DNA of 61,225 nucleotides from assembly GCA_964582465.1 (NCBI GenBank), contig CAZOQX010000004.1, positions 1 through 61,225 on the forward strand, written 5' to 3'. The notes beneath the pieces were generated by a model that did no database searches, had not been told where the DNA came from, and worked only from the letters and a program-made list of their open reading frames with translations. Positions 1 through 61,225 of the stretch are shown here, one piece after another. This DNA comes from an uncultured Candidatus Saccharibacteria bacterium (lineage in GTDB: Bacteria > Patescibacteriota > Saccharimonadia > UBA4664 > CAZOQX01). A program made the position numbers and the translations under genes. Numbering within the stretch: the stretch's first letter is position 1; each line of letters begins with the position of its first letter.

Positions 1-404
<404 letters not shown>

Positions 405-530
405 GATTGCTTATGTAAAGATTTGCTAGCAACTTGTGCGCGCGATCAATGCGTATGAACCTTGAGCCTCGAAGCTCTTTATGAGCGTCGAGGTCTCGTA
501 AATGAATGGCTCCGGCTTGAAGTTTGCGAG

Positions 531-643
531 ACCCCGGTGCTCATGGCGAGGAGGATACACCCGTTCCCATCCCGAACACGGCAGTTAAGCTCCTCTGCGG
601 CGATGATACTCGTTTACTCGGGGAAAGTAGCACGGTGCCGGAT
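531..643 (+). rRNA. rrf: 5S rRNA
   Basis: Conserved 5S core CCCGTTCCCATCCCGAACACGGCAGTTAAGC. About 113 nt, downstream of the 23S end, with partly complementary termini (CCGGTGC / GCAC..GCCGG). Ends are accurate to a few nt. Confidence 0.88.
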
Positions 644-652
644 TATGCTAGA

Positions 653-685
653 AGACTCCAGAAATGGGGTCTTTTTGCTTTTTGC
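653..685 (+). terminator. Rho-independent terminator of the rRNA operon
   Basis: Stem AGACTCC / GGGGTCT followed by TTTTGCTTTTT, immediately after the 5S. Confidence 0.7.
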
Positions 686-899
686 TGAACAGATTGGCGC
701 CAGGGCCGGCGGACTTGCAATTTCTAAGCATAAGTAGTATGTTCTAGGCAGTATTCATCTCACGAAACCAAAACGAAAGGAAAACATGGCAGAAACAGTC
801 GAAGAACCAGGGCAAATGCGTGAAGGGCACGATAGATTGTGCGACACTTGCCGCAACGAGCGAATCAAGTATTATAAAAGCTAGAAAGTGGGAAATATT

Positions 900-1319
900 A
901 TGTCCGAATTTGATAACTCTGCCGAACGCGCCAAGCACACTGAGCTAAGTAACGACTATGACAAGTTGTCCGATGAAGTCGATAATATCCACGAACAAAT
1001 CGAAAAAGCTGATTATTCTCCGGGCGCGGACAAGCTACGCGAAGACATAGACCAGAAAGCGGCAGAGGCTAATGCCAAGGCCGATGAGCGTGATGAGCAC
1101 TTGCAAGACGTGCGCCAGCAAATGGCGAATCCCGAAACTAACGCCAAAGTGCATACCGAGGCGGCGGTTGAACATCATGAACGCACGGGCGAATGGCCAG
1201 AGGGTTATCGATTGGCCGACGATGAAGGGACGGAAAAAGAGCGTCGTGACCAAATCGGGCGTGCCAATGCCAAGATTCGTGAAGGGCTAGAGAAGATCAA
1301 GCGCGAAGACTCTGAGTAA
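900..1319 (+). CDS. Highly charged hydrophilic protein (hydrophilin/LEA-like), function unknown
   Basis: ORF 888..1319. ATG at 900 is preferred (AAGTGGGA SD-like 6 nt upstream). The protein is D/E/K/R/A-rich with no hydrophobic core, and a strong terminator follows. Confidence 0.6.
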   Translation: MSEFDNSAERAKHTELSNDYDKLSDEVDNIHEQIEKADYSPGADKLREDIDQKAAEANAKADERDEHLQDVRQQMANPETNAKVHTEAAVEHHERTGEWPEGYRLADDEGTEKERRDQIGRANAKIREGLEKIKREDSE

Positions 1320-1337
1320 AAGTTACAGAGTAAACTA

Positions 1338-1361
1338 AGCCGGCCAGCCAGGCCGGTTTTT
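1338..1361 (+). terminator. Rho-independent terminator
   Basis: GCCGGCC-AGCCA-GGCCGGT stem-loop followed by TTTTT. Confidence 0.8.
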
Positions 1362-1444
1362 AGTCTCACCAAATTATTAGGATAAGTATTGTACTCAAAA
1401 TCTCAGCTAAGTATAAGCATGATAAGATTGGGTACAAAAAGTGT

Positions 1445-1474
1445 TTGACATAAACGTAAGCGCTATGCTAATGT
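1445..1474 (+). promoter_or_regulatory. Sigma70-type promoter (upstream member of a tandem pair)
   Basis: TTGACA (1445-1450), 18-nt spacer, TAATGT (1469-1474). Preceded by AAAAAGTGT and contains AACGTAAGC in the spacer. Confidence 0.5.
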
Positions 1475-1519
1475 GAGAACACACCTTGAAAATCAAGCCC
1501 TGCTTAAACCATAAAAGTA

Positions 1520-1548
1520 TTGACAGCATAAGCCCGATATGGTATTTT
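1520..1548 (+). promoter_or_regulatory. Sigma70-type promoter for the KGG stress-protein gene
   Basis: ATAAAAGTA-TTGACA (1520-1525), 17-nt spacer, TATTTT (1543-1548). Confidence 0.55.
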
Positions 1549-1674
1549 AAGCTCAACTGTTTTAGGGCTTTTTCCAAATCAAAAAGCCTAGCTTTTCCTG
1601 TTTTTGTTAAAAGCCCTAATGTCGGTTAAAACCAAAATTGGCATAATCATTAAAAAGGATGAAAGGAGTAAGTT

Positions 1675-1866
1675 ATGGCAGGAACTCGTGTAGGAGGTCG
1701 CAAGGCGGCCGAAACGAACAAGAAGCGTTACGGTATGGATTTCTATGAGAAAATCGGTCAAAAGGGCGGTAAGATCAGCCGGGGTGGTGGTTTCGCCAAG
1801 AACCCTGAGCTAGCTCGTGTAGCTGGCCGCCGGGGTGGTCTGCGCAGCCGTCGCAAAGCCGCTTAA
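1675..1866 (+). CDS. KGG-repeat general stress protein (GsiB/YciG-like)
   Basis: 63 aa, basic and Gly-rich, with GGRK...QKGGK...RRGG repeats typical of the KGG stress-induced motif family. SD AAAGGAG upstream and a terminator downstream. Confidence 0.75.
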   Translation: MAGTRVGGRKAAETNKKRYGMDFYEKIGQKGGKISRGGGFAKNPELARVAGRRGGLRSRRKAA

Positions 1867-1888
1867 GTTTTTAATTGGTGACTAAGAA

Positions 1889-1911
1889 GCTCCCGCCCGC
1901 GGGAGTTTTTT
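1889..1911 (+). terminator. Rho-independent terminator
   Basis: CTCCCG-CCCG-CGGGAG hairpin followed by TTTTTT. Confidence 0.85.
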
Positions 1912-2069
1912 AGTTGTGGTTAATCGCTGGCCTTAACCTCTCCTCAATCTAAAACTTGCCCGACCACTTGATGCGAGTCCTGGCCGGCCAGTTTTGGGCT
2001 ACCTTTTTGCTGGTACAAAGGTGGCAAGGAAAAGCTTGGGGTCGCCCGAACGCTGGGTTTTATGGTTTA

Positions 2070-2549
2070 TTATTCGAAGTCGTGGGCGAAGACAGTTTCG
2101 AACCGTTCGATGGTGTCGCGTTTGACGCGGCGGTCCAGACGCTGATTAACCCGCCACTGCATGCCGCAGGCGAAGCACTTGTATTGGTTGCGGCCGCTTT
2201 GCAGGGTGAAAGTATTACAGTCGGGGCAGGTGGCACGTTTACTCAGCCAGTAGTCGTAGCTGGAAATGGCATTGGCGGCATGATCTTCATCGACTTTCAG
2301 GCCAAAACGAGGGGCCAGCTCTCGGGCAATGTCCCAGGCGTCCATCTCCATGTTCAGTAGTTCGATGTCGTACTTATAAGTGCGGTGCTGCAAAATGGCG
2401 TGACCGAGTTCGTGGAGCAGGGCAATTTTGCCGTTAGCAGTTTTCACGCGTTTAGGGTCGTAATAAATAGTATCGGCGCTGGGGGACCAGACAAACATTC
2501 GCGCAGGTTCGTAATCGAATTGCGGGAATTGTTTGATAATTTCTTCCAA
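2070..2549 (-). CDS. SprT-like / ImmA-IrrE-like zinc metalloprotease with C-terminal zinc ribbon
   Basis: HELGH (HExxH) motif followed by CPDC...18 aa...CFAC. At 159 aa the size and layout resemble bacterial SprT. Confidence 0.6.
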   Translation of the reverse strand: MEEIIKQFPQFDYEPARMFVWSPSADTIYYDPKRVKTANGKIALLHELGHAILQHRTYKYDIELLNMEMDAWDIARELAPRFGLKVDEDHAANAISSYDYWLSKRATCPDCNTFTLQSGRNQYKCFACGMQWRVNQRLDRRVKRDTIERFETVFAHDFE

Positions 2550-2669
2550 GTTACCCTCCTACTAAAATCGCGAAAACGCTTCTGTTTCGGGCTAGCGGGT
2601 ACTTTTTCTCACCAACTATCTAAAGAGTATAGGCACTTGCGCGTATAGTGCCAAGCATAAGCGGTAAAG

Positions 2670-3503
2670 TTATTTTCCAGATTCAAAATGTCTTCTGGCT
2701 AGCAACTCGGCTCCATATAGCGGGGCGGTTTCAACAAATTTGGCCCGCACAACTTTGGGCAGGTAGGGCCGCTTAAAGGCTTTGAGGTGCCGAGCGAGTG
2801 GGGATTTAAAGCGCGCCCAGTGGACGCTGACGCCGCCGCCCAATATGACCACGTTGGGTGAAAGTAGCGTGATCATGTTTACCAGACCTAGAGCCATATC
2901 GGCCGCGATTTTGTCCCATGTCGGCTTATCGTAAATCTCATGGGCCGGCCGGCCGAAGCGGCGCTCAATCGCCGGACCGCTCACGAAGGTCTCGAAGTGA
3001 CCCCGGCCGCCACAATTACATTCGGGACCCTCGGGGTCAATAATCATGTGGCCACCCTCGGTACCGCGGGCGCCGTGGTAAATCTGTTGATTGATAATCA
3101 CTCCCGTACCAATGCCCGTGCCGATAGTGACGTAGAGCACGCTATTTGCGTCTTTGCCAGCTCCCATCAAGGTCTCGGCGTAGCCTGCGGCCGCCGCGTC
3201 GTTTTCGAGCACCACCGGCGCTCCCAGAGCCTTCTCAAGCGCGTCCACTACCCTGGGGTGATGCCAGTGCAAATTGGGTGCATCCAAAATTTGGCCTCTC
3301 GCAAAATCGATCGGACCAGGAGCGGCGACACCAACGGCCTCGATTTTATCCTCTGATGCCAATAATTTGGCGAGCTCACTAATCTGGTTGAGTGTTGTTT
3401 CAAAGTCGGATGTGGTGCTAAAGCGGTAGGTCTGTTTGATTTTGCCCTTAACGAATGAGGCAACTTGCACCTTCGTCCCCCCGACATCAATCGCGATATA
3501 CAT
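2670..3503 (-). CDS. glk: ROK-family glucokinase
   Basis: N-terminal IAIDVGGTK ATP-binding motif and the ROK zinc motif CNCGGRGHFE. 277 aa. Confidence 0.85.
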   Translation of the reverse strand: MYIAIDVGGTKVQVASFVKGKIKQTYRFSTTSDFETTLNQISELAKLLASEDKIEAVGVAAPGPIDFARGQILDAPNLHWHHPRVVDALEKALGAPVVLENDAAAAGYAETLMGAGKDANSVLYVTIGTGIGTGVIINQQIYHGARGTEGGHMIIDPEGPECNCGGRGHFETFVSGPAIERRFGRPAHEIYDKPTWDKIAADMALGLVNMITLLSPNVVILGGGVSVHWARFKSPLARHLKAFKRPYLPKVVRAKFVETAPLYGAELLARRHFESGK

Positions 3504-3590
3504 ACGAGTATTTTATGCCATTACGGCCATGCTTGCCTAATCTCGCAATAATTTGAAGAATAACTACGTACCCCTCTTTAAGGAGCAAAG

Positions 3591-4106
3591 GTGAAGGTAC
3601 CCCAGAAGATGCGTGCTCATACTGCTCGCAAGCTCGCGAATGTGACACCCCGGCAGCTGCGCTACTGGGTAGAGATCGGCCTAGTCGAGCCACTACCAGG
3701 GACGACTGGTACGCCAGGTCGGCTGTGGCTCTTTGCCGACCACGCCGTGGCGCGGGCCAAGGCCATCAGTGAAGCGCTTAGGGATGGGTGGACACTGCAG
3801 AAGATTCGCCAGGCGCAGCTCGGAAGTCATCCGGCGTTGCCCTCACACCTCAGCGTGCTGGAGCGGGAGGAGACTATACTCAGAGAATGGGCGGTCTCAC
3901 CTCAAGATGGGGTAGAGCTCCAGACGAAAGCGGAGTCCGCCTCGGCCCTTCACCAGCCACGCTACACGCAGATCGGCGACTCTGTATTCGTCGCCTGCGA
4001 GGCCTGTGGCCAGTCGAGTGACGAGGGCTACCCGAGTGAAGCCGCGGCTCAGGTAGAGTACACCAAGTGGCGGCATGTGACAGCGAGAAGCTCTGGGGCC
4101 GGTTAG
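3591..4106 (+). CDS. MerR-family HTH protein with unknown Cys-containing C-terminal domain (GC-rich cassette A)
   Basis: GTG start with AAGGAG SD. The motif ARKLANVTPRQLRYWVEIGLVEP matches the MerR HTH signature (..LRyYe..GLl.P). Codon third positions are mostly G/C, unlike the neighbours. Confidence 0.7.
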   Translation: MKVPQKMRAHTARKLANVTPRQLRYWVEIGLVEPLPGTTGTPGRLWLFADHAVARAKAISEALRDGWTLQKIRQAQLGSHPALPSHLSVLEREETILREWAVSPQDGVELQTKAESASALHQPRYTQIGDSVFVACEACGQSSDEGYPSEAAAQVEYTKWRHVTARSSGAG

Positions 4107-4124
4107 CCGGTCCCAGAGCTTCTC
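4085..4124. terminator. 18-bp near-perfect hairpin (bidirectional terminator candidate) spanning the stop codon of the MerR-like gene
   Basis: GAGAAGCTCTGGGGCCGG-TTAG-CCGGTCCCAGAGCTTCTC, with no U-tract. Lies between convergent genes. Confidence 0.6.
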
Positions 4125-4149
4125 GGCTCTTGACGACTTCTCAGAATTT

Positions 4150-5076
4150 CTAATGCGTGGAGATAGATAGCATGACCGTGCCGAGCGTCATTATCAGAAT
4201 CGCAGCGATTTTCTGGACTAGGTGACGCCTTGAGACGTCTTCCTTGATCCAGTGTGGAAATAGCCAAGTGAGCGCTAGCCCGATTAGCAGTAGGAAGATT
4301 GATTGGATCGACGAGACGGCCTGAACGACGGCAATCGGAGCAATCAGCATGGCATAACGCATGGCGATAATACCGCCGAAGTAGAGTGCTTCATTGCCCG
4401 CGCCTAATCTGATCGCAGTCCCCTTATAGCGACGCAGGATACTTATAAACCCCCGCCGGGCCGGTCCGTTAAAGACAAAGATGGCCGCTCCCGCCGCAAT
4501 TTCGCCGGCGTACTGGTAAAACTGGGTCGGCCAAAAGGCGGTATCAAGTGCAACCTTTTTGAATAAGACGTCGCTTGCCGAGATCAGTAGTGATGAAGCC
4601 ACCATCAGGACCAAAACCTCGCGCCGGAAATGCCAACGCTTTTCGCGGCTTTCGAGCGCGAGCAAAATCGAACCCATCACCACAATGCCGGCGGCGAGCA
4701 GCTGATGGAGGGTTAAACGCTCATTTAGGAATATTAGTCCCAGGGTGTAGTTGAAAACCACAATCAGCTGGAACAAGGTGGCGACGAGTGAGGTATCGGC
4801 GATGGCTAAAGACTTGTAGTACAGGTAATAGGACGCCACGAGCATTAATCCGGTAGATACGGCTGCGACAATACTGATAGCGTGGAAGCTCGGCAGAGAC
4901 GACCGGATGAACCAGCCGAGCGCGACCAAAAAGGGTAGGCTGATGACGGTTGCCAAGATAGTAATCGACGTCACGGGCTTATCGCCCAGCCACTTGCTGA
5001 CAAAGTATTTATCAATAAAATTGGTGCTCGCGAAGAGAAATGGTGCTAGTAGCGCCAGGATTATCCAAAGATGCAT
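4150..5076 (-). CDS. EamA/DMT-superfamily transporter
   Basis: 308 aa, about 10 predicted TM helices in two EamA-like halves. Confidence 0.8.
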   Translation of the reverse strand: MHLWIILALLAPFLFASTNFIDKYFVSKWLGDKPVTSITILATVISLPFLVALGWFIRSSLPSFHAISIVAAVSTGLMLVASYYLYYKSLAIADTSLVATLFQLIVVFNYTLGLIFLNERLTLHQLLAAGIVVMGSILLALESREKRWHFRREVLVLMVASSLLISASDVLFKKVALDTAFWPTQFYQYAGEIAAGAAIFVFNGPARRGFISILRRYKGTAIRLGAGNEALYFGGIIAMRYAMLIAPIAVVQAVSSIQSIFLLLIGLALTWLFPHWIKEDVSRRHLVQKIAAILIMTLGTVMLSISTH

Positions 5077-5140
5077 AGATTAAGATTAGGCCAAGTCTGG
5101 CCAAAAGTTAACTACGTAAAGCGCTTAACCTATAAAAGTG

Positions 5141-5169
5141 TTGACAACGTAAGCAAAATGTGTTAGTTT
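5141..5169 (+). promoter_or_regulatory. Sigma70-type promoter for the surface-protein gene
   Basis: ATAAAAGTG-TTGACA (5141-5146), AACGTAAGC in the spacer, TAGTTT (5164-5169) preceded by TGT. Confidence 0.55.
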
Positions 5170-5313
5170 TTATGCTATTAGACGGTGAGGGTGACAGCTA
5201 ATAGCTGGGGCGTTAAAGCTAGGTATATGAGTGCTCACCTCCTTATATGCCGCGTCCTTCGGACGCATCTTTAATTGCCCCAGCTAATGACTGAAATAAT
5301 AGTAAGGAGTCCT

Positions 5314-5688
5314 ATGCAACGCAGTCGAAAAGATCTCATTAAAACCGCTGGCGCGATCCTCGTGATCGTGGCTATCATCGCGGCTGCTTTCTTGTACGGT
5401 AATAAGCAGCACCAGAACCAAGTGCGCAACCAGCAAGAACAGACGGCTTCGACCGACCAAAGCACCTCGTCTGATCAAAGCCAATCAACTTCGAGCCAAT
5501 CAACTGACCAATCGACCTCTGACCAATCGCAGAGTCAGTCGAGCGCTCCGCAAACTGGGGGCACCGACACCACTACGCCGCAGACTGGTCCGGAACTTTA
5601 CTTTCTGTTCCCGGCTGCTGCCATGGTTGGCCTCGGCCGCACGTACCTGAAGAGCCGCCGTGCCATTAGGACCGCTGCTCTCAAGTAA
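5314..5688 (+). CDS. S/T/Q/D-rich surface protein with N-terminal membrane anchor and C-terminal sortase-type sorting signal (xPQTG)
   Basis: ATG 5314 with TAAGGAG SD. N-terminal TM segment AGAILVIVAIIAAAFLY, then low-complexity STDQS repeats. The C-terminus reads TPQTG + hydrophobic LYFLFPAAAMVGLG + basic tail KSRR. Confidence 0.65.
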   Translation: MQRSRKDLIKTAGAILVIVAIIAAAFLYGNKQHQNQVRNQQEQTASTDQSTSSDQSQSTSSQSTDQSTSDQSQSQSSAPQTGGTDTTTPQTGPELYFLFPAAAMVGLGRTYLKSRRAIRTAALK

Positions 5689-5710
5689 CCACAAGTTACA
5701 TTAAGAACCA

Positions 5711-5750
5711 AGTAAAGTCTGCGTGGAAAGAGCCCGCAGGCTTTACTTTT
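5711..5750 (+). terminator. Rho-independent terminator
   Basis: GTAAAGTCTGCG...CGCAGGCTTTAC stem followed by TTTTA. Confidence 0.75.
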
Positions 5751-5826
5751 ACCCTGGAGTCAGCTTACAATTAACTAAATCGCTCGGAAGACCTTTGAGT
5801 GAGAAAAGCAAAGGAGATTATTAGAT

Positions 5827-6990
5827 TTGCCTAAAGCAAAGACCATTACAATGGAGGATTTGCTCTCGGGTCAGGAGACCATCAAGGGGCTGGTCGCAGG
5901 CGACGTCGTACAGGGTACGGTTGCGGCCGCCGAGAAGCATCAAATTTACTTAGATCTAGGCCAATGGGGCACAGGTCTAGTAGTGCGTGGCGAAATGGAG
6001 GCTGGCGAAACTGTCAAGCCAGGCGACGAAGTAAGTGCGAGTGTACTCGATCCGGAAACGGATGAAGGTTATGTCATTTTAAGCCTCAAGAAAGTTGCCA
6101 AAGAGAAAGGTTGGGATGCACTCGAAAGTCGTCTCAAGAACGAAGAAATCTTTAGTGTGAAGGCCTACGATGCCAACAAGGGTGGACTGCTAGTGGAGGT
6201 TGACGGCATCCGCGGATTTCTGCCGGTGTCCCAACTGGCCGCCCAGAACTACCCCCGGGTTTCCGGTGCTGACAAAGACGAAATTTTGAATCGTTTGATG
6301 GCGCTTGTAAATAAGCCGCTTGAGGTACGTATTCTTGATCTTGACCGGAAGCAGAACAAGCTGATTGTCTCGGAGAAGGAAGCCTACCGCGAGGAAACAG
6401 AGAGCAAGGTTGCAAACCTTAAGGTGGGCGATGTCGTCGAGGGCGTGGTTACCGGCGTGGTGGACTTTGGTATCTTTGTAAACGCCGAAGGCATTGAAGG
6501 CCTAATTCATATTTCGGAAATTGCCTGGGACCGCGTTGAGCACCCCGCTAAATACGTGAAAGTCGGGGACAAAGTGAAGGCGAAGATTATCGCGATTGAT
6601 AACGATAAACTCTCGCTCTCGCTTAAGCAGTTGCAGCCCGACCCCTGGGCGAAGGAGGTGGCTAAGCTCAAAGTTGATGATCTCATCGAGGGTAAAGTTA
6701 CCCGCATTACGCCCTTTGGTGCCTTTGTACGGGTGGCGCCGGCCGTCGAGGCCTTGGTACACGTTGCCGAACTCTCCGATGAGCCGGTGGAAGATCCGTC
6801 GTCTTTGCTCAAGGTCGGTGAAATGCGCCAGTTTAAGATTGTTACCATTGACCCCGAGGCTCACAAGCTGTCACTGAGTTTGAAGGGCGCTACCAAGAAG
6901 CCGACGAAGATTGCTGCAGCAAAAGCCAAGGCTACTCCCAAAAAGGCGAGCACGACAGCCAAAAAGACCACTAAGGCTACTAAGGAATAG
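5827..6990 (+). CDS. rpsA: 30S ribosomal protein S1 (four S1 domains, K/A/T-rich tail)
   Basis: Repeated S1-domain signatures (GxVxGxV...GxFV). TTG start 10 nt after GGAG. Confidence 0.9.
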   Translation: MPKAKTITMEDLLSGQETIKGLVAGDVVQGTVAAAEKHQIYLDLGQWGTGLVVRGEMEAGETVKPGDEVSASVLDPETDEGYVILSLKKVAKEKGWDALESRLKNEEIFSVKAYDANKGGLLVEVDGIRGFLPVSQLAAQNYPRVSGADKDEILNRLMALVNKPLEVRILDLDRKQNKLIVSEKEAYREETESKVANLKVGDVVEGVVTGVVDFGIFVNAEGIEGLIHISEIAWDRVEHPAKYVKVGDKVKAKIIAIDNDKLSLSLKQLQPDPWAKEVAKLKVDDLIEGKVTRITPFGAFVRVAPAVEALVHVAELSDEPVEDPSSLLKVGEMRQFKIVTIDPEAHKLSLSLKGATKKPTKIAAAKAKATPKKASTTAKKTTKATKE

Positions 6991-7000
6991 GAGATGAGCT

Positions 7001-7207
7001 GTGGCTACTCCTATAAGAACTTGTGTAGTATGTCGGACCGCTAGACCAAAGCCAGAGCTTATTCGATGGGTTTGGCAGAATGGTCCGACAAAGGACCCTG
7101 GCCAAACCGCTCCGGGTCGGGCGATTTACACTTGTATTACCTGTAGCGACAAACTAACCGAAAGAGCGACTAAGAGTTTAAGGAGAAAGCATGCCCGAGC
7201 CAGCTGA
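7001..7207 (+). CDS. ylxR: YlxR/DUF448 RNA-binding protein
   Basis: RTCVVCR...ELIRWV...GRAIYTC signature. Located immediately upstream of infB and overlapping it. Confidence 0.8.
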   Translation: MATPIRTCVVCRTARPKPELIRWVWQNGPTKDPGQTAPGRAIYTCITCSDKLTERATKSLRRKHARAS

Positions 7208-8975
7208 AAAAACCGTCGTGAGCATTCCTGAGGTAGTTCGGGTGGGTGATTTTGCCGAAAGACTGGGGTTGCCGGTATCCAGAGTAATTACCGAGCTGAT
7301 GAAAAACGGTGTCATGGCGACAATTAATGAGCAGATCGATTTTGATACGGCCACTATTATTGGTTCGGACTTGGGCTTTGAGATTACGCCTGAGACGGCT
7401 ACAGCTGAGTCTGCGGCGTCGACAGAGCAGACCGCTCCTGCCGACGAGGGAGAGGAAGCTCACTTGGCTGCTAGACCGCCAATTGTGGCTGTCATGGGTC
7501 ACGTTGACCATGGTAAGACCTCCTTGCTTGATGCTATTCGCGAGTCCAACGTAGTATCCCAGGAGGCGGGTGGTATTACACAGCACATTGGAGCTTATCA
7601 AATCACCCATAAGAATCGAGTCATTACATTTCTAGACACGCCTGGGCACGAGGCTTTTTCGGCTCTAAGGGCTCACGGCGCCAAAATGACTGATGTTGCC
7701 ATTATTGTGGTCGCGGCTGATGATGGTGTGAAACCCCAAACCGTGGAAGCGATCGAGCATGCTAAGGCGGCTGGAATTCAAATGGTGATTGCCATTAACA
7801 AAGTTGATAAAGAGGGGTCCGATCCGTTGCGGGTCAAACAGCAGCTCAGTGAGCTGGAGCTCGCACCCGAAGAGTGGGGCGGTAAGACCGTCATGGTGGA
7901 GGTTTCAGCTAAGTCCAAACAAAATATCGACCAACTTCTCGACATGGTTTTGCTGGTCGCCGATATTGAAGAAATTAAAGCTCGTGAAGATGGTCCAGCC
8001 GAAGGGGTTATTGTCGAGTCGCATCTCGCAACCGGCAAGGGGCCGGTGGCGACCTTACTAGTACAGCAAGGCATTTTGAAGGTGGGCGATTTTTTAGTCA
8101 CCGGCAGCACTTACGGCAAAGTCCGGAGCTTAGATGATTATCGTGGCAAGAAGTTGAAGCAAGCCACACCTGGTATGCCGGCCGTCATCTCCGGTTTAAA
8201 AATTGTGCCGGCCTTCGGCGATTATTTCCAAGCAGTCAGCAGCGAAAAAGAGGCAAAGGATCAGGTATCAAATAACCTGCGCGCAGAATCGATCAAGAGT
8301 TTGGTAAAGACCAAGAAGATTGGGGCCGGTGAGCTGGCTGCTGTTATCTCGGCGGGTCAAATCAAGGAATTAAACTTGGTGATCAAGGCCGATGTACAAG
8401 GCTCAATCGAAACTTTGGCCGAAAGTCTAAATGAGCTTAAAAACGATGAGGTAGCGGTAAATATCGTCAGCTCGGGAGTTGGTGATATTGGCGAAAACGA
8501 TATCAATTTTGCGAAGTCGGCCGGAGCCTTAGTGCTCGGATTTAACGTTAGCATTAGCGCCACGGTGCGTCAGCTGGCTCTGCGGGAACAGGTCAACGTG
8601 AGGATGTACCGGGTAATTTATGAACTGCTCGATGATGTCCGCGATATGCTGAGTTCGATGCTTGCGCCCGAAATTATTGAGCATCAGGCGGCGCGCCTGG
8701 AAGTGTTGGGAGTTTTCAAAACTACTAAATCTGTGACAATTTGCGGCGGCCGTGTGGTTTCGGGCAAAATTGAGCCTAACTTGAAACTGAGAATTAATCG
8801 AGGCGGCGAAGTCATCGGCGAGGGCAAGCTCACCAGTTTGCAAAAAGAGCAACAGCAGGCCAAAGAAGTGCTGGAAGGTGAACTTTGTGGCATGAGTGTA
8901 GAAACGGGTACACCGGTAAAAGTGGGTGACGTGCTCGAATTCTATACCACTGAGTCGCGCGCCAGACGGCTATGA
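7191..8975 (+). CDS. infB: Translation initiation factor IF-2 (short N-terminus)
   Basis: G-domain motifs GHVDHGKTSLLD, DTPGH and NKVD. 594 aa. Confidence 0.97.
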   Translation: MPEPAEKTVVSIPEVVRVGDFAERLGLPVSRVITELMKNGVMATINEQIDFDTATIIGSDLGFEITPETATAESAASTEQTAPADEGEEAHLAARPPIVAVMGHVDHGKTSLLDAIRESNVVSQEAGGITQHIGAYQITHKNRVITFLDTPGHEAFSALRAHGAKMTDVAIIVVAADDGVKPQTVEAIEHAKAAGIQMVIAINKVDKEGSDPLRVKQQLSELELAPEEWGGKTVMVEVSAKSKQNIDQLLDMVLLVADIEEIKAREDGPAEGVIVESHLATGKGPVATLLVQQGILKVGDFLVTGSTYGKVRSLDDYRGKKLKQATPGMPAVISGLKIVPAFGDYFQAVSSEKEAKDQVSNNLRAESIKSLVKTKKIGAGELAAVISAGQIKELNLVIKADVQGSIETLAESLNELKNDEVAVNIVSSGVGDIGENDINFAKSAGALVLGFNVSISATVRQLALREQVNVRMYRVIYELLDDVRDMLSSMLAPEIIEHQAARLEVLGVFKTTKSVTICGGRVVSGKIEPNLKLRINRGGEVIGEGKLTSLQKEQQQAKEVLEGELCGMSVETGTPVKVGDVLEFYTTESRARRL

Positions 8976-9304
8976 GCCAGCGCACCGCCAAGATGGCAAG
9001 TGTCATTCAGCAAATTATTGCCGCAGAATTATTAATTCGCCTTGGTCCTGATGCCGCGCTGGTGACAGTAACGGCAGTCGAAGTGGCGCCCGATCTTAAA
9101 ACTGCTACCGGCTGGATTGGTCTAATTCCTGATGACGAGGCCGCCCGGCAGGCTTTATTTACTCAGGTGCTGACACATCGCGAAGAGCTTCAGGCCGCCG
9201 TCGCCAAGAGCCTGAAGGCAAAGTTCACCCCACGCCTAATCTTAAAATTAGATTCTAGTGGCGCCTACGCTCAGCATATCGATACTTTACTTCGTGACTT
9301 ATAA
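8972..9304 (+). CDS. rbfA: Ribosome-binding factor A
   Basis: 110 aa, start/stop overlap with infB, typical RbfA N-terminus (R..K....IQQ.I...L). Confidence 0.85.
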   Translation: MSQRTAKMASVIQQIIAAELLIRLGPDAALVTVTAVEVAPDLKTATGWIGLIPDDEAARQALFTQVLTHREELQAAVAKSLKAKFTPRLILKLDSSGAYAQHIDTLLRDL

Positions 9305-9339
9305 CGCTTAAGCTGTAATCAAATTAGGTAAGGGCGTAA

Positions 9340-10497
9340 ATGCCAGGTCCAGAGGAAGTACAACCAAACGGTCAGGGTGGCTTTGAGGCTGCCAGTGCTC
9401 TCCAACAGGCACTTCAGGAAGCAGCCGAGGCTCATCGTGATATCCTGCAACACGAAGTAGATAGCCTTGATTCAAGGCGTGATCCCGGTGTTGAGCCGGC
9501 CCGTGGCAATTTTTTGTTTGCGCGCTACAAGCCAGAGACCGAGGAGCCGAGTCCGAACGGGCATAGCTCAAATGGCCACAAGGAGTCTAAGCCCATCGCA
9601 GCCGAGGAGCCGAAGCCAGCGCTCGAGTCTGAGCAGTTCCATTATGACAAACTATATCCGCGCGCTAACCATCCATCAAGCCGTAGGCAGGGTGAGGAAG
9701 GGCGCGTTACAAATTCCGAAGCCTGGCGCCTTGCGGCTGAAGAAGTTAAGTTGCATGAAGAGGCCGCCAAACCCTATCGTGAAGCGGAGCTGGGAGCGGA
9801 AAGAAGCCTCAAGGCTGCTGATAGGCTGCGCCGGTCTGATCACGCCCAGGCGGGTGAGCTGCTGCGCGCCAAAGCTAGAGCCAAGTTAGCGGATCTGCGC
9901 GACCAGTCCACGGTCGTATCTAAGCGCGTCAGCGTGGAATTTAACTCCGAGCAGGATCGAGTGAATCAAAAAATCGCTGATAATATTAGCAAGGTTTCTG
10001 AAGCGGAGGAGATTGTTCAATCGGGGAACGAGAAAGCCCTGGCGGTAGATCTGATTGACCCTAACTGGGACGTGATAAATAGTGAGCGTCGAGCTTTGGG
10101 CCGCAGTAATGAGCCGTTTTACGTCAGAAAAGTCGGTGGCAAGAGCAAAGACATCGAGTATTATTTCACTACTACCGACCCGAGCGTGGTGATGGTTGAG
10201 CGGGTTAGTTTGAGAGCGGGGCGGTTGACGGGAATGGGAGCTGTGGTAGCAAGAGAAGCCGTCACGGTTGGTCGCAAGGGTCGGCAGAGGCCCTCGAAAG
10301 AGGTTATGCAGCTGAGTGCGCTGGTTAACTTTTGGGCGCCACATCGAGCTGCCGACCAGCCCAAAGTTCCTCGGCGTGAGCAGGTGCAATACGCAGTCAA
10401 TAATTTAGGCAGCGGCTCGGCTGCAGTTTACGAAAGCTTGGTGCCGCGGCGTAAGCGCAAGGGCCCCGATTGGATGTCGCGGTTGATTAACCGCTAG
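9340..10497 (+). CDS. Hypothetical protein (charged coiled-coil N-half, globular C-half)
   Basis: 385-aa ORF with native codon usage, in the operon position usually held by truB. No motif recognised. Confidence 0.6.
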   Translation: MPGPEEVQPNGQGGFEAASALQQALQEAAEAHRDILQHEVDSLDSRRDPGVEPARGNFLFARYKPETEEPSPNGHSSNGHKESKPIAAEEPKPALESEQFHYDKLYPRANHPSSRRQGEEGRVTNSEAWRLAAEEVKLHEEAAKPYREAELGAERSLKAADRLRRSDHAQAGELLRAKARAKLADLRDQSTVVSKRVSVEFNSEQDRVNQKIADNISKVSEAEEIVQSGNEKALAVDLIDPNWDVINSERRALGRSNEPFYVRKVGGKSKDIEYYFTTTDPSVVMVERVSLRAGRLTGMGAVVAREAVTVGRKGRQRPSKEVMQLSALVNFWAPHRAADQPKVPRREQVQYAVNNLGSGSAAVYESLVPRRKRKGPDWMSRLINR

Positions 10498-11429
10498 CGT
10501 AAGTAACCGCGAATAAATTCACTAGCCGACATTTCATTTTTTCCAGCGGGTTTTAAACGATCGATGCAGAGTTTGCCGTTACCAGTTGGGACCATCAGCA
10601 ACTTAGTGTCGGCTACGCTGTCTATCTCACCAATTTGTAGTTCAGGGTCATCAGCGGGAATCACATGCGCCTCGGTAACGGTGATTTCCTTTCCGAAGAG
10701 AGTGGTATAGCTACCTGGCCAGCCAAGGTAAGCCCGAATTTCGCGCTCAATTTGAGCGGCCGGTTTTTGCCAATCAATCGCCCCGTCAGACTTAGCGACT
10801 TTGGCGGTAAAGGTCGCTTTTGACTCGTCTTGTGGCATCGGTTCTAGATTGCCTGCAAGGATTTTTTCTAGATTAGTTTGCAGAATTTGCGCACCTAATT
10901 TACTCAAAACCTCTGCTAACTCAAGCCGAGTTTCTCGGCCCGAAAGTGAGTGTTCGATTTGGGCGTAAATCGGCCCCGCGTCTAGCTCCTCGCTAATTTG
11001 CATTAGTGTCACGCCAGTCTTGTTGTCGCCGGCTAAAATGGCGGCTTCGATTGGCGCCGGCCCGCGGTATTTGGGCAAAAGCGAAGGGTGCAAATTTAAA
11101 ATGCCTTGAGGAAAAATTTCGATAATCGAGGCCGGGACGATCTGACCCAGCGAGACCAGGACGCCCATATTGGGTTGAAGTCGTCGAATCTCATCTGCAA
11201 GATCGGCTAATTTGCTGGCCTGCAGGACGGGGATGTGGTGAGCGAGTGCAAGGCGTTCGGCGCCATTTACAGCCGTCTTCAACCCGCGCCCTTGGGGCAG
11301 GTTGGGCTTGGTGACAATGGCGGCAACGGCGTAGCCGGCCGTAAGCAGAGCTTCAAGCGAAGGAATGTGACCTTCGGCTGAGCGAAAATCATCACCGCCA
11401 AAGTAGACTATTTTAGGTGGTGTGTTCAT
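10494..11429 (-). CDS. fmt: Methionyl-tRNA formyltransferase
   Basis: ILNLHPSLLPKYRGPAPI motif, adjacent to def. Confidence 0.95.
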   Translation of the reverse strand: MNTPPKIVYFGGDDFRSAEGHIPSLEALLTAGYAVAAIVTKPNLPQGRGLKTAVNGAERLALAHHIPVLQASKLADLADEIRRLQPNMGVLVSLGQIVPASIIEIFPQGILNLHPSLLPKYRGPAPIEAAILAGDNKTGVTLMQISEELDAGPIYAQIEHSLSGRETRLELAEVLSKLGAQILQTNLEKILAGNLEPMPQDESKATFTAKVAKSDGAIDWQKPAAQIEREIRAYLGWPGSYTTLFGKEITVTEAHVIPADDPELQIGEIDSVADTKLLMVPTGNGKLCIDRLKPAGKNEMSASEFIRGYLR

Positions 11430-11961
11430 GCTTTAAAGGGGTAAATTTGCCGTCCGGTTCCAAGTGAAAAAGATTGCTCGGCTCCTCAACCCGGTCGACG
11501 AAGAGCAGGCCATTAGTGTGATCAATTTCATGTTGGAGAACCCGCGCTACAAAGCCGGTTGCACTGGTTCGTATGCTTTTACCTTCCAGATTCAGTGCTT
11601 TTAACTTAATTTTAGGGTAGCGCTTAACCTTGCCGTAGAGCTCGGGTACGCTCAGGCAGCCCTCCATCGACTCCACCGGCTCGCCCTCAGCTTTAACAAT
11701 CTCTGGGTTGATAAAAACTCGGAAATTGCCATCATTCTTGTCCTTGAATTGTTTTCTAACTACGATGAGGCGGTAGAGCTTGTCCACCTGTACGGCGGCC
11801 AGTGCCACTCCGATCTCGTGTTCGCGCCCGTCTTCCCAGTCGAGGGTGGCAGCAATCATGTCTTTAGCTAATTTATGCACCTGGTCATCAATTTGGGCAA
11901 TCCGCTTGGACTTTTGGTGTAAGTGAGGATTAGGCAGGGTAATAATATCGTCTTTGGTCAT
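11413..11961 (-). CDS. def: Peptide deformylase
   Basis: EGCLSVP and HEIDH metal-binding motifs. Confidence 0.95.
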   Translation of the reverse strand: MTKDDIITLPNPHLHQKSKRIAQIDDQVHKLAKDMIAATLDWEDGREHEIGVALAAVQVDKLYRLIVVRKQFKDKNDGNFRVFINPEIVKAEGEPVESMEGCLSVPELYGKVKRYPKIKLKALNLEGKSIRTSATGFVARVLQHEIDHTNGLLFVDRVEEPSNLFHLEPDGKFTPLKHEHTT

Positions 11962-11969
11962 ACTTTATA

Positions 11970-13904
11970 TTATAGAAGACTAATCGGGTCTAAGTCGAAG
12001 CTCCAGCCGGCGGGGAGACTATTTGCAATCTCGACCAAGCGTTTGCGCTCGGGACTTTTAAGGATTAGCTGCCAGTGCTGTTTACCCCCGGCGTATTGTC
12101 TAAAAGCCGGAGCAGGACCAAGCACTTGAACGTAGGGCTGCGTGAGTGCTTGAGCTAGTTTTTCGGCGGCCTTATGGGCAGCCTGGTCGCTCTTGCGCCC
12201 GATGGTAACTTTCATAAGGTATCTGAAAGGAGGGTAACCGAGCAATCGGCGGTGCTCTAGCTCGTGGGCGCAGAAGGAATCATAGTCGCTTGCGGCCGCG
12301 AGCTGAATAGCGGGGTGGTCAGGAGCGTATGATTGGACAATTACCTGACCAGTTTGCTTGCGCCGACCGGCTCGTCCGGCGGCTTGTAAAATGAGCTGAA
12401 ACGTCCGCTCGGCCGCGTTGTAGTCGGGCAGGTTTAAGCTCATATCGGCGAGCACCACGCCCACCGTATCGAGCTTGGGTAAGTCAAAACCTTTGGCCAC
12501 CATTTGTGTGCCGATCAAAATATCAATCTTACCTTGATATAGCTCGGCATATAACTCCGGCAGCGATTTGGTTTCGAGGCTATCTTTATCCCAGCGCAGA
12601 ACCCGGGCAGTGGGGAAAAATTCTAAAACTTCAGCTTCGATGCGTTTGGTGCCGCCACCCAGGTACCGCCACTCACTGGCACCACAGTTGGAGCAGACCG
12701 CCGGAGGGGCTTGGTTGAAATTGCACCAGTGACACACCAGCCGCATTAGGTCGGCATGGAAGGTGATGGGCAAGTGGCAATTGGGGCAGCTTACGGCCTG
12801 GCCGCAGGCAGTGCAAAGCTGGCTGGAGGCGCTGCCGCGGCGGTTTAAAAAGAGCAAACTTTGCCGCTTGGCTTGGAGGGTTTGATCGAGCGCCGCGAGT
12901 AACGGTTCGGACAGGAACTGGCTGCGTTTTAACACGGGTTCGGTTTTTAAGTCGACGATTCGAACTTTGCTCGTCGGGCCGAATTTTTGGGTTAGCTCGA
13001 TCTGCTTGAGCCGTCCGCGCCGTACTAGAAAGACGTCTGTGATCGGCGGAGTGGCACTGCCCAGCACCAGTTTAGCGCCTGTTAGCCCAGCTAATTTTCC
13101 GGCAACCGCTGCCGCGTGATAGCGAGGTGATTGTTCTTGCTTGTAGCTCGGCTCGTGGCACTCATCAATCACGATTAATCCGAGGTTGGGGACTGGCAAA
13201 AAGAGGGCTGAGCGCGGACCGACGGCGATCTTTGGGCCACGCGACTTCAGGGCGCCAAGCCAAGCCTGGTGGCGTTGGCTTTGTCCGAGAGCGGAATGAT
13301 AGGTAATGACGGACTCGCCAAAGCGTTGAGTGAAGCGGCCGAGAATTTGAGTAGTAAGGGCAATTTCGGGCACTAGAATAATAGATGACTGGCCGCGGTT
13401 TAAAGCTCTTTGGGCGAGCTCCAGGTAAACTTCAGTCTTACCGGAGCCAGTAACACCCTTCAATAGGAAGAATTGGTCTTTGCCCTCCTCAACTTCTCGC
13501 ACTGCGACTGTCTGCTCGGCCGTGAGCTCGACCGGTCCGGCTTCAAGATGTCCCGTATCCGGTAGCCCGGCAGCTGGGGCTCGGCGTTTGCGCGCCAGGC
13601 CACTTGGCAGGATGGTTTGCCAAACCTGGCCTAGCCCGGCAGCGTAATATTCGCCGAGCCAGCTCGCCAGCGCTAATAAGTGCTTAGGCAAGCCGGGCCC
13701 ATCGAGCGTCGAGCTGATGGCTTTGGTGGCAAAGCTCGGTTTGGCGGTTTTTGACATCACCACGCCTTGGGCGGCTTTGCGCCCGAAGGGAATTTGCACC
13801 AGAGTACCGGCGGCAATCTCGTGCTCGCTATGATAAGTAAAGGCGGTCACGCTTGTGCCGCCCTGCGCAATTGGTGCCACCAGATAATAGTGAAGGTTGG
13901 GCAT
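11970..13904 (-). CDS. priA: Primosomal protein N' (replication restart helicase)
   Basis: Walker A GVTGSGKT, DECHE box, Cys-rich zinc insertion (CTACGQAVSCPNC...CHWC...CSNCG). Confidence 0.95.
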   Translation of the reverse strand: MPNLHYYLVAPIAQGGTSVTAFTYHSEHEIAAGTLVQIPFGRKAAQGVVMSKTAKPSFATKAISSTLDGPGLPKHLLALASWLGEYYAAGLGQVWQTILPSGLARKRRAPAAGLPDTGHLEAGPVELTAEQTVAVREVEEGKDQFFLLKGVTGSGKTEVYLELAQRALNRGQSSIILVPEIALTTQILGRFTQRFGESVITYHSALGQSQRHQAWLGALKSRGPKIAVGPRSALFLPVPNLGLIVIDECHEPSYKQEQSPRYHAAAVAGKLAGLTGAKLVLGSATPPITDVFLVRRGRLKQIELTQKFGPTSKVRIVDLKTEPVLKRSQFLSEPLLAALDQTLQAKRQSLLFLNRRGSASSQLCTACGQAVSCPNCHLPITFHADLMRLVCHWCNFNQAPPAVCSNCGASEWRYLGGGTKRIEAEVLEFFPTARVLRWDKDSLETKSLPELYAELYQGKIDILIGTQMVAKGFDLPKLDTVGVVLADMSLNLPDYNAAERTFQLILQAAGRAGRRKQTGQVIVQSYAPDHPAIQLAAASDYDSFCAHELEHRRLLGYPPFRYLMKVTIGRKSDQAAHKAAEKLAQALTQPYVQVLGPAPAFRQYAGGKQHWQLILKSPERKRLVEIANSLPAGWSFDLDPISLL

Positions 13905-13937
13905 ACTTTTATTATAGAAGTTATGTAAACTTTAGAT

Positions 13938-14594
13938 ATGTATTTTCGGAATCGAGCTGAGGCGGGTGAATTACTAGCGGGTCAGCTGAGCCCCTTTCGT
14001 TACGAGAACACGGCAGTACTTGCACTGTCGGCAAACGGTGTTTTGGTGGGTGAGCAAATCGCCTCGAAACTGCATTGCGGCTTGAGCCTGCTTTTAATGT
14101 CCAAAATTGATGCTCGCGGCGATCAGGCCTTGGTGCTGGGCGCCCTCGACCACTCCGGTACGTTCACCCTGAATGACATGATTCCAGCGGGAGAAATGGA
14201 AGAGTACATGCAGGATCAGCGGGGGTATCTGGAAGAGACCAAAATTCAAAAACTCTACGATATGACTGCCATCGTCGGCGAGGGTGGTATCACCGAACCC
14301 GAGCTTTTAACCGGCCGCAACGTTATTATTACAAGCGACGGTGTAAAAACTGGGCTATCGTTCGAAGCTGCCCTGCATTTTCTAAAACCGATTTCGACGG
14401 AGCGAATAATTGGCGCGATTCCAGTCGGTCCTATTGACGTGATTGAGCGTCTGCGCACCCAGTGCGACGAGTTTCATTATTTGTATGTGCCGGATAATTT
14501 TATGACGATTGATCACTACTTCGAAGATAATGTGAAGCCCGGCCCAGAGGTTATAACGGGTATTATCAATTCCATTGTTCACAAGTGGAGTTAG
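13938..14594 (+). CDS. Putative phosphoribosyltransferase (COG1926-like)
   Basis: N-terminus FRNRAEAGELLAGQL and a PRTase-like VIITSDGVKTG loop. Confidence 0.65.
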   Translation: MYFRNRAEAGELLAGQLSPFRYENTAVLALSANGVLVGEQIASKLHCGLSLLLMSKIDARGDQALVLGALDHSGTFTLNDMIPAGEMEEYMQDQRGYLEETKIQKLYDMTAIVGEGGITEPELLTGRNVIITSDGVKTGLSFEAALHFLKPISTERIIGAIPVGPIDVIERLRTQCDEFHYLYVPDNFMTIDHYFEDNVKPGPEVITGIINSIVHKWS

Positions 14595-14646
14595 CTGCTT
14601 GGTGAAACCGCTTGAACGGTTCATAATTTAGCCATACCTCGACAAG

Positions 14647-15321
14647 TTGGAGATTGCGATGACTGCCGACGAGCTGTTTGAGATGCCGAAGCTGACTGAC
14701 CTGCAGGGACAGACCTTGGTTTCAATTCTGGCAGGGGAGATATGGTTCTACCACGGCACAGTTCTTAGGAACTTGCTGGCCAAAGGTCTGGTGGAGCACG
14801 CTCCCGGCACAAAGGTAACACTAACGGATTACGGCCGGTTGGTCGCCGAACGGGTACGAGAAAAGACCATCCAGCTCGAAGGCGCCCGCCTGGCCCGTGA
14901 AGTCTCAGATCTGTTGCGCCAAACGGCCAGCAATCTGCATCAGCCGCCGCAAGTGCGACCAGATTATCGGCCGGTGCCTGTGCAGCCGGAGAACGTGGCC
15001 TCGTGGACGGCGGGTGAGGCTAGGCAACAGGAATACAACCTAACTATGAACTGGCTGACGGACCCGGCTCGGCTGGCCCTGACCAAGCAACTGCTGCGTT
15101 GCGGCCACGTCCACAGCTGTACCAGCTGTGCCCAGCGTGAGCAGATGAGCTTGGGGCTTGAGCGTGCGCTGAGCATCCTCGCGGCGGAGCTGAATCTCAT
15201 CAAGCAGAAAGAGGGCTATCGGGCTGAGGACCTCCGAAGGGCCCGACTGCTGGCGAAGAATCTCGCCCAAGCCATCATGAGTTCCCTCGGCATTGAGGAG
15301 AAGCAGTCCAACGAGGGTTAG
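14647..15321 (+). CDS. Hypothetical protein with MarR-like winged-helix N-terminus (GC-rich cassette B)
   Basis: 224-aa ORF (TTG 14647, or ATG 14659). The segment LTDLQGQTLVSIL...LLAKGLVE...VTLTDYGRLV resembles a wHTH. G/C-ending codons and a GC-rich terminator. Confidence 0.55.
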   Translation: MEIAMTADELFEMPKLTDLQGQTLVSILAGEIWFYHGTVLRNLLAKGLVEHAPGTKVTLTDYGRLVAERVREKTIQLEGARLAREVSDLLRQTASNLHQPPQVRPDYRPVPVQPENVASWTAGEARQQEYNLTMNWLTDPARLALTKQLLRCGHVHSCTSCAQREQMSLGLERALSILAAELNLIKQKEGYRAEDLRRARLLAKNLAQAIMSSLGIEEKQSNEG

Positions 15322-15344
15322 CACGCCCCACCACTCGAGGTTGG

Positions 15345-15380
15345 AGGGTCCGCGGTTACGCGGACCCTCTTGCTTTCTTC
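15345..15380 (+). terminator. Rho-independent terminator
   Basis: 11-bp perfect stem GAGGGTCCGCG-GTTA-CGCGGACCCTC followed by TTGCTTTCTT. Confidence 0.85.
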
Positions 15381-15413
15381 TGGCGGCATTTTTTGCTATA
15401 GTCCGGATAGCTT

Positions 15414-16736
15414 ATGAAACGTATTCGTCTAAAGTTTTGGCTGATACTAGTGCTTGCGATTGGGGCGACAATTCTGGCCTACCCTCGCGAGGGTGACATT
15501 CTGCATCTGGTCGGCATTAAGTCGCAGCTGAAGCTTCGCCAAGGTTTGGATTTGCAGGGTGGTGCGCACCTGGTTTATCAGGCCGATATGTTCAAGGTGG
15601 CTTCGGGCGATCGCGCCGGCGCCATGTCGGGACTGATTAACGTCATTGAGCGCCGGGTTAACCCCAGCGGTACCAATGAAGTAATCGTGCAGACTGCGAG
15701 CAACAACCGCGTGATCGTGGAACTGCCCGGTGTGCAAAATGCTTCTGAGGCCATTAACTTAATCGGTCAAACGGCTAATTTGGTTTTTTACCAGGTGCCG
15801 GCCAACGCTACCGGGCCGCAAGATTTGCAGCCGACTGGTATCACCGGGAAGGACATTAATCGTGCTGATCCCGACTTTGATGTGACTAAGAACCAACCGG
15901 TAGTGCGTCTGCAGCTTAAGTCTGGTGATGCCACTAATCGCTTCGCCCAAATTACTACTGAGCTGAGCCAAAGCGGTGGCCGGCTGGTGACTTATCTTGA
16001 TCAAACGATTGTGTTTGGTCCGGCTAATGTGCTTAACCCCATCACCGACGGCACCGCTCAGCTGGAAGGTAACTTCACGGTGCCGGAAGCTAAGAAGGTG
16101 GCGCAGCTGATCAATGCCGGCGCCTTGCCGGTACCAATCAAGCTGGTGGAGCAGCAAACCGTCGGGCCGACGCTAGGGAAGGAATCAGTGCACAAAAGTG
16201 TGATCGCCGGGATGATTGGCCTGGGCGTGGTGGCGCTCTTCATGCTGCTTTATTACCGTGTATTGGGCGGGGTGGCCGTGCTCGCCCTGTTTGTCTATAC
16301 CGTCCTTACACTCACGCTTTACAAGTTGAGCGCGCTCACGCCGTACACCATCACCATCACCCTGGCCGGTATTGCCGGTTTTATTTTAAGTATTGGCATG
16401 GCGGTCGATGCCAATATTCTAATTTTTGAGCGCATGAAAGAGGAGTTGCGCCTGGGTAAAAGCCTGGTTGCGGCGGTGGAGGCTGGCTTTGATCGGGCTT
16501 GGACCAGTATTCGTGACTCAAACATCTCCACCCTGATTACTTGCGTAATTTTGTATGAATTTTCGGGCAGTGTGCCAATTATCAAGGGATTTGCGGTTAC
16601 TCTGGGTCTGGGTGTGTTGGTGAGTTTATTTACTGCAGTAGTAATTAGCCGTACCTGGCTAAGGCTGCTGATTAAAACTGGTTTTGCCAAACGGTTGATT
16701 CCGCGGGCCTTCGGGCTGAAAGAGGAAGTGGCATGA
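15414..16736 (+). CDS. secD: Protein translocase subunit SecD
   Basis: 440 aa, with a periplasmic domain and a C-terminal 6-TM region. Overlaps secF. Confidence 0.93.
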   Translation: MKRIRLKFWLILVLAIGATILAYPREGDILHLVGIKSQLKLRQGLDLQGGAHLVYQADMFKVASGDRAGAMSGLINVIERRVNPSGTNEVIVQTASNNRVIVELPGVQNASEAINLIGQTANLVFYQVPANATGPQDLQPTGITGKDINRADPDFDVTKNQPVVRLQLKSGDATNRFAQITTELSQSGGRLVTYLDQTIVFGPANVLNPITDGTAQLEGNFTVPEAKKVAQLINAGALPVPIKLVEQQTVGPTLGKESVHKSVIAGMIGLGVVALFMLLYYRVLGGVAVLALFVYTVLTLTLYKLSALTPYTITITLAGIAGFILSIGMAVDANILIFERMKEELRLGKSLVAAVEAGFDRAWTSIRDSNISTLITCVILYEFSGSVPIIKGFAVTLGLGVLVSLFTAVVISRTWLRLLIKTGFAKRLIPRAFGLKEEVA

Positions 16737-17638
16737 ATTTAATTGGCCGCCGCAAAATTTGGTATGCCATTTCCTTAATTGTGATACTACCTGGCTTCAT
16801 CGCCCTCATAACTGGTGGTTTGAAGCTGGGAATCGATTTCCGGGGCGGCTCGGTGATTGAACTTGATGGCTCGGCTAGCGCCAGCCAAATCACGGCGATT
16901 GCCTCCGGCCTAGGGCTGAAGGATGTCAGTTTGGTCACTACGGGAAGTGGACGGCGGGATCTGCGTTTTCGGACCGCTTCGGGCACAACAACGGAACCAG
17001 TACACCAAGAGCTTAAATCAGAACTTGCCACCATCGGGGAAACGGAAGTCAGTTTTGATACGATTGGGCCGAGTGTCAGCCACGATATTGCCAAAAATGC
17101 CATTATTAGTGTGATCTTGGTTTCCGTTGCCATCGTGCTCTATGTCGCCTTTGCTTTCCGCAACGTGCCGCCGCCTGCGAGCTCCTGGAACTTTGGTTTG
17201 GCTGCTATCGCCGCGCTCCTGCACGACGCCTTCTTGGTCATGGGTATTTTTGCCATCCTCGGCCGCTTCTTTGGGGTAGAAATCGATGCGTTGTTTGTGA
17301 CGGCTGTGTTGACTGTGATTGGTTTCTCCGTTCACGATACCATTGTGGTATTTGACCGTATCCGCGAGAATTTACGCACGCACAAGGGGAGTTTTGAGCA
17401 AATTGTAAACGATAGTATTCAAGAAACACTTGCACGGTCAATTAATACTTCGCTCACGGTGCTTTTAACCCTGCTCGCCCTCTTCCTCTTTGGCGGCGAA
17501 ACCATCCGTTGGTTTGTGTTGGCGCTACTAATCGGTATTTTCTCGGGGACTTATTCCTCAATCTTTAACGCCTCGCCCCTGCTCGTCAGCTGGCAGAATC
17601 ACAAAATGAAGAAGCAGGCCAAGGCCAAACCGGCTTAA
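16733..17638 (+). CDS. secF: Protein translocase subunit SecF
   Basis: 301 aa, with the GIDFRGG motif and a 6-TM layout. Confidence 0.93.
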   Translation: MNLIGRRKIWYAISLIVILPGFIALITGGLKLGIDFRGGSVIELDGSASASQITAIASGLGLKDVSLVTTGSGRRDLRFRTASGTTTEPVHQELKSELATIGETEVSFDTIGPSVSHDIAKNAIISVILVSVAIVLYVAFAFRNVPPPASSWNFGLAAIAALLHDAFLVMGIFAILGRFFGVEIDALFVTAVLTVIGFSVHDTIVVFDRIRENLRTHKGSFEQIVNDSIQETLARSINTSLTVLLTLLALFLFGGETIRWFVLALLIGIFSGTYSSIFNASPLLVSWQNHKMKKQAKAKPA

Positions 17639-17669
17639 GCTCCCTGCGTGACGTAGTTGGGACTATAAT

Positions 17670-18782
17670 TTGGCTATGGACAAAGACCTAGCCGCACTCG
17701 ATAAAATCAATCCAATTCTGGCTAAGATTGTGGATGGTCAGAACTTAACCGCCACAGAATCGGAGAAGATTTTCAAAACTGTTTTCATTCACGACAAAGA
17801 GGGATTGTTTTTCGCTGCGCTGGTTACCGCTATCCAGACCAAACGAGAAACTGGTGATGAGCTCCTAGGTTTTATTAAGGCAACGCAGAAATTGAGTGAT
17901 CCTTTTGATGTGGGTATCAAAGGGAATCAGATGATCGATGTGTCTGGTTCTGGCGGTGGCGCATTTAAAAGCTTTAATGTCAGCACCGCCGTGTCTCTGC
18001 TACTAGCAAGTGCTGGTTACACGGTCCCCAAGCAAGCCTATTTTTCTATCACGGGGGCTACTGGTAGCCTAGACTTGTTTACTGCTTTTGGTTATGACGT
18101 CTCAAAAACTACTCGTGATCATATTGTAATGCTCCTAAGAACCGTGGGCATAGCGCCCTATCAGCATATTTTTATTAGTCCGGGGTTGGCTAATAGACTG
18201 TATTTATCAGTAAAGTTTTTTAAAGAGCAAGGAGTTCACGTGCGGACTCCCATGCACCTGGTTAGTAATATTTGTACGCCAATTCCTTTGCGGTATCGGA
18301 TTTACGGTCTGTTTGACCCTGAATTTTTGTACGAAGTTGCCGAAGCACTCCAAAAACTTGATTACACGCATAGTTTGGTGTTTTGGGGAGAGCCGGGGAT
18401 GCCAGAGATTTCTAATGTTGGTAAGACGATTCTGATTGAGCAAAGGGGATCCAAGCTAGAAAAGCGTGAACTCCAGCCGAAAGATTTTGGCGTAAGACCA
18501 GCCAAGCCAGCCGATATTGCTACTGGGGGCAAAGAGCAAAATATCATCGATTTCTTGAGGGTGTTGGCAGGACAAGAGACTGGCCCGAAGGCCGATCTGG
18601 TGGCCATCAATGCCGGCGCGGCCCTCTACGTACTGAGTGCGGCTAGTTCACTTTCAGAGGGGACGAGACTGGCACAACAGAAGTTGACCGAGGGAGCGGG
18701 GCTGGCAAAATTAAAGCAACTAGTCGAAGCTGCGGGAAATCCCGAATTACTCCAGGATTGGATGCGTAAAGCTAGACTTTAG
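17670..18782 (+). CDS. TrpD-like (glycosyltransferase family 3) protein, divergent
   Basis: GSGGGAFKSFNVSTAVSLLLASAG resembles the TrpD GTGGDG..NiST signature, but the canonical KHGN is replaced by KQAY. Confidence 0.6.
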   Translation: MAMDKDLAALDKINPILAKIVDGQNLTATESEKIFKTVFIHDKEGLFFAALVTAIQTKRETGDELLGFIKATQKLSDPFDVGIKGNQMIDVSGSGGGAFKSFNVSTAVSLLLASAGYTVPKQAYFSITGATGSLDLFTAFGYDVSKTTRDHIVMLLRTVGIAPYQHIFISPGLANRLYLSVKFFKEQGVHVRTPMHLVSNICTPIPLRYRIYGLFDPEFLYEVAEALQKLDYTHSLVFWGEPGMPEISNVGKTILIEQRGSKLEKRELQPKDFGVRPAKPADIATGGKEQNIIDFLRVLAGQETGPKADLVAINAGAALYVLSAASSLSEGTRLAQQKLTEGAGLAKLKQLVEAAGNPELLQDWMRKARL

Positions 18783-18836
18783 CTTGACGCTTATGGTTAA
18801 AGCGTTGTAAGATCAACATTAGTAGTTTGGTGGATT

Positions 18837-19118
18837 ATGTTAGATCTATTTATCACGTCGAAGACCAGGCGCAAGATCATCACGGTATTTTCGAAGTATC
18901 CGGATCTGCACACTCATGTGCGGGGGCTCGCTAAAATGGTTCGCGAGGATGCCGGCAATGTGCAACGCGAACTAGCTCGTTTGGAGCGCGTGGGTTTTCT
19001 TAAATCGGCCCGGGCGGCCAATACGCGGGTTTACTCGGCTAATCTTCACTTTGTGCTGTACCGCGAGCTGCAAGGCCTGGTGTTAAAGTCACAAGCTCAT
19101 CGCCGGACGATGGCATGA
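18837..19118 (+). CDS. Small winged-helix (ArsR-like) transcriptional regulator
   Basis: 93 aa. LAKMVREDAGNVQRELARLERVGFLKS is wHTH-like. Confidence 0.6.
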   Translation: MLDLFITSKTRRKIITVFSKYPDLHTHVRGLAKMVREDAGNVQRELARLERVGFLKSARAANTRVYSANLHFVLYRELQGLVLKSQAHRRTMA

Positions 19119-19299
19119 AGCTTACTCGCCTGATTAAGAAGCCGGCTCAGTCTGCTAAACCTAATATTTATCAACACCGGTTAGTGGTACATCCCAAGCC
19201 GCCACTCGGCTTTGTGCGCCGCACCGAACCGCATTTTTCGGCTCTCTCCAAACGCTAAACTATTAAAGGGGGCAGGCTTAACTGCTATACTTACGCCAA

Positions 19300-20961
19300 A
19301 TGAGCAGTTTAACCTCAGTTGAAGACGTCGAGACCCAAGCGCCACCTAGGTTAATCCAGGCGGTCTTAAAGCGCCGTGGTTTTACTTCAAAGGCGGCGAT
19401 AACTAAATTCATAAACCCCGATTATGCCCTGGACTTGCATGATCCTTTTCAATTGACTGATATGGATAAGGCGGTTGAGCGGATCGAGCAAGCGATTAAG
19501 CTTGGGCAAAAGGTAGCGGTTTATGGTGATTACGATATTGACGGCCTGACTGCGACGACGCTTCTTACCGAGTGGCTGCGGGCTCTGGGACTTGAGGTCG
19601 TACCCTACATACCGGATCGATTTGAGGAGGGGTACGGCATTAATCAAGCCGCTCTCGAACAACTCAAGAAAGGCGGGTCCAAACTCGTAATTAGTGTGGA
19701 CTGTGGCATTACCGCGGTCAAAGAAGCGGCCTGGGCCAAGGCGGCTGGGCTTGACCTTATTATTACTGATCATCACGCCGTGCCGGTGGAGTTGCCCGAC
19801 GCGCTGGCTGTGATCAACCCCAAGCGAGCCGATGATGGGTATCCTTTTAAAGATTTAGCGGGAGTTGGTGTAGCCTTTAAGCTCGCCCAGGCTTTGCAGC
19901 AAAAGCTGGGGCGCCCCGAAAAAGGGCAGGAAAAGTGGCTACTTGATCTTGTGGCGCTCGGAACGGTCTGTGACTGCGTAAATCTGATGGGCGAGAACCG
20001 GGCCCTCGCGAAGTATGGGTTGATTGTGCTGAATAAAACTAGACGGGTAGGCCTTAAAGCTTTGGCTGAGGTGGCGAGCGTTGCTCCAGGTACCTTGAGC
20101 AGCTACCACCTAGGCTTTGTGCTGGGCCCGCGACTAAACGCTGCCGGACGTCTGGAGGCCGCCACGACCAGCCTCGATTTACTTCTCACGGCTGACGAAA
20201 AAGCGGCGAAACAGCTCGCCCTAAAGCTCGATGAGCTCAATCAGGCTAGGAGAGCCGATCAAGATCGAATTTTTGCCGAGGCCGATAAACTGGCTGAAAA
20301 CTATGCCGATGACCCGGTGTTGGTGCTCGCGGATGCTGGTTGGTCACATGGGATTGTTGGCATTGTGGCCTCAAAACTCATGGAGAAGTGGCGTAAACCG
20401 GCGTTGGTTTTACAAATTATGGATGCAAGCACCAAGGGCTCCGGTCGGAGTCTGGGTGGGTTTAATTTAATAGATAACTTAAAGGCCTTGCCAGTACCTT
20501 TCACTAAATTGGGTGGTCACATGTATGCGGCGGGATTTACTTTGCCGACTGATCAGATCGACGCCTTACGGACAGCTTTAGTCGAGCGCTTTACTGCTGA
20601 GGATCTGGCCGAAGATAGACAAGAAAAATGGCGACCGGAAGCTCGTGATTTGACCGAGCTAGATCAAGCCCTGTATGACTTTTTGCAGCGCATGGAACCG
20701 TTTGGGACTGGCAACCCGAAGCCGGAGTTTATAGTGCGCAAGTTAAAGCTTGTGACCGCAAGCTTGGTTGGCAACGGTCAAAAACACCTCAAAGTTAGGC
20801 TGTGCGACGAGGGTGGTCGCACCATAGAGGGTATTGCTTTCGGCGTTGGGGCTGACTCGAGTTATAAACCAGGCCAAAAAGTCGAGGTGCGCGGCTTCTT
20901 GAGTCATAACGATTTTGGCGGTCGAAACCAACTTGAGTTAGTGATCACGGGTATAAAATGA
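19300..20961 (+). CDS. recJ: Single-stranded-DNA-specific exonuclease RecJ
   Basis: DHH motifs (GDYDIDGLT, ITDHH) and the DHHA1 GGH motif. Confidence 0.93.
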   Translation: MSSLTSVEDVETQAPPRLIQAVLKRRGFTSKAAITKFINPDYALDLHDPFQLTDMDKAVERIEQAIKLGQKVAVYGDYDIDGLTATTLLTEWLRALGLEVVPYIPDRFEEGYGINQAALEQLKKGGSKLVISVDCGITAVKEAAWAKAAGLDLIITDHHAVPVELPDALAVINPKRADDGYPFKDLAGVGVAFKLAQALQQKLGRPEKGQEKWLLDLVALGTVCDCVNLMGENRALAKYGLIVLNKTRRVGLKALAEVASVAPGTLSSYHLGFVLGPRLNAAGRLEAATTSLDLLLTADEKAAKQLALKLDELNQARRADQDRIFAEADKLAENYADDPVLVLADAGWSHGIVGIVASKLMEKWRKPALVLQIMDASTKGSGRSLGGFNLIDNLKALPVPFTKLGGHMYAAGFTLPTDQIDALRTALVERFTAEDLAEDRQEKWRPEARDLTELDQALYDFLQRMEPFGTGNPKPEFIVRKLKLVTASLVGNGQKHLKVRLCDEGGRTIEGIAFGVGADSSYKPGQKVEVRGFLSHNDFGGRNQLELVITGIK

Positions 20962-23108
20962 CTACTCCCAAACTTAGGCTGACATCTGGGCGGTTTAGCC
21001 CGGCGGATTTGCAATTAATTAAAGCTGCGGAGATTTTTAGTGAGCGGGCTCATCTTGGCCAAAAACGTAAATCGGGTGAACCATACTTCATTCATCCTCT
21101 GGCTGTGGCGCAGGCCGTGGCTGACTGGGGTCTGGATGCCGAAACGATCGCAGCTGCCCTGCTGCACGATACGGTTGAAGATACCGAGGTGACACTTGAG
21201 CAAGTCGAGGCCAAATTTGGTCCCAAGGTGGCCGAGCTCGTGGCTGGCGTTACTAAGCTTGGCGAAGTGGATTTTGTCCCGGCTGATTCCACCCGCGGTG
21301 AGGCCTCATACGAAAACGTGCGTAAGTTGTTGATCGCTATGAGTAAAGATTTGCGCGTCATTCTGATTAAGCTGGGGGATCGGCGGCACAATCTGCGCAC
21401 CCTCCAATATTTGCCGGAGGAAGATCGGGTGCGTATCGCCAAGGAGAGCTTAGAAATCTTCGCTCCGCTGGCTGATCGCTTGGGCATGGGGGAGCTGAAA
21501 GCCGAAATCGAGGATCTAAGCTTTAAGTATTTGATGCCGGAGCGTTACAGCGAGATCGAATCGATGGTGCGAGGTTATTTGCGCAAATCCAGTAGCTACA
21601 TTAACCGGCTCAAAAGCTTCATTACAGCAGAACTTGAGGCCGCCGGTGTCGAGCCGATTGAAATCAGCGGCCGGGCCAAGCACTTGCACAGTATTCATAA
21701 GAAGCTCCTGAAGGCGGATCATGATCTAACTAAGATTTACGATCTCATGGCGCTTCGGATTATTGTGCCAACGCCGGCCGATTGCTACAAAACTATGGGG
21801 GTTGTGCATCAATTCTTCAAACCACTGATTTATCGGATTAAAGATTATATTGCTGTGCCCAAACCGAATGGTTATCGCTCGCTTCATACCACGGTTTTTG
21901 CGCTGGATGGGCGCATCATTGAAGTTCAAATTCGTACACCGGAGATGCACGAGGAGGCTGAAAGAGGGCTGGCTGCGCATTTTTTCTATGATCAGAGTAA
22001 GCAGGGCAAGGCTTATTTGGCTGGGGAGGCTACCAACGTACCGGCCAAACTCAACTGGGTCAGCCAGCTCACCAAGTTAGGCGATCGGATTAGTGCTCAG
22101 GATCTAATGGATGCTCTGGAGCATGACCTTTTCCGCGACCGCATATTCGTTTTTTCGCCAAAGGGTGATTTGTTTGACCTTCCCGAAGGCTCGACGCCAA
22201 TCGATTTTGGCTTTGCAGTGCATACACAAGTCGGGCTGCGGGCTCAGGGAGCTCAGGTGAACAGCCGTCTGGCGGCACTTGATACTAAACTGCAAAACCG
22301 TGATGTGGTCGAGATCATTACTAAACGTCAAGCAGCACCCAGCCGGGATTGGTTAAATTTTGCTCAAACGCCTCATGCTCGCCAAACGATTAGGGCTTGG
22401 TTTCGGGCCAAGAGCCGCAGTTCAAATGTGACGTCCGGGCAAGCTATTGTGGAGAAGGAGCTGAGGGCGTGGTCGATCAAGAAGCTGGATGAGATTCCCA
22501 GTCCAGTATGGGAAAAGGCGCTCGCCGACCTTAATTACAAAGATTTAGAAAGCTTGCTCGCGGCCGTCGGTGAAGGTATGGTGTCAACTCAACAACTGAT
22601 GCGTCGGCTTTTCCCTGACGAGGCCGTACCCACCAAACCAAAACCGACGCGCCGTCGCCTCACCTCCAATGCGGTTCAGATCGGCTGGAGCGAGGATTTA
22701 CCCTACAAGCTCGCGGCCTGTTGCAAGCCGGAGCCGCCCCAGCCGATCGTGGGTTACATCACTCGTGGTGAGGGCGTGACGGTGCATCTTTCCAACTGCT
22801 CCAACTTGCCGCCCGAGCCGCATCGCCTCATAGCCTGCGACTGGCAAGATGGGACTAGACACCTAATGCCCGTGCGTCTAGAGGTTATTGGCCAAAATCG
22901 TATCGGGTTACTGCGTGATCTGACTGTGCTAATTTCGGCCATGGGGATCAACATTAATCATCTGGATTCATACGATCTGAGTGATCGAGAAAAATCACTC
23001 ATAAAGATTGATGTCGAGGTGGGCGATAACTTTACTCTCGCGGCGCTCATCAACAAAATCGAAAAAGTTCGTGGCGTCACCAACGTTGATCGTTTGCAGC
23101 CAGACTAG
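20958..23108 (+). CDS. rel: Bifunctional (p)ppGpp synthetase/hydrolase, RelA/SpoT family
   Basis: HD hydrolase motif (LLHDTVEDT), synthetase domain, TGS and ACT C-terminal regions. 716 aa. Confidence 0.95.
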   Translation: MTTPKLRLTSGRFSPADLQLIKAAEIFSERAHLGQKRKSGEPYFIHPLAVAQAVADWGLDAETIAAALLHDTVEDTEVTLEQVEAKFGPKVAELVAGVTKLGEVDFVPADSTRGEASYENVRKLLIAMSKDLRVILIKLGDRRHNLRTLQYLPEEDRVRIAKESLEIFAPLADRLGMGELKAEIEDLSFKYLMPERYSEIESMVRGYLRKSSSYINRLKSFITAELEAAGVEPIEISGRAKHLHSIHKKLLKADHDLTKIYDLMALRIIVPTPADCYKTMGVVHQFFKPLIYRIKDYIAVPKPNGYRSLHTTVFALDGRIIEVQIRTPEMHEEAERGLAAHFFYDQSKQGKAYLAGEATNVPAKLNWVSQLTKLGDRISAQDLMDALEHDLFRDRIFVFSPKGDLFDLPEGSTPIDFGFAVHTQVGLRAQGAQVNSRLAALDTKLQNRDVVEIITKRQAAPSRDWLNFAQTPHARQTIRAWFRAKSRSSNVTSGQAIVEKELRAWSIKKLDEIPSPVWEKALADLNYKDLESLLAAVGEGMVSTQQLMRRLFPDEAVPTKPKPTRRRLTSNAVQIGWSEDLPYKLAACCKPEPPQPIVGYITRGEGVTVHLSNCSNLPPEPHRLIACDWQDGTRHLMPVRLEVIGQNRIGLLRDLTVLISAMGININHLDSYDLSDREKSLIKIDVEVGDNFTLAALINKIEKVRGVTNVDRLQPD

Positions 23109-23161
23109 CTTGCGGCGCAAACGGGCTTTTGTTAATGTCTAGTTAGCTTCAAGGAGTTTTC

Positions 23162-24445
23162 GTGGCCAAACAGACTTATCAAAATGTACGGGGAATGCGG
23201 GATCTTCTGCCCGATGATTTTCGGGTAGTTAGTTATCTTACGAAAATTTTCGAAAAATTAGCTACCGATAGCGGTTTCGGCCGGATTGAAACCCCTGTAC
23301 TGGAGCCAGCTGAAATATTTACCCGGGGCATCGGTGAAACCACTGACATTGTCGAAAAGGAAATGTATACCCTAAATGATCGCTCGGATAATCTGCTGGC
23401 CCTCAAGCCCGAGGGCACAGCCGGGGTAGTGCGAGCCTATATTCAACACGGCATGTCGAGCTGGCCGCAGCCGGTTAAACTTTACTACATTAGCCCGCTA
23501 TTTCGTTACGACCGCCCGCAGGCCGGCCGCCAGCGCCAATTTAACACCTTGGGGCTGGAGGTGTTTGGTGAAGCGGGGCCGAACGCCGACGCCCAGGTGA
23601 TTGCCCTCGCTGAGCGTTATTACCGGCAATTAGGCTTAAAGCAGGTCCGCCTGCAAATAAACAGCATTGGTGATGCTACCTGCCGACCAAAGTACAAGAA
23701 AGCTTTGCTGGAATATTTGCGCGCCCACCAGGCCGAGTTGGGCGAAGAGTGCCGTGACCGTATGGAGAAGAATCCTTTGCGCGTCCTTGATTGCAAGGAA
23801 CCAAAATGTCAGCCTGTTATCGCTGGAGCGCCGCAGACGCTCGATTACTTATGCCGGCCTTGCCACCAGCACTTTCGGGCGGTGCTTGAATATTTGGAAG
23901 AACTGGATCTAGCCTACGAGCTTAATCCAACTTTGGTGCGCGGCCTCGATTACTATAGCCGAACCGTTTTTGAATTTTTCGGTTTTCGCCAGGGCGCTCA
24001 GAGCAGTTTGGGAGCGGGTGGTCGCTACGACGGATTAGTCGAAGTTCTGGGTAGTACACCAACACCAGCGGTCGGTTTTGGTCTGGGCATGGAGCGAATC
24101 ATGCTAGAAATCGTCGATCAACAGATTGAGATTACCGTAAGTCAAACGCCTAAATTTTTCGTGGTGAGCCTGGGAGAAGCCGCCCGCCTGGCGGCCTTTG
24201 CTATGATTGAGAATTTGCTTAATGCGGGCCTGAGAGCCGAAGGTGTTTTGGGCAAAAATAGCATTCAAACTCAGCTGGGTCGGGCCGATCGTGCCCAGGC
24301 TAATTACGCTTTAATCATTGGCCAAAAAGAAGTGATGGAAAAAACCTGCATCTTGCGTGACATGTCAACTGGGGCTCAAGAAACCTTACCGCTTGGCCGA
24401 ACGGTTGTGGAGCTTGCTAAGCGGTTTGGCGGAAAGGAAGCGTGA
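23162..24445 (+). CDS. hisS: Histidyl-tRNA synthetase
   Basis: GMRDLLP motif and class II motifs. GTG start after AAGGAG. Confidence 0.95.
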   Translation: MAKQTYQNVRGMRDLLPDDFRVVSYLTKIFEKLATDSGFGRIETPVLEPAEIFTRGIGETTDIVEKEMYTLNDRSDNLLALKPEGTAGVVRAYIQHGMSSWPQPVKLYYISPLFRYDRPQAGRQRQFNTLGLEVFGEAGPNADAQVIALAERYYRQLGLKQVRLQINSIGDATCRPKYKKALLEYLRAHQAELGEECRDRMEKNPLRVLDCKEPKCQPVIAGAPQTLDYLCRPCHQHFRAVLEYLEELDLAYELNPTLVRGLDYYSRTVFEFFGFRQGAQSSLGAGGRYDGLVEVLGSTPTPAVGFGLGMERIMLEIVDQQIEITVSQTPKFFVVSLGEAARLAAFAMIENLLNAGLRAEGVLGKNSIQTQLGRADRAQANYALIIGQKEVMEKTCILRDMSTGAQETLPLGRTVVELAKRFGGKEA

Positions 24446-24828
24446 AGGGCGGGGTGGACTGTATTTTTTGTAGCATCGCCTCCGGAGATATTCCGGCGAG
24501 CCTCGTGCACGAGGATGCTGAGTGGGTGGTGTTTATGAGTACCGATCCTGACGCTCGTGGCCACGTGCTAATTATTCCACGCAAGCACACTCAGTATTTT
24601 TACGAACTGCCCGAGCCTGAATTCCTTCCCCTGATGGCTTTTACGCAAAAGGTGGCCCAGGCGGTTAAGCAAGCCTACGACCGGCCGGTGCGCTTCTACA
24701 CTTATGGAATTCACGTTCCGCACGTTCATATTCACGTCACGCCGTTGCCACAAGGCAGTAAACCAAGGGTTACAAAGGACGATCTAGCGGCTGATGCTGC
24801 TCGGATCGCGAGCATCCTTAGGGCCTAA
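24442..24828 (+). CDS. HIT-family (histidine triad) hydrolase
   Basis: HVHIHVTP histidine triad. 128 aa. Confidence 0.88.
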   Translation: MKGGVDCIFCSIASGDIPASLVHEDAEWVVFMSTDPDARGHVLIIPRKHTQYFYELPEPEFLPLMAFTQKVAQAVKQAYDRPVRFYTYGIHVPHVHIHVTPLPQGSKPRVTKDDLAADAARIASILRA

Positions 24829-24830
24829 TC

Positions 24831-24859
24831 TTGCCCAAATCTGTACATTTCGCTAAAAT
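24831..24859 (+). promoter_or_regulatory. Sigma70-type promoter for rpsU operon
   Basis: TTGCCC, 17-nt spacer, TAAAAT. Confidence 0.5.
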
Positions 24860-24895
24860 AGGCAGGTTGGCATCACCATACTAAGGAGAAAAGTC

Positions 24896-25108
24896 TTGCT
24901 ACAAGTAACGCGTAAAGATGATCGCGAGCCGATCGAAAGCCTCATTCGCCGGTTTAACAAGAAAGTTCAGCAATCCGGTGTTTTAGGCGTGGCGCGCAAA
25001 AAGCAATTTTTTGAGAAGCCCTTAAGTAAGCGCGAACAGCGTGAAATCGCGATCCGTAAACGGGCGCGCAAAGAAGAAAAAACCAAACGTTTATTCGTGG
25101 TTCGCTAA
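24896..25108 (+). CDS. rpsU: 30S ribosomal protein S21
   Basis: 70 aa and basic. ESLIRRFNKKVQQSG...FEKP..KR matches the S21 family. Confidence 0.9.
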   Translation: MLQVTRKDDREPIESLIRRFNKKVQQSGVLGVARKKQFFEKPLSKREQREIAIRKRARKEEKTKRLFVVR

Positions 25109-25551
25109 TGGAACTCCAAAATCGCATTGAAACTGATCTAACGGCCGCTATGAAGTCGGGCCAATCCGACAAGGTAGCCGTTTTGCGTTTGGTGAAGAAC
25201 GCTTTTAAAAACGAGCAAATCAAGTTGGGACACGAGTTATCGCAGGACGAGGCCACAGCGGTTCTCAGGCGCGAGGCCAAGCAGCGCCAACAATCGATTG
25301 AGGCCTACCGTCAGGGCGACCGTCCTGACCTAGAAGCGGCGGAGCAGGGTGAGCTTAAGCTGATTAACGAGTATTTGCCGGCTGCCCTGGACGAGGCCGC
25401 GTTGGCAAGCCTAGTGAAAAAGGCCGTTGCCGACCTCGGCGTGACGGATAAAGCCGAGATGGGCCGGGTGATTGGGGAAGTGATGAAGCAAAGTCAGGGA
25501 GGGGCCGACGGCGCAGTGGTAGCGCGACTGGTCCAGCAAGAGTTAAGCTAA
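25108..25551 (+). CDS. GatB/YqeY-domain protein
   Basis: 147 aa. The segment LTAAMKSGQ...VLRLVKNAFKNE is typical of the YqeY family, and the gene follows rpsU as in many bacteria. Confidence 0.85.
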   Translation: MELQNRIETDLTAAMKSGQSDKVAVLRLVKNAFKNEQIKLGHELSQDEATAVLRREAKQRQQSIEAYRQGDRPDLEAAEQGELKLINEYLPAALDEAALASLVKKAVADLGVTDKAEMGRVIGEVMKQSQGGADGAVVARLVQQELS

Positions 25552-25552
25552 C

Positions 25553-26005
25553 ATGTTGGTGCTTAATTTGATTAAGCCTGCTCCGCGTGGTCTCAGTGCC
25601 CTGATTAAATCTATTGCTGCTGCCCTCAACCAGGAACTCCAGGCTGAGGGCGTGATCAATATTAAGCTCATTGACTCCCGGGCCATGAGCTCTTTAAATA
25701 AGCAGTATGCAGGCGATGATTATGCGACGGATGTACTTAGCTTCAACTACACCCAGTCTACAAAACGCCGCGAGAAGGAATTGGGCGACGTGGTCATAAA
25801 CTTCGAACAAGCTAGAGTTCAGGCCGAGCGCTACGGTTTAAGTGAGATAGTAGAGATGGCAAATCTTTCGTTGCATGGTGTGCTTCACGTCTTGGGGCAT
25901 GATCACCAGAGCGTGACTGAGCAAGCGGCATTGGGCGAGCTGCAACGTCACATCTTAACTAAGGCTAAAGTGTTATCACGAGAATTCGAATGGGTCTTAA
26001 ATTAA
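25553..26005 (+). CDS. ybeY: rRNA maturation endoribonuclease YbeY
   Basis: HGVLHVLGHDH zinc-binding motif. Confidence 0.92.
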   Translation: MLVLNLIKPAPRGLSALIKSIAAALNQELQAEGVINIKLIDSRAMSSLNKQYAGDDYATDVLSFNYTQSTKRREKELGDVVINFEQARVQAERYGLSEIVEMANLSLHGVLHVLGHDHQSVTEQAALGELQRHILTKAKVLSREFEWVLN

Positions 26006-26352
26006 GCTTTCTTAACGCTTTTCATGGGCTTGCCCAAACGGTAAAACTGGAGCGCAATGCTCGTATTCACTTGGTGCTGGCGGCCTTGGCTTTAATTTGG
26101 GGCATCTTGCTTAATTTTTCTGCACTAGAACTTGCGGTGGTTATACTGGTGATTGCCGGCGTTTTCGCGGCAGAGTTATTTAATACCGTGGTCGAAAAAA
26201 CGCTTGATCTGGTAAGCTCTCATCATGATCCTCGGATTGGGTTAATCAAAGACATGGCGGCCGGCGCCGTACTAGTTACATCCGCCGCGGCGCTTTTGGT
26301 GGGCTTATTGTTGTACGGGCCGGCACTGTTAGGAGCGTTATGGGTGAAATAA
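25990..26352 (+). CDS. dgkA: Diacylglycerol/undecaprenol kinase (DgkA family)
   Basis: 120 aa, 3 TM helices, E..NT..E motif (AELFNTVVEKTLD). Confidence 0.85.
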   Translation: MGLKLSFLNAFHGLAQTVKLERNARIHLVLAALALIWGILLNFSALELAVVILVIAGVFAAELFNTVVEKTLDLVSSHHDPRIGLIKDMAAGAVLVTSAAALLVGLLLYGPALLGALWVK

Positions 26353-26873
26353 TTATTCTGTTGGGCCCGCCGGGAGCGGGTAAATCGACTCAGGCCAAGC
26401 TGGTGAGTGAGGCTTTGGGCGCAAAATGGCTGTCAATGGGAGAGATTATGCGGGCGAGCACAAATCCTATAATTCAGCGCAGCGTGGCGGCGGGCGATTT
26501 GCCTCCCTCTGAGCTTGCAGAAGTGGAACTCGCGGATGTTTTGCAAAAACTTCCGGCTGACCAAGTCATTTTGTTAGACGGTTTTCCGCGCGAAGTTCCC
26601 GAAACTAACTGGTTAGATCGTTATACCGCTGCGAGCGGCCGCCGGGTGAAGGCTGTAATCAGCTTAAAGTTGACCCAGGCCGAGGCTCAAGAGCGCTTAG
26701 GACTACGTCACCGCGCCGACGATGATATAAACACCCTCATGCATCGCTTCAGAGTCTACGAGCAAGAAACTGAGCCCGTACTCAAAGAGTTCAAGGCGAG
26801 GGGCTTACTACGTGAAGTAAACGCCGTCGGTGATCCGGAAGAAATTAAGCGGGATATTCTAGGCAAATTATGA
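26340..26873 (+). CDS. adk: Adenylate kinase (short, lid-less)
   Basis: P-loop GPPGAGKSTQA and LLDGFPR motif. Confidence 0.85.
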   Translation: MGEIIILLGPPGAGKSTQAKLVSEALGAKWLSMGEIMRASTNPIIQRSVAAGDLPPSELAEVELADVLQKLPADQVILLDGFPREVPETNWLDRYTAASGRRVKAVISLKLTQAEAQERLGLRHRADDDINTLMHRFRVYEQETEPVLKEFKARGLLREVNAVGDPEEIKRDILGKL

Positions 26874-27619
26874 AAAACCAACTTAAAACGCCCGCCGAAA
26901 TTGAGGCTATGCGCGTAAGTGGCCGCATGCTGGCCGAGGTGTTGCAGTTTTTGGCCGAGCGGGTAGTTCCAGGAGTAACTACCAAAGAACTAGCGAACCA
27001 GGCCGCCAAAGAGCTAAAAAAACTGGGTGGCGAGCCGGCCTTCTTGGGCTATAACGGCTACCCTGATGTTATTTGTATTTCGGTGAACGACGAAGTCGTT
27101 CATGCCATCCCATCGGAGAAAGTGCTGCAAGAAGGCGATCTGGTCTCCTTAGACTTTGGTGTGACGTATAAGGGAATGATTACCGATGGCGCCATTTCAC
27201 TTGTAGCGGGGCGGCCAGAGTCCGAACAAGCAAAGCTGATCGGGTCAACTGCGGCATCGCTGGAGGATGGTATTGCTCAAGCCGTGGATGGCGCGAGAGT
27301 GGGCGATATTTCAGCGGCCATCGAGCAATGCCTACGGAAGTCTGACCTTGCCATTATTGAAAACCTGGTGGGGCATGGTGTGGGGCATCATTTGCACGAG
27401 GAGCCACCAATTCCCAACTTCGGTCCGGCCGGCAGGGGTCCTCGCCTGAAAGCTGGTATGACGATTGCGATCGAGCCCATGGCCACACTCGGCTCCAAGG
27501 AGGTGGAAATCGATGAAGATGGGTGGACGATTCGAACGATTGATGGCAGCCTAGCCGCTCATTTCGAACATACTGTACTCATTACGACTGGCGGTCCGGA
27601 AATTTTAACCCGACTATAA
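26870..27619 (+). CDS. map: Methionine aminopeptidase type I
   Basis: 249 aa with the MetAP metal ligands (D..D, H, E, E pattern; GHGVGHHLHEEP). Confidence 0.95.
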   Translation: MKNQLKTPAEIEAMRVSGRMLAEVLQFLAERVVPGVTTKELANQAAKELKKLGGEPAFLGYNGYPDVICISVNDEVVHAIPSEKVLQEGDLVSLDFGVTYKGMITDGAISLVAGRPESEQAKLIGSTAASLEDGIAQAVDGARVGDISAAIEQCLRKSDLAIIENLVGHGVGHHLHEEPPIPNFGPAGRGPRLKAGMTIAIEPMATLGSKEVEIDEDGWTIRTIDGSLAAHFEHTVLITTGGPEILTRL

Positions 27620-27620
27620 C

Positions 27621-27650
27621 TTGCTGCCAGGTGGGCATAAGCACTATAAT
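27621..27650 (+). promoter_or_regulatory. Sigma70-type promoter for ftsA
   Basis: TTGCTG, 18-nt spacer, consensus TATAAT (27645-27650). Confidence 0.5.
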
Positions 27651-27672
27651 AACCTGGTAACTACGGACGGCC

Positions 27673-28908
27673 GTGCCTACTCCGCAACCAAACGAAGAAA
27701 TTTATATCGGGCTCGATATTGGTAGCAGCAAGGTCTGCTGCATTGTCGGCCTGCATGAAGAGGGTATGGGCATGCCTAGTATTATTGGCGTGGGGACTGC
27801 ACCGACCACTGGCGTCCGCAAGGGCTCGGTGGTGGACGTTGAAGAGACCGTGAGCTCAATTACGGCAGCGGTCGACGAGGCTGAACGCATTTCCGGCGTG
27901 CCAATTGATCGCGCTACCATCAGTATCGATGGTGCCCATATCAGTAGCTTGAACTCTAAAGGGGTTATCGCGGTCGGACGGGCTGATCAGGAGATTACGG
28001 TCGAGGATTTGCGCCGAGCCGAGGAGGCTGCTACGGCTGTTCATCTTCCACCTAACCGCGAAATTCTGCAGATTTTTCCGCGTACCTACACGGTCGACGA
28101 CCAAGCAGCCATTGAAGATCCGGTCGGGATGAAGGGCGTCCGCTTGGAAGTCGAAACTCACATTATTATTGGCGCTACCCCTAATCTGAAGAATTTGCAC
28201 CGCGCTGTTTATCAAGCCGGAATCGATATAGAGGGGCAGGTGCTAGTACCACTGGCTGCTGCTCGGGCCGTTCTGACCAAGCAGCAGCGTGAACTTGGCA
28301 CAGTTCTGATTGATATTGGAGCCGGTAGTACTGGTGTGGCAGTTTTTGAGGAGGGAGATGTGCTCTATAGCAACATTTTGCCCGTGGGCAGTGGCCATAT
28401 TACCAACGATATTGCCATTGGGCTCAAGACAAGTATCGAAATGGCTGAGCAGATCAAGCTCAAATACGTCAAAGCCCACCTGGATCGCCGCAATATCAAT
28501 GAAAAGATTGCGGACCCCGAGCTACTGGGCGATAAGGTGATATCGGGACGTGAGCTGCATCGTATTGCCAGTGCTCGCCTGGAGGAAATTTTTGAACTCA
28601 TTCGCGCTGAGCTTAAAAAGATCGGTCGGGATAAGATGCTACCCGCGGGAGCCATCATGACTGGTGGCGGGGCGCAGTTAAAGGGTATCGAGGAAGCTGC
28701 CAAGGACTTGCTGGGCTTACCTGCCCAGGTAGCGCGGCCAGAAGGCTACACCGGTATGGCCGATAAGATTGCGAGCCCTGCCTATGCGACAGCGGTAGGC
28801 CTAATGCTAGAAAACACCGGCCACCTGAAGAATGCAGACCGGGCCAACGTCAAACTAGGAAAAACAGTTGAGCGCATTAAGAAAACCTTCAAGAACCTAT
28901 TGCCTTAA
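27673..28908 (+). CDS. ftsA: Cell division protein FtsA
   Basis: Actin-fold motifs (IGLDIGSSKV, DIGAGSTGV, GGGAQLKG). Lies upstream of ftsZ. Confidence 0.95.
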   Translation: MPTPQPNEEIYIGLDIGSSKVCCIVGLHEEGMGMPSIIGVGTAPTTGVRKGSVVDVEETVSSITAAVDEAERISGVPIDRATISIDGAHISSLNSKGVIAVGRADQEITVEDLRRAEEAATAVHLPPNREILQIFPRTYTVDDQAAIEDPVGMKGVRLEVETHIIIGATPNLKNLHRAVYQAGIDIEGQVLVPLAAARAVLTKQQRELGTVLIDIGAGSTGVAVFEEGDVLYSNILPVGSGHITNDIAIGLKTSIEMAEQIKLKYVKAHLDRRNINEKIADPELLGDKVISGRELHRIASARLEEIFELIRAELKKIGRDKMLPAGAIMTGGGAQLKGIEEAAKDLLGLPAQVARPEGYTGMADKIASPAYATAVGLMLENTGHLKNADRANVKLGKTVERIKKTFKNLLP

Positions 28909-28968
28909 ACTGACTTTCGTACACAAAATTTGTTCAAAATAATTAGTCGCTAAAGTTGAACAAAAAAT

Positions 28969-28996
28969 TTGCATTATGCTTGAGCCTTGTTATACT
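28969..28996 (+). promoter_or_regulatory. Sigma70-type promoter for ftsZ
   Basis: TTGCAT, 16-nt spacer, extended -10 TGTTATACT. Confidence 0.45.
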
Positions 28997-29052
28997 GGTT
29001 TTTGTATCTGAATCTTATTTTGGATACTGTGGTAAGGAGCTTTTAATTGTAA

Positions 29053-30264
29053 ATGCCTGAAGTAACGCCAGAAATCGAAACTTTTGCGCGTATCAAGGTA
29101 GTCGGCGTCGGCGGTGGCGGTAATGCTGCCGTCGAACGCATGATTAAGTCGAAGTTGCAAGGTATCGAGTTCGTAGTTATAAACACTGACGCGCAGGCGC
29201 TGCACCACTCGCATGCTCCGCGCAAGGTTCATATTGGTAAGGATACCACTCGCGGACTAGGCGCAGGGGCTGATCCTGATGTTGGCCGGCGGGCTGTTGA
29301 AGAGTCTTCGGAGGAAGTCTTGGGCATGCTGCGCGGTTCTGACATGGTTTTTGTGACCTATGGCCTGGGAGGCGGCACTGGAACAGGTTCGGGCCCAATC
29401 GTGGCCTCCATGGCGCGTGAATCCGGTGCCTTAGTGGTCGGTATTGTGACGAAGCCGTTCACGTTTGAGGGCGAGAAGCGTCGTCGCAACGCGGATGCCG
29501 GTATCGATGAGCTGCGTGACAACGTTGACACCTTAATTACTATTCCGAATGATCGCTTATTGCAGATGATTGATCGCAAAACCACCCTACTGGATGCCTT
29601 CAGCATGGTAGACGAAGTGCTGCGGCAAGGCGTTCAGGGTATTTCAGATCTCATTACCGTTCACGGGCTGATTAACCTCGATTTCGCGGACGTAAAGGCG
29701 ATCATGCAGAACGCTGGGTCGGCCCTCATGGGTATCGGCCGAGCGGGGGGCGAAAATCGAGCCCTCGAAGCGGCTCACCAAGCGATTGACTCACCTTTGC
29801 TTGAGACTTCGATTGAGGGCGCCAAAGGAGTGCTTTTCAATATTACCGGTGGTCGCAATATGACCATGCACGAAATTGATGAGGCCGCTAAGGCCATTAC
29901 TGACGCTGTTGATCGGGAGGCTAACATTATTTTTGGGGCGGTGCTCGACGAGACTATGGACGACGAGATTAAGATTACGGTGGTTGCGACGGGTTTCGAG
30001 CCCAAGAAAGACATCAAGCGTCCAGAGCGGCCGGCCTTTGTTAAGGTGGAAGATAGACGCCCATTCATAGAGGAGCGTCCGCAAGTCTTGGCCGATGAGG
30101 TGCCAGCGGAAGTCGAAAGTTTCTTTGGTAATGGTGCTACCAGCGTGGAGCCGGTGGCAGAAAAGTCAGAAGTTGAGTCTGTTTCTGAGTCTGAGTCGCC
30201 GGTGGAGCCCGATAGTGCCGAAGATCTAGATGTTCCGGCCTTTATCCGCAAAAAACTCGGCTAA
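29053..30264 (+). CDS. ftsZ: Cell division GTPase FtsZ
   Basis: Tubulin signature [10 protein letters not shown]. The acidic linker ends in [11 protein letters not shown], a C-terminal peptide. Confidence 0.98.
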
Positions 30265-30265
30265 T

Positions 30266-30802
30266 ATGACACCCCAGCCACGCCGGGTTGTTAAAAAATA
30301 CCGGTCGCAGTTATTAGTAGACTGGCTCAAGGAAAACCACGAACCTAGTCGCGTCGCCGACATCGGTGGCGGCAAGGGTCTCATCACTTTTTTATTAGGA
30401 AAATTACCGGGCTGGGAGCTGATCATTATCGACCCTCATGATCCGGGGCTACCTCCGAAGGTGAGGGATCTTCATACACGGGAACGCATTAAGTTGTCGG
30501 CTGCAGACGTCGCGAGTTTACCACGCCTTAAAGAGCCTTTTAGGCTTGAGCTGGCGAAGGGCGTCGATCTCTTGGTGGGCATGCATGCTCACGGGTCAAA
30601 TATGCTGATTATTGAAGCGGCGGCTAAGTACCACAAAGATTTTGTGATTTTCCCATGCTGCGTGATTGATGAGCCCATTACGCCCCAGCCCAACATCAAT
30701 TGGCTAGATTCTCTTGAGGAATACGCTGAAAGTCTCGGCCATAAGGTTAAGCGAGTGAAGCTGAATTTTAAAGGTCAAAACATCGGTTTAACTAATTTCT
30801 AG
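30266..30802 (+). CDS. Putative SAM-dependent methyltransferase-fold protein
   Basis: ATG at 30266, 2 nt after the ftsZ stop; the ORF-track start 30230 overlaps ftsZ. VADIGGGKG resembles motif I. Confidence 0.55.
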   Translation: MTPQPRRVVKKYRSQLLVDWLKENHEPSRVADIGGGKGLITFLLGKLPGWELIIIDPHDPGLPPKVRDLHTRERIKLSAADVASLPRLKEPFRLELAKGVDLLVGMHAHGSNMLIIEAAAKYHKDFVIFPCCVIDEPITPQPNINWLDSLEEYAESLGHKVKRVKLNFKGQNIGLTNF

Positions 30803-30878
30803 GTTTGCTCCGCTTCTTTAATCGTATGTGGCTAAGGCTGAGCTGGCTCGCGCTTGCCCCGAAAAGCATAAAAAGTAT

Positions 30879-30908
30879 TGACAGGCCTACTAGCATTAGC
30901 GGTATACT
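30879..30908 (+). promoter_or_regulatory. Sigma70-type promoter for the small-ORF/nrdR transcript
   Basis: ATAAAAAGTA-TTGACA (30879-30884), 18-nt spacer, TATACT (30903-30908). Confidence 0.6.
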
Positions 30909-30947
30909 CTAGAGAGCCTACGCTATATGTGGGGGAAGGAGGGGAAA

Positions 30948-31109
30948 ATGACACAAACACTGCAGAACCAAGTTTGGCTTAAGTTACTTGAGCGCTATGG
31001 CGCCCTGGAAGTAGCCAAAAAAATTGACGAACTGCCGTCGTATCAATCTTACCGAGCAAAGTACGTGGTGCGGAGTTTTCACAAAACCCATTTAGGAGGG
31101 CGAACTTAG
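30948..31109 (+). CDS. Small hypothetical protein (53 aa) translationally coupled to nrdR
   Basis: ATG 30948 preceded by GGAAGGAGGGG. Its stop TAG overlaps the nrdR GTG start (TAGTG). Confidence 0.45.
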   Translation: MTQTLQNQVWLKLLERYGALEVAKKIDELPSYQSYRAKYVVRSFHKTHLGGRT

Positions 31110-31585
31110 TGCGTTGCAAAGAGTGTGGACAAGCTGGTTCTAGGGTAATTGAGTCGCGCGAGTTGGAAGAGGGCGGTGTAATTAGGCGCCGGCGCCAGTG
31201 CCTGAATTGCAGCTTCCGCTTTACGACGTATGAACGCCTGGAAGTACCGAATTTGGTGGTGATTAAAAAGGACGGCCGGCGGGAAATGTTTGATCGCGAC
31301 AAGGTGGCCGCCGGAGTTTATAGAGCCTGCGAAAAGCGGCCGATTCCGATTGGCTTGGTGGATTCTGCTATCCGTCAGATTGAGCGCGAGGTCCAAGCGA
31401 TGGCCGAGACGGAGGTACCCAGCCGACTGATCGGGGAAATGGTCATGACCAAATTGATAGAGCTGGATGATGTGGCTTATGTACGGTTTGCGAGCGTTTA
31501 CCGCAGTTTCAAGGATGTGGCGAGTTTTGAGCGTGAATTGGCGAAATTGAAGGAACGAGCTCTAGGCAAAAATCAGGTGAGTTAG
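31109..31585 (+). CDS. nrdR: Transcriptional repressor NrdR
   Basis: N-terminal zinc ribbon MRCKECG...CLNC followed by an ATP-cone. Native (~50% GC) composition. Confidence 0.93.
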   Translation: MRCKECGQAGSRVIESRELEEGGVIRRRRQCLNCSFRFTTYERLEVPNLVVIKKDGRREMFDRDKVAAGVYRACEKRPIPIGLVDSAIRQIEREVQAMAETEVPSRLIGEMVMTKLIELDDVAYVRFASVYRSFKDVASFERELAKLKERALGKNQVS

Positions 31586-31659
31586 CCATTAATCTTGGTC
31601 CGCCTGCGGTGGATCGAGACTAGCGACTAACGCTAGGGGGACATTGACAACTTGATCAC

Positions 31660-34600
31660 TCTTTAACTGTGCGGGCTTTGCGGAGTATGAGGGCTGGGAG
31701 GGCCCCTGGTGCTTCGCCTGCCCGTACAGTTAGTACAACAACTTGTCTCGCGGGCTTGGGTTACAACAATCTGCCCGCGTGGCAGGGAGGAGGCAGCAAA
31801 TGGCAACGACACAGAACGAGCTGCAGGAGCAGGGGGCCGGAGGCCTTTCCTTCGAGCGGCGCTTCACGCAGGCGGGCATCAAGCCTTTCGACCAGGTGGA
31901 GTGGGAGATCCGTGACGCGGTCATCCCGAACTTCAAGGAGGGTGGCAACGCCTTCGAGCAGAAGGACGTGGAGTTCCCGAAGGAGTGGAGCCAGAACGCC
32001 ACCAACATCGCGGCGCAGAAGTACTTCCGTGGCACCCTCGGTACGCCCGAGCGTGAACGCAGCGTCCGACAGCTGATCGGCCGCGTGGTCGACACCATCA
32101 AGAGCTGGGGCAAGCAGGGCGGCTACTTCGCGTCCGGTCAGGACGCCGAGGTGTTCGCCGACGAGCTTGCCTTCATCCTGGTGACGCAGCGGGCGGCCTT
32201 CAACTCGCCGGTATGGTTCAACGTCGGTGTGCCGGACACGCCGCAGCAGTGCTCGGCGTGCTTCATTCTGCACGTCGACGACAAGATGAGCTCCATCCTC
32301 AACTGGTACGTCGAAGAGGGCACCATCTTCAAGGGCGGCTCCGGCTCCGGCATCAACCTGTCGACGATCCGATCGTCCAAGGAGGGACTGGAGGGCGGTG
32401 GCACGGCCTCGGGTCCGGTCAGCTTCATGCGCGGCGCCGACGCCTCCGCGGGGACCATCAAGTCCGGTGGCAAGACGCGCCGGGCGGCCAAGATGGTCAT
32501 CCTGAACGTCGACCACCCGGACGTGCGCGACTTCATCTGGTGCAAGGCCCACGAGGAGAAGAAGGCCCGCGCTCTGCGCGACGCCGGATTCGACATGGAC
32601 CTGGACGGCAAGGACAGCAACTCGGTCCAGTACCAGAACGCCAACAACTCGGTGCGCGTGACCGACGAGTTCTTGCACGCCTACGAGAACGACGCCGACT
32701 GGAAGCTCAAGGCCATCACCACCGGGGAGGTGGTCGAGACCGTGCGTGCTCGCGACCTCATGCGTGAGATCGCCCAGGCTGCTTGGGAGTGCGCCGACCC
32801 GGGGGTGCAGTACGACACGGTCATCAACGACTGGCACACCTGCCCGGCATCCGGCCGGATCAACGGGTCCAACCCGTGCAGCGAGTACATGCACCTCGAC
32901 AACTCGGCCTGCAACCTGGCCTCACTGAATCTGCTGAAGTTCGCCGACGCGAACGGTACGTTCAGCGTGGCCGATTTTCGCTACGCCGTCGAGATCATCT
33001 TCACGGCACAGGAAATCCTGGTGGGAGCGAGCGACCCGGAGACGGGACAGAAGCTCTACGGCTCGGACTACCCGACGGAGGCCATCGGTGCCAATGCTCG
33101 GGCTTTCCGCCAGCTCGGCATGGGCTACGCCAACCTGGGCGCCCTGCTCATGGCGAATGGCCTGCCCTACGATTCCAACGAGGGTCGGGCCACGGCCGGC
33201 GCGATCACCGCCATCATGACGGGTCACGCCTACGCCACTTCGGCCAAGATCGCTGAGCAGGTCGGTACGTTCCGGGACTTCGAGCCCAACCGCGACGCCA
33301 TGCTGCGCGTCATGCGCAAGCACCGGGCTGCGGCGGATCTGATCGACCCCGAGGCAGTGCCGGAAGGCCTGCTTTCGGCGGCTGTGCAGGTCTGGGACAA
33401 CGCCGTCTCGCTCGGTGAGAGGCACGGTTACCGCAACGCCCAGGCCACGGTGCTCGCACCCACCGGGACCATCGGTCTCATGATGGACTGCGACACCACC
33501 GGCATCGAGCCCGACCTGGCTCTGCGCAAGCACAAGAAGCTGGTCGGCGGCGGCACCATGGAGATCGTCAACCAGACGATTCCGCGGGCGCTCGCCAAGC
33601 TCGGCTACTCCTCGCAGGAGAGCGACGAAGTGGTCGCCTACATCGCCGAGCACAACTCGGTGGACGGGGCGCCCCACCTCAAGGTCGAGCACTACCCGGT
33701 GTTCGACACCTCCATGGGGGAGCAGGCCATCCACTACATGGGTCACGTCAAGATGATGGCGGCGGCCCAGCCCTTCCTCTCCGGCGCTATCTCCAAGACG
33801 GTCAACATGCCGGAAGGGGCCACCGTCGAAGAGGTGGAGCAGCTGTTCGTCGAGGGCTGGAAGCTCGGCCTGAAGGCGGTCGCCATCTACCGCGACAACT
33901 GCAAGGTGGCCCAGCCCCTGGCGGCCGAGAAGAAGACCGTCGAGGTCGAGGAGGCTCCGTCGACGCTGCCGTGGTCGTCCAAGAAGCGCCTCCCCGCAGT
34001 CCGTACGGCCAAGACCTTCTCGTTCGCGGTCGGCGAGGCAGAGGGATACATCACCGCCGGCGAGTACCCGGACGACGGCCTCGGCGAGATCTTCCTGAAG
34101 GTCTCGAAGCAGGGTTCGACCCTGGCTGGCCTGGTGGATGCCTTCTCGATCGCCGTGTCGGTCGGACTGCAGTACGGTGTGCCCCTGGAGGACTACGTCC
34201 AGAAGTTCATCAACATGCGGTTCGAGCCGTCCGGTGTCACCAACGACAGGGACATTCGGTTCGCGAGCTCAGTGGTCGACTACATCTTCCGTCGGCTGGC
34301 GCTCGAATACCTGTCACCGCAGCAGCGCGAAGAACTGGGGATCAGGTCCGTCGCCGAGCGCAAGCAGAACATCGATGCGGCAGGTGGCATGGACGCTGCA
34401 GCGGCGGCCTACGGTCCGACCGTGGTGCACGCCGAGCCACCGGCCCCCTCACCGACGGTGGTGGAGGTCGTGGCCAAGCCCAAGGCGCGAACGCTCGACG
34501 ATGCGCCGCTGTGCTACAGCTGCGGATCGAAGATGCAGCCGGCGGGCTCGTGCTACGTCTGCAACTCCTGCGGCTCGACGTCCGGCTGCAGCTAGGGCTT

Positions 34601-34683
34601 CGGCCCGGGAGGAGAGTGATCAAGTGAAACCGAGGCCGGGTGTCCAGTCTGATCCGTTTTAGGATCTTACTGGCCCCGGCCTC
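31660..34683. other. GC-rich, compositionally foreign cassette C (carries nrdJ)
   Basis: Abrupt switch to G/C-ending codons. Many long spurious off-frame ORFs in the six-frame track are confined to this interval. Boundaries are approximate. Confidence 0.8.
31800..34595 (+). CDS. nrdJ: Adenosylcobalamin-dependent ribonucleotide reductase (class II, long actinobacterial-type NrdJ)
   Basis: ATG 31800 after a GGGAGGAGG SD; the ORF-track start 31743 is upstream of the SD. Active-site region SNPCSEYMHLDNSACNLASLNL and C-terminal Cys cluster CYSCGSKMQPAGSCYVCNSCGSTSGCS. 931 aa. Confidence 0.93.
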   Translation: MATTQNELQEQGAGGLSFERRFTQAGIKPFDQVEWEIRDAVIPNFKEGGNAFEQKDVEFPKEWSQNATNIAAQKYFRGTLGTPERERSVRQLIGRVVDTIKSWGKQGGYFASGQDAEVFADELAFILVTQRAAFNSPVWFNVGVPDTPQQCSACFILHVDDKMSSILNWYVEEGTIFKGGSGSGINLSTIRSSKEGLEGGGTASGPVSFMRGADASAGTIKSGGKTRRAAKMVILNVDHPDVRDFIWCKAHEEKKARALRDAGFDMDLDGKDSNSVQYQNANNSVRVTDEFLHAYENDADWKLKAITTGEVVETVRARDLMREIAQAAWECADPGVQYDTVINDWHTCPASGRINGSNPCSEYMHLDNSACNLASLNLLKFADANGTFSVADFRYAVEIIFTAQEILVGASDPETGQKLYGSDYPTEAIGANARAFRQLGMGYANLGALLMANGLPYDSNEGRATAGAITAIMTGHAYATSAKIAEQVGTFRDFEPNRDAMLRVMRKHRAAADLIDPEAVPEGLLSAAVQVWDNAVSLGERHGYRNAQATVLAPTGTIGLMMDCDTTGIEPDLALRKHKKLVGGGTMEIVNQTIPRALAKLGYSSQESDEVVAYIAEHNSVDGAPHLKVEHYPVFDTSMGEQAIHYMGHVKMMAAAQPFLSGAISKTVNMPEGATVEEVEQLFVEGWKLGLKAVAIYRDNCKVAQPLAAEKKTVEVEEAPSTLPWSSKKRLPAVRTAKTFSFAVGEAEGYITAGEYPDDGLGEIFLKVSKQGSTLAGLVDAFSIAVSVGLQYGVPLEDYVQKFINMRFEPSGVTNDRDIRFASSVVDYIFRRLALEYLSPQQREELGIRSVAERKQNIDAAGGMDAAAAAYGPTVVHAEPPAPSPTVVEVVAKPKARTLDDAPLCYSCGSKMQPAGSCYVCNSCGSTSGCS

Positions 34684-34708
34684 TCACGTTTATGCTAGAA
34701 TAACGGCA

Positions 34709-34966
34709 ATGATTGCGAGTCTACTGTATCGAAAAAATACTCCCGAGGAGCGTGACGTCGCCCATCTTTTTAAAGAGCTTAATGATCGCCAGGCAGAGGT
34801 AAGAATGATCGACGTTGATACGCCCGAAGGGCAGCAAATGATCGAACTTTATGACGTGATGGATTTCCCAGCCGTACTTATAACGGACTCACAAGGTTCG
34901 GAAATGACTCGTTGGCAGCAGAATTTACCGCCCGCCAGCGACATTAGTTACTGGGTGCATTCTTGA
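34709..34966 (+). CDS. Thioredoxin/glutaredoxin(NrdH)-fold-like small protein lacking the CxxC motif
   Basis: 85 aa starting at ATG 34709. The beta-alpha-beta pattern (SLLYRK..TPEE..VRMIDVD..FPAVLI) resembles the Grx/NrdH topology, with cis-Pro-like FP but no Cys. Confidence 0.5.
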   Translation: MIASLLYRKNTPEERDVAHLFKELNDRQAEVRMIDVDTPEGQQMIELYDVMDFPAVLITDSQGSEMTRWQQNLPPASDISYWVHS

Positions 34967-35220
34967 CTAGCCTGGGGCTGATTTTCATCAATTTATTTAT
35001 CGCGGTCTTCGGCTGGATATTAATTGCGCGGGTGGTGCTTAGCTGGCTGAGCCCTCGGCTCAGCGATTCTTCGGTAGGGCGCTTGTTAATTGATGTCACC
35101 GAACCGGTGCTTGCACCCGTCCGTAAAGTTATCCCTTCGCAGACAATCGACTTGTCGCCCCTGATCGTTTTTTTCCTCCTGCAAGTGCTGGCTGCGCTTG
35201 CCAATCATTACATTCATTAA
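34963..35220 (+). CDS. yggT: YggT-family membrane protein
   Basis: 85 aa, two TM helices, with the typical ...ARVVLSWL... motif. Confidence 0.75.
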   Translation: MTSLGLIFINLFIAVFGWILIARVVLSWLSPRLSDSSVGRLLIDVTEPVLAPVRKVIPSQTIDLSPLIVFFLLQVLAALANHYIH

Positions 35221-35266
35221 CAAAAGCGGGTTTCACTTCAATCTCCAGGTTTGTATACTATAAGGA

Positions 35267-38149
35267 ATGAAGAAGGCTGAGGTTCTAAATTTTCCGCAGT
35301 TTGAGGAGGAGATTCTCAAGCTTTGGGAGAAAGAAGGTACATTTGAGCAGAGCGTAGAGCAGCGAAAAGATGCCAAACGCTTTAGCTTTTACGATGGACC
35401 GCCCTTTGCTAACGGTTTGCCGCACTATGGCCATGCGCTTGCTTCGGCAGAAAAGGACGCGGTGGTGCGCTATAAAACCATGCGCGGTTATTTTGTGCCG
35501 CGACGGGCGGGATGGGATACGCACGGCTTGCCGGTGGAGTATGAGGTGGAAAAACAGCTCAAGATTTCGAGTAAGAAACAAATTCTCGAGATGGGCATCG
35601 AAGCCTTTAACCAGGCCTGCCGCGATAGTGTGTTTAAGTATAGGGCTGAGTGGGAACAATTTATTATCCGCTTCGGGCGCTGGATTGACCTCAAAAATGC
35701 CTACGCCACCCTAGACACTAGTTATATTGAAAGCGTCTGGTGGGTCTTTAGTGAGTTGTACAAAAAAGGCTTGATCTACCAGGGCTTTAAGAGCATGCCC
35801 TACTGTCCGCGCTGTGCCACGCCGCTATCTAACTTCGAGCTTAATCAGGGATACCAGGATAATGTTGAAGATCCGAGTGTTTTTGTAAAATTCCCAATGC
35901 ATGGTAATAAGGGCGAGTATTTCTTAGCTTGGACCACTACACCTTGGACGCTCCCCGCAAATGCGGCGCTCGCGGTCAAAGCCGAGGCGACCTATGTGCA
36001 GGTAAAAATGAAGAACGATGGTGACGGTTGGTCCAAAGGAGATCTGTTGTGGCTGGCCGAGTCGCGGCTCGAAGTCTTGGATTTGCGCCAAGGCGAATAC
36101 GAAATTAACGCCAAGGCCAAGGGGAAAGAACTTGAGGGGCAACGGTACAAGCCGCTGTACGAGCCAGAATCGCTAACCGACGAAGAACGCTCAGCGGCGT
36201 GGAAAATTTACCTTGATGAAAGCGTGGACCTAGAGGATGGCACGGGGATTTTGCATGTAGCGCCGCGCTACGGCGAAACTGATCTTGAACTGGGACTAAA
36301 GGTGGGGCTTCCCCTCATTGAAAGCGTTGATGCGAGTGGGCAAATGACTGACTTGTTACCGCAGGTTACGGGGCAGTTCTTTAAGGAGGCCGATCCTCAC
36401 ATTGTGGCCGACCTGGTCGTAAAGGGTCATATTTTTGCTGCTGAAAAGTTTACTCACACTTATCCGTTTTGTTGGCGCTGCGATACGGCTTTAATGTACT
36501 TCGCTACGCCTAGCTGGTTTGTGCAGGTGACGAAGTTTACCGATAAACTCATAAACAATAATCAAAAGATAACCTGGGTACCGGCCCACATTAAGGATGG
36601 TCGGTTTGGCAATTGGATTGCCGAAGCCCGTGATTGGGGGGTGTCGCGCAGTCGATTTTGGGGGGCGCCGCTACCAGTTTGGCAGTGCGCAGAGGGGCAC
36701 TTTACGGTGATTGGGGGAATAGACGAACTTAAGTCTCAGGCGACGAAAAAAGTTGAATTGACCGATTTGCACCGACCCTACATTGATGCGATCGAGCTCA
36801 AATGCTCGGAGTGTGACCAGCCGGCCAGGCGCGTCGAAGAGGTATTTGACTGTTGGTTTGAGTCGGGCAGCATGCCCTACGCCGAGGACCATTATCCATT
36901 TGAGAATCAGCAAGAATTTAAAGACAAATTCCCAGCTGATTTTATCGCCGAAGGCATGGACCAGACCAGAGGTTGGTTTTACACTCTGCATGTGCTTGCG
37001 AGTGCTTTGTTCGACCAACCGGCATTTGAAAACGTGATTGTAAATGGGATTGTGGTTGCAGCCGACGGCAAAAAGCTATCCAAGCGTTTGCGTAATTATC
37101 CGGACATTTCTGAGGTACTCGTAAAGTATGGGGCTGATTCATTGCGCTTCTTTTTGCTATCGAGCTCGGTGGTAGCGGGCGAAGATGTGCGTTTTTCCCT
37201 CGATATTGTGGGCGAGGTCAATCGAAATATTTTTATGACGCTGTGGAATGTTTACAATTTCTTGGCAACTTATGCTGAAGCTGAGCAGTGGCAGCCGGGA
37301 CAAAAGTTGGAAGCACCTCAGAGCAGAAACGTGCTCGATCGCTGGATCCTAGCGCGGCTTGAAGAAACTACGGTTGAGATGACCAAGGCGGCCGACCGTT
37401 ATGAACTTCATCGCGCTACCCGGCCTCTGCGCGAGCTCGTTGATGATCTATCAAACTGGTATCTTAGGCGGAGTCGGCGCCGTTTTTCCAAAAATGATGA
37501 CAAGGCCGATAAAGTGCAGGCTTATGCCACTTTGCATTACGTGCTCGTGCGGCTTTGCCAGTTGCTTGCACCCTGGTCACCGTTTACGAGCGAGAAGATG
37601 TATCGGGAGTTGGCTCAGGGTATGGAATTGCCGGCAAGTGTACATTTAACTGATTGGCCGGAAGCGGGCAAGGTAGACACGGAAGTGATTGAACAAATGG
37701 CGCTCGCCCGTAGCATTGTGAATGAGGGCTTGGCTCAACGCGCCGCCGCTGGTATCAAGGTCCGGCAGCCTCTCGGCAAACTGGCGGGCCCTCAGGAGCT
37801 AGAAGAAGCTCTACGGACTGTGGTAAAAGATGAGGTGAACGTCAAGGAGTATGTGGAGGCAGGTGAGACTAAGCTTGATATTGCGCTCACCAAGGAGCTG
37901 AGAAGTGAAGGTCTGGCTCGTGACGTCATTCGTTTGGTACAAGACCAGCGCAAATTAGCCGGTTTAAAACCGGGTGATCACATTAAGCTCGATCTTGAGG
38001 CGGGGGACGAATTAGCGGCTGCTCTCACTAAGTGGAAAGATCTGATTCAAGCCGAAACCTTAGCGGTCGCGAGCATGATCGAAGCCAAGCCTAACGGACC
38101 GCTCAAGGTTAGTGGGCACACGATTGCCATAAAGATCGAGCGGGCATGA
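35267..38149 (+). CDS. ileS: Isoleucyl-tRNA synthetase, type 2 (eukaryote-like)
   Basis: FYDGPPFANGLPHYGH HIGH region (type-2 signature) and the KMSKS variant KLSKRL. 960 aa. Confidence 0.96.
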   Translation: MKKAEVLNFPQFEEEILKLWEKEGTFEQSVEQRKDAKRFSFYDGPPFANGLPHYGHALASAEKDAVVRYKTMRGYFVPRRAGWDTHGLPVEYEVEKQLKISSKKQILEMGIEAFNQACRDSVFKYRAEWEQFIIRFGRWIDLKNAYATLDTSYIESVWWVFSELYKKGLIYQGFKSMPYCPRCATPLSNFELNQGYQDNVEDPSVFVKFPMHGNKGEYFLAWTTTPWTLPANAALAVKAEATYVQVKMKNDGDGWSKGDLLWLAESRLEVLDLRQGEYEINAKAKGKELEGQRYKPLYEPESLTDEERSAAWKIYLDESVDLEDGTGILHVAPRYGETDLELGLKVGLPLIESVDASGQMTDLLPQVTGQFFKEADPHIVADLVVKGHIFAAEKFTHTYPFCWRCDTALMYFATPSWFVQVTKFTDKLINNNQKITWVPAHIKDGRFGNWIAEARDWGVSRSRFWGAPLPVWQCAEGHFTVIGGIDELKSQATKKVELTDLHRPYIDAIELKCSECDQPARRVEEVFDCWFESGSMPYAEDHYPFENQQEFKDKFPADFIAEGMDQTRGWFYTLHVLASALFDQPAFENVIVNGIVVAADGKKLSKRLRNYPDISEVLVKYGADSLRFFLLSSSVVAGEDVRFSLDIVGEVNRNIFMTLWNVYNFLATYAEAEQWQPGQKLEAPQSRNVLDRWILARLEETTVEMTKAADRYELHRATRPLRELVDDLSNWYLRRSRRRFSKNDDKADKVQAYATLHYVLVRLCQLLAPWSPFTSEKMYRELAQGMELPASVHLTDWPEAGKVDTEVIEQMALARSIVNEGLAQRAAAGIKVRQPLGKLAGPQELEEALRTVVKDEVNVKEYVEAGETKLDIALTKELRSEGLARDVIRLVQDQRKLAGLKPGDHIKLDLEAGDELAAALTKWKDLIQAETLAVASMIEAKPNGPLKVSGHTIAIKIERA

Positions 38150-39258
38150 AGCTAAAACTCTGGGCGGGTCGCCACTTTGATTGGCTGCTTATGGGCGCGG
38201 CGCTAATGCTAGTAGCCATCGGGATTATCGTCTTATTCTCGACTACGCTTAAGGCCGCCGGACTGGCCGCCCCGGTTGATGCCCGCAACCAAATCATTTT
38301 TGCGGGGTTGGGTCTGGCGGCGCTTGCGCTGGCGGCGCGGCTAGATTACCGGATGTGGGCGCGCTTCTCGACCTGGTTATACTTTGTAACGCTTGCCATG
38401 CTCGGCTATGTAATTTTGGCCGGCAAAACTGCACTTGGGGCCACGCGCTGGATCAATTTAGGCTTCTTCCAATTTCAACCTTCTGAACTCGCGAAAATTG
38501 TGTTGATTGTGGTGCTCGCGAAATTCTTGGCTAACCATTATGAAGAAATGGACCGCTTGAAGTGGTTACTACTCTCCTTGGTCTATACTCTGGTACCGGT
38601 AGGATTGGTCCTAGCTCAACCCGATCTGGGGACCGCCATTATCCTAATCTTAATTTGGCTCATCATGGTGCTTGTAAGTCGTGCCAGGAAACGCCACGTA
38701 TTAGGACTAGTGGCCTTGGGCCTTCTCTTCCTGCCGGTAGCACTCTTACTATTACAGCCATACCAGAGAGCCCGGCTAACAGCTTTTTTGCATCCAGCGG
38801 CTGATCCGCTGCGCAGTGGTTATAATGTGGTGCAAGCCCAGATCGCAGTCGGTAGCGGAGAGGTTTTTGGGCGCGGGCTATCGGCCGGATCCCAGAGCCA
38901 GCTGAATTTTCTACCGTCGCAGCATACGGATTTTATTTTTGCCGTGTTATCGGAAAAGTTAGGTTTTGTGGGCGCGGTGGTGGTTCTGGCCCTCTTCACG
39001 CTCTTATTGATCCGAGCGGCCCTGGTGGCTTATAAAGCTAATGACCGCTTTGGGCTATTCCTGGCAGTCGGGGTAACGACGCTGTTCTTATTCCATTTTC
39101 TAATTAATGTCGGCATGAACTTGGGCATTATGCCGGTGACGGGGATTCCGCTACCCTTCATATCGTATGGTGGGACGAGTTTGATAATTTCTTTGGTTGC
39201 GATCGGTTTGCTTGAGAGTATTAGCCTCCGGCATAAGAAAATGCAGTTTGGCGCTTAA
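38146..39258 (+). CDS. SEDS-family peptidoglycan polymerase (FtsW/RodA)
   Basis: 370 aa, 10 TM helices, with the motifs QPSELAK and TDFIFA...GF.G. Confidence 0.92.
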   Translation: MKLKLWAGRHFDWLLMGAALMLVAIGIIVLFSTTLKAAGLAAPVDARNQIIFAGLGLAALALAARLDYRMWARFSTWLYFVTLAMLGYVILAGKTALGATRWINLGFFQFQPSELAKIVLIVVLAKFLANHYEEMDRLKWLLLSLVYTLVPVGLVLAQPDLGTAIILILIWLIMVLVSRARKRHVLGLVALGLLFLPVALLLLQPYQRARLTAFLHPAADPLRSGYNVVQAQIAVGSGEVFGRGLSAGSQSQLNFLPSQHTDFIFAVLSEKLGFVGAVVVLALFTLLLIRAALVAYKANDRFGLFLAVGVTTLFLFHFLINVGMNLGIMPVTGIPLPFISYGGTSLIISLVAIGLLESISLRHKKMQFGA

Positions 39259-39261
39259 GCT

Positions 39262-39290
39262 TTGACCAGGAAGCAACTTTCTGCTAGACT
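39262..39290 (+). promoter_or_regulatory. Sigma70-type promoter for rplU
   Basis: TTGACC, 17-nt spacer, TAGACT. Confidence 0.5.
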
Positions 39291-39314
39291 TAAACAGTTA
39301 AAAATTCTCTAACT

Positions 39315-39689
39315 ATGCAAGCAGTTATTCGTACAGGTGGAAAACAATACTTGGTCGAGCCCGGCCAAGTTCTTAATGTTGAGCTTTTAGGCGATAGTAA
39401 AAAAGTCGAGCTGGAAACATTGCTCGTGATTGATGGGGCCAAAGTAAGCGTTGGTGCACCCTTAGTGAGTGGACTCAAGGTCCAGGCTGAGGTGCTAGAA
39501 GAGGCTAAGGGTGAAAAAATTAAAGTGCTGAAGTTTAAGGCTAAGAAGCGGGTAAAAAAACTCACTGGTCACAGGCAGCACTACAGTCGCATCAAAATTC
39601 TAAGCATTGGTGAGGCCAAGGCTCCTGCGACGAAGTCTACGACTACAGCCAAGCGGCCAGCCCGGCAAGCGGCTACGCCCAGCAAGTAG
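39315..39689 (+). CDS. rplU: 50S ribosomal protein L21 (with basic A/T/K-rich tail)
   Basis: MQAVIRTGGKQYLVEPGQ N-terminus typical of L21. Confidence 0.93.
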   Translation: MQAVIRTGGKQYLVEPGQVLNVELLGDSKKVELETLLVIDGAKVSVGAPLVSGLKVQAEVLEEAKGEKIKVLKFKAKKRVKKLTGHRQHYSRIKILSIGEAKAPATKSTTTAKRPARQAATPSK

Positions 39690-39744
39690 CTCTTTCCTAG
39701 GCTATAGCTCTAATGCTAATATTAGAGCAGTAAGCGAGGTTGGC

Positions 39745-40506
39745 GTGACGCGCATTATCGCGATTGCAAATCAAAAGGGCGGAGTCGGCAAGACGACCAC
39801 CGCCATTAACCTAGGTGCCTACCTAGCAAAGCTGGGGCATCGGGTGTTAGTCGTTGACCTCGATCCGCAGGGCAATACTTCGACCGGTTTGGGCATTAAT
39901 AAAAGTGAGCTCAAGCACGATTTGTATGATGCTTTAATTGATGATGTTCCAGCGGGTAAAGTGATTTACAAAATTCCCAACATGAAACTTGCGGTCTTGC
40001 CGGCTTCACCGGTACTAGCTGCCGCTGAAGTTGAGCTAGTACAAGTGCCTCAGAGAGAATTCCGGCTCAAGAAGCTGCTGCAGGAATTGGATTTTCACTA
40101 TGTTTTAATTGATTGCCCGCCGTCACTAGGGCTTCTGACGCTCAATGGACTGGTCGCGGCCGATTCAATCCTCATTCCCGTCCAAGCAGAATTTTACGCC
40201 CTGGAGGGTCTCGGTCACTTATTGCAAACGATTGAGCGGGTAAAAAAGGCGCTCAATCCTAACCTAGAAGTACTCGGTATGGTGATGACAATGCACAACG
40301 GCCGCACCACGCTTAGCCAGCAAGTGCACGACGAAGTTAAACGTCACTTCCCGGGCAAAGTCTTCGACACTGTAATTCCTAGAAATGTCCGACTGGCTGA
40401 GGCGCCAAGTTACGGTCGGCCGATTAGCCAGTATGATAAATGGAGCAAGGGTGCCAAAAGTTATAAGCAGCTTGCAAAGGAGGTAGTCAGCCGTGCCGAA
40501 AGATAA
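39745..40506 (+). CDS. parA: Chromosome partitioning ATPase ParA/Soj
   Basis: GTG 39745 after GCGAGG, then the deviant Walker A NQKGGVGKTT. The ORF-track start 39607 overlaps rplU and is rejected. Confidence 0.93.
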   Translation: MTRIIAIANQKGGVGKTTTAINLGAYLAKLGHRVLVVDLDPQGNTSTGLGINKSELKHDLYDALIDDVPAGKVIYKIPNMKLAVLPASPVLAAAEVELVQVPQREFRLKKLLQELDFHYVLIDCPPSLGLLTLNGLVAADSILIPVQAEFYALEGLGHLLQTIERVKKALNPNLEVLGMVMTMHNGRTTLSQQVHDEVKRHFPGKVFDTVIPRNVRLAEAPSYGRPISQYDKWSKGAKSYKQLAKEVVSRAER

Positions 40507-41371
40507 ACATGGATTGGGGCGTGGGCTCGATGCTCTTATCCCCACTACGATAGAAAGTGAGTTCGATCCGACCCAGCAGAACGAACGGGCGGGGGATCAA
40601 CTTTTGCAGATTGCTCCCCCCAATATTTCGCCTAACCCTCATCAGCCCCGTCAAAACTTCGACGAGGCAGAGCTGAAAAATCTGGCAACCTCACTGAAGG
40701 AGCACGGTGTCATTCAGCCACTGGTGGTTATGTCGGCAGGAGCCGGAAAATATCAGCTGATTGCTGGAGAGCGGCGACTGCGAGCGGCTAAAATTGCCGG
40801 TCTTGCTACTGTGCCTGTAATTGTTCGCAGCATGGCCGAGCAGCAGCAACTCGAAGTGGCGCTGATCGAAAACTTGCAACGCCAAGACCTTAATGCAATT
40901 GAAACCGCCACGGCTTATCGCAAGCTAGCAGACCAATTTAATCTCGGCACCAGTGAAATCGCTGCTCGCGCCGGGAAAGATCAAAGCACAGTGATTAACA
41001 CGATGCGCCTTTTAGCCCTGCCTCTCGAAGTGAAACGAGCGGTTGCATCCGGGCAAATTACCGAGGGTCATGGCCGCGCGATTTTGATGGTGCCGGGCGA
41101 GGCCAAGCAACTTGAGCTTCTGGGCCTTGTACTGAAGAATCAGTGGACTGTGCGCCAAACCGAGAATTTCGCCCGCAATTATAAGTCGACCAGTACTTCG
41201 ACAGAGAAGGCGATGGCGCGCTCCGCCGGATCAAACGAATACACCCGTGATTTAGCCAAACTGTTAGGTGCGAAGGTCAATGTTGTGCCCATGGCCAAAG
41301 GCGGCAAGCTAGTGATCGAATACCAATCCGACCAAGAGCTAGAGCGAATCTACAAACAAATTAAGGGTTAA
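40493..41371 (+). CDS. parB: Chromosome partitioning protein ParB/Spo0J
   Basis: GLGRGLDALI N-terminus, ParB box (GERRLRAA), HTH. Confidence 0.93.
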   Translation: MPKDKHGLGRGLDALIPTTIESEFDPTQQNERAGDQLLQIAPPNISPNPHQPRQNFDEAELKNLATSLKEHGVIQPLVVMSAGAGKYQLIAGERRLRAAKIAGLATVPVIVRSMAEQQQLEVALIENLQRQDLNAIETATAYRKLADQFNLGTSEIAARAGKDQSTVINTMRLLALPLEVKRAVASGQITEGHGRAILMVPGEAKQLELLGLVLKNQWTVRQTENFARNYKSTSTSTEKAMARSAGSNEYTRDLAKLLGAKVNVVPMAKGGKLVIEYQSDQELERIYKQIKG

Positions 41372-42084
41372 TTACCGGCCTGGACACTCGAAACGCCGCC
41401 TATGGCATTAAGCGGCAGCAAGCGGAAAATGGCGTGGCCGATAATATCCTTAGTGGGCAGAAAACCCCACTCGCGGGAATCAAAAGAACCATTGGGGCTA
41501 CGGTTATCACCTAGCACGAAGACACTATCTGCTGGGACGGTATCGTCAAAATCTCCCAGTGTCGGTGGGCTATCCAAATTAAGGCTAACGTCAGGATCGT
41601 AGCCGCCTGAATGAGCCGAATTATAGATAGTAACCAGGCCGTCTTTCACGATCACATGATCTCCGGGGAGACCGATCACTCGCTTAATAAAGATTAGGCT
41701 GGGGTCTTTGGGGTAGTGGAACACAATTACTTCGCCGCGATGGGGGATGTAAGGCTTGCCCTCAATATGGCTGAGTGAATCACCCACTTTTGAAACAATC
41801 AAATAGTCGGCATCGTGTAGGGTTGGTACCATGCTCGTGCCGACGACGTGGAAGGCCTGAAAGATAAAATTGTGCAGGACCAGGACAACTAACACCGGTA
41901 CTACCACCCAGTTCAGCAGGCCCTTAAAGAATTCCATCAAAAAACTAGCCAGCCGGCTGGAAGTGGGCTGGGGAGCGTTAGGATTTGGTGCTAAATCTGA
42001 TTCAACTATGGGCCCGGATGCCGGTTGATCGGTCGGGGTTTCGGTAGATTCAGGCTTGGGCTCGGAAGTTTCCGGACTTTCCAT
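41368..42084 (-). CDS. lepB: Signal peptidase I
   Basis: Catalytic GTSMVPTL and KRVIGLPGD boxes. Confidence 0.92.
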   Translation of the reverse strand: MESPETSEPKPESTETPTDQPASGPIVESDLAPNPNAPQPTSSRLASFLMEFFKGLLNWVVVPVLVVLVLHNFIFQAFHVVGTSMVPTLHDADYLIVSKVGDSLSHIEGKPYIPHRGEVIVFHYPKDPSLIFIKRVIGLPGDHVIVKDGLVTIYNSAHSGGYDPDVSLNLDSPPTLGDFDDTVPADSVFVLGDNRSPNGSFDSREWGFLPTKDIIGHAIFRLLPLNAIGGVSSVQAGN

Positions 42085-42162
42085 GTAATTAAGTATTACA
42101 GATTCCCCTTAGCTTCACAACCCAGCTTTACGCCTTTCAAGCCAAGCGGTATACTTAAGTGA

Positions 42163-43572
42163 ATGAGTGAGATCAGTCCGGGCCTTATCCGGGGAATTTT
42201 CAGCTTCAGGCCCGTATCAAAGCGCCGACTTAGCAACAGGCTCGACACCGACTTTTCTAAACTACCACAAGCGAAAAGCCGATTTGTGCTGCGCAAAGTG
42301 ACGCTAGTCGCCATACTTCTAGTGATCGCAGTGGTGGCTTATTTCGGGATCAAAACTCTAATTGCAACTAGCAGGATTATTAGCCGCGATAAAAACAGTG
42401 GCGCACCAGCCTTTGCTGGTGCGGTTGACCCGACCAAGTTACGAGGAGAAGGGGATGGACGGGTTAATATTTTGCTTCTCGGCATTGGCGGCCAAGGTCA
42501 TGAGGCGCCGAATCTGAGCGATACCATTATTGTGGCAAGCATTGATCCGCGGACTAAGGATGTGGCCATGCTCAGCGTTCCACGCGATTTATGGGTTAGC
42601 ATTCCGCAGCGTGGCTACGCCAAGGTTAACGCTGCCTATGCCTACGGTGAGATGAGTCGTGCGGGTAATGGGCCAGCTCTCGCTAAAGCCACCATTTCGA
42701 AAATCCTTGATTTGCCAATTCATTACTATATTAGGGTGGACTTTGCTGGTTTTCGCCAAGCTATTGATACGGTGGGTGGTGTCGATGTTCATGTTGATAA
42801 GCCCCTCTACGATCCCTATTTCCCGAGTGACAGCGAAAACGGCTGGTATCAGCCTTTTTACATTACAGCTGGTGATCATCATATGGGCGGCGTGATCGCA
42901 CTGCGCTATGCCCGGTCGCGCGAAACCACTAGCGACTTTGACCGGGCGGCACGTCAACAGAAGGTGCTGGTAGCCCTGCGCCAGAAGGTTTTAAGCAGTT
43001 CCACGCTACTTAATCCGGCCAAGATTACTAGCCTCATCAATATCTTCGGTAATCATATCGAAACCGATTTGAAGGTAAACGAGATGTTAAAATTGACGGA
43101 TTTAATTAAGGGGGTGGATACCACCAAGATTACCAATAAAGTGCTCGATAATACGCCGCAGGGATTGCTGAAAGACGGCAATGTGGGTGGTGCCTACGTG
43201 CTTTTGCCCCGCGCCGGTAACTTTAGTGAAGTCCAGGCCTTCGCCCACTCGATTTTCGTGGACAGTTACTTGAAAGATGAGCACGCTGCGGTTGAGGTTT
43301 CTAACGGGGCTGCCCGAGCGGGAGTTGCGACCGCGGTAGCTCAAGCACTCTCGTCTTATAACTACAACGTTACCAAGGTCACAACTGCACCAGCACCGGT
43401 CGGCAAGACGGTAATTTATGATTACACCGGGGGGACGAAGCCGTATACTATTAATTATCTGGAGGCGCGCTTTAAGCTGAAGGTCCAAAAAATGCCCAAG
43501 GCTACAGCGGGAGCTCCCGAGATAAAAATAGTAATAGGCCAAGACTACAAAAATAATGCCTTCGCGCTCTAG
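42163..43572 (+). CDS. LytR-CpsA-Psr (LCP) family cell-envelope phosphotransferase
   Basis: N-terminal TM segment, NILLLGIGG and SDTIIVASIDP motifs. Confidence 0.88.
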   Translation: MSEISPGLIRGIFSFRPVSKRRLSNRLDTDFSKLPQAKSRFVLRKVTLVAILLVIAVVAYFGIKTLIATSRIISRDKNSGAPAFAGAVDPTKLRGEGDGRVNILLLGIGGQGHEAPNLSDTIIVASIDPRTKDVAMLSVPRDLWVSIPQRGYAKVNAAYAYGEMSRAGNGPALAKATISKILDLPIHYYIRVDFAGFRQAIDTVGGVDVHVDKPLYDPYFPSDSENGWYQPFYITAGDHHMGGVIALRYARSRETTSDFDRAARQQKVLVALRQKVLSSSTLLNPAKITSLINIFGNHIETDLKVNEMLKLTDLIKGVDTTKITNKVLDNTPQGLLKDGNVGGAYVLLPRAGNFSEVQAFAHSIFVDSYLKDEHAAVEVSNGAARAGVATAVAQALSSYNYNVTKVTTAPAPVGKTVIYDYTGGTKPYTINYLEARFKLKVQKMPKATAGAPEIKIVIGQDYKNNAFAL

Positions 43573-44311
43573 TTTAATTCGTTTACGCTTTCAAGCCGCC
43601 GACTTGACCCTAGCGGTGGTTGTACTTCTGCTTGGTGCTCGGAGCGGTTGGGCTTGGGTGGCGCTACTGCTAGTTTTGGGCGGAGAAATTTACCGCTGGC
43701 GTTTTCGTGCCGGCGAATCGGTCGATGGTCTGGATTTCGCGGCTAACTCAATTGCTAGGATGAGCTTGCTGGGGATTGCGGTGCTAACACCTAGCACCAT
43801 CGGTAAACTTCTAATCGGATTGGTTTACCTTAGTAGTGTTTTTTGGTTGCGACCGGCTGACAGTGTCGAAATGGCCATGCGGGTGGCTCAAACGGCGGTG
43901 ACGCAGTTTCTATCCCTGATGGTAATCTTCCTGGCGCAAGCTTTTTGGCATTTTCCGGCCTTTTTGGTGGTGGGCTGGGCATGGGCAAGCAGTTACGTTT
44001 TGGCCTATCGCTTGCTTAATCATTTTGAGGAGCGGGCAGCGGCAGTGCTCGCAGCTGGTTGGGCTCTTTTGGTCAGTGAAGCTAGTTGGATCTTCTCAAT
44101 TTGGCTTGTAAACTATATCTTGCCCGGGGGCATCCTAACTGTGCCGCAGCCAGCTTTGGTGATTACGGCCTTGTCCTATAGTCTGGGCGGGATATATTTA
44201 TCGCACCGGGCCAATCATTTGAGCCGAACTCGCCTGATTGAATTTCTGTTGATTGGGCTGGTGGCTCTGACCGTGGTTATTTCGGGTACAAACTGGCGCG
44301 GAGCCATTTAA
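43556..44311 (+). CDS. Polytopic membrane protein, function unknown
   Basis: 251 aa, about 7 hydrophobic helices. Overlaps the LCP gene end. Confidence 0.6.
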   Translation: MPSRSSLIRLRFQAADLTLAVVVLLLGARSGWAWVALLLVLGGEIYRWRFRAGESVDGLDFAANSIARMSLLGIAVLTPSTIGKLLIGLVYLSSVFWLRPADSVEMAMRVAQTAVTQFLSLMVIFLAQAFWHFPAFLVVGWAWASSYVLAYRLLNHFEERAAAVLAAGWALLVSEASWIFSIWLVNYILPGGILTVPQPALVITALSYSLGGIYLSHRANHLSRTRLIEFLLIGLVALTVVISGTNWRGAI

Positions 44312-44349
44312 GCAAATTCTCAGTCAGCTTGAGCACCATAGGAGGAAAG

Positions 44350-45522
44350 ATGGCAAAAGAACAACCAGAAAAACCTGATTCAGTAGTTAGCCCCATCGAA
44401 CGTCTGCCCATTGCAAGCGTAAACGAGCGACGCAGCATGCTTTATACCGCCATTGTGGCTGGCCTGGTCGCCGGAGTGGTCGCAAGCCTGTTGGCTCTAC
44501 GCTACTGGCCCGGGTTAATTCCGGTAGCGAAGCAGCAAATTTTAGTGCAACAGTCGTCTGCCATTATCGATGTGGTTAAAAAAGTTTCACCCTCGGTAGT
44601 GAGTATTTCTTCCCAAACTACTACCCAGGATCTCTTCGGCTTTGGGCAGACTCAATCGACTGGCGAGGGGACGGGCATAGTGGTCTCGGCCGATGGCCTA
44701 ATTTTAACGAACAAGCACGTGGTTCCTTCTGACGCTTCAAATTTCAGCGTTTTTACAGCGAGTGGTAAGGAATACAAAGATGCGAAAGTGATCGCGCGCG
44801 ATTCGATTAATGATATCGCTTTCGTGAAAATTAACGCGAGCGGTCTCACCCCCGTGCAGCTGGGAGATTCATCAAACATCCAAGTCGGCCAGGAGGTGAT
44901 CGCGATCGGTAACGCTCTCGGCCAGTTTAAAAATAGTGCGACCGTTGGCATAATTTCTGGAATTGCCCGCTCGGTCGAGGCTAGCGACCAACTTGGTGGC
45001 AGCGCCGAATCATTGCAGAACTTGTTCCAAACCGACGCCGCCATTAACCCCGGTAACTCGGGTGGTCCGCTGATTGACTTGAGCGGTCACGTCATTGGTA
45101 TTAATACCGCTGTGGCTGGTGACGCGCAAAGTATCGGTTTTGCCATTCCCATTAACGAGGTGAAGCCGCTATTGGACAGCGTCAAGCAGAAGGGCCACAT
45201 TGTGCACCCCTACATTGGTGTGCGCTATGTCCCGATTACGGCTGATTTTGCGAGTGCCAATAATTTGCCGGTAACTCACGGAGCCTATGTGAGCGGCGAT
45301 CAGTCTAACCCGGCAGTTGTGCCCGACGGTCCAGCCGCCAAGGCGGGCTTGCAAGACGGCGACATCATTACCAAAGTTAATTCTGATACCATTAGCGATC
45401 AAAATAGCCTAACGGCGCTGGTGGGCAAGTACAAGGTGGGTGATAAGGTAACGCTCACTATTATCCGCGACGGCAAGACCATTACCAAGAGTGTCGCGCT
45501 GGGCGAAGCTCCGCAGGGTTAA
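44350..45522 (+). CDS. htrA: HtrA/DegP-family serine protease with PDZ domain
   Basis: ATG 44350 after GGAGGAAAG. Catalytic triad context TNKHVV, NDIAFVKI, GNSGGPL. C-terminal PDZ. Confidence 0.93.
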   Translation: MAKEQPEKPDSVVSPIERLPIASVNERRSMLYTAIVAGLVAGVVASLLALRYWPGLIPVAKQQILVQQSSAIIDVVKKVSPSVVSISSQTTTQDLFGFGQTQSTGEGTGIVVSADGLILTNKHVVPSDASNFSVFTASGKEYKDAKVIARDSINDIAFVKINASGLTPVQLGDSSNIQVGQEVIAIGNALGQFKNSATVGIISGIARSVEASDQLGGSAESLQNLFQTDAAINPGNSGGPLIDLSGHVIGINTAVAGDAQSIGFAIPINEVKPLLDSVKQKGHIVHPYIGVRYVPITADFASANNLPVTHGAYVSGDQSNPAVVPDGPAAKAGLQDGDIITKVNSDTISDQNSLTALVGKYKVGDKVTLTIIRDGKTITKSVALGEAPQG

Positions 45523-45589
45523 CGCTCATGCTTGCAATAATTATCACAAAATCGTAAAACTTAAGTCACCCGACGAAGGAGGGAGAGTC

Positions 45590-46315
45590 ATGCCTGTGGG
45601 GGCCTGGACGGTATTGGCGATCTTGGTGGTCGCCCTTGTCTTCTGCATCTCGCTCATCGTTTCGATCGACCGCGATCGCACACGTACGGCCTTCGAACTG
45701 ACCAAGCACAAGGAGCAGTTCATCCTGGTCAAAGGATTCCACAGTGACTATGGCTACTTCGTCATCTTCTCCATGGATCGGGGGGATACCTGGTTCGCCC
45801 TGGAAAGGGTCTACGAGCAGCAGAAGATCAAGTACCATATCGTCGGTTATGCCGACAAGATCTATCCGGGGATCATCAGTCGCCGCGAACTGATCGAGCA
45901 GCTGCGGCGATCGTTCGGGATCGGCTGGTTGACGCCAGACAAGGTCAGCAACGAGGACGCCGCTCGGCTGAGTGAGTTGGCGTTCGGTCCCCCAAAGGAT
46001 CGTGAGTCGCAGCCAGGGGATGACTACTACATCGTGGAGCATGGTCCGATGGGTCCAACATCTGGCGCTTCCGAGGAGAGCATGGTCATCGACCCTGAGG
46101 CGATGGGAGTGGTCTCGGCCGACAGGGTAAAGACTGTCGTCGCACAGCCGACCGCAAAGCTGGTGGACTCACCGCTACAGCCCCGCGTTTCCTATGCCGA
46201 CGACGAAGGCCTCGCGCCCGACGCCGAGTTGAGGCGCCAGCACATGAGTGAGGATCTCCCCGATCTTCAACCGGGCACGCCACGCGGCCCCCTCACCGAG
46301 GAGCATGGCAGATAG
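45590..46315 (+). CDS. Membrane-anchored hypothetical protein (N-terminal TM, ~120-aa globular domain, disordered acidic/Pro-rich tail)
   Basis: ATG 45590 after GAAGGAGGGAG. The ORF-track start 45491 overlaps htrA and is rejected. Confidence 0.6.
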   Translation: MPVGAWTVLAILVVALVFCISLIVSIDRDRTRTAFELTKHKEQFILVKGFHSDYGYFVIFSMDRGDTWFALERVYEQQKIKYHIVGYADKIYPGIISRRELIEQLRRSFGIGWLTPDKVSNEDAARLSELAFGPPKDRESQPGDDYYIVEHGPMGPTSGASEESMVIDPEAMGVVSADRVKTVVAQPTAKLVDSPLQPRVSYADDEGLAPDAELRRQHMSEDLPDLQPGTPRGPLTEEHGR

Positions 46316-46443
46316 GCACGCTCTAGCCCGCAACAGTTTCGGTCGATCCAGATTGTTGCGGGTCGACCTAAGCGCTCAAAACTGAGCTTTTAGGTTGTAA
46401 ATGGCCTCAAACTTCAAATTTTTGAAACCTAAGGTCAGGCGCC

Positions 46444-47040
46444 TTATGCAGGCGCCGGTTGTTCGATCCGGAGGAACTCGGAGATGTCGGTATGGATGGT
46501 CGGCTCCAACGAGTGTGGAGCGATTGGCATGATGGCGGCGTGGCGGATCTGGCCGTTACCTCGTGCCAGGAAGTTGATAGACCAGTTCCGCTGCCTGTGC
46601 CAATTGACCTTCACTCCATCTGGATCGTCTATCGCTAGAAGACCCGAGAGGGCTTGTCTCAAGTAGTACGTGTTGAGGCAAAGGCCACCTTTAAAGATTG
46701 GGAGAACGCCGTGGTGTTCTCCGCTATAGGGTGGCCCGGCAAGGGCGTCAAGCAGGCTTGGTATGTCCTCCGGCGCAAAGATTCCGCCCCGCTTACCTGG
46801 CTCGAGTATCTTGTTGATGGCGGCAAGGGCGAAGAACTCGGAATCGGGCATTCGTAGCTCGCGGTTCAGGTAGAGGCCCTCTTCGGCGATTGGCTCCTCC
46901 ACTTCCGCCCGATGCAGGCGGTAACTGTCGGTAGCAGTCAGAGTCCGCCCTCCATTTGTCACTTGAACCAGAGCAAAGGGAAGCGCATCCCCAGTTGCTA
47001 GCTTCAGCCAAGTCCAGACTTCCGGAATGTCAACATTCAT
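46444..47040 (-). CDS. Short beta-sliding-clamp-like (DnaN-like) protein, ~198 aa
   Basis: LTATDSYRLHRAEV resembles the DnaN motif (V)ATDGHRLA. LCLNTYYLRQAL...HAAIMPI resembles the DnaN C-terminus (GFN..YL.D.L ... yvvMPmR). ATG 47040 is preferred (GGGAG 5 nt upstream); the ORF could extend to TTG 47097. Confidence 0.55.
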   Translation of the reverse strand: MNVDIPEVWTWLKLATGDALPFALVQVTNGGRTLTATDSYRLHRAEVEEPIAEEGLYLNRELRMPDSEFFALAAINKILEPGKRGGIFAPEDIPSLLDALAGPPYSGEHHGVLPIFKGGLCLNTYYLRQALSGLLAIDDPDGVKVNWHRQRNWSINFLARGNGQIRHAAIMPIAPHSLEPTIHTDISEFLRIEQPAPA

Positions 47041-47098
47041 ATCTACTCCCGGATCGAGAAGTAGACACATTATCTCCGGTGCAGTTTTACTGGGCAAG

Positions 47099-47902
47099 CT
47101 AGAGCTTTTTGAAGCAGCTCACAAAATAATCTTGTTCAACTATTTTTAGTCCCTGAGATTGGGCCATTCTCTCAAGTTCAGGTTGTTGCCAGGGGTCGGA
47201 TTCAATGATGAGATATCCGTCGGCATTTAAGTGGCTGGGCACCTGCGGAAAAAACTGCGCGTAAACTGCCAGGCCTTTTGTGCCGCCGATTAAGGCTACC
47301 TTGGGTTCGTAGTGGGCTTCGGGGTTGAGCGCGTCCTCGCTCGGAACGTAGGGCAGGTTAGCCACAATCACATCGAAGTACCCCACCATGTCTTTCAAAA
47401 GGTCACTTTGGATTAATTTGATTTTTGAGTTGTGCCGTTTTTTATTCGCGAGCGCTATCGTTAAAGCCTGTGTAGAAATATCGGTGGCGGTAATTTTAAG
47501 GTCGGGCCGAGATTTGTGAATAGCAATGGCGAGCGCGCCTGAGCCAGTGCCAATATCGAGCAGCCGGCCGTCCCGGGGTGCGTATTTAATGGCAAGCTCA
47601 ACAATTTTTTCGGACTCGGGGCGGGGACTGAGCACGGTCTCATTGACCTGAAAAGTTAGGCCGTAAAACTCTTTTTGCTTCGTGAGATGGGCAAGTGGTG
47701 TACGGTTAACTCGGCGGTTTGCGAGCTCATTTAATTTGGCGATTTCGGCCGGATCCAATTCGTACTCGGGGTGGGCGAGTAGCCAGGCGCGATCATGTCC
47801 GGTGGCGGTCTCTACGAGCAGCAAGGCGTCTAAATCGGCCGTGCCGATCTCGGCCGCGTGCAGTTTCTTGCGAGTCTGCTTGAGTGCCTCGCTCGCGGTC
47901 AT
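47099..47902 (-). CDS. prmC: Release-factor glutamine N5-methyltransferase PrmC/HemK
   Basis: SAM motif [11 protein letters not shown] and the catalytic tetrapeptide present as NLPY. Overlaps prfA. Confidence 0.9.
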
Positions 47903-48960
47903 TCGATCGTAGATTGCTCTAGGGCTAGCTTTTGCTCGGCTGCGCGCAGGGCACTAAGCAATGGGTCGATATTACCAGCCAGGACTTCTTCCATCCGGTG
48001 GACGGTTAGACCGATGCGGTGATCGGTAATGCGATCTTGGGGGAAGTTATAAGTGCGGATTTTCTCACTGCGATCTCCGGATCCAATCTGGCCGCGGCGG
48101 GTGGCATCAAGCTCTTTGCGCTCGGCCTCAAGCTTCAGGGCAAGCAGGCGCGCGCGCAGAACACCCAAGGCCTTTTCCTTATTCTTGAGCTGGCTTTTTT
48201 CATCCTGGCAGGTTACCACCAAACCCGTTGGCAGGTGAGTAATGCGCACAGCCGAATCGGTCGTATTAACAGATTGGCCGCCGTGTCCGCCAGCCCGGAA
48301 GACGTCAATCCGCAGGTCGGCCGGGTTAATCTCGAGCTCGGTTTCCTCCGCTTCCGGAAGCACGGCTACCGTGACAGTGGAGGTATGGATGCGGCCGCCC
48401 GACTCGGTGACGGGAATCCGCTGGACCCGGTGAACGCCAGATTCGTATTTGAGCCAGCCGTACGCGCCATCGCCTCTAATTGCAAAAATAATTTCTTTGT
48501 AACCGCCGACTTCGGAGGGGCTCTCCGAAATTAGTTCAACCGCCCACCGGCGGGATTCGGCGTAGCGGGCGTACATGCGATAAAGCTCGCCGGCAAATAG
48601 AGAAGCTTCATCGCCGCCGGCCCCGGCTCTAATTTCCAAAATAGCGTTTTTGGCATCGGTCGGATCTTTGGGTGCCAGCGCCAGCTCTAGATCACTTTCT
48701 GCTCGGGTAAGCTCGGTGTCTAAGCTAGCACGCTCGGCTAAGGCTAGGTCAGCTAGTTCCGGATCCTGTTGGGCGGTGTTGTTATCGTGCACGGCCTTCC
48801 TTAGTTTGGCTACACGCAAAAATAAAGCTTCCAGGGCTTCCAGCTCGGACTGGCGTTTGGTGAGCTTTACAAACTCTTTGGTGCCGAAGATTTCAGGATC
48901 TTGCAGCTCAGCTTGAATTTGCTCAAGCTCGGCACGAATTTTTGATTCGGTGTCGGACAT
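47899..48960 (-). CDS. prfA: Peptide chain release factor 1
   Basis: PVT anticodon-like tripeptide and the GGQ motif ([11 protein letters not shown]). Confidence 0.96.
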
Positions 48961-48978
48961 AATTTGATTGTAGCTTAG

Positions 48979-49416
48979 TTAGGCCGCTTGAGCAGCGTCG
49001 TTGTTCGCTTCGGAGGTTTCACCTTCAGCTGATACTTCCGGAGCAGATTCCACCGGTTCCTCAGTTTGGGCAGTAGCTTCACTTACGGGCTCACTGGCAG
49101 CTTCTTCGGGAGTAGCGGGCTCTTCGAGGGTGACGGTTTTTTCTTCCAACTCATTTTCGATCTTAGTCACAGTCGGATCGGCCTTCTTAGCTGGCTTGGA
49201 TTTCTTAGCAGCTTGAGCAGCAGCACGGCGGGCATTAAATTTATCGACCCTACCGGCGGTGTCTACCAGCTTTTGCTTACCGGTGTAAAAGGGATGACAA
49301 TTAGAACAAATCTCCACCGTAATTTCGGGTACGGTCGAGTGGGTTTCGAACTCGGTGCCACAGCCGTTGCAGTGGACCTTGGTCACCATATATTCGGGGT
49401 GAATGCCTTGTTTCAT
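48979..49416 (-). CDS. rpmE: 50S ribosomal protein L31 (Zn-ribbon type) with ~75-aa acidic/Ala-rich C-terminal extension
   Basis: MKQGIHPEY start at 49416, with CNGC...[10 protein letters not shown]. The ORF-track start 49464 is rejected. Confidence 0.9.
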
Positions 49417-49471
49417 AACTGCACTAGTATACCGGCTTTTCAGGAGTGGGTCAAGATTGTACAATCAATTT

Positions 49472-49870
49472 ATGCCATTAAACCAAAAAGAAGTCGATCG
49501 ACTGCTTGAATCCGAGCTGGTGGCATTTTTGGCTACCTCGAGCGTAAATGGGGTGCCTCATGTCGCTCCGATCTGGTTTATCTATCATGAGGGCAAAATC
49601 TATTTCGAATCTGACGAAACAACCAAAAAGTTTAAAAACTTACAAAAACTTAATCGCATTGCACTTGCGGTCGGTCAGCGAGAGGCTTATTTGTTGGAGG
49701 GACACGTAAAATGGTGTCGCGAGAGGGAGCTGGACTTCCCTATTAGAAAGTTGTTTTGGGATAAATATGGAAAAGACATGGACGATAGCTATATCAATGA
49801 CAAAACCTACTTATTTGAAGTCATTCCGGATAAAATCATGAGCTGGCATTATGCCCCAGACTGGGATTAG
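49472..49870 (+). CDS. Pyridoxamine 5'-phosphate oxidase-family (FMN-binding split-barrel) protein
   Basis: ATG 49472. VAFLATSSVNGVPHVAPIWFIY...GKIYF is typical of the PPOX-like family. Confidence 0.75.
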   Translation: MPLNQKEVDRLLESELVAFLATSSVNGVPHVAPIWFIYHEGKIYFESDETTKKFKNLQKLNRIALAVGQREAYLLEGHVKWCRERELDFPIRKLFWDKYGKDMDDSYINDKTYLFEVIPDKIMSWHYAPDWD

Positions 49871-49872
49871 CC

Positions 49873-49902
49873 TTGCCAAAGCTGGTTCGAAGCTGTTAAA
49901 TT
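49873..49902 (+). promoter_or_regulatory. Sigma70-type promoter for rpsB-tsf operon
   Basis: TTGCCA, 17-18-nt spacer, TGTTAAAT(T) extended -10. Confidence 0.5.
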
Positions 49903-49981
49903 AACACTTGCTACTAAAAAACAGCGGCTCATTAAATCCTCCGCTTCATGCGGATCGAGCGCGCAACGACGAAAGGATTAA

Positions 49982-50728
49982 ATGGAAGTAAAAATCGAAC
50001 AACTATTCGAAGCCGGTGCTCATTTTGGGCACCAAACCCGTCGCTGGAACCCCAAAATGAAGCCTTATATCTTCGGGGTGAGGAGCGGCGTTCATATTTT
50101 AGACTTAGAGCAGACGGTGGAGAAATTAGCTGACGCCATGAAATTCGCCGAGCAGGTGACGGCAAGCGGGGGTAATATCTTATTTGTCGGCACCAAACGC
50201 CAGGCCGCCGCCATCGTGCGAGAAGAGGCGGAGGCCGCCGGCATGCCGTACATGACCGATCGCTGGCTGGGTGGCACGCTGACTAATTTTCGGACCATTA
50301 AATCACAGGTGGGTCGGCTGGCAGCTCTTCGCGCCAAGCTAGCTGATGAACAGGTGAAGCTGAGCAAGAAAGACCGCTCGGGCTTGGAAATGGAAGCGGC
50401 CAAGTTGGAGCAAACTTTCCGGGGCATTGAGCATATGAATCAACTGCCAACGGCCGTCTATGTGGCCGACGTGCCGCATGAGGAGATTGCCGTACGCGAG
50501 GCGATTAAATTGGGGATTCCGGTGATCGCTATTGTTGACACTAACGCTGATCCTGATCTGGCCAACCAGCCTATTCCCGCCAATGATGATGCGATTAAAA
50601 CCATTAAGCTCGTCACCCACGCTATTGCCGAAGCCGCACAGAAGGGCCACCAGGCTCATGAATCCAAGGCGGCGAAGTTGCGCGAAGAGGAGAGTAAAAG
50701 CAAGGAGGTCGAGAATGCCGAAGCCTGA
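49982..50728 (+). CDS. rpsB: 30S ribosomal protein S2
   Basis: LFEAGAHFGHQTRRWNPKM N-terminal signature. Confidence 0.97.
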   Translation: MEVKIEQLFEAGAHFGHQTRRWNPKMKPYIFGVRSGVHILDLEQTVEKLADAMKFAEQVTASGGNILFVGTKRQAAAIVREEAEAAGMPYMTDRWLGGTLTNFRTIKSQVGRLAALRAKLADEQVKLSKKDRSGLEMEAAKLEQTFRGIEHMNQLPTAVYVADVPHEEIAVREAIKLGIPVIAIVDTNADPDLANQPIPANDDAIKTIKLVTHAIAEAAQKGHQAHESKAAKLREEESKSKEVENAEA

Positions 50729-51317
50729 TCTAGAAACGATTAAGCGTTTACGACAAGTGACTGGCGCCGGGGTTTCGTCCGCCAAGCAGGCGCTGGAAGA
50801 GGCAGGTGGCGACTTTGATAAGGCTGTAGAGATTTTGCGCATTAAGGGTGAAGCTAGCGCTGCCAAGAAATCGGAACGCGAGGCCAGGGCCGGGGTAATA
50901 ACGAGTTATTTGCACGGCGGACGGATCGGCGCGCTGGTGGAAGTAAATTGCGAAACTGACTTTGTAGCCCGTACCGACGAATTTCAAGAATTCGCCAAAG
51001 AAATTGCCATGCAGGTGGCAGCTTCGAGCCCTTTGTATGTCGACTCTGAGCAGGTGCCTGAGGAAGTGATCGAAAAAGAGATGGCACTCTATCGCGCCGA
51101 GCAGGCTGATTCCAAGAAGCCGGACGAGGTAGTGGAAAAGATCGTCCAGGGCAAGCTCGAGAAATATTACGAAATGGCTTGCCTGATGAAGCAGCCCTAC
51201 ATCAAGGACCCTAATATGACGGTGGCCGATCTCGCCACAAAGTTAATTGCCAAAATCGGTGAGAATGTGCGTGTGCGACGATTCGCCCGTTTTGAGGTAG
51301 GTGAAATTGGCGATTGA
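50715..51317 (+). CDS. tsf: Elongation factor Ts (short form, 200 aa)
   Basis: ATG 50715 after AAGGAGG. UBA-like N-terminus IKRLRQVTGAGVSSAKQALEEAGGDFDKA. The ORF-track start 50532 lies inside rpsB and is rejected. Confidence 0.93.
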   Translation: MPKPDLETIKRLRQVTGAGVSSAKQALEEAGGDFDKAVEILRIKGEASAAKKSEREARAGVITSYLHGGRIGALVEVNCETDFVARTDEFQEFAKEIAMQVAASSPLYVDSEQVPEEVIEKEMALYRAEQADSKKPDEVVEKIVQGKLEKYYEMACLMKQPYIKDPNMTVADLATKLIAKIGENVRVRRFARFEVGEIGD

Positions 51318-51870
51318 CAGTCTTCTAAGCCAAGCCGAAACCAAGATGGCAAAAGCCATTGAGCACTTGGAAAATGAGCTCCGCCAACTGCGGACCGGGC
51401 GAGCTTCGGCCGCCTTGGTGGAAGATATTAAAATCGATGTTTATGGTCAGCCGATGGTGCTAAAGCAGGTGGCTTCTATTACCGTGCCAGACGCTAAAAG
51501 CATTGCGATTGTGCCCTGGGACCGGGCTAACTTGGCGCCGATCGAAAAAGCCCTGCGCGACAGCTCAACCCTGGGGCTAAACCCGGTCAATGATGGTAAC
51601 GCCATCAGATTAAACATTCCGCCGCTCACGGAAGAACGTCGCCGCGATATCGTCAAGCAAATGAAGGAAAAGGTGGAGCACAGCCACATTAGTCTGCGTA
51701 ATGTGCGGCACGAGGTGCTCGATCAAGCGCGCGAAATGGAGAAACAAAAGCTTGCTACTCAGGATGATGTGAAATCGACTGAGCAGGCCCTTGGCAAGCT
51801 AATGGATCAAATGCGCCTCCGCACTTCCCAGATCGAGACCGCCAAAGAACACGATTTAATGGAGGTGTAG
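51301..51870 (+). CDS. frr: Ribosome recycling factor
   Basis: LRTGRAS and PPLTEERRRD motifs. A GTG/TTG start near 51301-51307. Confidence 0.95.
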   Translation: MKLAIDSLLSQAETKMAKAIEHLENELRQLRTGRASAALVEDIKIDVYGQPMVLKQVASITVPDAKSIAIVPWDRANLAPIEKALRDSSTLGLNPVNDGNAIRLNIPPLTEERRRDIVKQMKEKVEHSHISLRNVRHEVLDQAREMEKQKLATQDDVKSTEQALGKLMDQMRLRTSQIETAKEHDLMEV

Positions 51871-51874
51871 AGAA

Positions 51875-52579
51875 ATGCGGAGGGTAAAAGCTGCCAGCCT
51901 GGTACCCCAGCACATTGGTATTATTATGGACGGGAATCGGCGCTGGGCAACAGCCAAGGGCTTACCGGCCTTGGCGGGTTATCAATACGGCAAGCAGGCG
52001 CTCGAAAAAGTCACCCGGCTGGCTATGGCGCGTGGGGTCAAATACATCTCGGTTTATGCCTTCTCGACCGAAAACTGGGCACGGCCGGCCAACGAGGTTC
52101 AGTACCTTATGCGCCTATTTGGCGGAATCCTGAAAGGTGGGCTGAAGGAGTTAGCTACTCGGGGAGTGCGTATACGTTTTCTAGGTTCGCTGAATAACTT
52201 GCCGGCCGAGTTGATTACAAAAATACATTCGGCTGAGGCCGCTACGGCTCGAAATCGTCGCCTAACGTTAGGGCTTTGCCTGAATTACGGCGGCCAAACT
52301 GAAATTGTCGAAGCGGTTAACCGGCTTCTAAACAAGCAAGCGGCGCCGCAGGCGGTCACGACTCAGGGCTTGGCCGACGAGCTTTACGGACCCGAAATCC
52401 CGCCGCTCGATTTGGTGATTAGAACTTCTGGAGAACGTCGCCTTAGTAACTTTATGCTTTGGCGAGCAGCTTATGCCGAGCTAGCGTTCGTAGACAAGCA
52501 TTGGCCAGATTTCGGGGCGGCTGATTTTGATGCTGTTTTGTCTGATTATGCCAGTAGAAAGCGACGGTTTGGGCGGTGA
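51875..52579 (+). CDS. uppS: Undecaprenyl-diphosphate synthase
   Basis: HIGIIMDGNRRWA and the RTSGERRLSNFMLWQ-type motif. Confidence 0.96.
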   Translation: MRRVKAASLVPQHIGIIMDGNRRWATAKGLPALAGYQYGKQALEKVTRLAMARGVKYISVYAFSTENWARPANEVQYLMRLFGGILKGGLKELATRGVRIRFLGSLNNLPAELITKIHSAEAATARNRRLTLGLCLNYGGQTEIVEAVNRLLNKQAAPQAVTTQGLADELYGPEIPPLDLVIRTSGERRLSNFMLWRAAYAELAFVDKHWPDFGAADFDAVLSDYASRKRRFGR

Positions 52580-53643
52580 TTACAGCCATTATTCTGCTGA
52601 TTGCCGTGGTGTTTGTCCTGGTTTTGATGCACGAGTGGGCTCACTTTGTGGTGGCTCGCCGCAATGGCATCACCGTGGAAGAGTTCGGCATTGGTTTTCC
52701 GCCACGGCTATTCTCAAAAGTGCGCCACGGTGTGCGTTATTCTTTGAACCTCTTGCCAATCGGTGGCTACGTCAAACTCAAACACGAAAGCTATGCTGAT
52801 AAATCACCTGGCAGCTTTGGTGCGGCGAAGTTTGGGGTGCAGGCGAAGGTACTGCTCGCCGGTGTCGGGGCAAATCTAATCGGTGCTTACCTAATTCTAC
52901 TGGGACTTGCAATAACCGGCGCGCCGCGTATGGTTGACCACCAGTTTAGTTTTGGCCATGGGACTTACAGCCAGCCGCCGACGGTAATGGCCGCTGAAGT
53001 CGAAGCCGGGAGCGCTGCGGCTAGGGCTGATATTAGAGTTGGTGATTTGATTTTAAGCGGGAATGGGCAGAAGTTTAGCCGCGAGGCGGACCTGACTAAT
53101 TTCACTAAGTCTCAGGCTGGCCGAGTGGTTAACCTGCTGGTCCGACACAAGGGGCAGGACCGGACGGTGACGGTACATCTGGGCAACGACCCGGTTAAGG
53201 GCTATTTGGGTGTATCGCCGTTTCTGACCTCCCAGATTCGCTATGGTTGGGCGGCCCCGATTGTGGCGGCTGGGCTGTTTTTGCAACTACTTGTAGCAAC
53301 CATTAAAGTCCTCATCGGCTTTTTCGTCGGATTATTCGTTCATGCTAAGGTGTCCGATCAGGTCACAAGTCCGGTCGGCCTCGCCATAATTCTAAACGGC
53401 GTCCTTAAGCTCGGCGCCGCCTATGTATTCACCATCATTTTGTCGCTATCTTTGGCGCTCGCTGTTTTCAATGCCTTGCCACTGCCGCCACTCGACGGCG
53501 GTCGGCTGGCTACGATCGGTATCGCCCGATTATTCAAATTACAACTAAGTGATCGGACGGAAGCATGGCTGGCCCGAGTCGGCTACGCTTTTTTGCTAGT
53601 AATCATGATCGTGGTCGTTTACGCTGATATCAAAAGGTATTGA
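52576..53643 (+). CDS. rseP: RIP metalloprotease RseP (site-2 protease, M50)
   Basis: HEWAHF HExxH motif, PDZ insert, NALPLPPLDGG motif. Confidence 0.93.
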   Translation: MITAIILLIAVVFVLVLMHEWAHFVVARRNGITVEEFGIGFPPRLFSKVRHGVRYSLNLLPIGGYVKLKHESYADKSPGSFGAAKFGVQAKVLLAGVGANLIGAYLILLGLAITGAPRMVDHQFSFGHGTYSQPPTVMAAEVEAGSAAARADIRVGDLILSGNGQKFSREADLTNFTKSQAGRVVNLLVRHKGQDRTVTVHLGNDPVKGYLGVSPFLTSQIRYGWAAPIVAAGLFLQLLVATIKVLIGFFVGLFVHAKVSDQVTSPVGLAIILNGVLKLGAAYVFTIILSLSLALAVFNALPLPPLDGGRLATIGIARLFKLQLSDRTEAWLARVGYAFLLVIMIVVVYADIKRY

Positions 53644-54371
53644 TGGAAGAAAGTGCCGATTTTAAGAAAACTCCCTGGGGGGCGAGGCAGGCTATAACGG
53701 TATTTTTTTGGGCCTGGATCGGTGTACCACTGGGACTAATCCTACTCTTGCAGCAGGTTTCATTTGTCCCGGTGCTACATCATTTTGCCGATAGCCTTCG
53801 GCGATCAGACCTCACAGCAAGTTTTGAGCTGGTGATTATTAATGCCGTCGCTGCTGTCGGTTTCGTGGCCTATTACTTGTATCGCTACAAATTACGTTGG
53901 CGTGATTTGGGCTTACGTCGGTTTAACATTATCCGCGCGGTGGGATACGTGGTGCTGGCCTTCATTTTGCTATACGTGCTTGTGGGTGGTGCCTACAAGC
54001 TGATTGAGCTGATCTTCCCACACTTTAACTCCGCCCAGCCACAGGTAAATGAATTTACAAAAGCCACTACGCCCCAAGGTCGCGAGCTGAGTTTTATTGC
54101 CCTGGTGCTGATCCCGCCGGTGATCGAGGAAATTGTTTTTCGCGGCTTTATGTTCCCAGCTTTATCAAGGCGCTTTGGGGTGATTTTTGGCGCGATCGCT
54201 ACGAGTATTTTCTTCGGGATTGCGCATTTGCAATTAAACGTCAGCGTTTATACTATTATTCTTAGCTTGCTCTTGTGTGGGCTCTACTTGCGGCTCAGGA
54301 GTATCTGGCCAGGGGTAGTTTTCCATATGCTCAATAATTATCTAGCTTTTATGAGTTTGATGCACAAATGA
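53640..54371 (+). CDS. CPBP-family (CAAX) intramembrane metalloprotease
   Basis: EEIVFRG, FGIAH and HMLNN motifs. Confidence 0.88.
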   Translation: MMEESADFKKTPWGARQAITVFFWAWIGVPLGLILLLQQVSFVPVLHHFADSLRRSDLTASFELVIINAVAAVGFVAYYLYRYKLRWRDLGLRRFNIIRAVGYVVLAFILLYVLVGGAYKLIELIFPHFNSAQPQVNEFTKATTPQGRELSFIALVLIPPVIEEIVFRGFMFPALSRRFGVIFGAIATSIFFGIAHLQLNVSVYTIILSLLLCGLYLRLRSIWPGVVFHMLNNYLAFMSLMHK

Positions 54372-55807
54372 GTTACGACAAACAACTTCCATCTAAAGAA
54401 AAAGATCTATCAGGTTGGTATAACCGTCTGGTGCTCGAAGCCGAACTGGCTGACTATGGGCCAGCCAAGGGAACGATGATATTTAGGCCTTACGGATTTG
54501 CCCTTTGGGAGGAGGTTCGGCGGTACTTTGACCCAATTATTCGAGCCAAAGGTGTCGAGAATGCCTACTTCCCCTTATTTATCCCGGAGAGCTTGCTCAA
54601 AAAGGAAAAGGAGCATGTCGAAGGCTTCTCGCCAGAATTGGCTGTAGTAACAATTGGTGGTGGGGAAGAGCTAGAAGAAAAATTAGTGGTTCGACCCACC
54701 AGCGAAACTATTATGTATGAAGCTTATAGCCGTTGGGTGCAATCCTGGAGAGATTTGCCGCTTATGATCAATCAATGGAATAACGTGGTTCGCTGGGAAA
54801 AGCGTACCTACCTTTTTTTGCGTACGAGTGAGTTTTTATGGCAGGAGGGCCATACGGCGCACGCGAGTCACGGCGAGGCCCAAGAGATGCAAATGTGGGC
54901 TCTAAAGGCCTACGAAAAGCTTCATCTAGAACTACTGGCGGTGCCAGGGTATGCGGGCAAAAAATCCAATGCGGAAAAATTTGCTGGGGCCCAGGAGTCT
55001 TTAACTTTTGAAACGCTCATGCCTGGCGGTAAAGCCTTGCAGGGTAGCACGTCACATGATTTAGGTCAGAATTTCTCCAAGCCTTTTAATATACATTTCC
55101 AAAATCAGAAGGGCGACATAGAATATGCCTGGCAAACTAGCTGGGGGCTTTCCACCAGGACCCTAGGTGGTTTGATTATGACGCACGGAGATGATGCCGG
55201 CTTAGTCCTGCCCCCACGTCTTGCCCCGATTCAGGTCGTCATATTACCGGTTAAGCCGGACCCTAAGCTCTTAAAGTATGTCGAAGAAGTCGATAGGGTC
55301 TTGAAGGAAGCGGGTTTGCGCACGAAGATTGATGATCGGGCTGGCGAAAGTCTTGGTTTCAAGATTAATAAGTGGGAGCTAAGAGGGGTGCCAATCCGGC
55401 TCGAAGTCGGCGCGAAAGAGCTGAATGAACGTCAGCTGACGTTGGTGAGACGGCTCAAGAAAGCCGGTGAAGAAAAACAGGTTTTAGATTTTTCCGACCA
55501 GACTGCAATTCTCATCAACCGTGAGTTAGAGTCGATTCAGGACGATCTACTTTCAAGAGCCCGGAAGTTTTTGCATGAAAATACTCATGAAGTTGGAAAT
55601 TACGATGAGTTCAAAGAGATCATGAGAACCAAAAAGGGCTTTATTAAGGCTTTCTGGTGCGAGAATCCGGAGTGTGAGACCAAAATTCAAACTGAGACAA
55701 CGGCTACTACTAGGTGTTTGCCTCTGGATGCCAAAGAAGAAAAAGGAACCTGTGTGTATTGCAGCCAGCCGGCCAAACACCGTTGGTTATTCGCGCAGGC
55801 CTATTAA
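54368..55807 (+). CDS. proS: Prolyl-tRNA synthetase, archaeal/eukaryotic type
   Basis: 479 aa with no INS editing domain. C-terminal Zn-binding domain ending in Tyr (..FAQAY). Confidence 0.95.
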   Translation: MSYDKQLPSKEKDLSGWYNRLVLEAELADYGPAKGTMIFRPYGFALWEEVRRYFDPIIRAKGVENAYFPLFIPESLLKKEKEHVEGFSPELAVVTIGGGEELEEKLVVRPTSETIMYEAYSRWVQSWRDLPLMINQWNNVVRWEKRTYLFLRTSEFLWQEGHTAHASHGEAQEMQMWALKAYEKLHLELLAVPGYAGKKSNAEKFAGAQESLTFETLMPGGKALQGSTSHDLGQNFSKPFNIHFQNQKGDIEYAWQTSWGLSTRTLGGLIMTHGDDAGLVLPPRLAPIQVVILPVKPDPKLLKYVEEVDRVLKEAGLRTKIDDRAGESLGFKINKWELRGVPIRLEVGAKELNERQLTLVRRLKKAGEEKQVLDFSDQTAILINRELESIQDDLLSRARKFLHENTHEVGNYDEFKEIMRTKKGFIKAFWCENPECETKIQTETTATTRCLPLDAKEEKGTCVYCSQPAKHRWLFAQAY

Positions 55808-55880
55808 AGTTTAGAGTTACTTTATTGTTCAGTGCCTCTGGCAGTCGATGCAGACGACCGTTTGTACACATTTTTTATCC

Positions 55881-55910
55881 TTGCGACAGATAAACGTAAG
55901 CTGTTAGACT
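55881..55910 (+). promoter_or_regulatory. Sigma70-type promoter for mreBCD-pbp2 operon
   Basis: TTGCGA, 18-nt spacer containing ATAAACGTAAGC, TAGACT. Confidence 0.45.
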
Positions 55911-55938
55911 AGCATAAGTGGCAAGGATGCGGCTTTAA

Positions 55939-57000
55939 ATGATTGGTCGAGTGCTTACTAGATTTTCTCATGATATTGGGATCGATTTGGGTACGGCAAA
56001 TACTCTTGTCTACGTGCGTGGCAAGGGTATTTTGATTAATGAGCCCAGTGTTGTGGCCATAAACACCAGGAGTAATCAGGTGCTCGCCATTGGTGACGAA
56101 GCCAAAAAGATGGTTGGGAAGACTCCCGCTAGCATTGTGGCGCATCGGCCGCTGGTCGATGGCGTGGTGAGTGATTTCGAAGTGACCGAGCAGATGTTGC
56201 GTTATTTCATTTCCAAGGTGCAGCAAACCCATTTTTCACTACTAGCCAAACCCCGTGTGGTTATCGGTATTCCTTCGGGAGTAACCGAGGTGGAGAAGCG
56301 GGCAGTCGAAGATGCTGCTGCTAGCGCTGGAGCGCGTCAAACTTTCTTGGTAGAGGAGCCCATGGCGGCCGCCATCGGCAGCCGTTTGCCTATCCAGGAG
56401 GCTGCTGGCAACATGATTGTTGATATTGGTGGTGGTACAACCGAGGTAGCGGTGATTTCACTGGGCGGTATTGTGGTGTCGCGGTCACTACGAGTGGCGG
56501 GCGATGAGCTTAATGAGGACATTGTGCAGTACGCCCGTGAAGAATTTGGCTTGCACATTGGAGAACGATCGGCGGAAAATATTAAAATCGCTATCGGCAC
56601 GGCCTACCCCCTGGAGATTGATCATGAAGTGCCAATGCGTGGTCGTGATTTGGTGACTGGCTTGCCCAAGGAGGTAATGGTCAATTCCGACCACGTGCGG
56701 GCGGCTTTGCAAAAAAGCGTGGCAGCAATTATTGATGCCATTAAACTCACGATTGAAGAGACACCTCCGGAGTTGCTCTCCGACATCATGGATCGTGGCA
56801 TCGTACTGGCGGGCGGTGGCGCGCTTTTGAAAGGCCTGGATTTAATAATTCACCGCGAAACCAAAATGCCCGTGGTGGTAGCTGATGATCCGCTAACTGC
56901 GGTAGTGCGCGGTACGGGGCTTGTGCTCGAGGATTTGGATAGTCTCAAAGACGTCTTAATTTCCACCCAAACCGATAAGGTGCCAAGAATCAATGCGTAA
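55939..57000 (+). CDS. mreB: Rod shape-determining protein MreB
   Basis: Actin-fold motifs (GIDLGTANT, DIGGGTTEVA, LAGGGALL). Confidence 0.97.
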   Translation: MIGRVLTRFSHDIGIDLGTANTLVYVRGKGILINEPSVVAINTRSNQVLAIGDEAKKMVGKTPASIVAHRPLVDGVVSDFEVTEQMLRYFISKVQQTHFSLLAKPRVVIGIPSGVTEVEKRAVEDAAASAGARQTFLVEEPMAAAIGSRLPIQEAAGNMIVDIGGGTTEVAVISLGGIVVSRSLRVAGDELNEDIVQYAREEFGLHIGERSAENIKIAIGTAYPLEIDHEVPMRGRDLVTGLPKEVMVNSDHVRAALQKSVAAIIDAIKLTIEETPPELLSDIMDRGIVLAGGGALLKGLDLIIHRETKMPVVVADDPLTAVVRGTGLVLEDLDSLKDVLISTQTDKVPRINA

Positions 57001-57787
57001 AAATCCGGCCATTAAAATTTTGTTAATTGTATTTGCCGGCGCCTTGGTGGTGATTTTAGTGCTAGTCGGCTGGCTGAGACCATTTGCTCAGTCGGTCAGC
57101 AGCACTCAGACGATGACTGGTGTACGGCTTAATAGTACCGGTTTGGCGCTCGGGGACTGGTTTAGAGCTTTCGGCCAGGCTAAATCCTTAGCCAAGCGTA
57201 ACCAGCAGCTCGAACAAGAAGTAAGCGAGCTCAAGCAGGAGTTGGCCCAGGCTCAAGAAATTAATTCAGCCAACCAGCAACTTGCAGTCGAGCTCAAGCA
57301 AGACCAAAGCTTTGGCCGTAAATTTGTAGCTGCCCAGGTCGTAGCCTATCAGCCGGATAGCTTTAGGCAATATCTGACGATTAATCGCGGGGCGAAAGAG
57401 GGAATTGCTGTGGGACAGGCAGTCATCGAGCGTGGCGGGTTGGTGGGCCGAATCGATAGCACAAGCCTCCATAGCGCGAAAGTATTCTTACTCTCTGATC
57501 CCAATTTCAAGATTAGCGCCATTGATCAGGTGACTCGGGCGAGCGGGACCGCCCATGGCCAAATCGGCGCCGGATTGGTGCTCGAGAAAGTGGCTCAAAG
57601 TGATATCTTGCATGAGAAGGATGCCGTGATTACATCTGGGCTAGGCGGCGATGTGCCGGCCGGGCTCCTCATTGGTACCATTGAGCAGGTGCGGCCCGAT
57701 CAGAACGGTGTATTTCAACTGGCTCGGATTATCTCCGCTGTAAAATTTGATCACCTTACTATGGTACTGGTGGTGACAGAGCCATGA
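56993..57787 (+). CDS. mreC: Rod shape-determining protein MreC
   Basis: N-terminal TM segment, a coiled coil, then beta domains (GLVGRI, TSGLGG.P.G). Sits in the operon position after mreB. Confidence 0.88.
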   Translation: MRKNPAIKILLIVFAGALVVILVLVGWLRPFAQSVSSTQTMTGVRLNSTGLALGDWFRAFGQAKSLAKRNQQLEQEVSELKQELAQAQEINSANQQLAVELKQDQSFGRKFVAAQVVAYQPDSFRQYLTINRGAKEGIAVGQAVIERGGLVGRIDSTSLHSAKVFLLSDPNFKISAIDQVTRASGTAHGQIGAGLVLEKVAQSDILHEKDAVITSGLGGDVPAGLLIGTIEQVRPDQNGVFQLARIISAVKFDHLTMVLVVTEP

Positions 57788-58284
57788 AATGGTGGATCTC
57801 CTGGCCGTTGGTACTTATTTGCTTTACGTTGCAGGTTAGCTTTTTGGCGGCGCTACGGCCGTTTGGAGTTGTGCCTAACCTGATTTTGGTAGCTCTGCTT
57901 GCTGTCGGTGCGTGGCAACGAGCATCGGTTAGCGTGGCTCAAGCTGTAGTGGTAGGTTTGCTCACCGACTTAGTATCGGGTGCGGACTTTGGTCTACGTA
58001 CGGCCTTTTTTACGCTCGCTGCTCTCAGCTTAGTGGCACTTCGGCAATTTGGATTTGAGCTTGAGCGCCTAAGTCTTACCCTGACCTGGCTGGTAATCGC
58101 CACGCTGCTTTTTAATACCAGCATTTTGGCAGGCGTTTGGCTGCGCCATGGCCTAATCGGTTGGGGGACAGCGCTGGCGCGTGGACTCGTTGAAGCCCTA
58201 ATCAATATTATTCTGGCAGTACTTCTAATTACGTTAGTACGCTGGATTAGTAAGGGCCGGGCCGGGCGGCCACATCATGCCTAA
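57784..58284 (+). CDS. mreD: Rod shape-determining protein MreD
   Basis: 166-aa polytopic membrane protein between mreC and pbp2. Confidence 0.75.
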   Translation: MKWWISWPLVLICFTLQVSFLAALRPFGVVPNLILVALLAVGAWQRASVSVAQAVVVGLLTDLVSGADFGLRTAFFTLAALSLVALRQFGFELERLSLTLTWLVIATLLFNTSILAGVWLRHGLIGWGTALARGLVEALINIILAVLLITLVRWISKGRAGRPHHA

Positions 58285-60238
58285 GGCTCGCGGCGCTAAG
58301 TTTAGTTATGATTCTGAGTTAGTTCAGGCTAGCAAGCAGTTGAAACGTCAGGCGACTAAGGCTGAGCAGTGGGTGGAAACGCTCTTACCGGCCGAGGCGG
58401 GAGCGCCCAAGCTGACTGGCGAGGTGAATAAACGCCCGTTAGCCTATTTGCTTGCAGCTATTGCGCTTACGAGCGTGGTTCTGGCACTGCGCTTGGCCGG
58501 CTTACAAATTTTGCACGGTAACAGCAATTTAAATCTTGCCAACGGTAACCGAATTCGCGAACGCGTTACCTACGCTCCGCGAGGACTAATTTACGATCGC
58601 AATCATCAGATTTTAGTAAATAACGTGGCCGGATTTGATGTCACAATTGTGCCCAGCCAGCTGCCCAGGGCGGTACCCGAAAAGGAGGTGCTTTATGCGC
58701 GATTAGGCGGCCTGCTCGGGCTCCCAGCTGCGGATGTAAAGGCTAAGGCTGAAGTCCCAGCACCTTCATCGAACCAGGGTGTACTTATAGCCAGCAACAT
58801 TTCGCGTGATCAGGCCTTACTCGTCGATCAGGATTCTACGAAGCTGCCGGGTGTCAGCCTAGATGTGAACCCAATCCGCCAGTACGCCGATAATTCGCTT
58901 TCACAATTTCTCGGGTATGTCGGCCGGGTTAGTAACGCCGATCTTAAAGTGCGGAATACTTATTTGCCCACCGATTACATTGGCAAGTTGGGAATTGAAT
59001 TGCAATACGAGTGGGCGCTCAAAGGCAAAAATGGCGGCCAGCAGACCGAAGTTGACGCTTCGGGCCGGCCAGTCCGATTGCTGGCCGACCAACCGGCCCG
59101 GGCGGGTAATAATCTAACTCTAACTATCGACGAAGGCTTGCAGCAGAAGCTAACTGAGGCACTTCAGAAACAGGCTGAGGCGGCGCACAGCCCAAAGGCC
59201 GCTGCTGTGGCAGTTAATCCAAAGACTGGCGAAGTTTTAGCGGCGATTAGCTTGCCCAACTACGACAACAACCTGTTTGCCAAGGGTATTTCCTCGGCCG
59301 ACTATACTAAGCTTTTAGCTGACTCAGGTCAGCCCTTGTTTAATAAAGCTATAAACGGTGGCTATCCGAGCGGCTCGATTATTAAGCCGATTGTGGCCGC
59401 GGCGGCGCTTGATGAACGCGTGGTAACGCCGCAAACAGTAATTGTAGACAAGGGGCAACTTGATATTCCCAACCCCTACGACCCGAAGGTAACTTACACT
59501 TTTCATGGCTGGGAGCATAGTGGACTGGGCTCGATGAATATCTTTAGCGCCCTTGCCATGAGTTCCGACATCTATTTTTACACTGTGGCGGGCGGCTATG
59601 GGCCATTTCGCGGGTTGGGAGTCGGCAAGCTTACTTCGTATTATGCGCGTTTTGGGTTAGGCCAAAAGACTGGCATCGATTTGCCTGAGGAGGCGAGTGG
59701 CCGCGTGCCCACACCGAGCTGGAAGCAGCGTGTCATTCATGAGGGGTGGTATACCGGTGATACTTATAACATCTCGGTTGGTCAGGGCGACATCTTGGTA
59801 TCTCCGCTTCAGATGGCCATGGCGACGGCGGCGGTGGCAAATGGCGGTACGCTATATAAGCCCTACCTGGTTCAGCAGGTTACAGCGCTGGATGGGCAAG
59901 TGGTAAAAAAATATCAGCCCACGATTGTTCGTTCTAACCTAGCTACGCCGGAATCTCTGGCGATTGTGCGCCAAGGCATGCGCCAAGCCGTGCAAAGCGG
60001 TACAGCTTGTTGTGTATTGGATAAGGAAGTGTCTGTGGCGGTCGCCGGTAAGACAGGTACAGCCGAAACTGATCCGGGCAAACGGGCTCCAGAGGCGTGG
60101 TTTACCTCGTTTGCTCCCTATGATGATCCTAAGATCGTGGTAGTGGCGCTGGTAGAGAATGCAGGTGAAGGGGCCGAATATGCCGTTCCCGCGGTACGAG
60201 AAACTTTGGCTTGGTATTTCAACAATCGCCCACATTAA
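58277..60238 (+). CDS. mrdA: Penicillin-binding protein 2 (elongasome transpeptidase)
   Basis: SxxK (GSIIKP), SxD/N (SSD), KTGT (GKTGTAE). Confidence 0.94.
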   Translation: MPKARGAKFSYDSELVQASKQLKRQATKAEQWVETLLPAEAGAPKLTGEVNKRPLAYLLAAIALTSVVLALRLAGLQILHGNSNLNLANGNRIRERVTYAPRGLIYDRNHQILVNNVAGFDVTIVPSQLPRAVPEKEVLYARLGGLLGLPAADVKAKAEVPAPSSNQGVLIASNISRDQALLVDQDSTKLPGVSLDVNPIRQYADNSLSQFLGYVGRVSNADLKVRNTYLPTDYIGKLGIELQYEWALKGKNGGQQTEVDASGRPVRLLADQPARAGNNLTLTIDEGLQQKLTEALQKQAEAAHSPKAAAVAVNPKTGEVLAAISLPNYDNNLFAKGISSADYTKLLADSGQPLFNKAINGGYPSGSIIKPIVAAAALDERVVTPQTVIVDKGQLDIPNPYDPKVTYTFHGWEHSGLGSMNIFSALAMSSDIYFYTVAGGYGPFRGLGVGKLTSYYARFGLGQKTGIDLPEEASGRVPTPSWKQRVIHEGWYTGDTYNISVGQGDILVSPLQMAMATAAVANGGTLYKPYLVQQVTALDGQVVKKYQPTIVRSNLATPESLAIVRQGMRQAVQSGTACCVLDKEVSVAVAGKTGTAETDPGKRAPEAWFTSFAPYDDPKIVVVALVENAGEGAEYAVPAVRETLAWYFNNRPH

Positions 60239-60362
60239 GTCACAAATGTTAATCATGATTGACACCAAAATGGTATTGACGTTCGGGTCAACTTGCGCAA
60301 AAATCAAGTGACGCTCTTAATGGGCGCTCTTCATTTTTGAGGGAAATTTGGGAGGAGAATAT

Positions 60363-60833
60363 ATGAACCCAGCAGCAAAATCTTTTTACCTAACTAAAGA
60401 AGGCATCCAGAAACTCCAGGCCGAATTAGACGATTTAGTGAAAAACCAACGCCCCAAGATTGCCGAAGCGTTGAAGGAAGCTAAGGAGTTCGGCGATCTA
60501 GCGGAAAATGCTTCTTTTGATGCAACCAAGGATAACCAAGCTTTCGTCGAGGGCCGGATTAACGAAATTGAGCACATCTTAAAACACGCCGAAGTTATTG
60601 AATCGCCGCGAGTGAAGAGTCAGGTTAACTTAGGTTCGACTGTGCACCTGGAGCTGGAGAGCGGTATTCACAAGTACACTATTGTGGGCTCAACCGAGGC
60701 TGACCCGGCCAACGGCATGATTTCCAACGAATCGCCAATCGGCAAAGCTCTGATTGGCCGCAAGGTGGGTGAGGAAATCGAAGTCGAAATTCCTTCCGGT
60801 ACTACCACCTACAAAGTCATTCGTATCGAATAA
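60363..60833 (+). CDS. greA: Transcription elongation factor GreA
   Basis: ATG 60363 after GGGAGGAG. The coiled-coil N-domain carries the acidic tip (GDLAENASFD). Confidence 0.93.
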   Translation: MNPAAKSFYLTKEGIQKLQAELDDLVKNQRPKIAEALKEAKEFGDLAENASFDATKDNQAFVEGRINEIEHILKHAEVIESPRVKSQVNLGSTVHLELESGIHKYTIVGSTEADPANGMISNESPIGKALIGRKVGEEIEVEIPSGTTTYKVIRIE

Positions 60834-60873
60834 CAGCTACCCGTTTAAACTGCTAACTTGTAGAATAAAGGCA

Positions 60874-61225
60874 TGGTTAAAACTGATCAGGCTGCCTCTA
60901 GCCGTTTTTGGTTGGACTTAGTCGCAAAGGAAATAGTCGCCCATCATCCCGAGGGTGAAATTCTAGTCGAATCAGGTCATTCGCCGTCTGGTCGATATCA
61001 TGTTGGTTTCTTGCGGGAAGTTATAACAGCTAGCGCCTTGGCTTATGCAATTCGCAAGCAGGGTCGCCAGGCCCGCCATATTGATTTCGTGGATGATTTT
61101 GATGTCTTAAGAAAAATCCCTGCGGATGTGCCACCTGAATTCGAGAAGTATTTAGGCCAACCGCTCTACATTGTCCCTGATCCTTTCGAATGCCACCAAA
61201 GCTACGGGGATCATTACTTGGCTGA
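60874..61225 (+). CDS. lysK: Lysyl-tRNA synthetase, class I (5' part, truncated by window end)
   Basis: My own translation from ATG 60874 gives MVKTDQAASSRFWLDLVAKEIV...ESGHSPSGRYHVGFLREV. The class I LysRS HIGH region (SG.SPSG..H.G..RE) is present, and the reading frame is open to the window end. Confidence 0.8.

Follow-up and report, generated by a model that had tools for sequence, protein, structure and literature searches.

Does a bacterial chromosome encode a half-length relative of the β sliding clamp? The question arises from a sequence-only reading of the window (the whole 61,225-nucleotide stretch of DNA analysed here), in which a protein of about 198 aa was said to carry two signatures of the clamp DnaN. 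The features that define the locus, with the evidence used for each, are as follows.

46444..47040, minus strand: target gene, protein-coding ORF (ORF list, minus-strand read, GC1/2/3, codon score)
47041..47098, minus strand: spacer from the prmC stop codon (47099-47101) to ATG 47040 (sequence read, promoter scan)
45590..46315, plus strand: convergent neighbour gene, 241 aa (ORF list, transmembrane prediction, codon analysis)
46316..46443, no strand assigned: structured intergenic region between the convergent cassette genes, with three hairpins (RNA fold)

A lineage-restricted gene in a GC-rich cassette

The target ORF is a real protein-coding gene restricted to its lineage, and its 198-aa product is soluble and acidic. 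This length counts from ATG 47040, the start used in the sequence-only reading, which has a Shine-Dalgarno sequence (GGGAG in the minus-strand read) 5 nt upstream and was also chosen when genes were called independently on a Logan contig. The ORF as originally described is real. The open frame on the minus strand spans 46444..47097 (217 aa counted from TTG), and longer in-frame forms are possible from ATG 47070 (208 aa) or from TTG 47097 (217 aa). In-frame GC1/2/3 values of 0.64/0.43/0.64 are coding-like, and the highest codon score belongs to the target's own frame, all other frames being closed. Codon usage is atypical for the host, at 0.03 bits per codon vs 0.20-0.37 in housekeeping genes. 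Besides the Shine-Dalgarno sequence, the spacer upstream carries a σ70-like TTGCCC-17-GATAAT, which the promoter scan identifies as a consensus match only.

The gene adjoins prfA-prmC, at the 3' end of that gene string, within a GC-rich two-gene stretch of ~1.5 kb between htrA and prmC. Identification of the flanking genes as HtrA (Trypsin_2 + PDZ), PrmC and PrfA, and also rpmE, confirmed the position first described, and the foreign composition claimed for the cassette was likewise borne out, with GC of 57-61% over 45600-47000 vs ~50-53% in the flanks and both cassette genes differing from host core genes in GC content and codon usage. The cassette may derive from a high-GC donor; no flanking direct repeats or tRNA genes hinting at an integration site were found around it. 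The convergent neighbour, described beforehand as an orphan membrane protein, does have one strong N-terminal transmembrane segment (an anchor) followed by a Pro/Asp/Glu-rich tail, is likewise GC-rich (GC3 0.76) and has no homologues and no family in Pfam, PHROGs, NCBIfam or PADLOC. Between the two genes, region 46316..46443 folds at -47.2 kcal/mol (z=-3.9; 0/200 shuffles as good) and contains an inverted repeat at 46327-46362 and a terminator-like site at 46374-46387; it matches no Rfam family and probably terminates transcription in both directions.

Genes for rRNA, IF-2, FtsZ and IleS mark the window as core chromosome and not as a phage genome. The earlier statement that no replication genes lie nearby holds for the immediate neighbourhood but not for the wider region, as PriA and RecJ lie 25-33 kb from the target. 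Near the target there is no clamp loader or polymerase, and no phage replication module; the window holds no paralogue of it.

The cassette truly belongs to the genome, as independent assemblies from at least two soil samples show: Logan contigs from runs X1 and X2 cross both cassette junctions with 0-1 mismatches and even depth. Over a 4-kb stretch the samples differ at two positions, both in the cassette and both non-synonymous, namely 46970 A>T (L24Q in the target) and 45929 T>A (L114M in the neighbour). A third difference, at 48040 in prfA, was set aside as stemming from mixed contigs of other organisms, and apparent 'joints' across the cassette were discounted, their sides being 20-33 nt in contigs of other organisms. 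No RNA runs contain the stretch.

Homologue searches

Searches for relatives, which the sequence-only reading had proposed in order to see whether this length recurs elsewhere, returned none of any length. Among ~15 billion proteins neither the target nor its neighbour had a homologue, in a lineage that is barely sampled. The target matched no Pfam or NCBIfam family and no PDB sequence at E<=10, no PHROG at E<=1 and nothing in PADLOC, and HMMER against the DNA_pol3_beta domains, the check first proposed, was negative at normal thresholds. Over 5.8 billion clusters a word-indexed search recovered only the target itself, both at E<=0.001 and at E<=10, and an exhaustive phmmer search of 1.84 billion representatives recovered just the target and P0002. 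The latter consists of five tandem copies of a plant-type kinase fragment, and its match is spurious because the weak scores of its repeats add up. Neither tblastn nor blastn gave a match in phages, plasmids or viral contigs; these searches included tblastn of both cassette proteins against phage records and of the target against viral contigs. Exact-protein look-ups for the target led to the same Logan contig only. Scans of GTDB genomes and JGI metagenomes based on PrmC gave relatives at 31-41% identity only, and RpsB, PrfA and IleS are singletons at 90% identity.

One clamp-like hairpin

Profile comparisons with β clamps were made along the whole target, and the segments that matched are listed here.

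46891..46968, minus strand: codons 25-50 (VQVTNGGRTLTATDSYRLHRAEVEEP), domain-II-like hairpin (hhalign, hmmsearch, shuffles, decoys)
46645..46680, minus strand: codons 121-132 (CLNTYYLRQALS), weak echo of the clamp 'GFNxxYLxDxL' helix with N320/Y323 (local profile alignment)
46516..46536, minus strand: codons 169-175 (AIMPIAP), weak echo of the 'VVMPMR' strand with M362/P363 (forced collinear alignment)

Codons 25-50 (…LTATDSYRLHRAEV…) resemble the β2-β3 hairpin of clamp domain II and are the only segment of the target with non-random similarity to that domain. In the clamp this hairpin bears T172, R176 and L177 of the peptide-binding pocket. Residues 27-50 aligned with clamp-profile positions 160-183 (hhalign P=0.002; hmmsearch 7.1 bits), and a domain-II profile scored 10.5 bits (P 3.4e-5), a value that 0/3000 shuffles reached (maximum 4.5) and that placed the target first among 184 decoy ORFs, the next-best of which scored 3.8 bits. 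Across three clamp profiles the target scored 7.1, 10.5 and 12.5 bits, with 0 of 3000-5000 shuffles as high; the top score came from the actinophage profile, against which one decoy ORF gets 8.2 bits. The match was noticed post hoc, from scanning many genes, and a P of ~3e-5 multiplied by 24,736 Pfam models gives E ~0.8-1 Pfam-wide. Within the hairpin motif VATDGHRLA the target keeps T, D, R and L, with G174 replaced by S and H175 by Y. Pairwise BLASTP against E. coli DnaN gave 5/8 identities only (E=2.2). The closest single pairwise match was to residues 146-180 of the clamp of Arthrobacter phage Hestia (gp71, phrog_947), as GDALPF-ALVQ-VTNGG-RTLTATDSYRLHRAEVE vs DGTLPILAAVQMVTEGDSLTLRSTDRYRLAEVEIQ, in an alignment that takes in the preceding 'LP'. 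A domain I profile scored 1.1-1.3 bits. One short resemblance to clamps is non-random, and the target may therefore be a heavily diverged, truncated clamp relic.

C-terminal echoes and the collinear alignment

Of the two signatures first noticed, the N-terminal one thus proved non-random, whereas the C-terminal one is marginal overall (P about 0.03-0.1). The stretch LNTYYLRQAL…IMPIAP scored -1.2 to -2.7 bits against domain III, with 6-10% of shuffles equalling it. Codons 121-132 gave the best local alignment with the profiles of domain III (-2.7 bits) and domain III-b (-1.3 bits), which is not significant (P ~0.06-0.1), and AIMPIAP, not significant by itself, pairs with its counterpart solely in a forced collinear alignment.

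That alignment used a test profile of domain II + III-b cut from 19 full-length clamps, and the target scored above 300/300 shuffles and 100/100 real decoys (z ~6). With residues 1-50 held fixed, the remainder of the target still adds to the score (P ~0.015-0.06, conditional z 2.2), a score that 6% of real C-terminal decoys match. Domain II + III-b was the best of the architectures tried, II+IIIa giving z -0.5, II+Ia z -0.9 and II+Ib z 1.0. The alignment covers ~1.5 domains and seems to leave out the β6-β8 sheet of domain II. A review of the clamp's peptide-binding pocket (PMC11139829) names 18 distinct pocket residues, 10 of which are identical in the target under this forced alignment (L155, T172, R176, L177, P242, V247, N320, Y323, M362 and P363); R152, H175, R246 and R365 are not retained. 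The target lacks the hallmark linker VDGRFPDxRR and three pocket arginines.

AlphaFold2 in single-sequence mode gave unusable models for the 198-aa and 217-aa forms (pLDDT 30.5 and 32.3), and Foldseek on the low-pLDDT model found no clamp, the model being too poor for this to be meaningful.

Comparison with known clamps

Set beside DnaN (E. coli b3701; PF00712/PF02767/PF02768), the target shares at 25-50 the likeness to the domain II hairpin …L.TVATDGHRLAV… and, weakly and collinearly, echoes of P242/V247, N320/Y323 and M362/P363. It differs in being 198 aa against ~366, where three clamp-fold domains take 360-400 aa, in giving no model-level match, with domain I absent and domain III not detectable, in the four unconserved pocket residues and in lacking the dnaA-dnaN-recF context. 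The actinophage clamps have a high GC that fits the composition of the cassette, but they are full-length three-domain proteins of ~358 aa and their similarity to the target is limited to ~32 residues. With PCNA and T4 gp45 the target has in common no more than the notion of a clamp-fold subunit of less than full length; no sequence similarity to them was detected in Pfam or PHROG, and 198 aa do not suffice for two complete domains.

The nearest parallel in size is phrog_3007, which shows that half-length clamp-like proteins are a real category with the layout that the sequence-only reading had arrived at. This family comprises half-length clamp-like phage proteins of 170-223 aa in at least 237 phage records; 78/80 of its IMG/VR members fall in that range, the other two being 98 and 246 aa. 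Burkholderia phage Bcep43 gp15 (193 aa) bears the depositor's note 'DNA Pol III b subunit fragment', members from Salmonella, Escherichia and Klebsiella phages (~178 aa) are annotated as 'DNA polymerase III beta subunit', and the family as a whole carries the label 'RusA-like Holliday junction resolvase'. Its clamp homology is secure, and it keeps just the pocket-forming parts of β. Our literature search found no published study of half-length clamps, of Bcep43 gp15 or of phrog_3007 function.

The target's 198 aa lie within the length class of phrog_3007. The order of motifs is the same (ATDxxR, Pro-rich linker, NxxYL, C-terminal MPx), the motif spacings are close (82 and 48 in Bcep43 gp15 vs 85 and 50 in the target), and, for the target with marginal scores, domain II plus the last half-domain of III fits best among the architectures tried. 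The target nevertheless fails the family profile. A 7-sequence profile scored -2.2 bits, with 840/5000 shuffles as good (P=0.17; hhalign P=0.38), hhalign of the target against the short-family profile gave no positive global alignment, and a 31-sequence profile scored -0.6 bits, with 121/5000 shuffles as good (P=0.024). By conditional z, 30 genuine members scored 6.3-16.5 and the target 2.2. Of the seven residues invariant in the family (T43, G45, H46, P106, R110, L129 and R175 in Bcep43 gp15 numbering), the target has two (T37 and L126) and possibly a third, a proline of the PPY stretch; the G, the H and both R are replaced, RYYLNG and VDGRFPDxRR are absent, and the target is encoded in a core chromosomal region, not in a phage.

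Weighing the readings

Our tentative reading, which we rate somewhat below an even chance, is that the product may derive from a bacterial or phage β sliding clamp, in a form both truncated and very diverged. It would join the opening half of a unit resembling domain II (a helix and the β2-β3 hairpin 'LP…LTATDSYRL') to a last βαβββ half-domain ('LNTYYL…IMPI'), a layout that would be that of the short phage proteins of phrog_3007, and it may have come in with the cassette from a high-GC donor, the nearest single match being an actinophage clamp. The product could equally well be imagined as an unrelated orphan, a real gene of non-clamp fold whose 26-residue hairpin match arose by chance or convergence, and this too we regard as quite possible without being probable. 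Such an origin would agree with an E of ~0.8 at Pfam scale and the silence of every library, with the marginal scores everywhere outside residues 25-50 (P 0.03-0.1), with the failure of the short-family profile, where the target falls far under all 30 positive controls, with the decoy ORF that reaches 8.2 bits against the narrow actinophage profile, and with the lack of any homologues; it sits less easily with a match that falls on the most conserved clamp motif, recurs with three different profiles and makes the target a clear outlier among 184 decoys, and with other weak matches that are collinear, correctly spaced and, among the architectures tried, specific to II+IIIb. That the frame is no gene at all, being a chance opening in GC-rich non-coding or foreign DNA, is very improbable. 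A 198-217-codon ORF is unlikely to arise by chance at 57% GC, GC1 exceeds GC2 as is typical of coding DNA while the other frames are closed, the Shine-Dalgarno sequence lies at the correct distance, a structured terminator-like region follows the stop codon and an independent gene caller predicts the gene, against which stand the missing homologues, the RNA runs that do not contain the stretch and a codon score only slightly positive relative to host genes.

If the clamp derivation is correct, the state and use of the protein can be pictured in several ways. It might be an eroded, functionless foreign dnaN-like frame carried downstream of prmC, which we consider distinctly unlikely: its clamp motifs would survive only as vestiges, both between-sample differences in the cassette (L24Q, L114M) are non-synonymous and its codon usage is not host-adapted, but 198-217 codons remain intact (by our estimate a chance of ~4e-4 per frame start at this GC), the Shine-Dalgarno sequence is good and GC1/2/3 coding-like, no frameshifted clamp remnants lie alongside, and two SNPs, one of them low-depth, are far too few to infer relaxed selection. 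The related suggestion of an internally deleted dnaN pseudogene with frameshifted remnants found no backing, as none of the other frames within 45400-47250 gives a score against clamp profiles and the ORF is unbroken and preceded by a Shine-Dalgarno sequence. A two-domain clamp closing a PCNA-like or gp45-like trimer ring, as originally entertained, is scarcely credible. Length arithmetic (198 aa being ~55% of DnaN) and the clamp-like N-terminal hairpin are all that speak for it, whereas two full clamp domains need ~230-260 aa, the collinear similarity, if real, fits ~1.5 domains (domain II plus a half-domain) and seems to lack the β6-β8 sheet of domain II, the PCNA and gp45 families give no match, neither clamp loader nor polymerase is nearby and the predicted models (pLDDT 30-32) are unusable. 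With ~1.5 domains, closure of a canonical six-domain ring, as a dimer or as a trimer, would be impossible. If functional, a diverged clamp derivative of this kind would more plausibly be a soluble module showing a degenerate clamp peptide-binding groove, and, as a speculative further step, it might bind proteins with clamp-binding motifs, or the host clamp, as a decoy or adaptor. The decoy or clamp-competitor role raised in the sequence-only reading might in this sense apply. Its fullest version, a chromosomally fixed 'mini-clamp' that would be the cellular, extremely diverged counterpart of phrog_3007 and would use a non-ring groove as a decoy or adaptor titrating or redirecting clamp-binding proteins (polymerases, repair factors), we think unlikely.

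Implications

If the resemblance is due to chance, the target would be an ordinary lineage-specific orphan gene in a small insert of foreign composition. For testing the decoy idea, phrog_3007 is a better-supported place than the target. The protein-binding groove of the clamp currently attracts interest as a target for antibiotics. Should the clamp relationship be true, the target would represent a β-clamp fold that was reduced to ~1.5 domains in a setting other than phages and maintained on a bacterial chromosome, and it would suggest that this groove can serve without a ring, in a decoy, adaptor or regulatory role.

A lineage-restricted gene in a cassette of atypical composition

The candidate clamp-like gene and its neighbour form a GC-rich cassette in a neighbourhood that Pfam resolves as an LCP protein, a membrane protein of no assigned family, HtrA (Trypsin_2 + PDZ), the two cassette genes, PrmC, PrfA and L31, which agrees with the placement between htrA and prmC, and the convergence with a membrane-protein gene, described in an earlier sequence-only reading. 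The candidate lies directly downstream of prfA-prmC in the same orientation.

46444..47097, minus strand, open frame of the candidate in the ORF listing
45590..46315, plus strand, neighbour gene of 241 aa; GGAGG ribosome-binding site, a single strong transmembrane segment at the N-terminus, tail rich in Pro, Asp and Glu

On the minus strand, prmC ends in …KKL-TAG at 47099-47101, a TTG follows one base further on at 47097, and the candidate frame has in-frame ATGs at 47070 and 47040. Because a GGGAG with a 5-nt spacer precedes ATG 47040 and a separate gene prediction, made on a Logan contig (an independent assembly of a soil-metagenome run), chose the same start, we take the product to be the 198-aa form, as had been proposed. 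The stretch from the prmC stop to this ATG contains TTGCCC-17-GATAAT, σ70-like by consensus match only. With GC1/2/3 of 0.64/0.43/0.64, the best codon score among the six frames and all other frames of the stretch closed, the candidate frame looks like coding DNA. GC reaches 57-61% over 45600-47000 versus 50-53% in the flanks, and on the host codon table the two cassette genes score only ~0.03-0.04 bits per codon versus 0.20-0.37 for htrA, prmC, prfA, ileS and rpsB, so that calling the cassette foreign in composition is a fair description. The 131-nt region between the cassette stop codons (window 46316-46443), for which Rfam has no family, forms three stable hairpins (-47.2 kcal/mol, z=-3.9), the form expected of a bidirectional terminator. 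A 13-bp stem directly 3' of the candidate's stop codon is among them, as is the inverted repeat CCCGCAACA…TGTTGCGGG.

A second, much stronger compositional island occupies 31109-34595, where the gene after NrdR encodes a class II (B12-dependent) ribonucleotide reductase of 950 aa at 65% GC and GC3 0.89, against about 52% GC for the genome; this island was probably acquired horizontally from a high-GC donor. Elsewhere in the window, a 251-aa multi-pass membrane protein directly upstream of htrA (43556-44311; atypical codon score 0.026) and a 385-aa ORF (9340-10497) belong to no Pfam family, and the 161-aa ORF of ribosomal protein L31 (48979-49464) carries its Pfam L31 domain at residues 17-79 only, followed by an acidic, Ala/Glu/Pro-rich C-terminal extension of ~80 residues.

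The cassette stretch was found in three soil-metagenome runs, all from one study. Run X1 held Logan contigs over 45207-46787 and 46785-48063 with zero mismatches (depths 8.5 and 9.5), and run X2 held contigs over 45161-45742 and 46766-47301. The htrA-cassette and candidate-prmC junctions are each crossed within single contigs in two samples, which rules out an assembly chimera as the cassette's origin. Between-sample differences in the 4 kb examined fell at 46970 (L24Q in the candidate, run X2) and 45929 (L114M in the neighbour; run X3, where depth is low and a contig end is close), both in the cassette and both non-synonymous; a further difference at 48040 in prfA came from mixed contigs of other organisms.

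Database searches revealed no homologue of the candidate, of equal length or any other, among proteins, phages, plasmids or viral sequences. A word-indexed search of 5.8 billion clusters, even at E<=10, returned the candidate alone, exhaustive phmmer against 1.84 billion representatives added only an artefactual hit, a kinase fragment in five tandem copies, and tblastn against phages, plasmids and viral contigs had no match. The neighbour likewise had no relatives in the database search and no tblastn match in phages, and the cassette DNA had no blastn match among plasmids. Housekeeping proteins were similarly isolated, with RpsB (49982-50728), PrfA (47899-48960) and IleS (35267-38149) each the sole member of its 90%-identity cluster among ~15 billion proteins and the closest PrmC relatives only 31-41% identical (GTDB species genomes and JGI metagenomes). 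Judged by these proteins, the source organism is without a close sequenced relative, and in a lineage so thinly sampled, lineage-specific genes must look like orphans. The window opens with the 23S rRNA 3' end (1-409) and a 5S rRNA gene (533-643), which could serve taxonomic placement.

One clamp-like segment near the N-terminus

The sequence-only reading had seen two signatures of the β sliding clamp (DnaN) in the candidate, and these fared differently. At permissive thresholds, no model or sequence in Pfam, NCBIfam, PHROG, PADLOC or the PDB matched, the clamp domain models included, and BLASTP against E. coli DnaN aligned TATDSYRL/VATDGHRL alone (5/8 identities, E=2.2). Against a 13-clamp profile (E. 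coli DnaN and, at 20-36% identity, 12 clamps from phages), hhalign and unfiltered hmmsearch found one common segment, pairing candidate residues 27-50 with profile positions 160-183 (P=0.002, 7.1 bits). The domain II profile scored 10.5 bits, reached by 0/3000 shuffles (maximum 4.5) and a clear outlier among 184 ORFs of >=100 aa drawn from unrelated loci as well as the window (next-best 3.8 bits), while domain I gave 1.1-1.3 bits and domain III -1.2 bits, the latter equalled by 10% of shuffles. An actinophage-type profile raised the score to 12.5 bits over a match no longer than before, and is poorly calibrated since one decoy reached 8.2 bits; the top pairwise match was the clamp of Arthrobacter phage Hestia (GDALPF-ALVQ-VTNGG-RTLTATDSYRLHRAEVE vs DGTLPILAAVQMVTEGDSLTLRSTDRYRLAEVEIQ). 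In a one-to-one test, then, the N-terminal signature is real and exceeds chance (P ~3e-5), which corresponds to an E of about 1 over all Pfam models, where false positives are common, and for this reason no library reports it. Domain III does find its best local alignment at the C-terminal signature, LNTYYLRQAL…IMPIAP, but the match falls short of significance (-1.3 to -2.7 bits, P ~0.06-0.1). As no other frame of 45400-47250 scored against clamp profiles, frameshifted dnaN remnants are absent alongside the candidate.

For a protein without homologues AlphaFold2 can be given no alignment, and its two single-sequence models are unusable (pLDDT 30.5 and 32.3); Foldseek with one of them gave no match (best E 0.17, TM at most 0.2). 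The low-confidence secondary structure (helix 5-16, hairpin 24-35, helix 124-132, then three strands) is compatible with a clamp but deserves little weight.

A half-length clamp family in phages

The concept of a half-length β-like protein turned out to have a precedent, at the least in the annotation of phage genes. The phage search found Burkholderia phage Bcep43 gp15 (L021:1570-2151), a 193-aa protein that its depositor noted as a 'DNA Pol III b subunit fragment' and that matches PF02767 at E 2.4e-6. Relatives occur in 237 or more GenBank records of phages, among them phages of Salmonella, Escherichia, Klebsiella, Burkholderia and Ralstonia, and in no fewer than 233 IMG/VR stretches; of 80 extracted ORFs, 78 fall within 170-223 aa. 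In PHROGs this family is phrog_3007, full-length phage clamps being phrog_947, and its label there and in several GenBank records, 'RusA-like Holliday junction resolvase', looks like a propagated mislabel. Its consensus (…RYYLNG…ATDGHR…VDGRFPDxRR…FNAxYLAD…VxMPxR) matches β clamps in the PDB at E 3e-27, mainly over E. coli β 136-303, with an alternative alignment of the last 60 positions to 315-366, and collinear alignment of its members favours domain II joined to the final half of domain III (mean 108.5 vs 98.5 and 88.9 for two alternatives). The motifs kept are exactly the pocket-forming residues listed for the β clamp, namely subsite I (R152, L155, T172, G174, H175, R176, L177, P242, R246, V247, V360, M362) and subsite II (H175, N320, Y323, V344, M362-R365) (PMC11139829). 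Our literature search found no functional study of half-length clamps or phrog_3007. Separately, MG065686.1 (Campylobacter phage A18a, 174.6 kb, unannotated) encodes at 113831-114928 a protein 100% identical to all 366 residues of E. coli K-12 DnaN, an identity that suggests E. coli contamination or misassembly of that record.

The candidate is of the same size class as phrog_3007 and has the same motif order (residue spacings of 85 and 50; Bcep43 gp15 has 82 and 48), yet despite this layout it fails the family's profile statistics. It scored -2.2 bits on a 7-sequence profile (17% of shuffles as good; hhalign P=0.38) and -0.6 bits on a 31-sequence non-redundant profile (P=0.024, rank 25 among 184 decoys), and hhalign in global mode gave no positive alignment, so by any profile test it is no member of phrog_3007. 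Because local methods are blind to a weak collinear signal, we forced the candidate onto a profile of 'domain II + III-b' excised from 19 clamps of full length, where it scored above 300/300 shuffles and 100/100 real decoy windows (z about 6). When residues 1-50 were fixed and 51-198 shuffled or swapped for real protein segments, the excess fell to z 1.7-2.2, with 6/400, 25/400, 9/300 and 3/200 shuffles and 7/112 real decoys as good as the candidate. The signal shows some specificity for II+IIIb, other architectures giving z of -0.5 (II+IIIa), -0.9 (II+Ia) and 1.0 (II+Ib). Thirty genuine phrog_3007 proteins outside the profile reached conditional z 6.3-16.5 and scores of 77-134, compared with 49.5 for the candidate.

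The forced alignment pairs candidate and E. coli β residues as L24~L155, T37~T172, R41~R176 and L42~L177, the PPY…VLP stretch with P242…V247-P249, and N122~N320, Y125~Y323, M171~M362 and P172~P363. R152, H175 (Y instead), R246, R365 and the VDGRFPDxRR linker are unmatched, and a helix-like segment stands in place of the domain II β6-β8 sheet. L24, the site of L24Q, is among the residues paired with the pocket.

Interpretation

The candidate is a real gene in real DNA, lineage-restricted and of atypical composition, and the view that it is not a gene is very unlikely. Profile comparison shows that it holds one non-random clamp-like hairpin. We suggest tentatively, at rather less than an even chance, that the product derives from a clamp, truncated and much diverged, with a phrog_3007-like layout, and possibly came from a high-GC donor. 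An unrelated orphan that resembles clamps by chance is just as likely; the empty database searches and the drop in the conditional test fit it, and the domain II score, far above those of the decoy ORFs, does not.

A functionless relic is improbable; both sample differences of this organism are non-synonymous, L114M at low depth, and two sites prove nothing. The PCNA-like trimer raised in the sequence-only reading is scarcely credible. A clamp derivative of 1.5 domains would be too short for two or three copies to complete a ring of six domains. Were it to have a function, it would more plausibly be a soluble decoy or adaptor displaying a degenerate clamp groove. At best, the candidate would add a new chromosomal variant, diverged much further, to the half-length clamp-like proteins that are already known in phages, though unstudied. 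Phrog_3007, a family of minimal clamp-pocket proteins under a wrong label, may be a more useful lead than the candidate itself.
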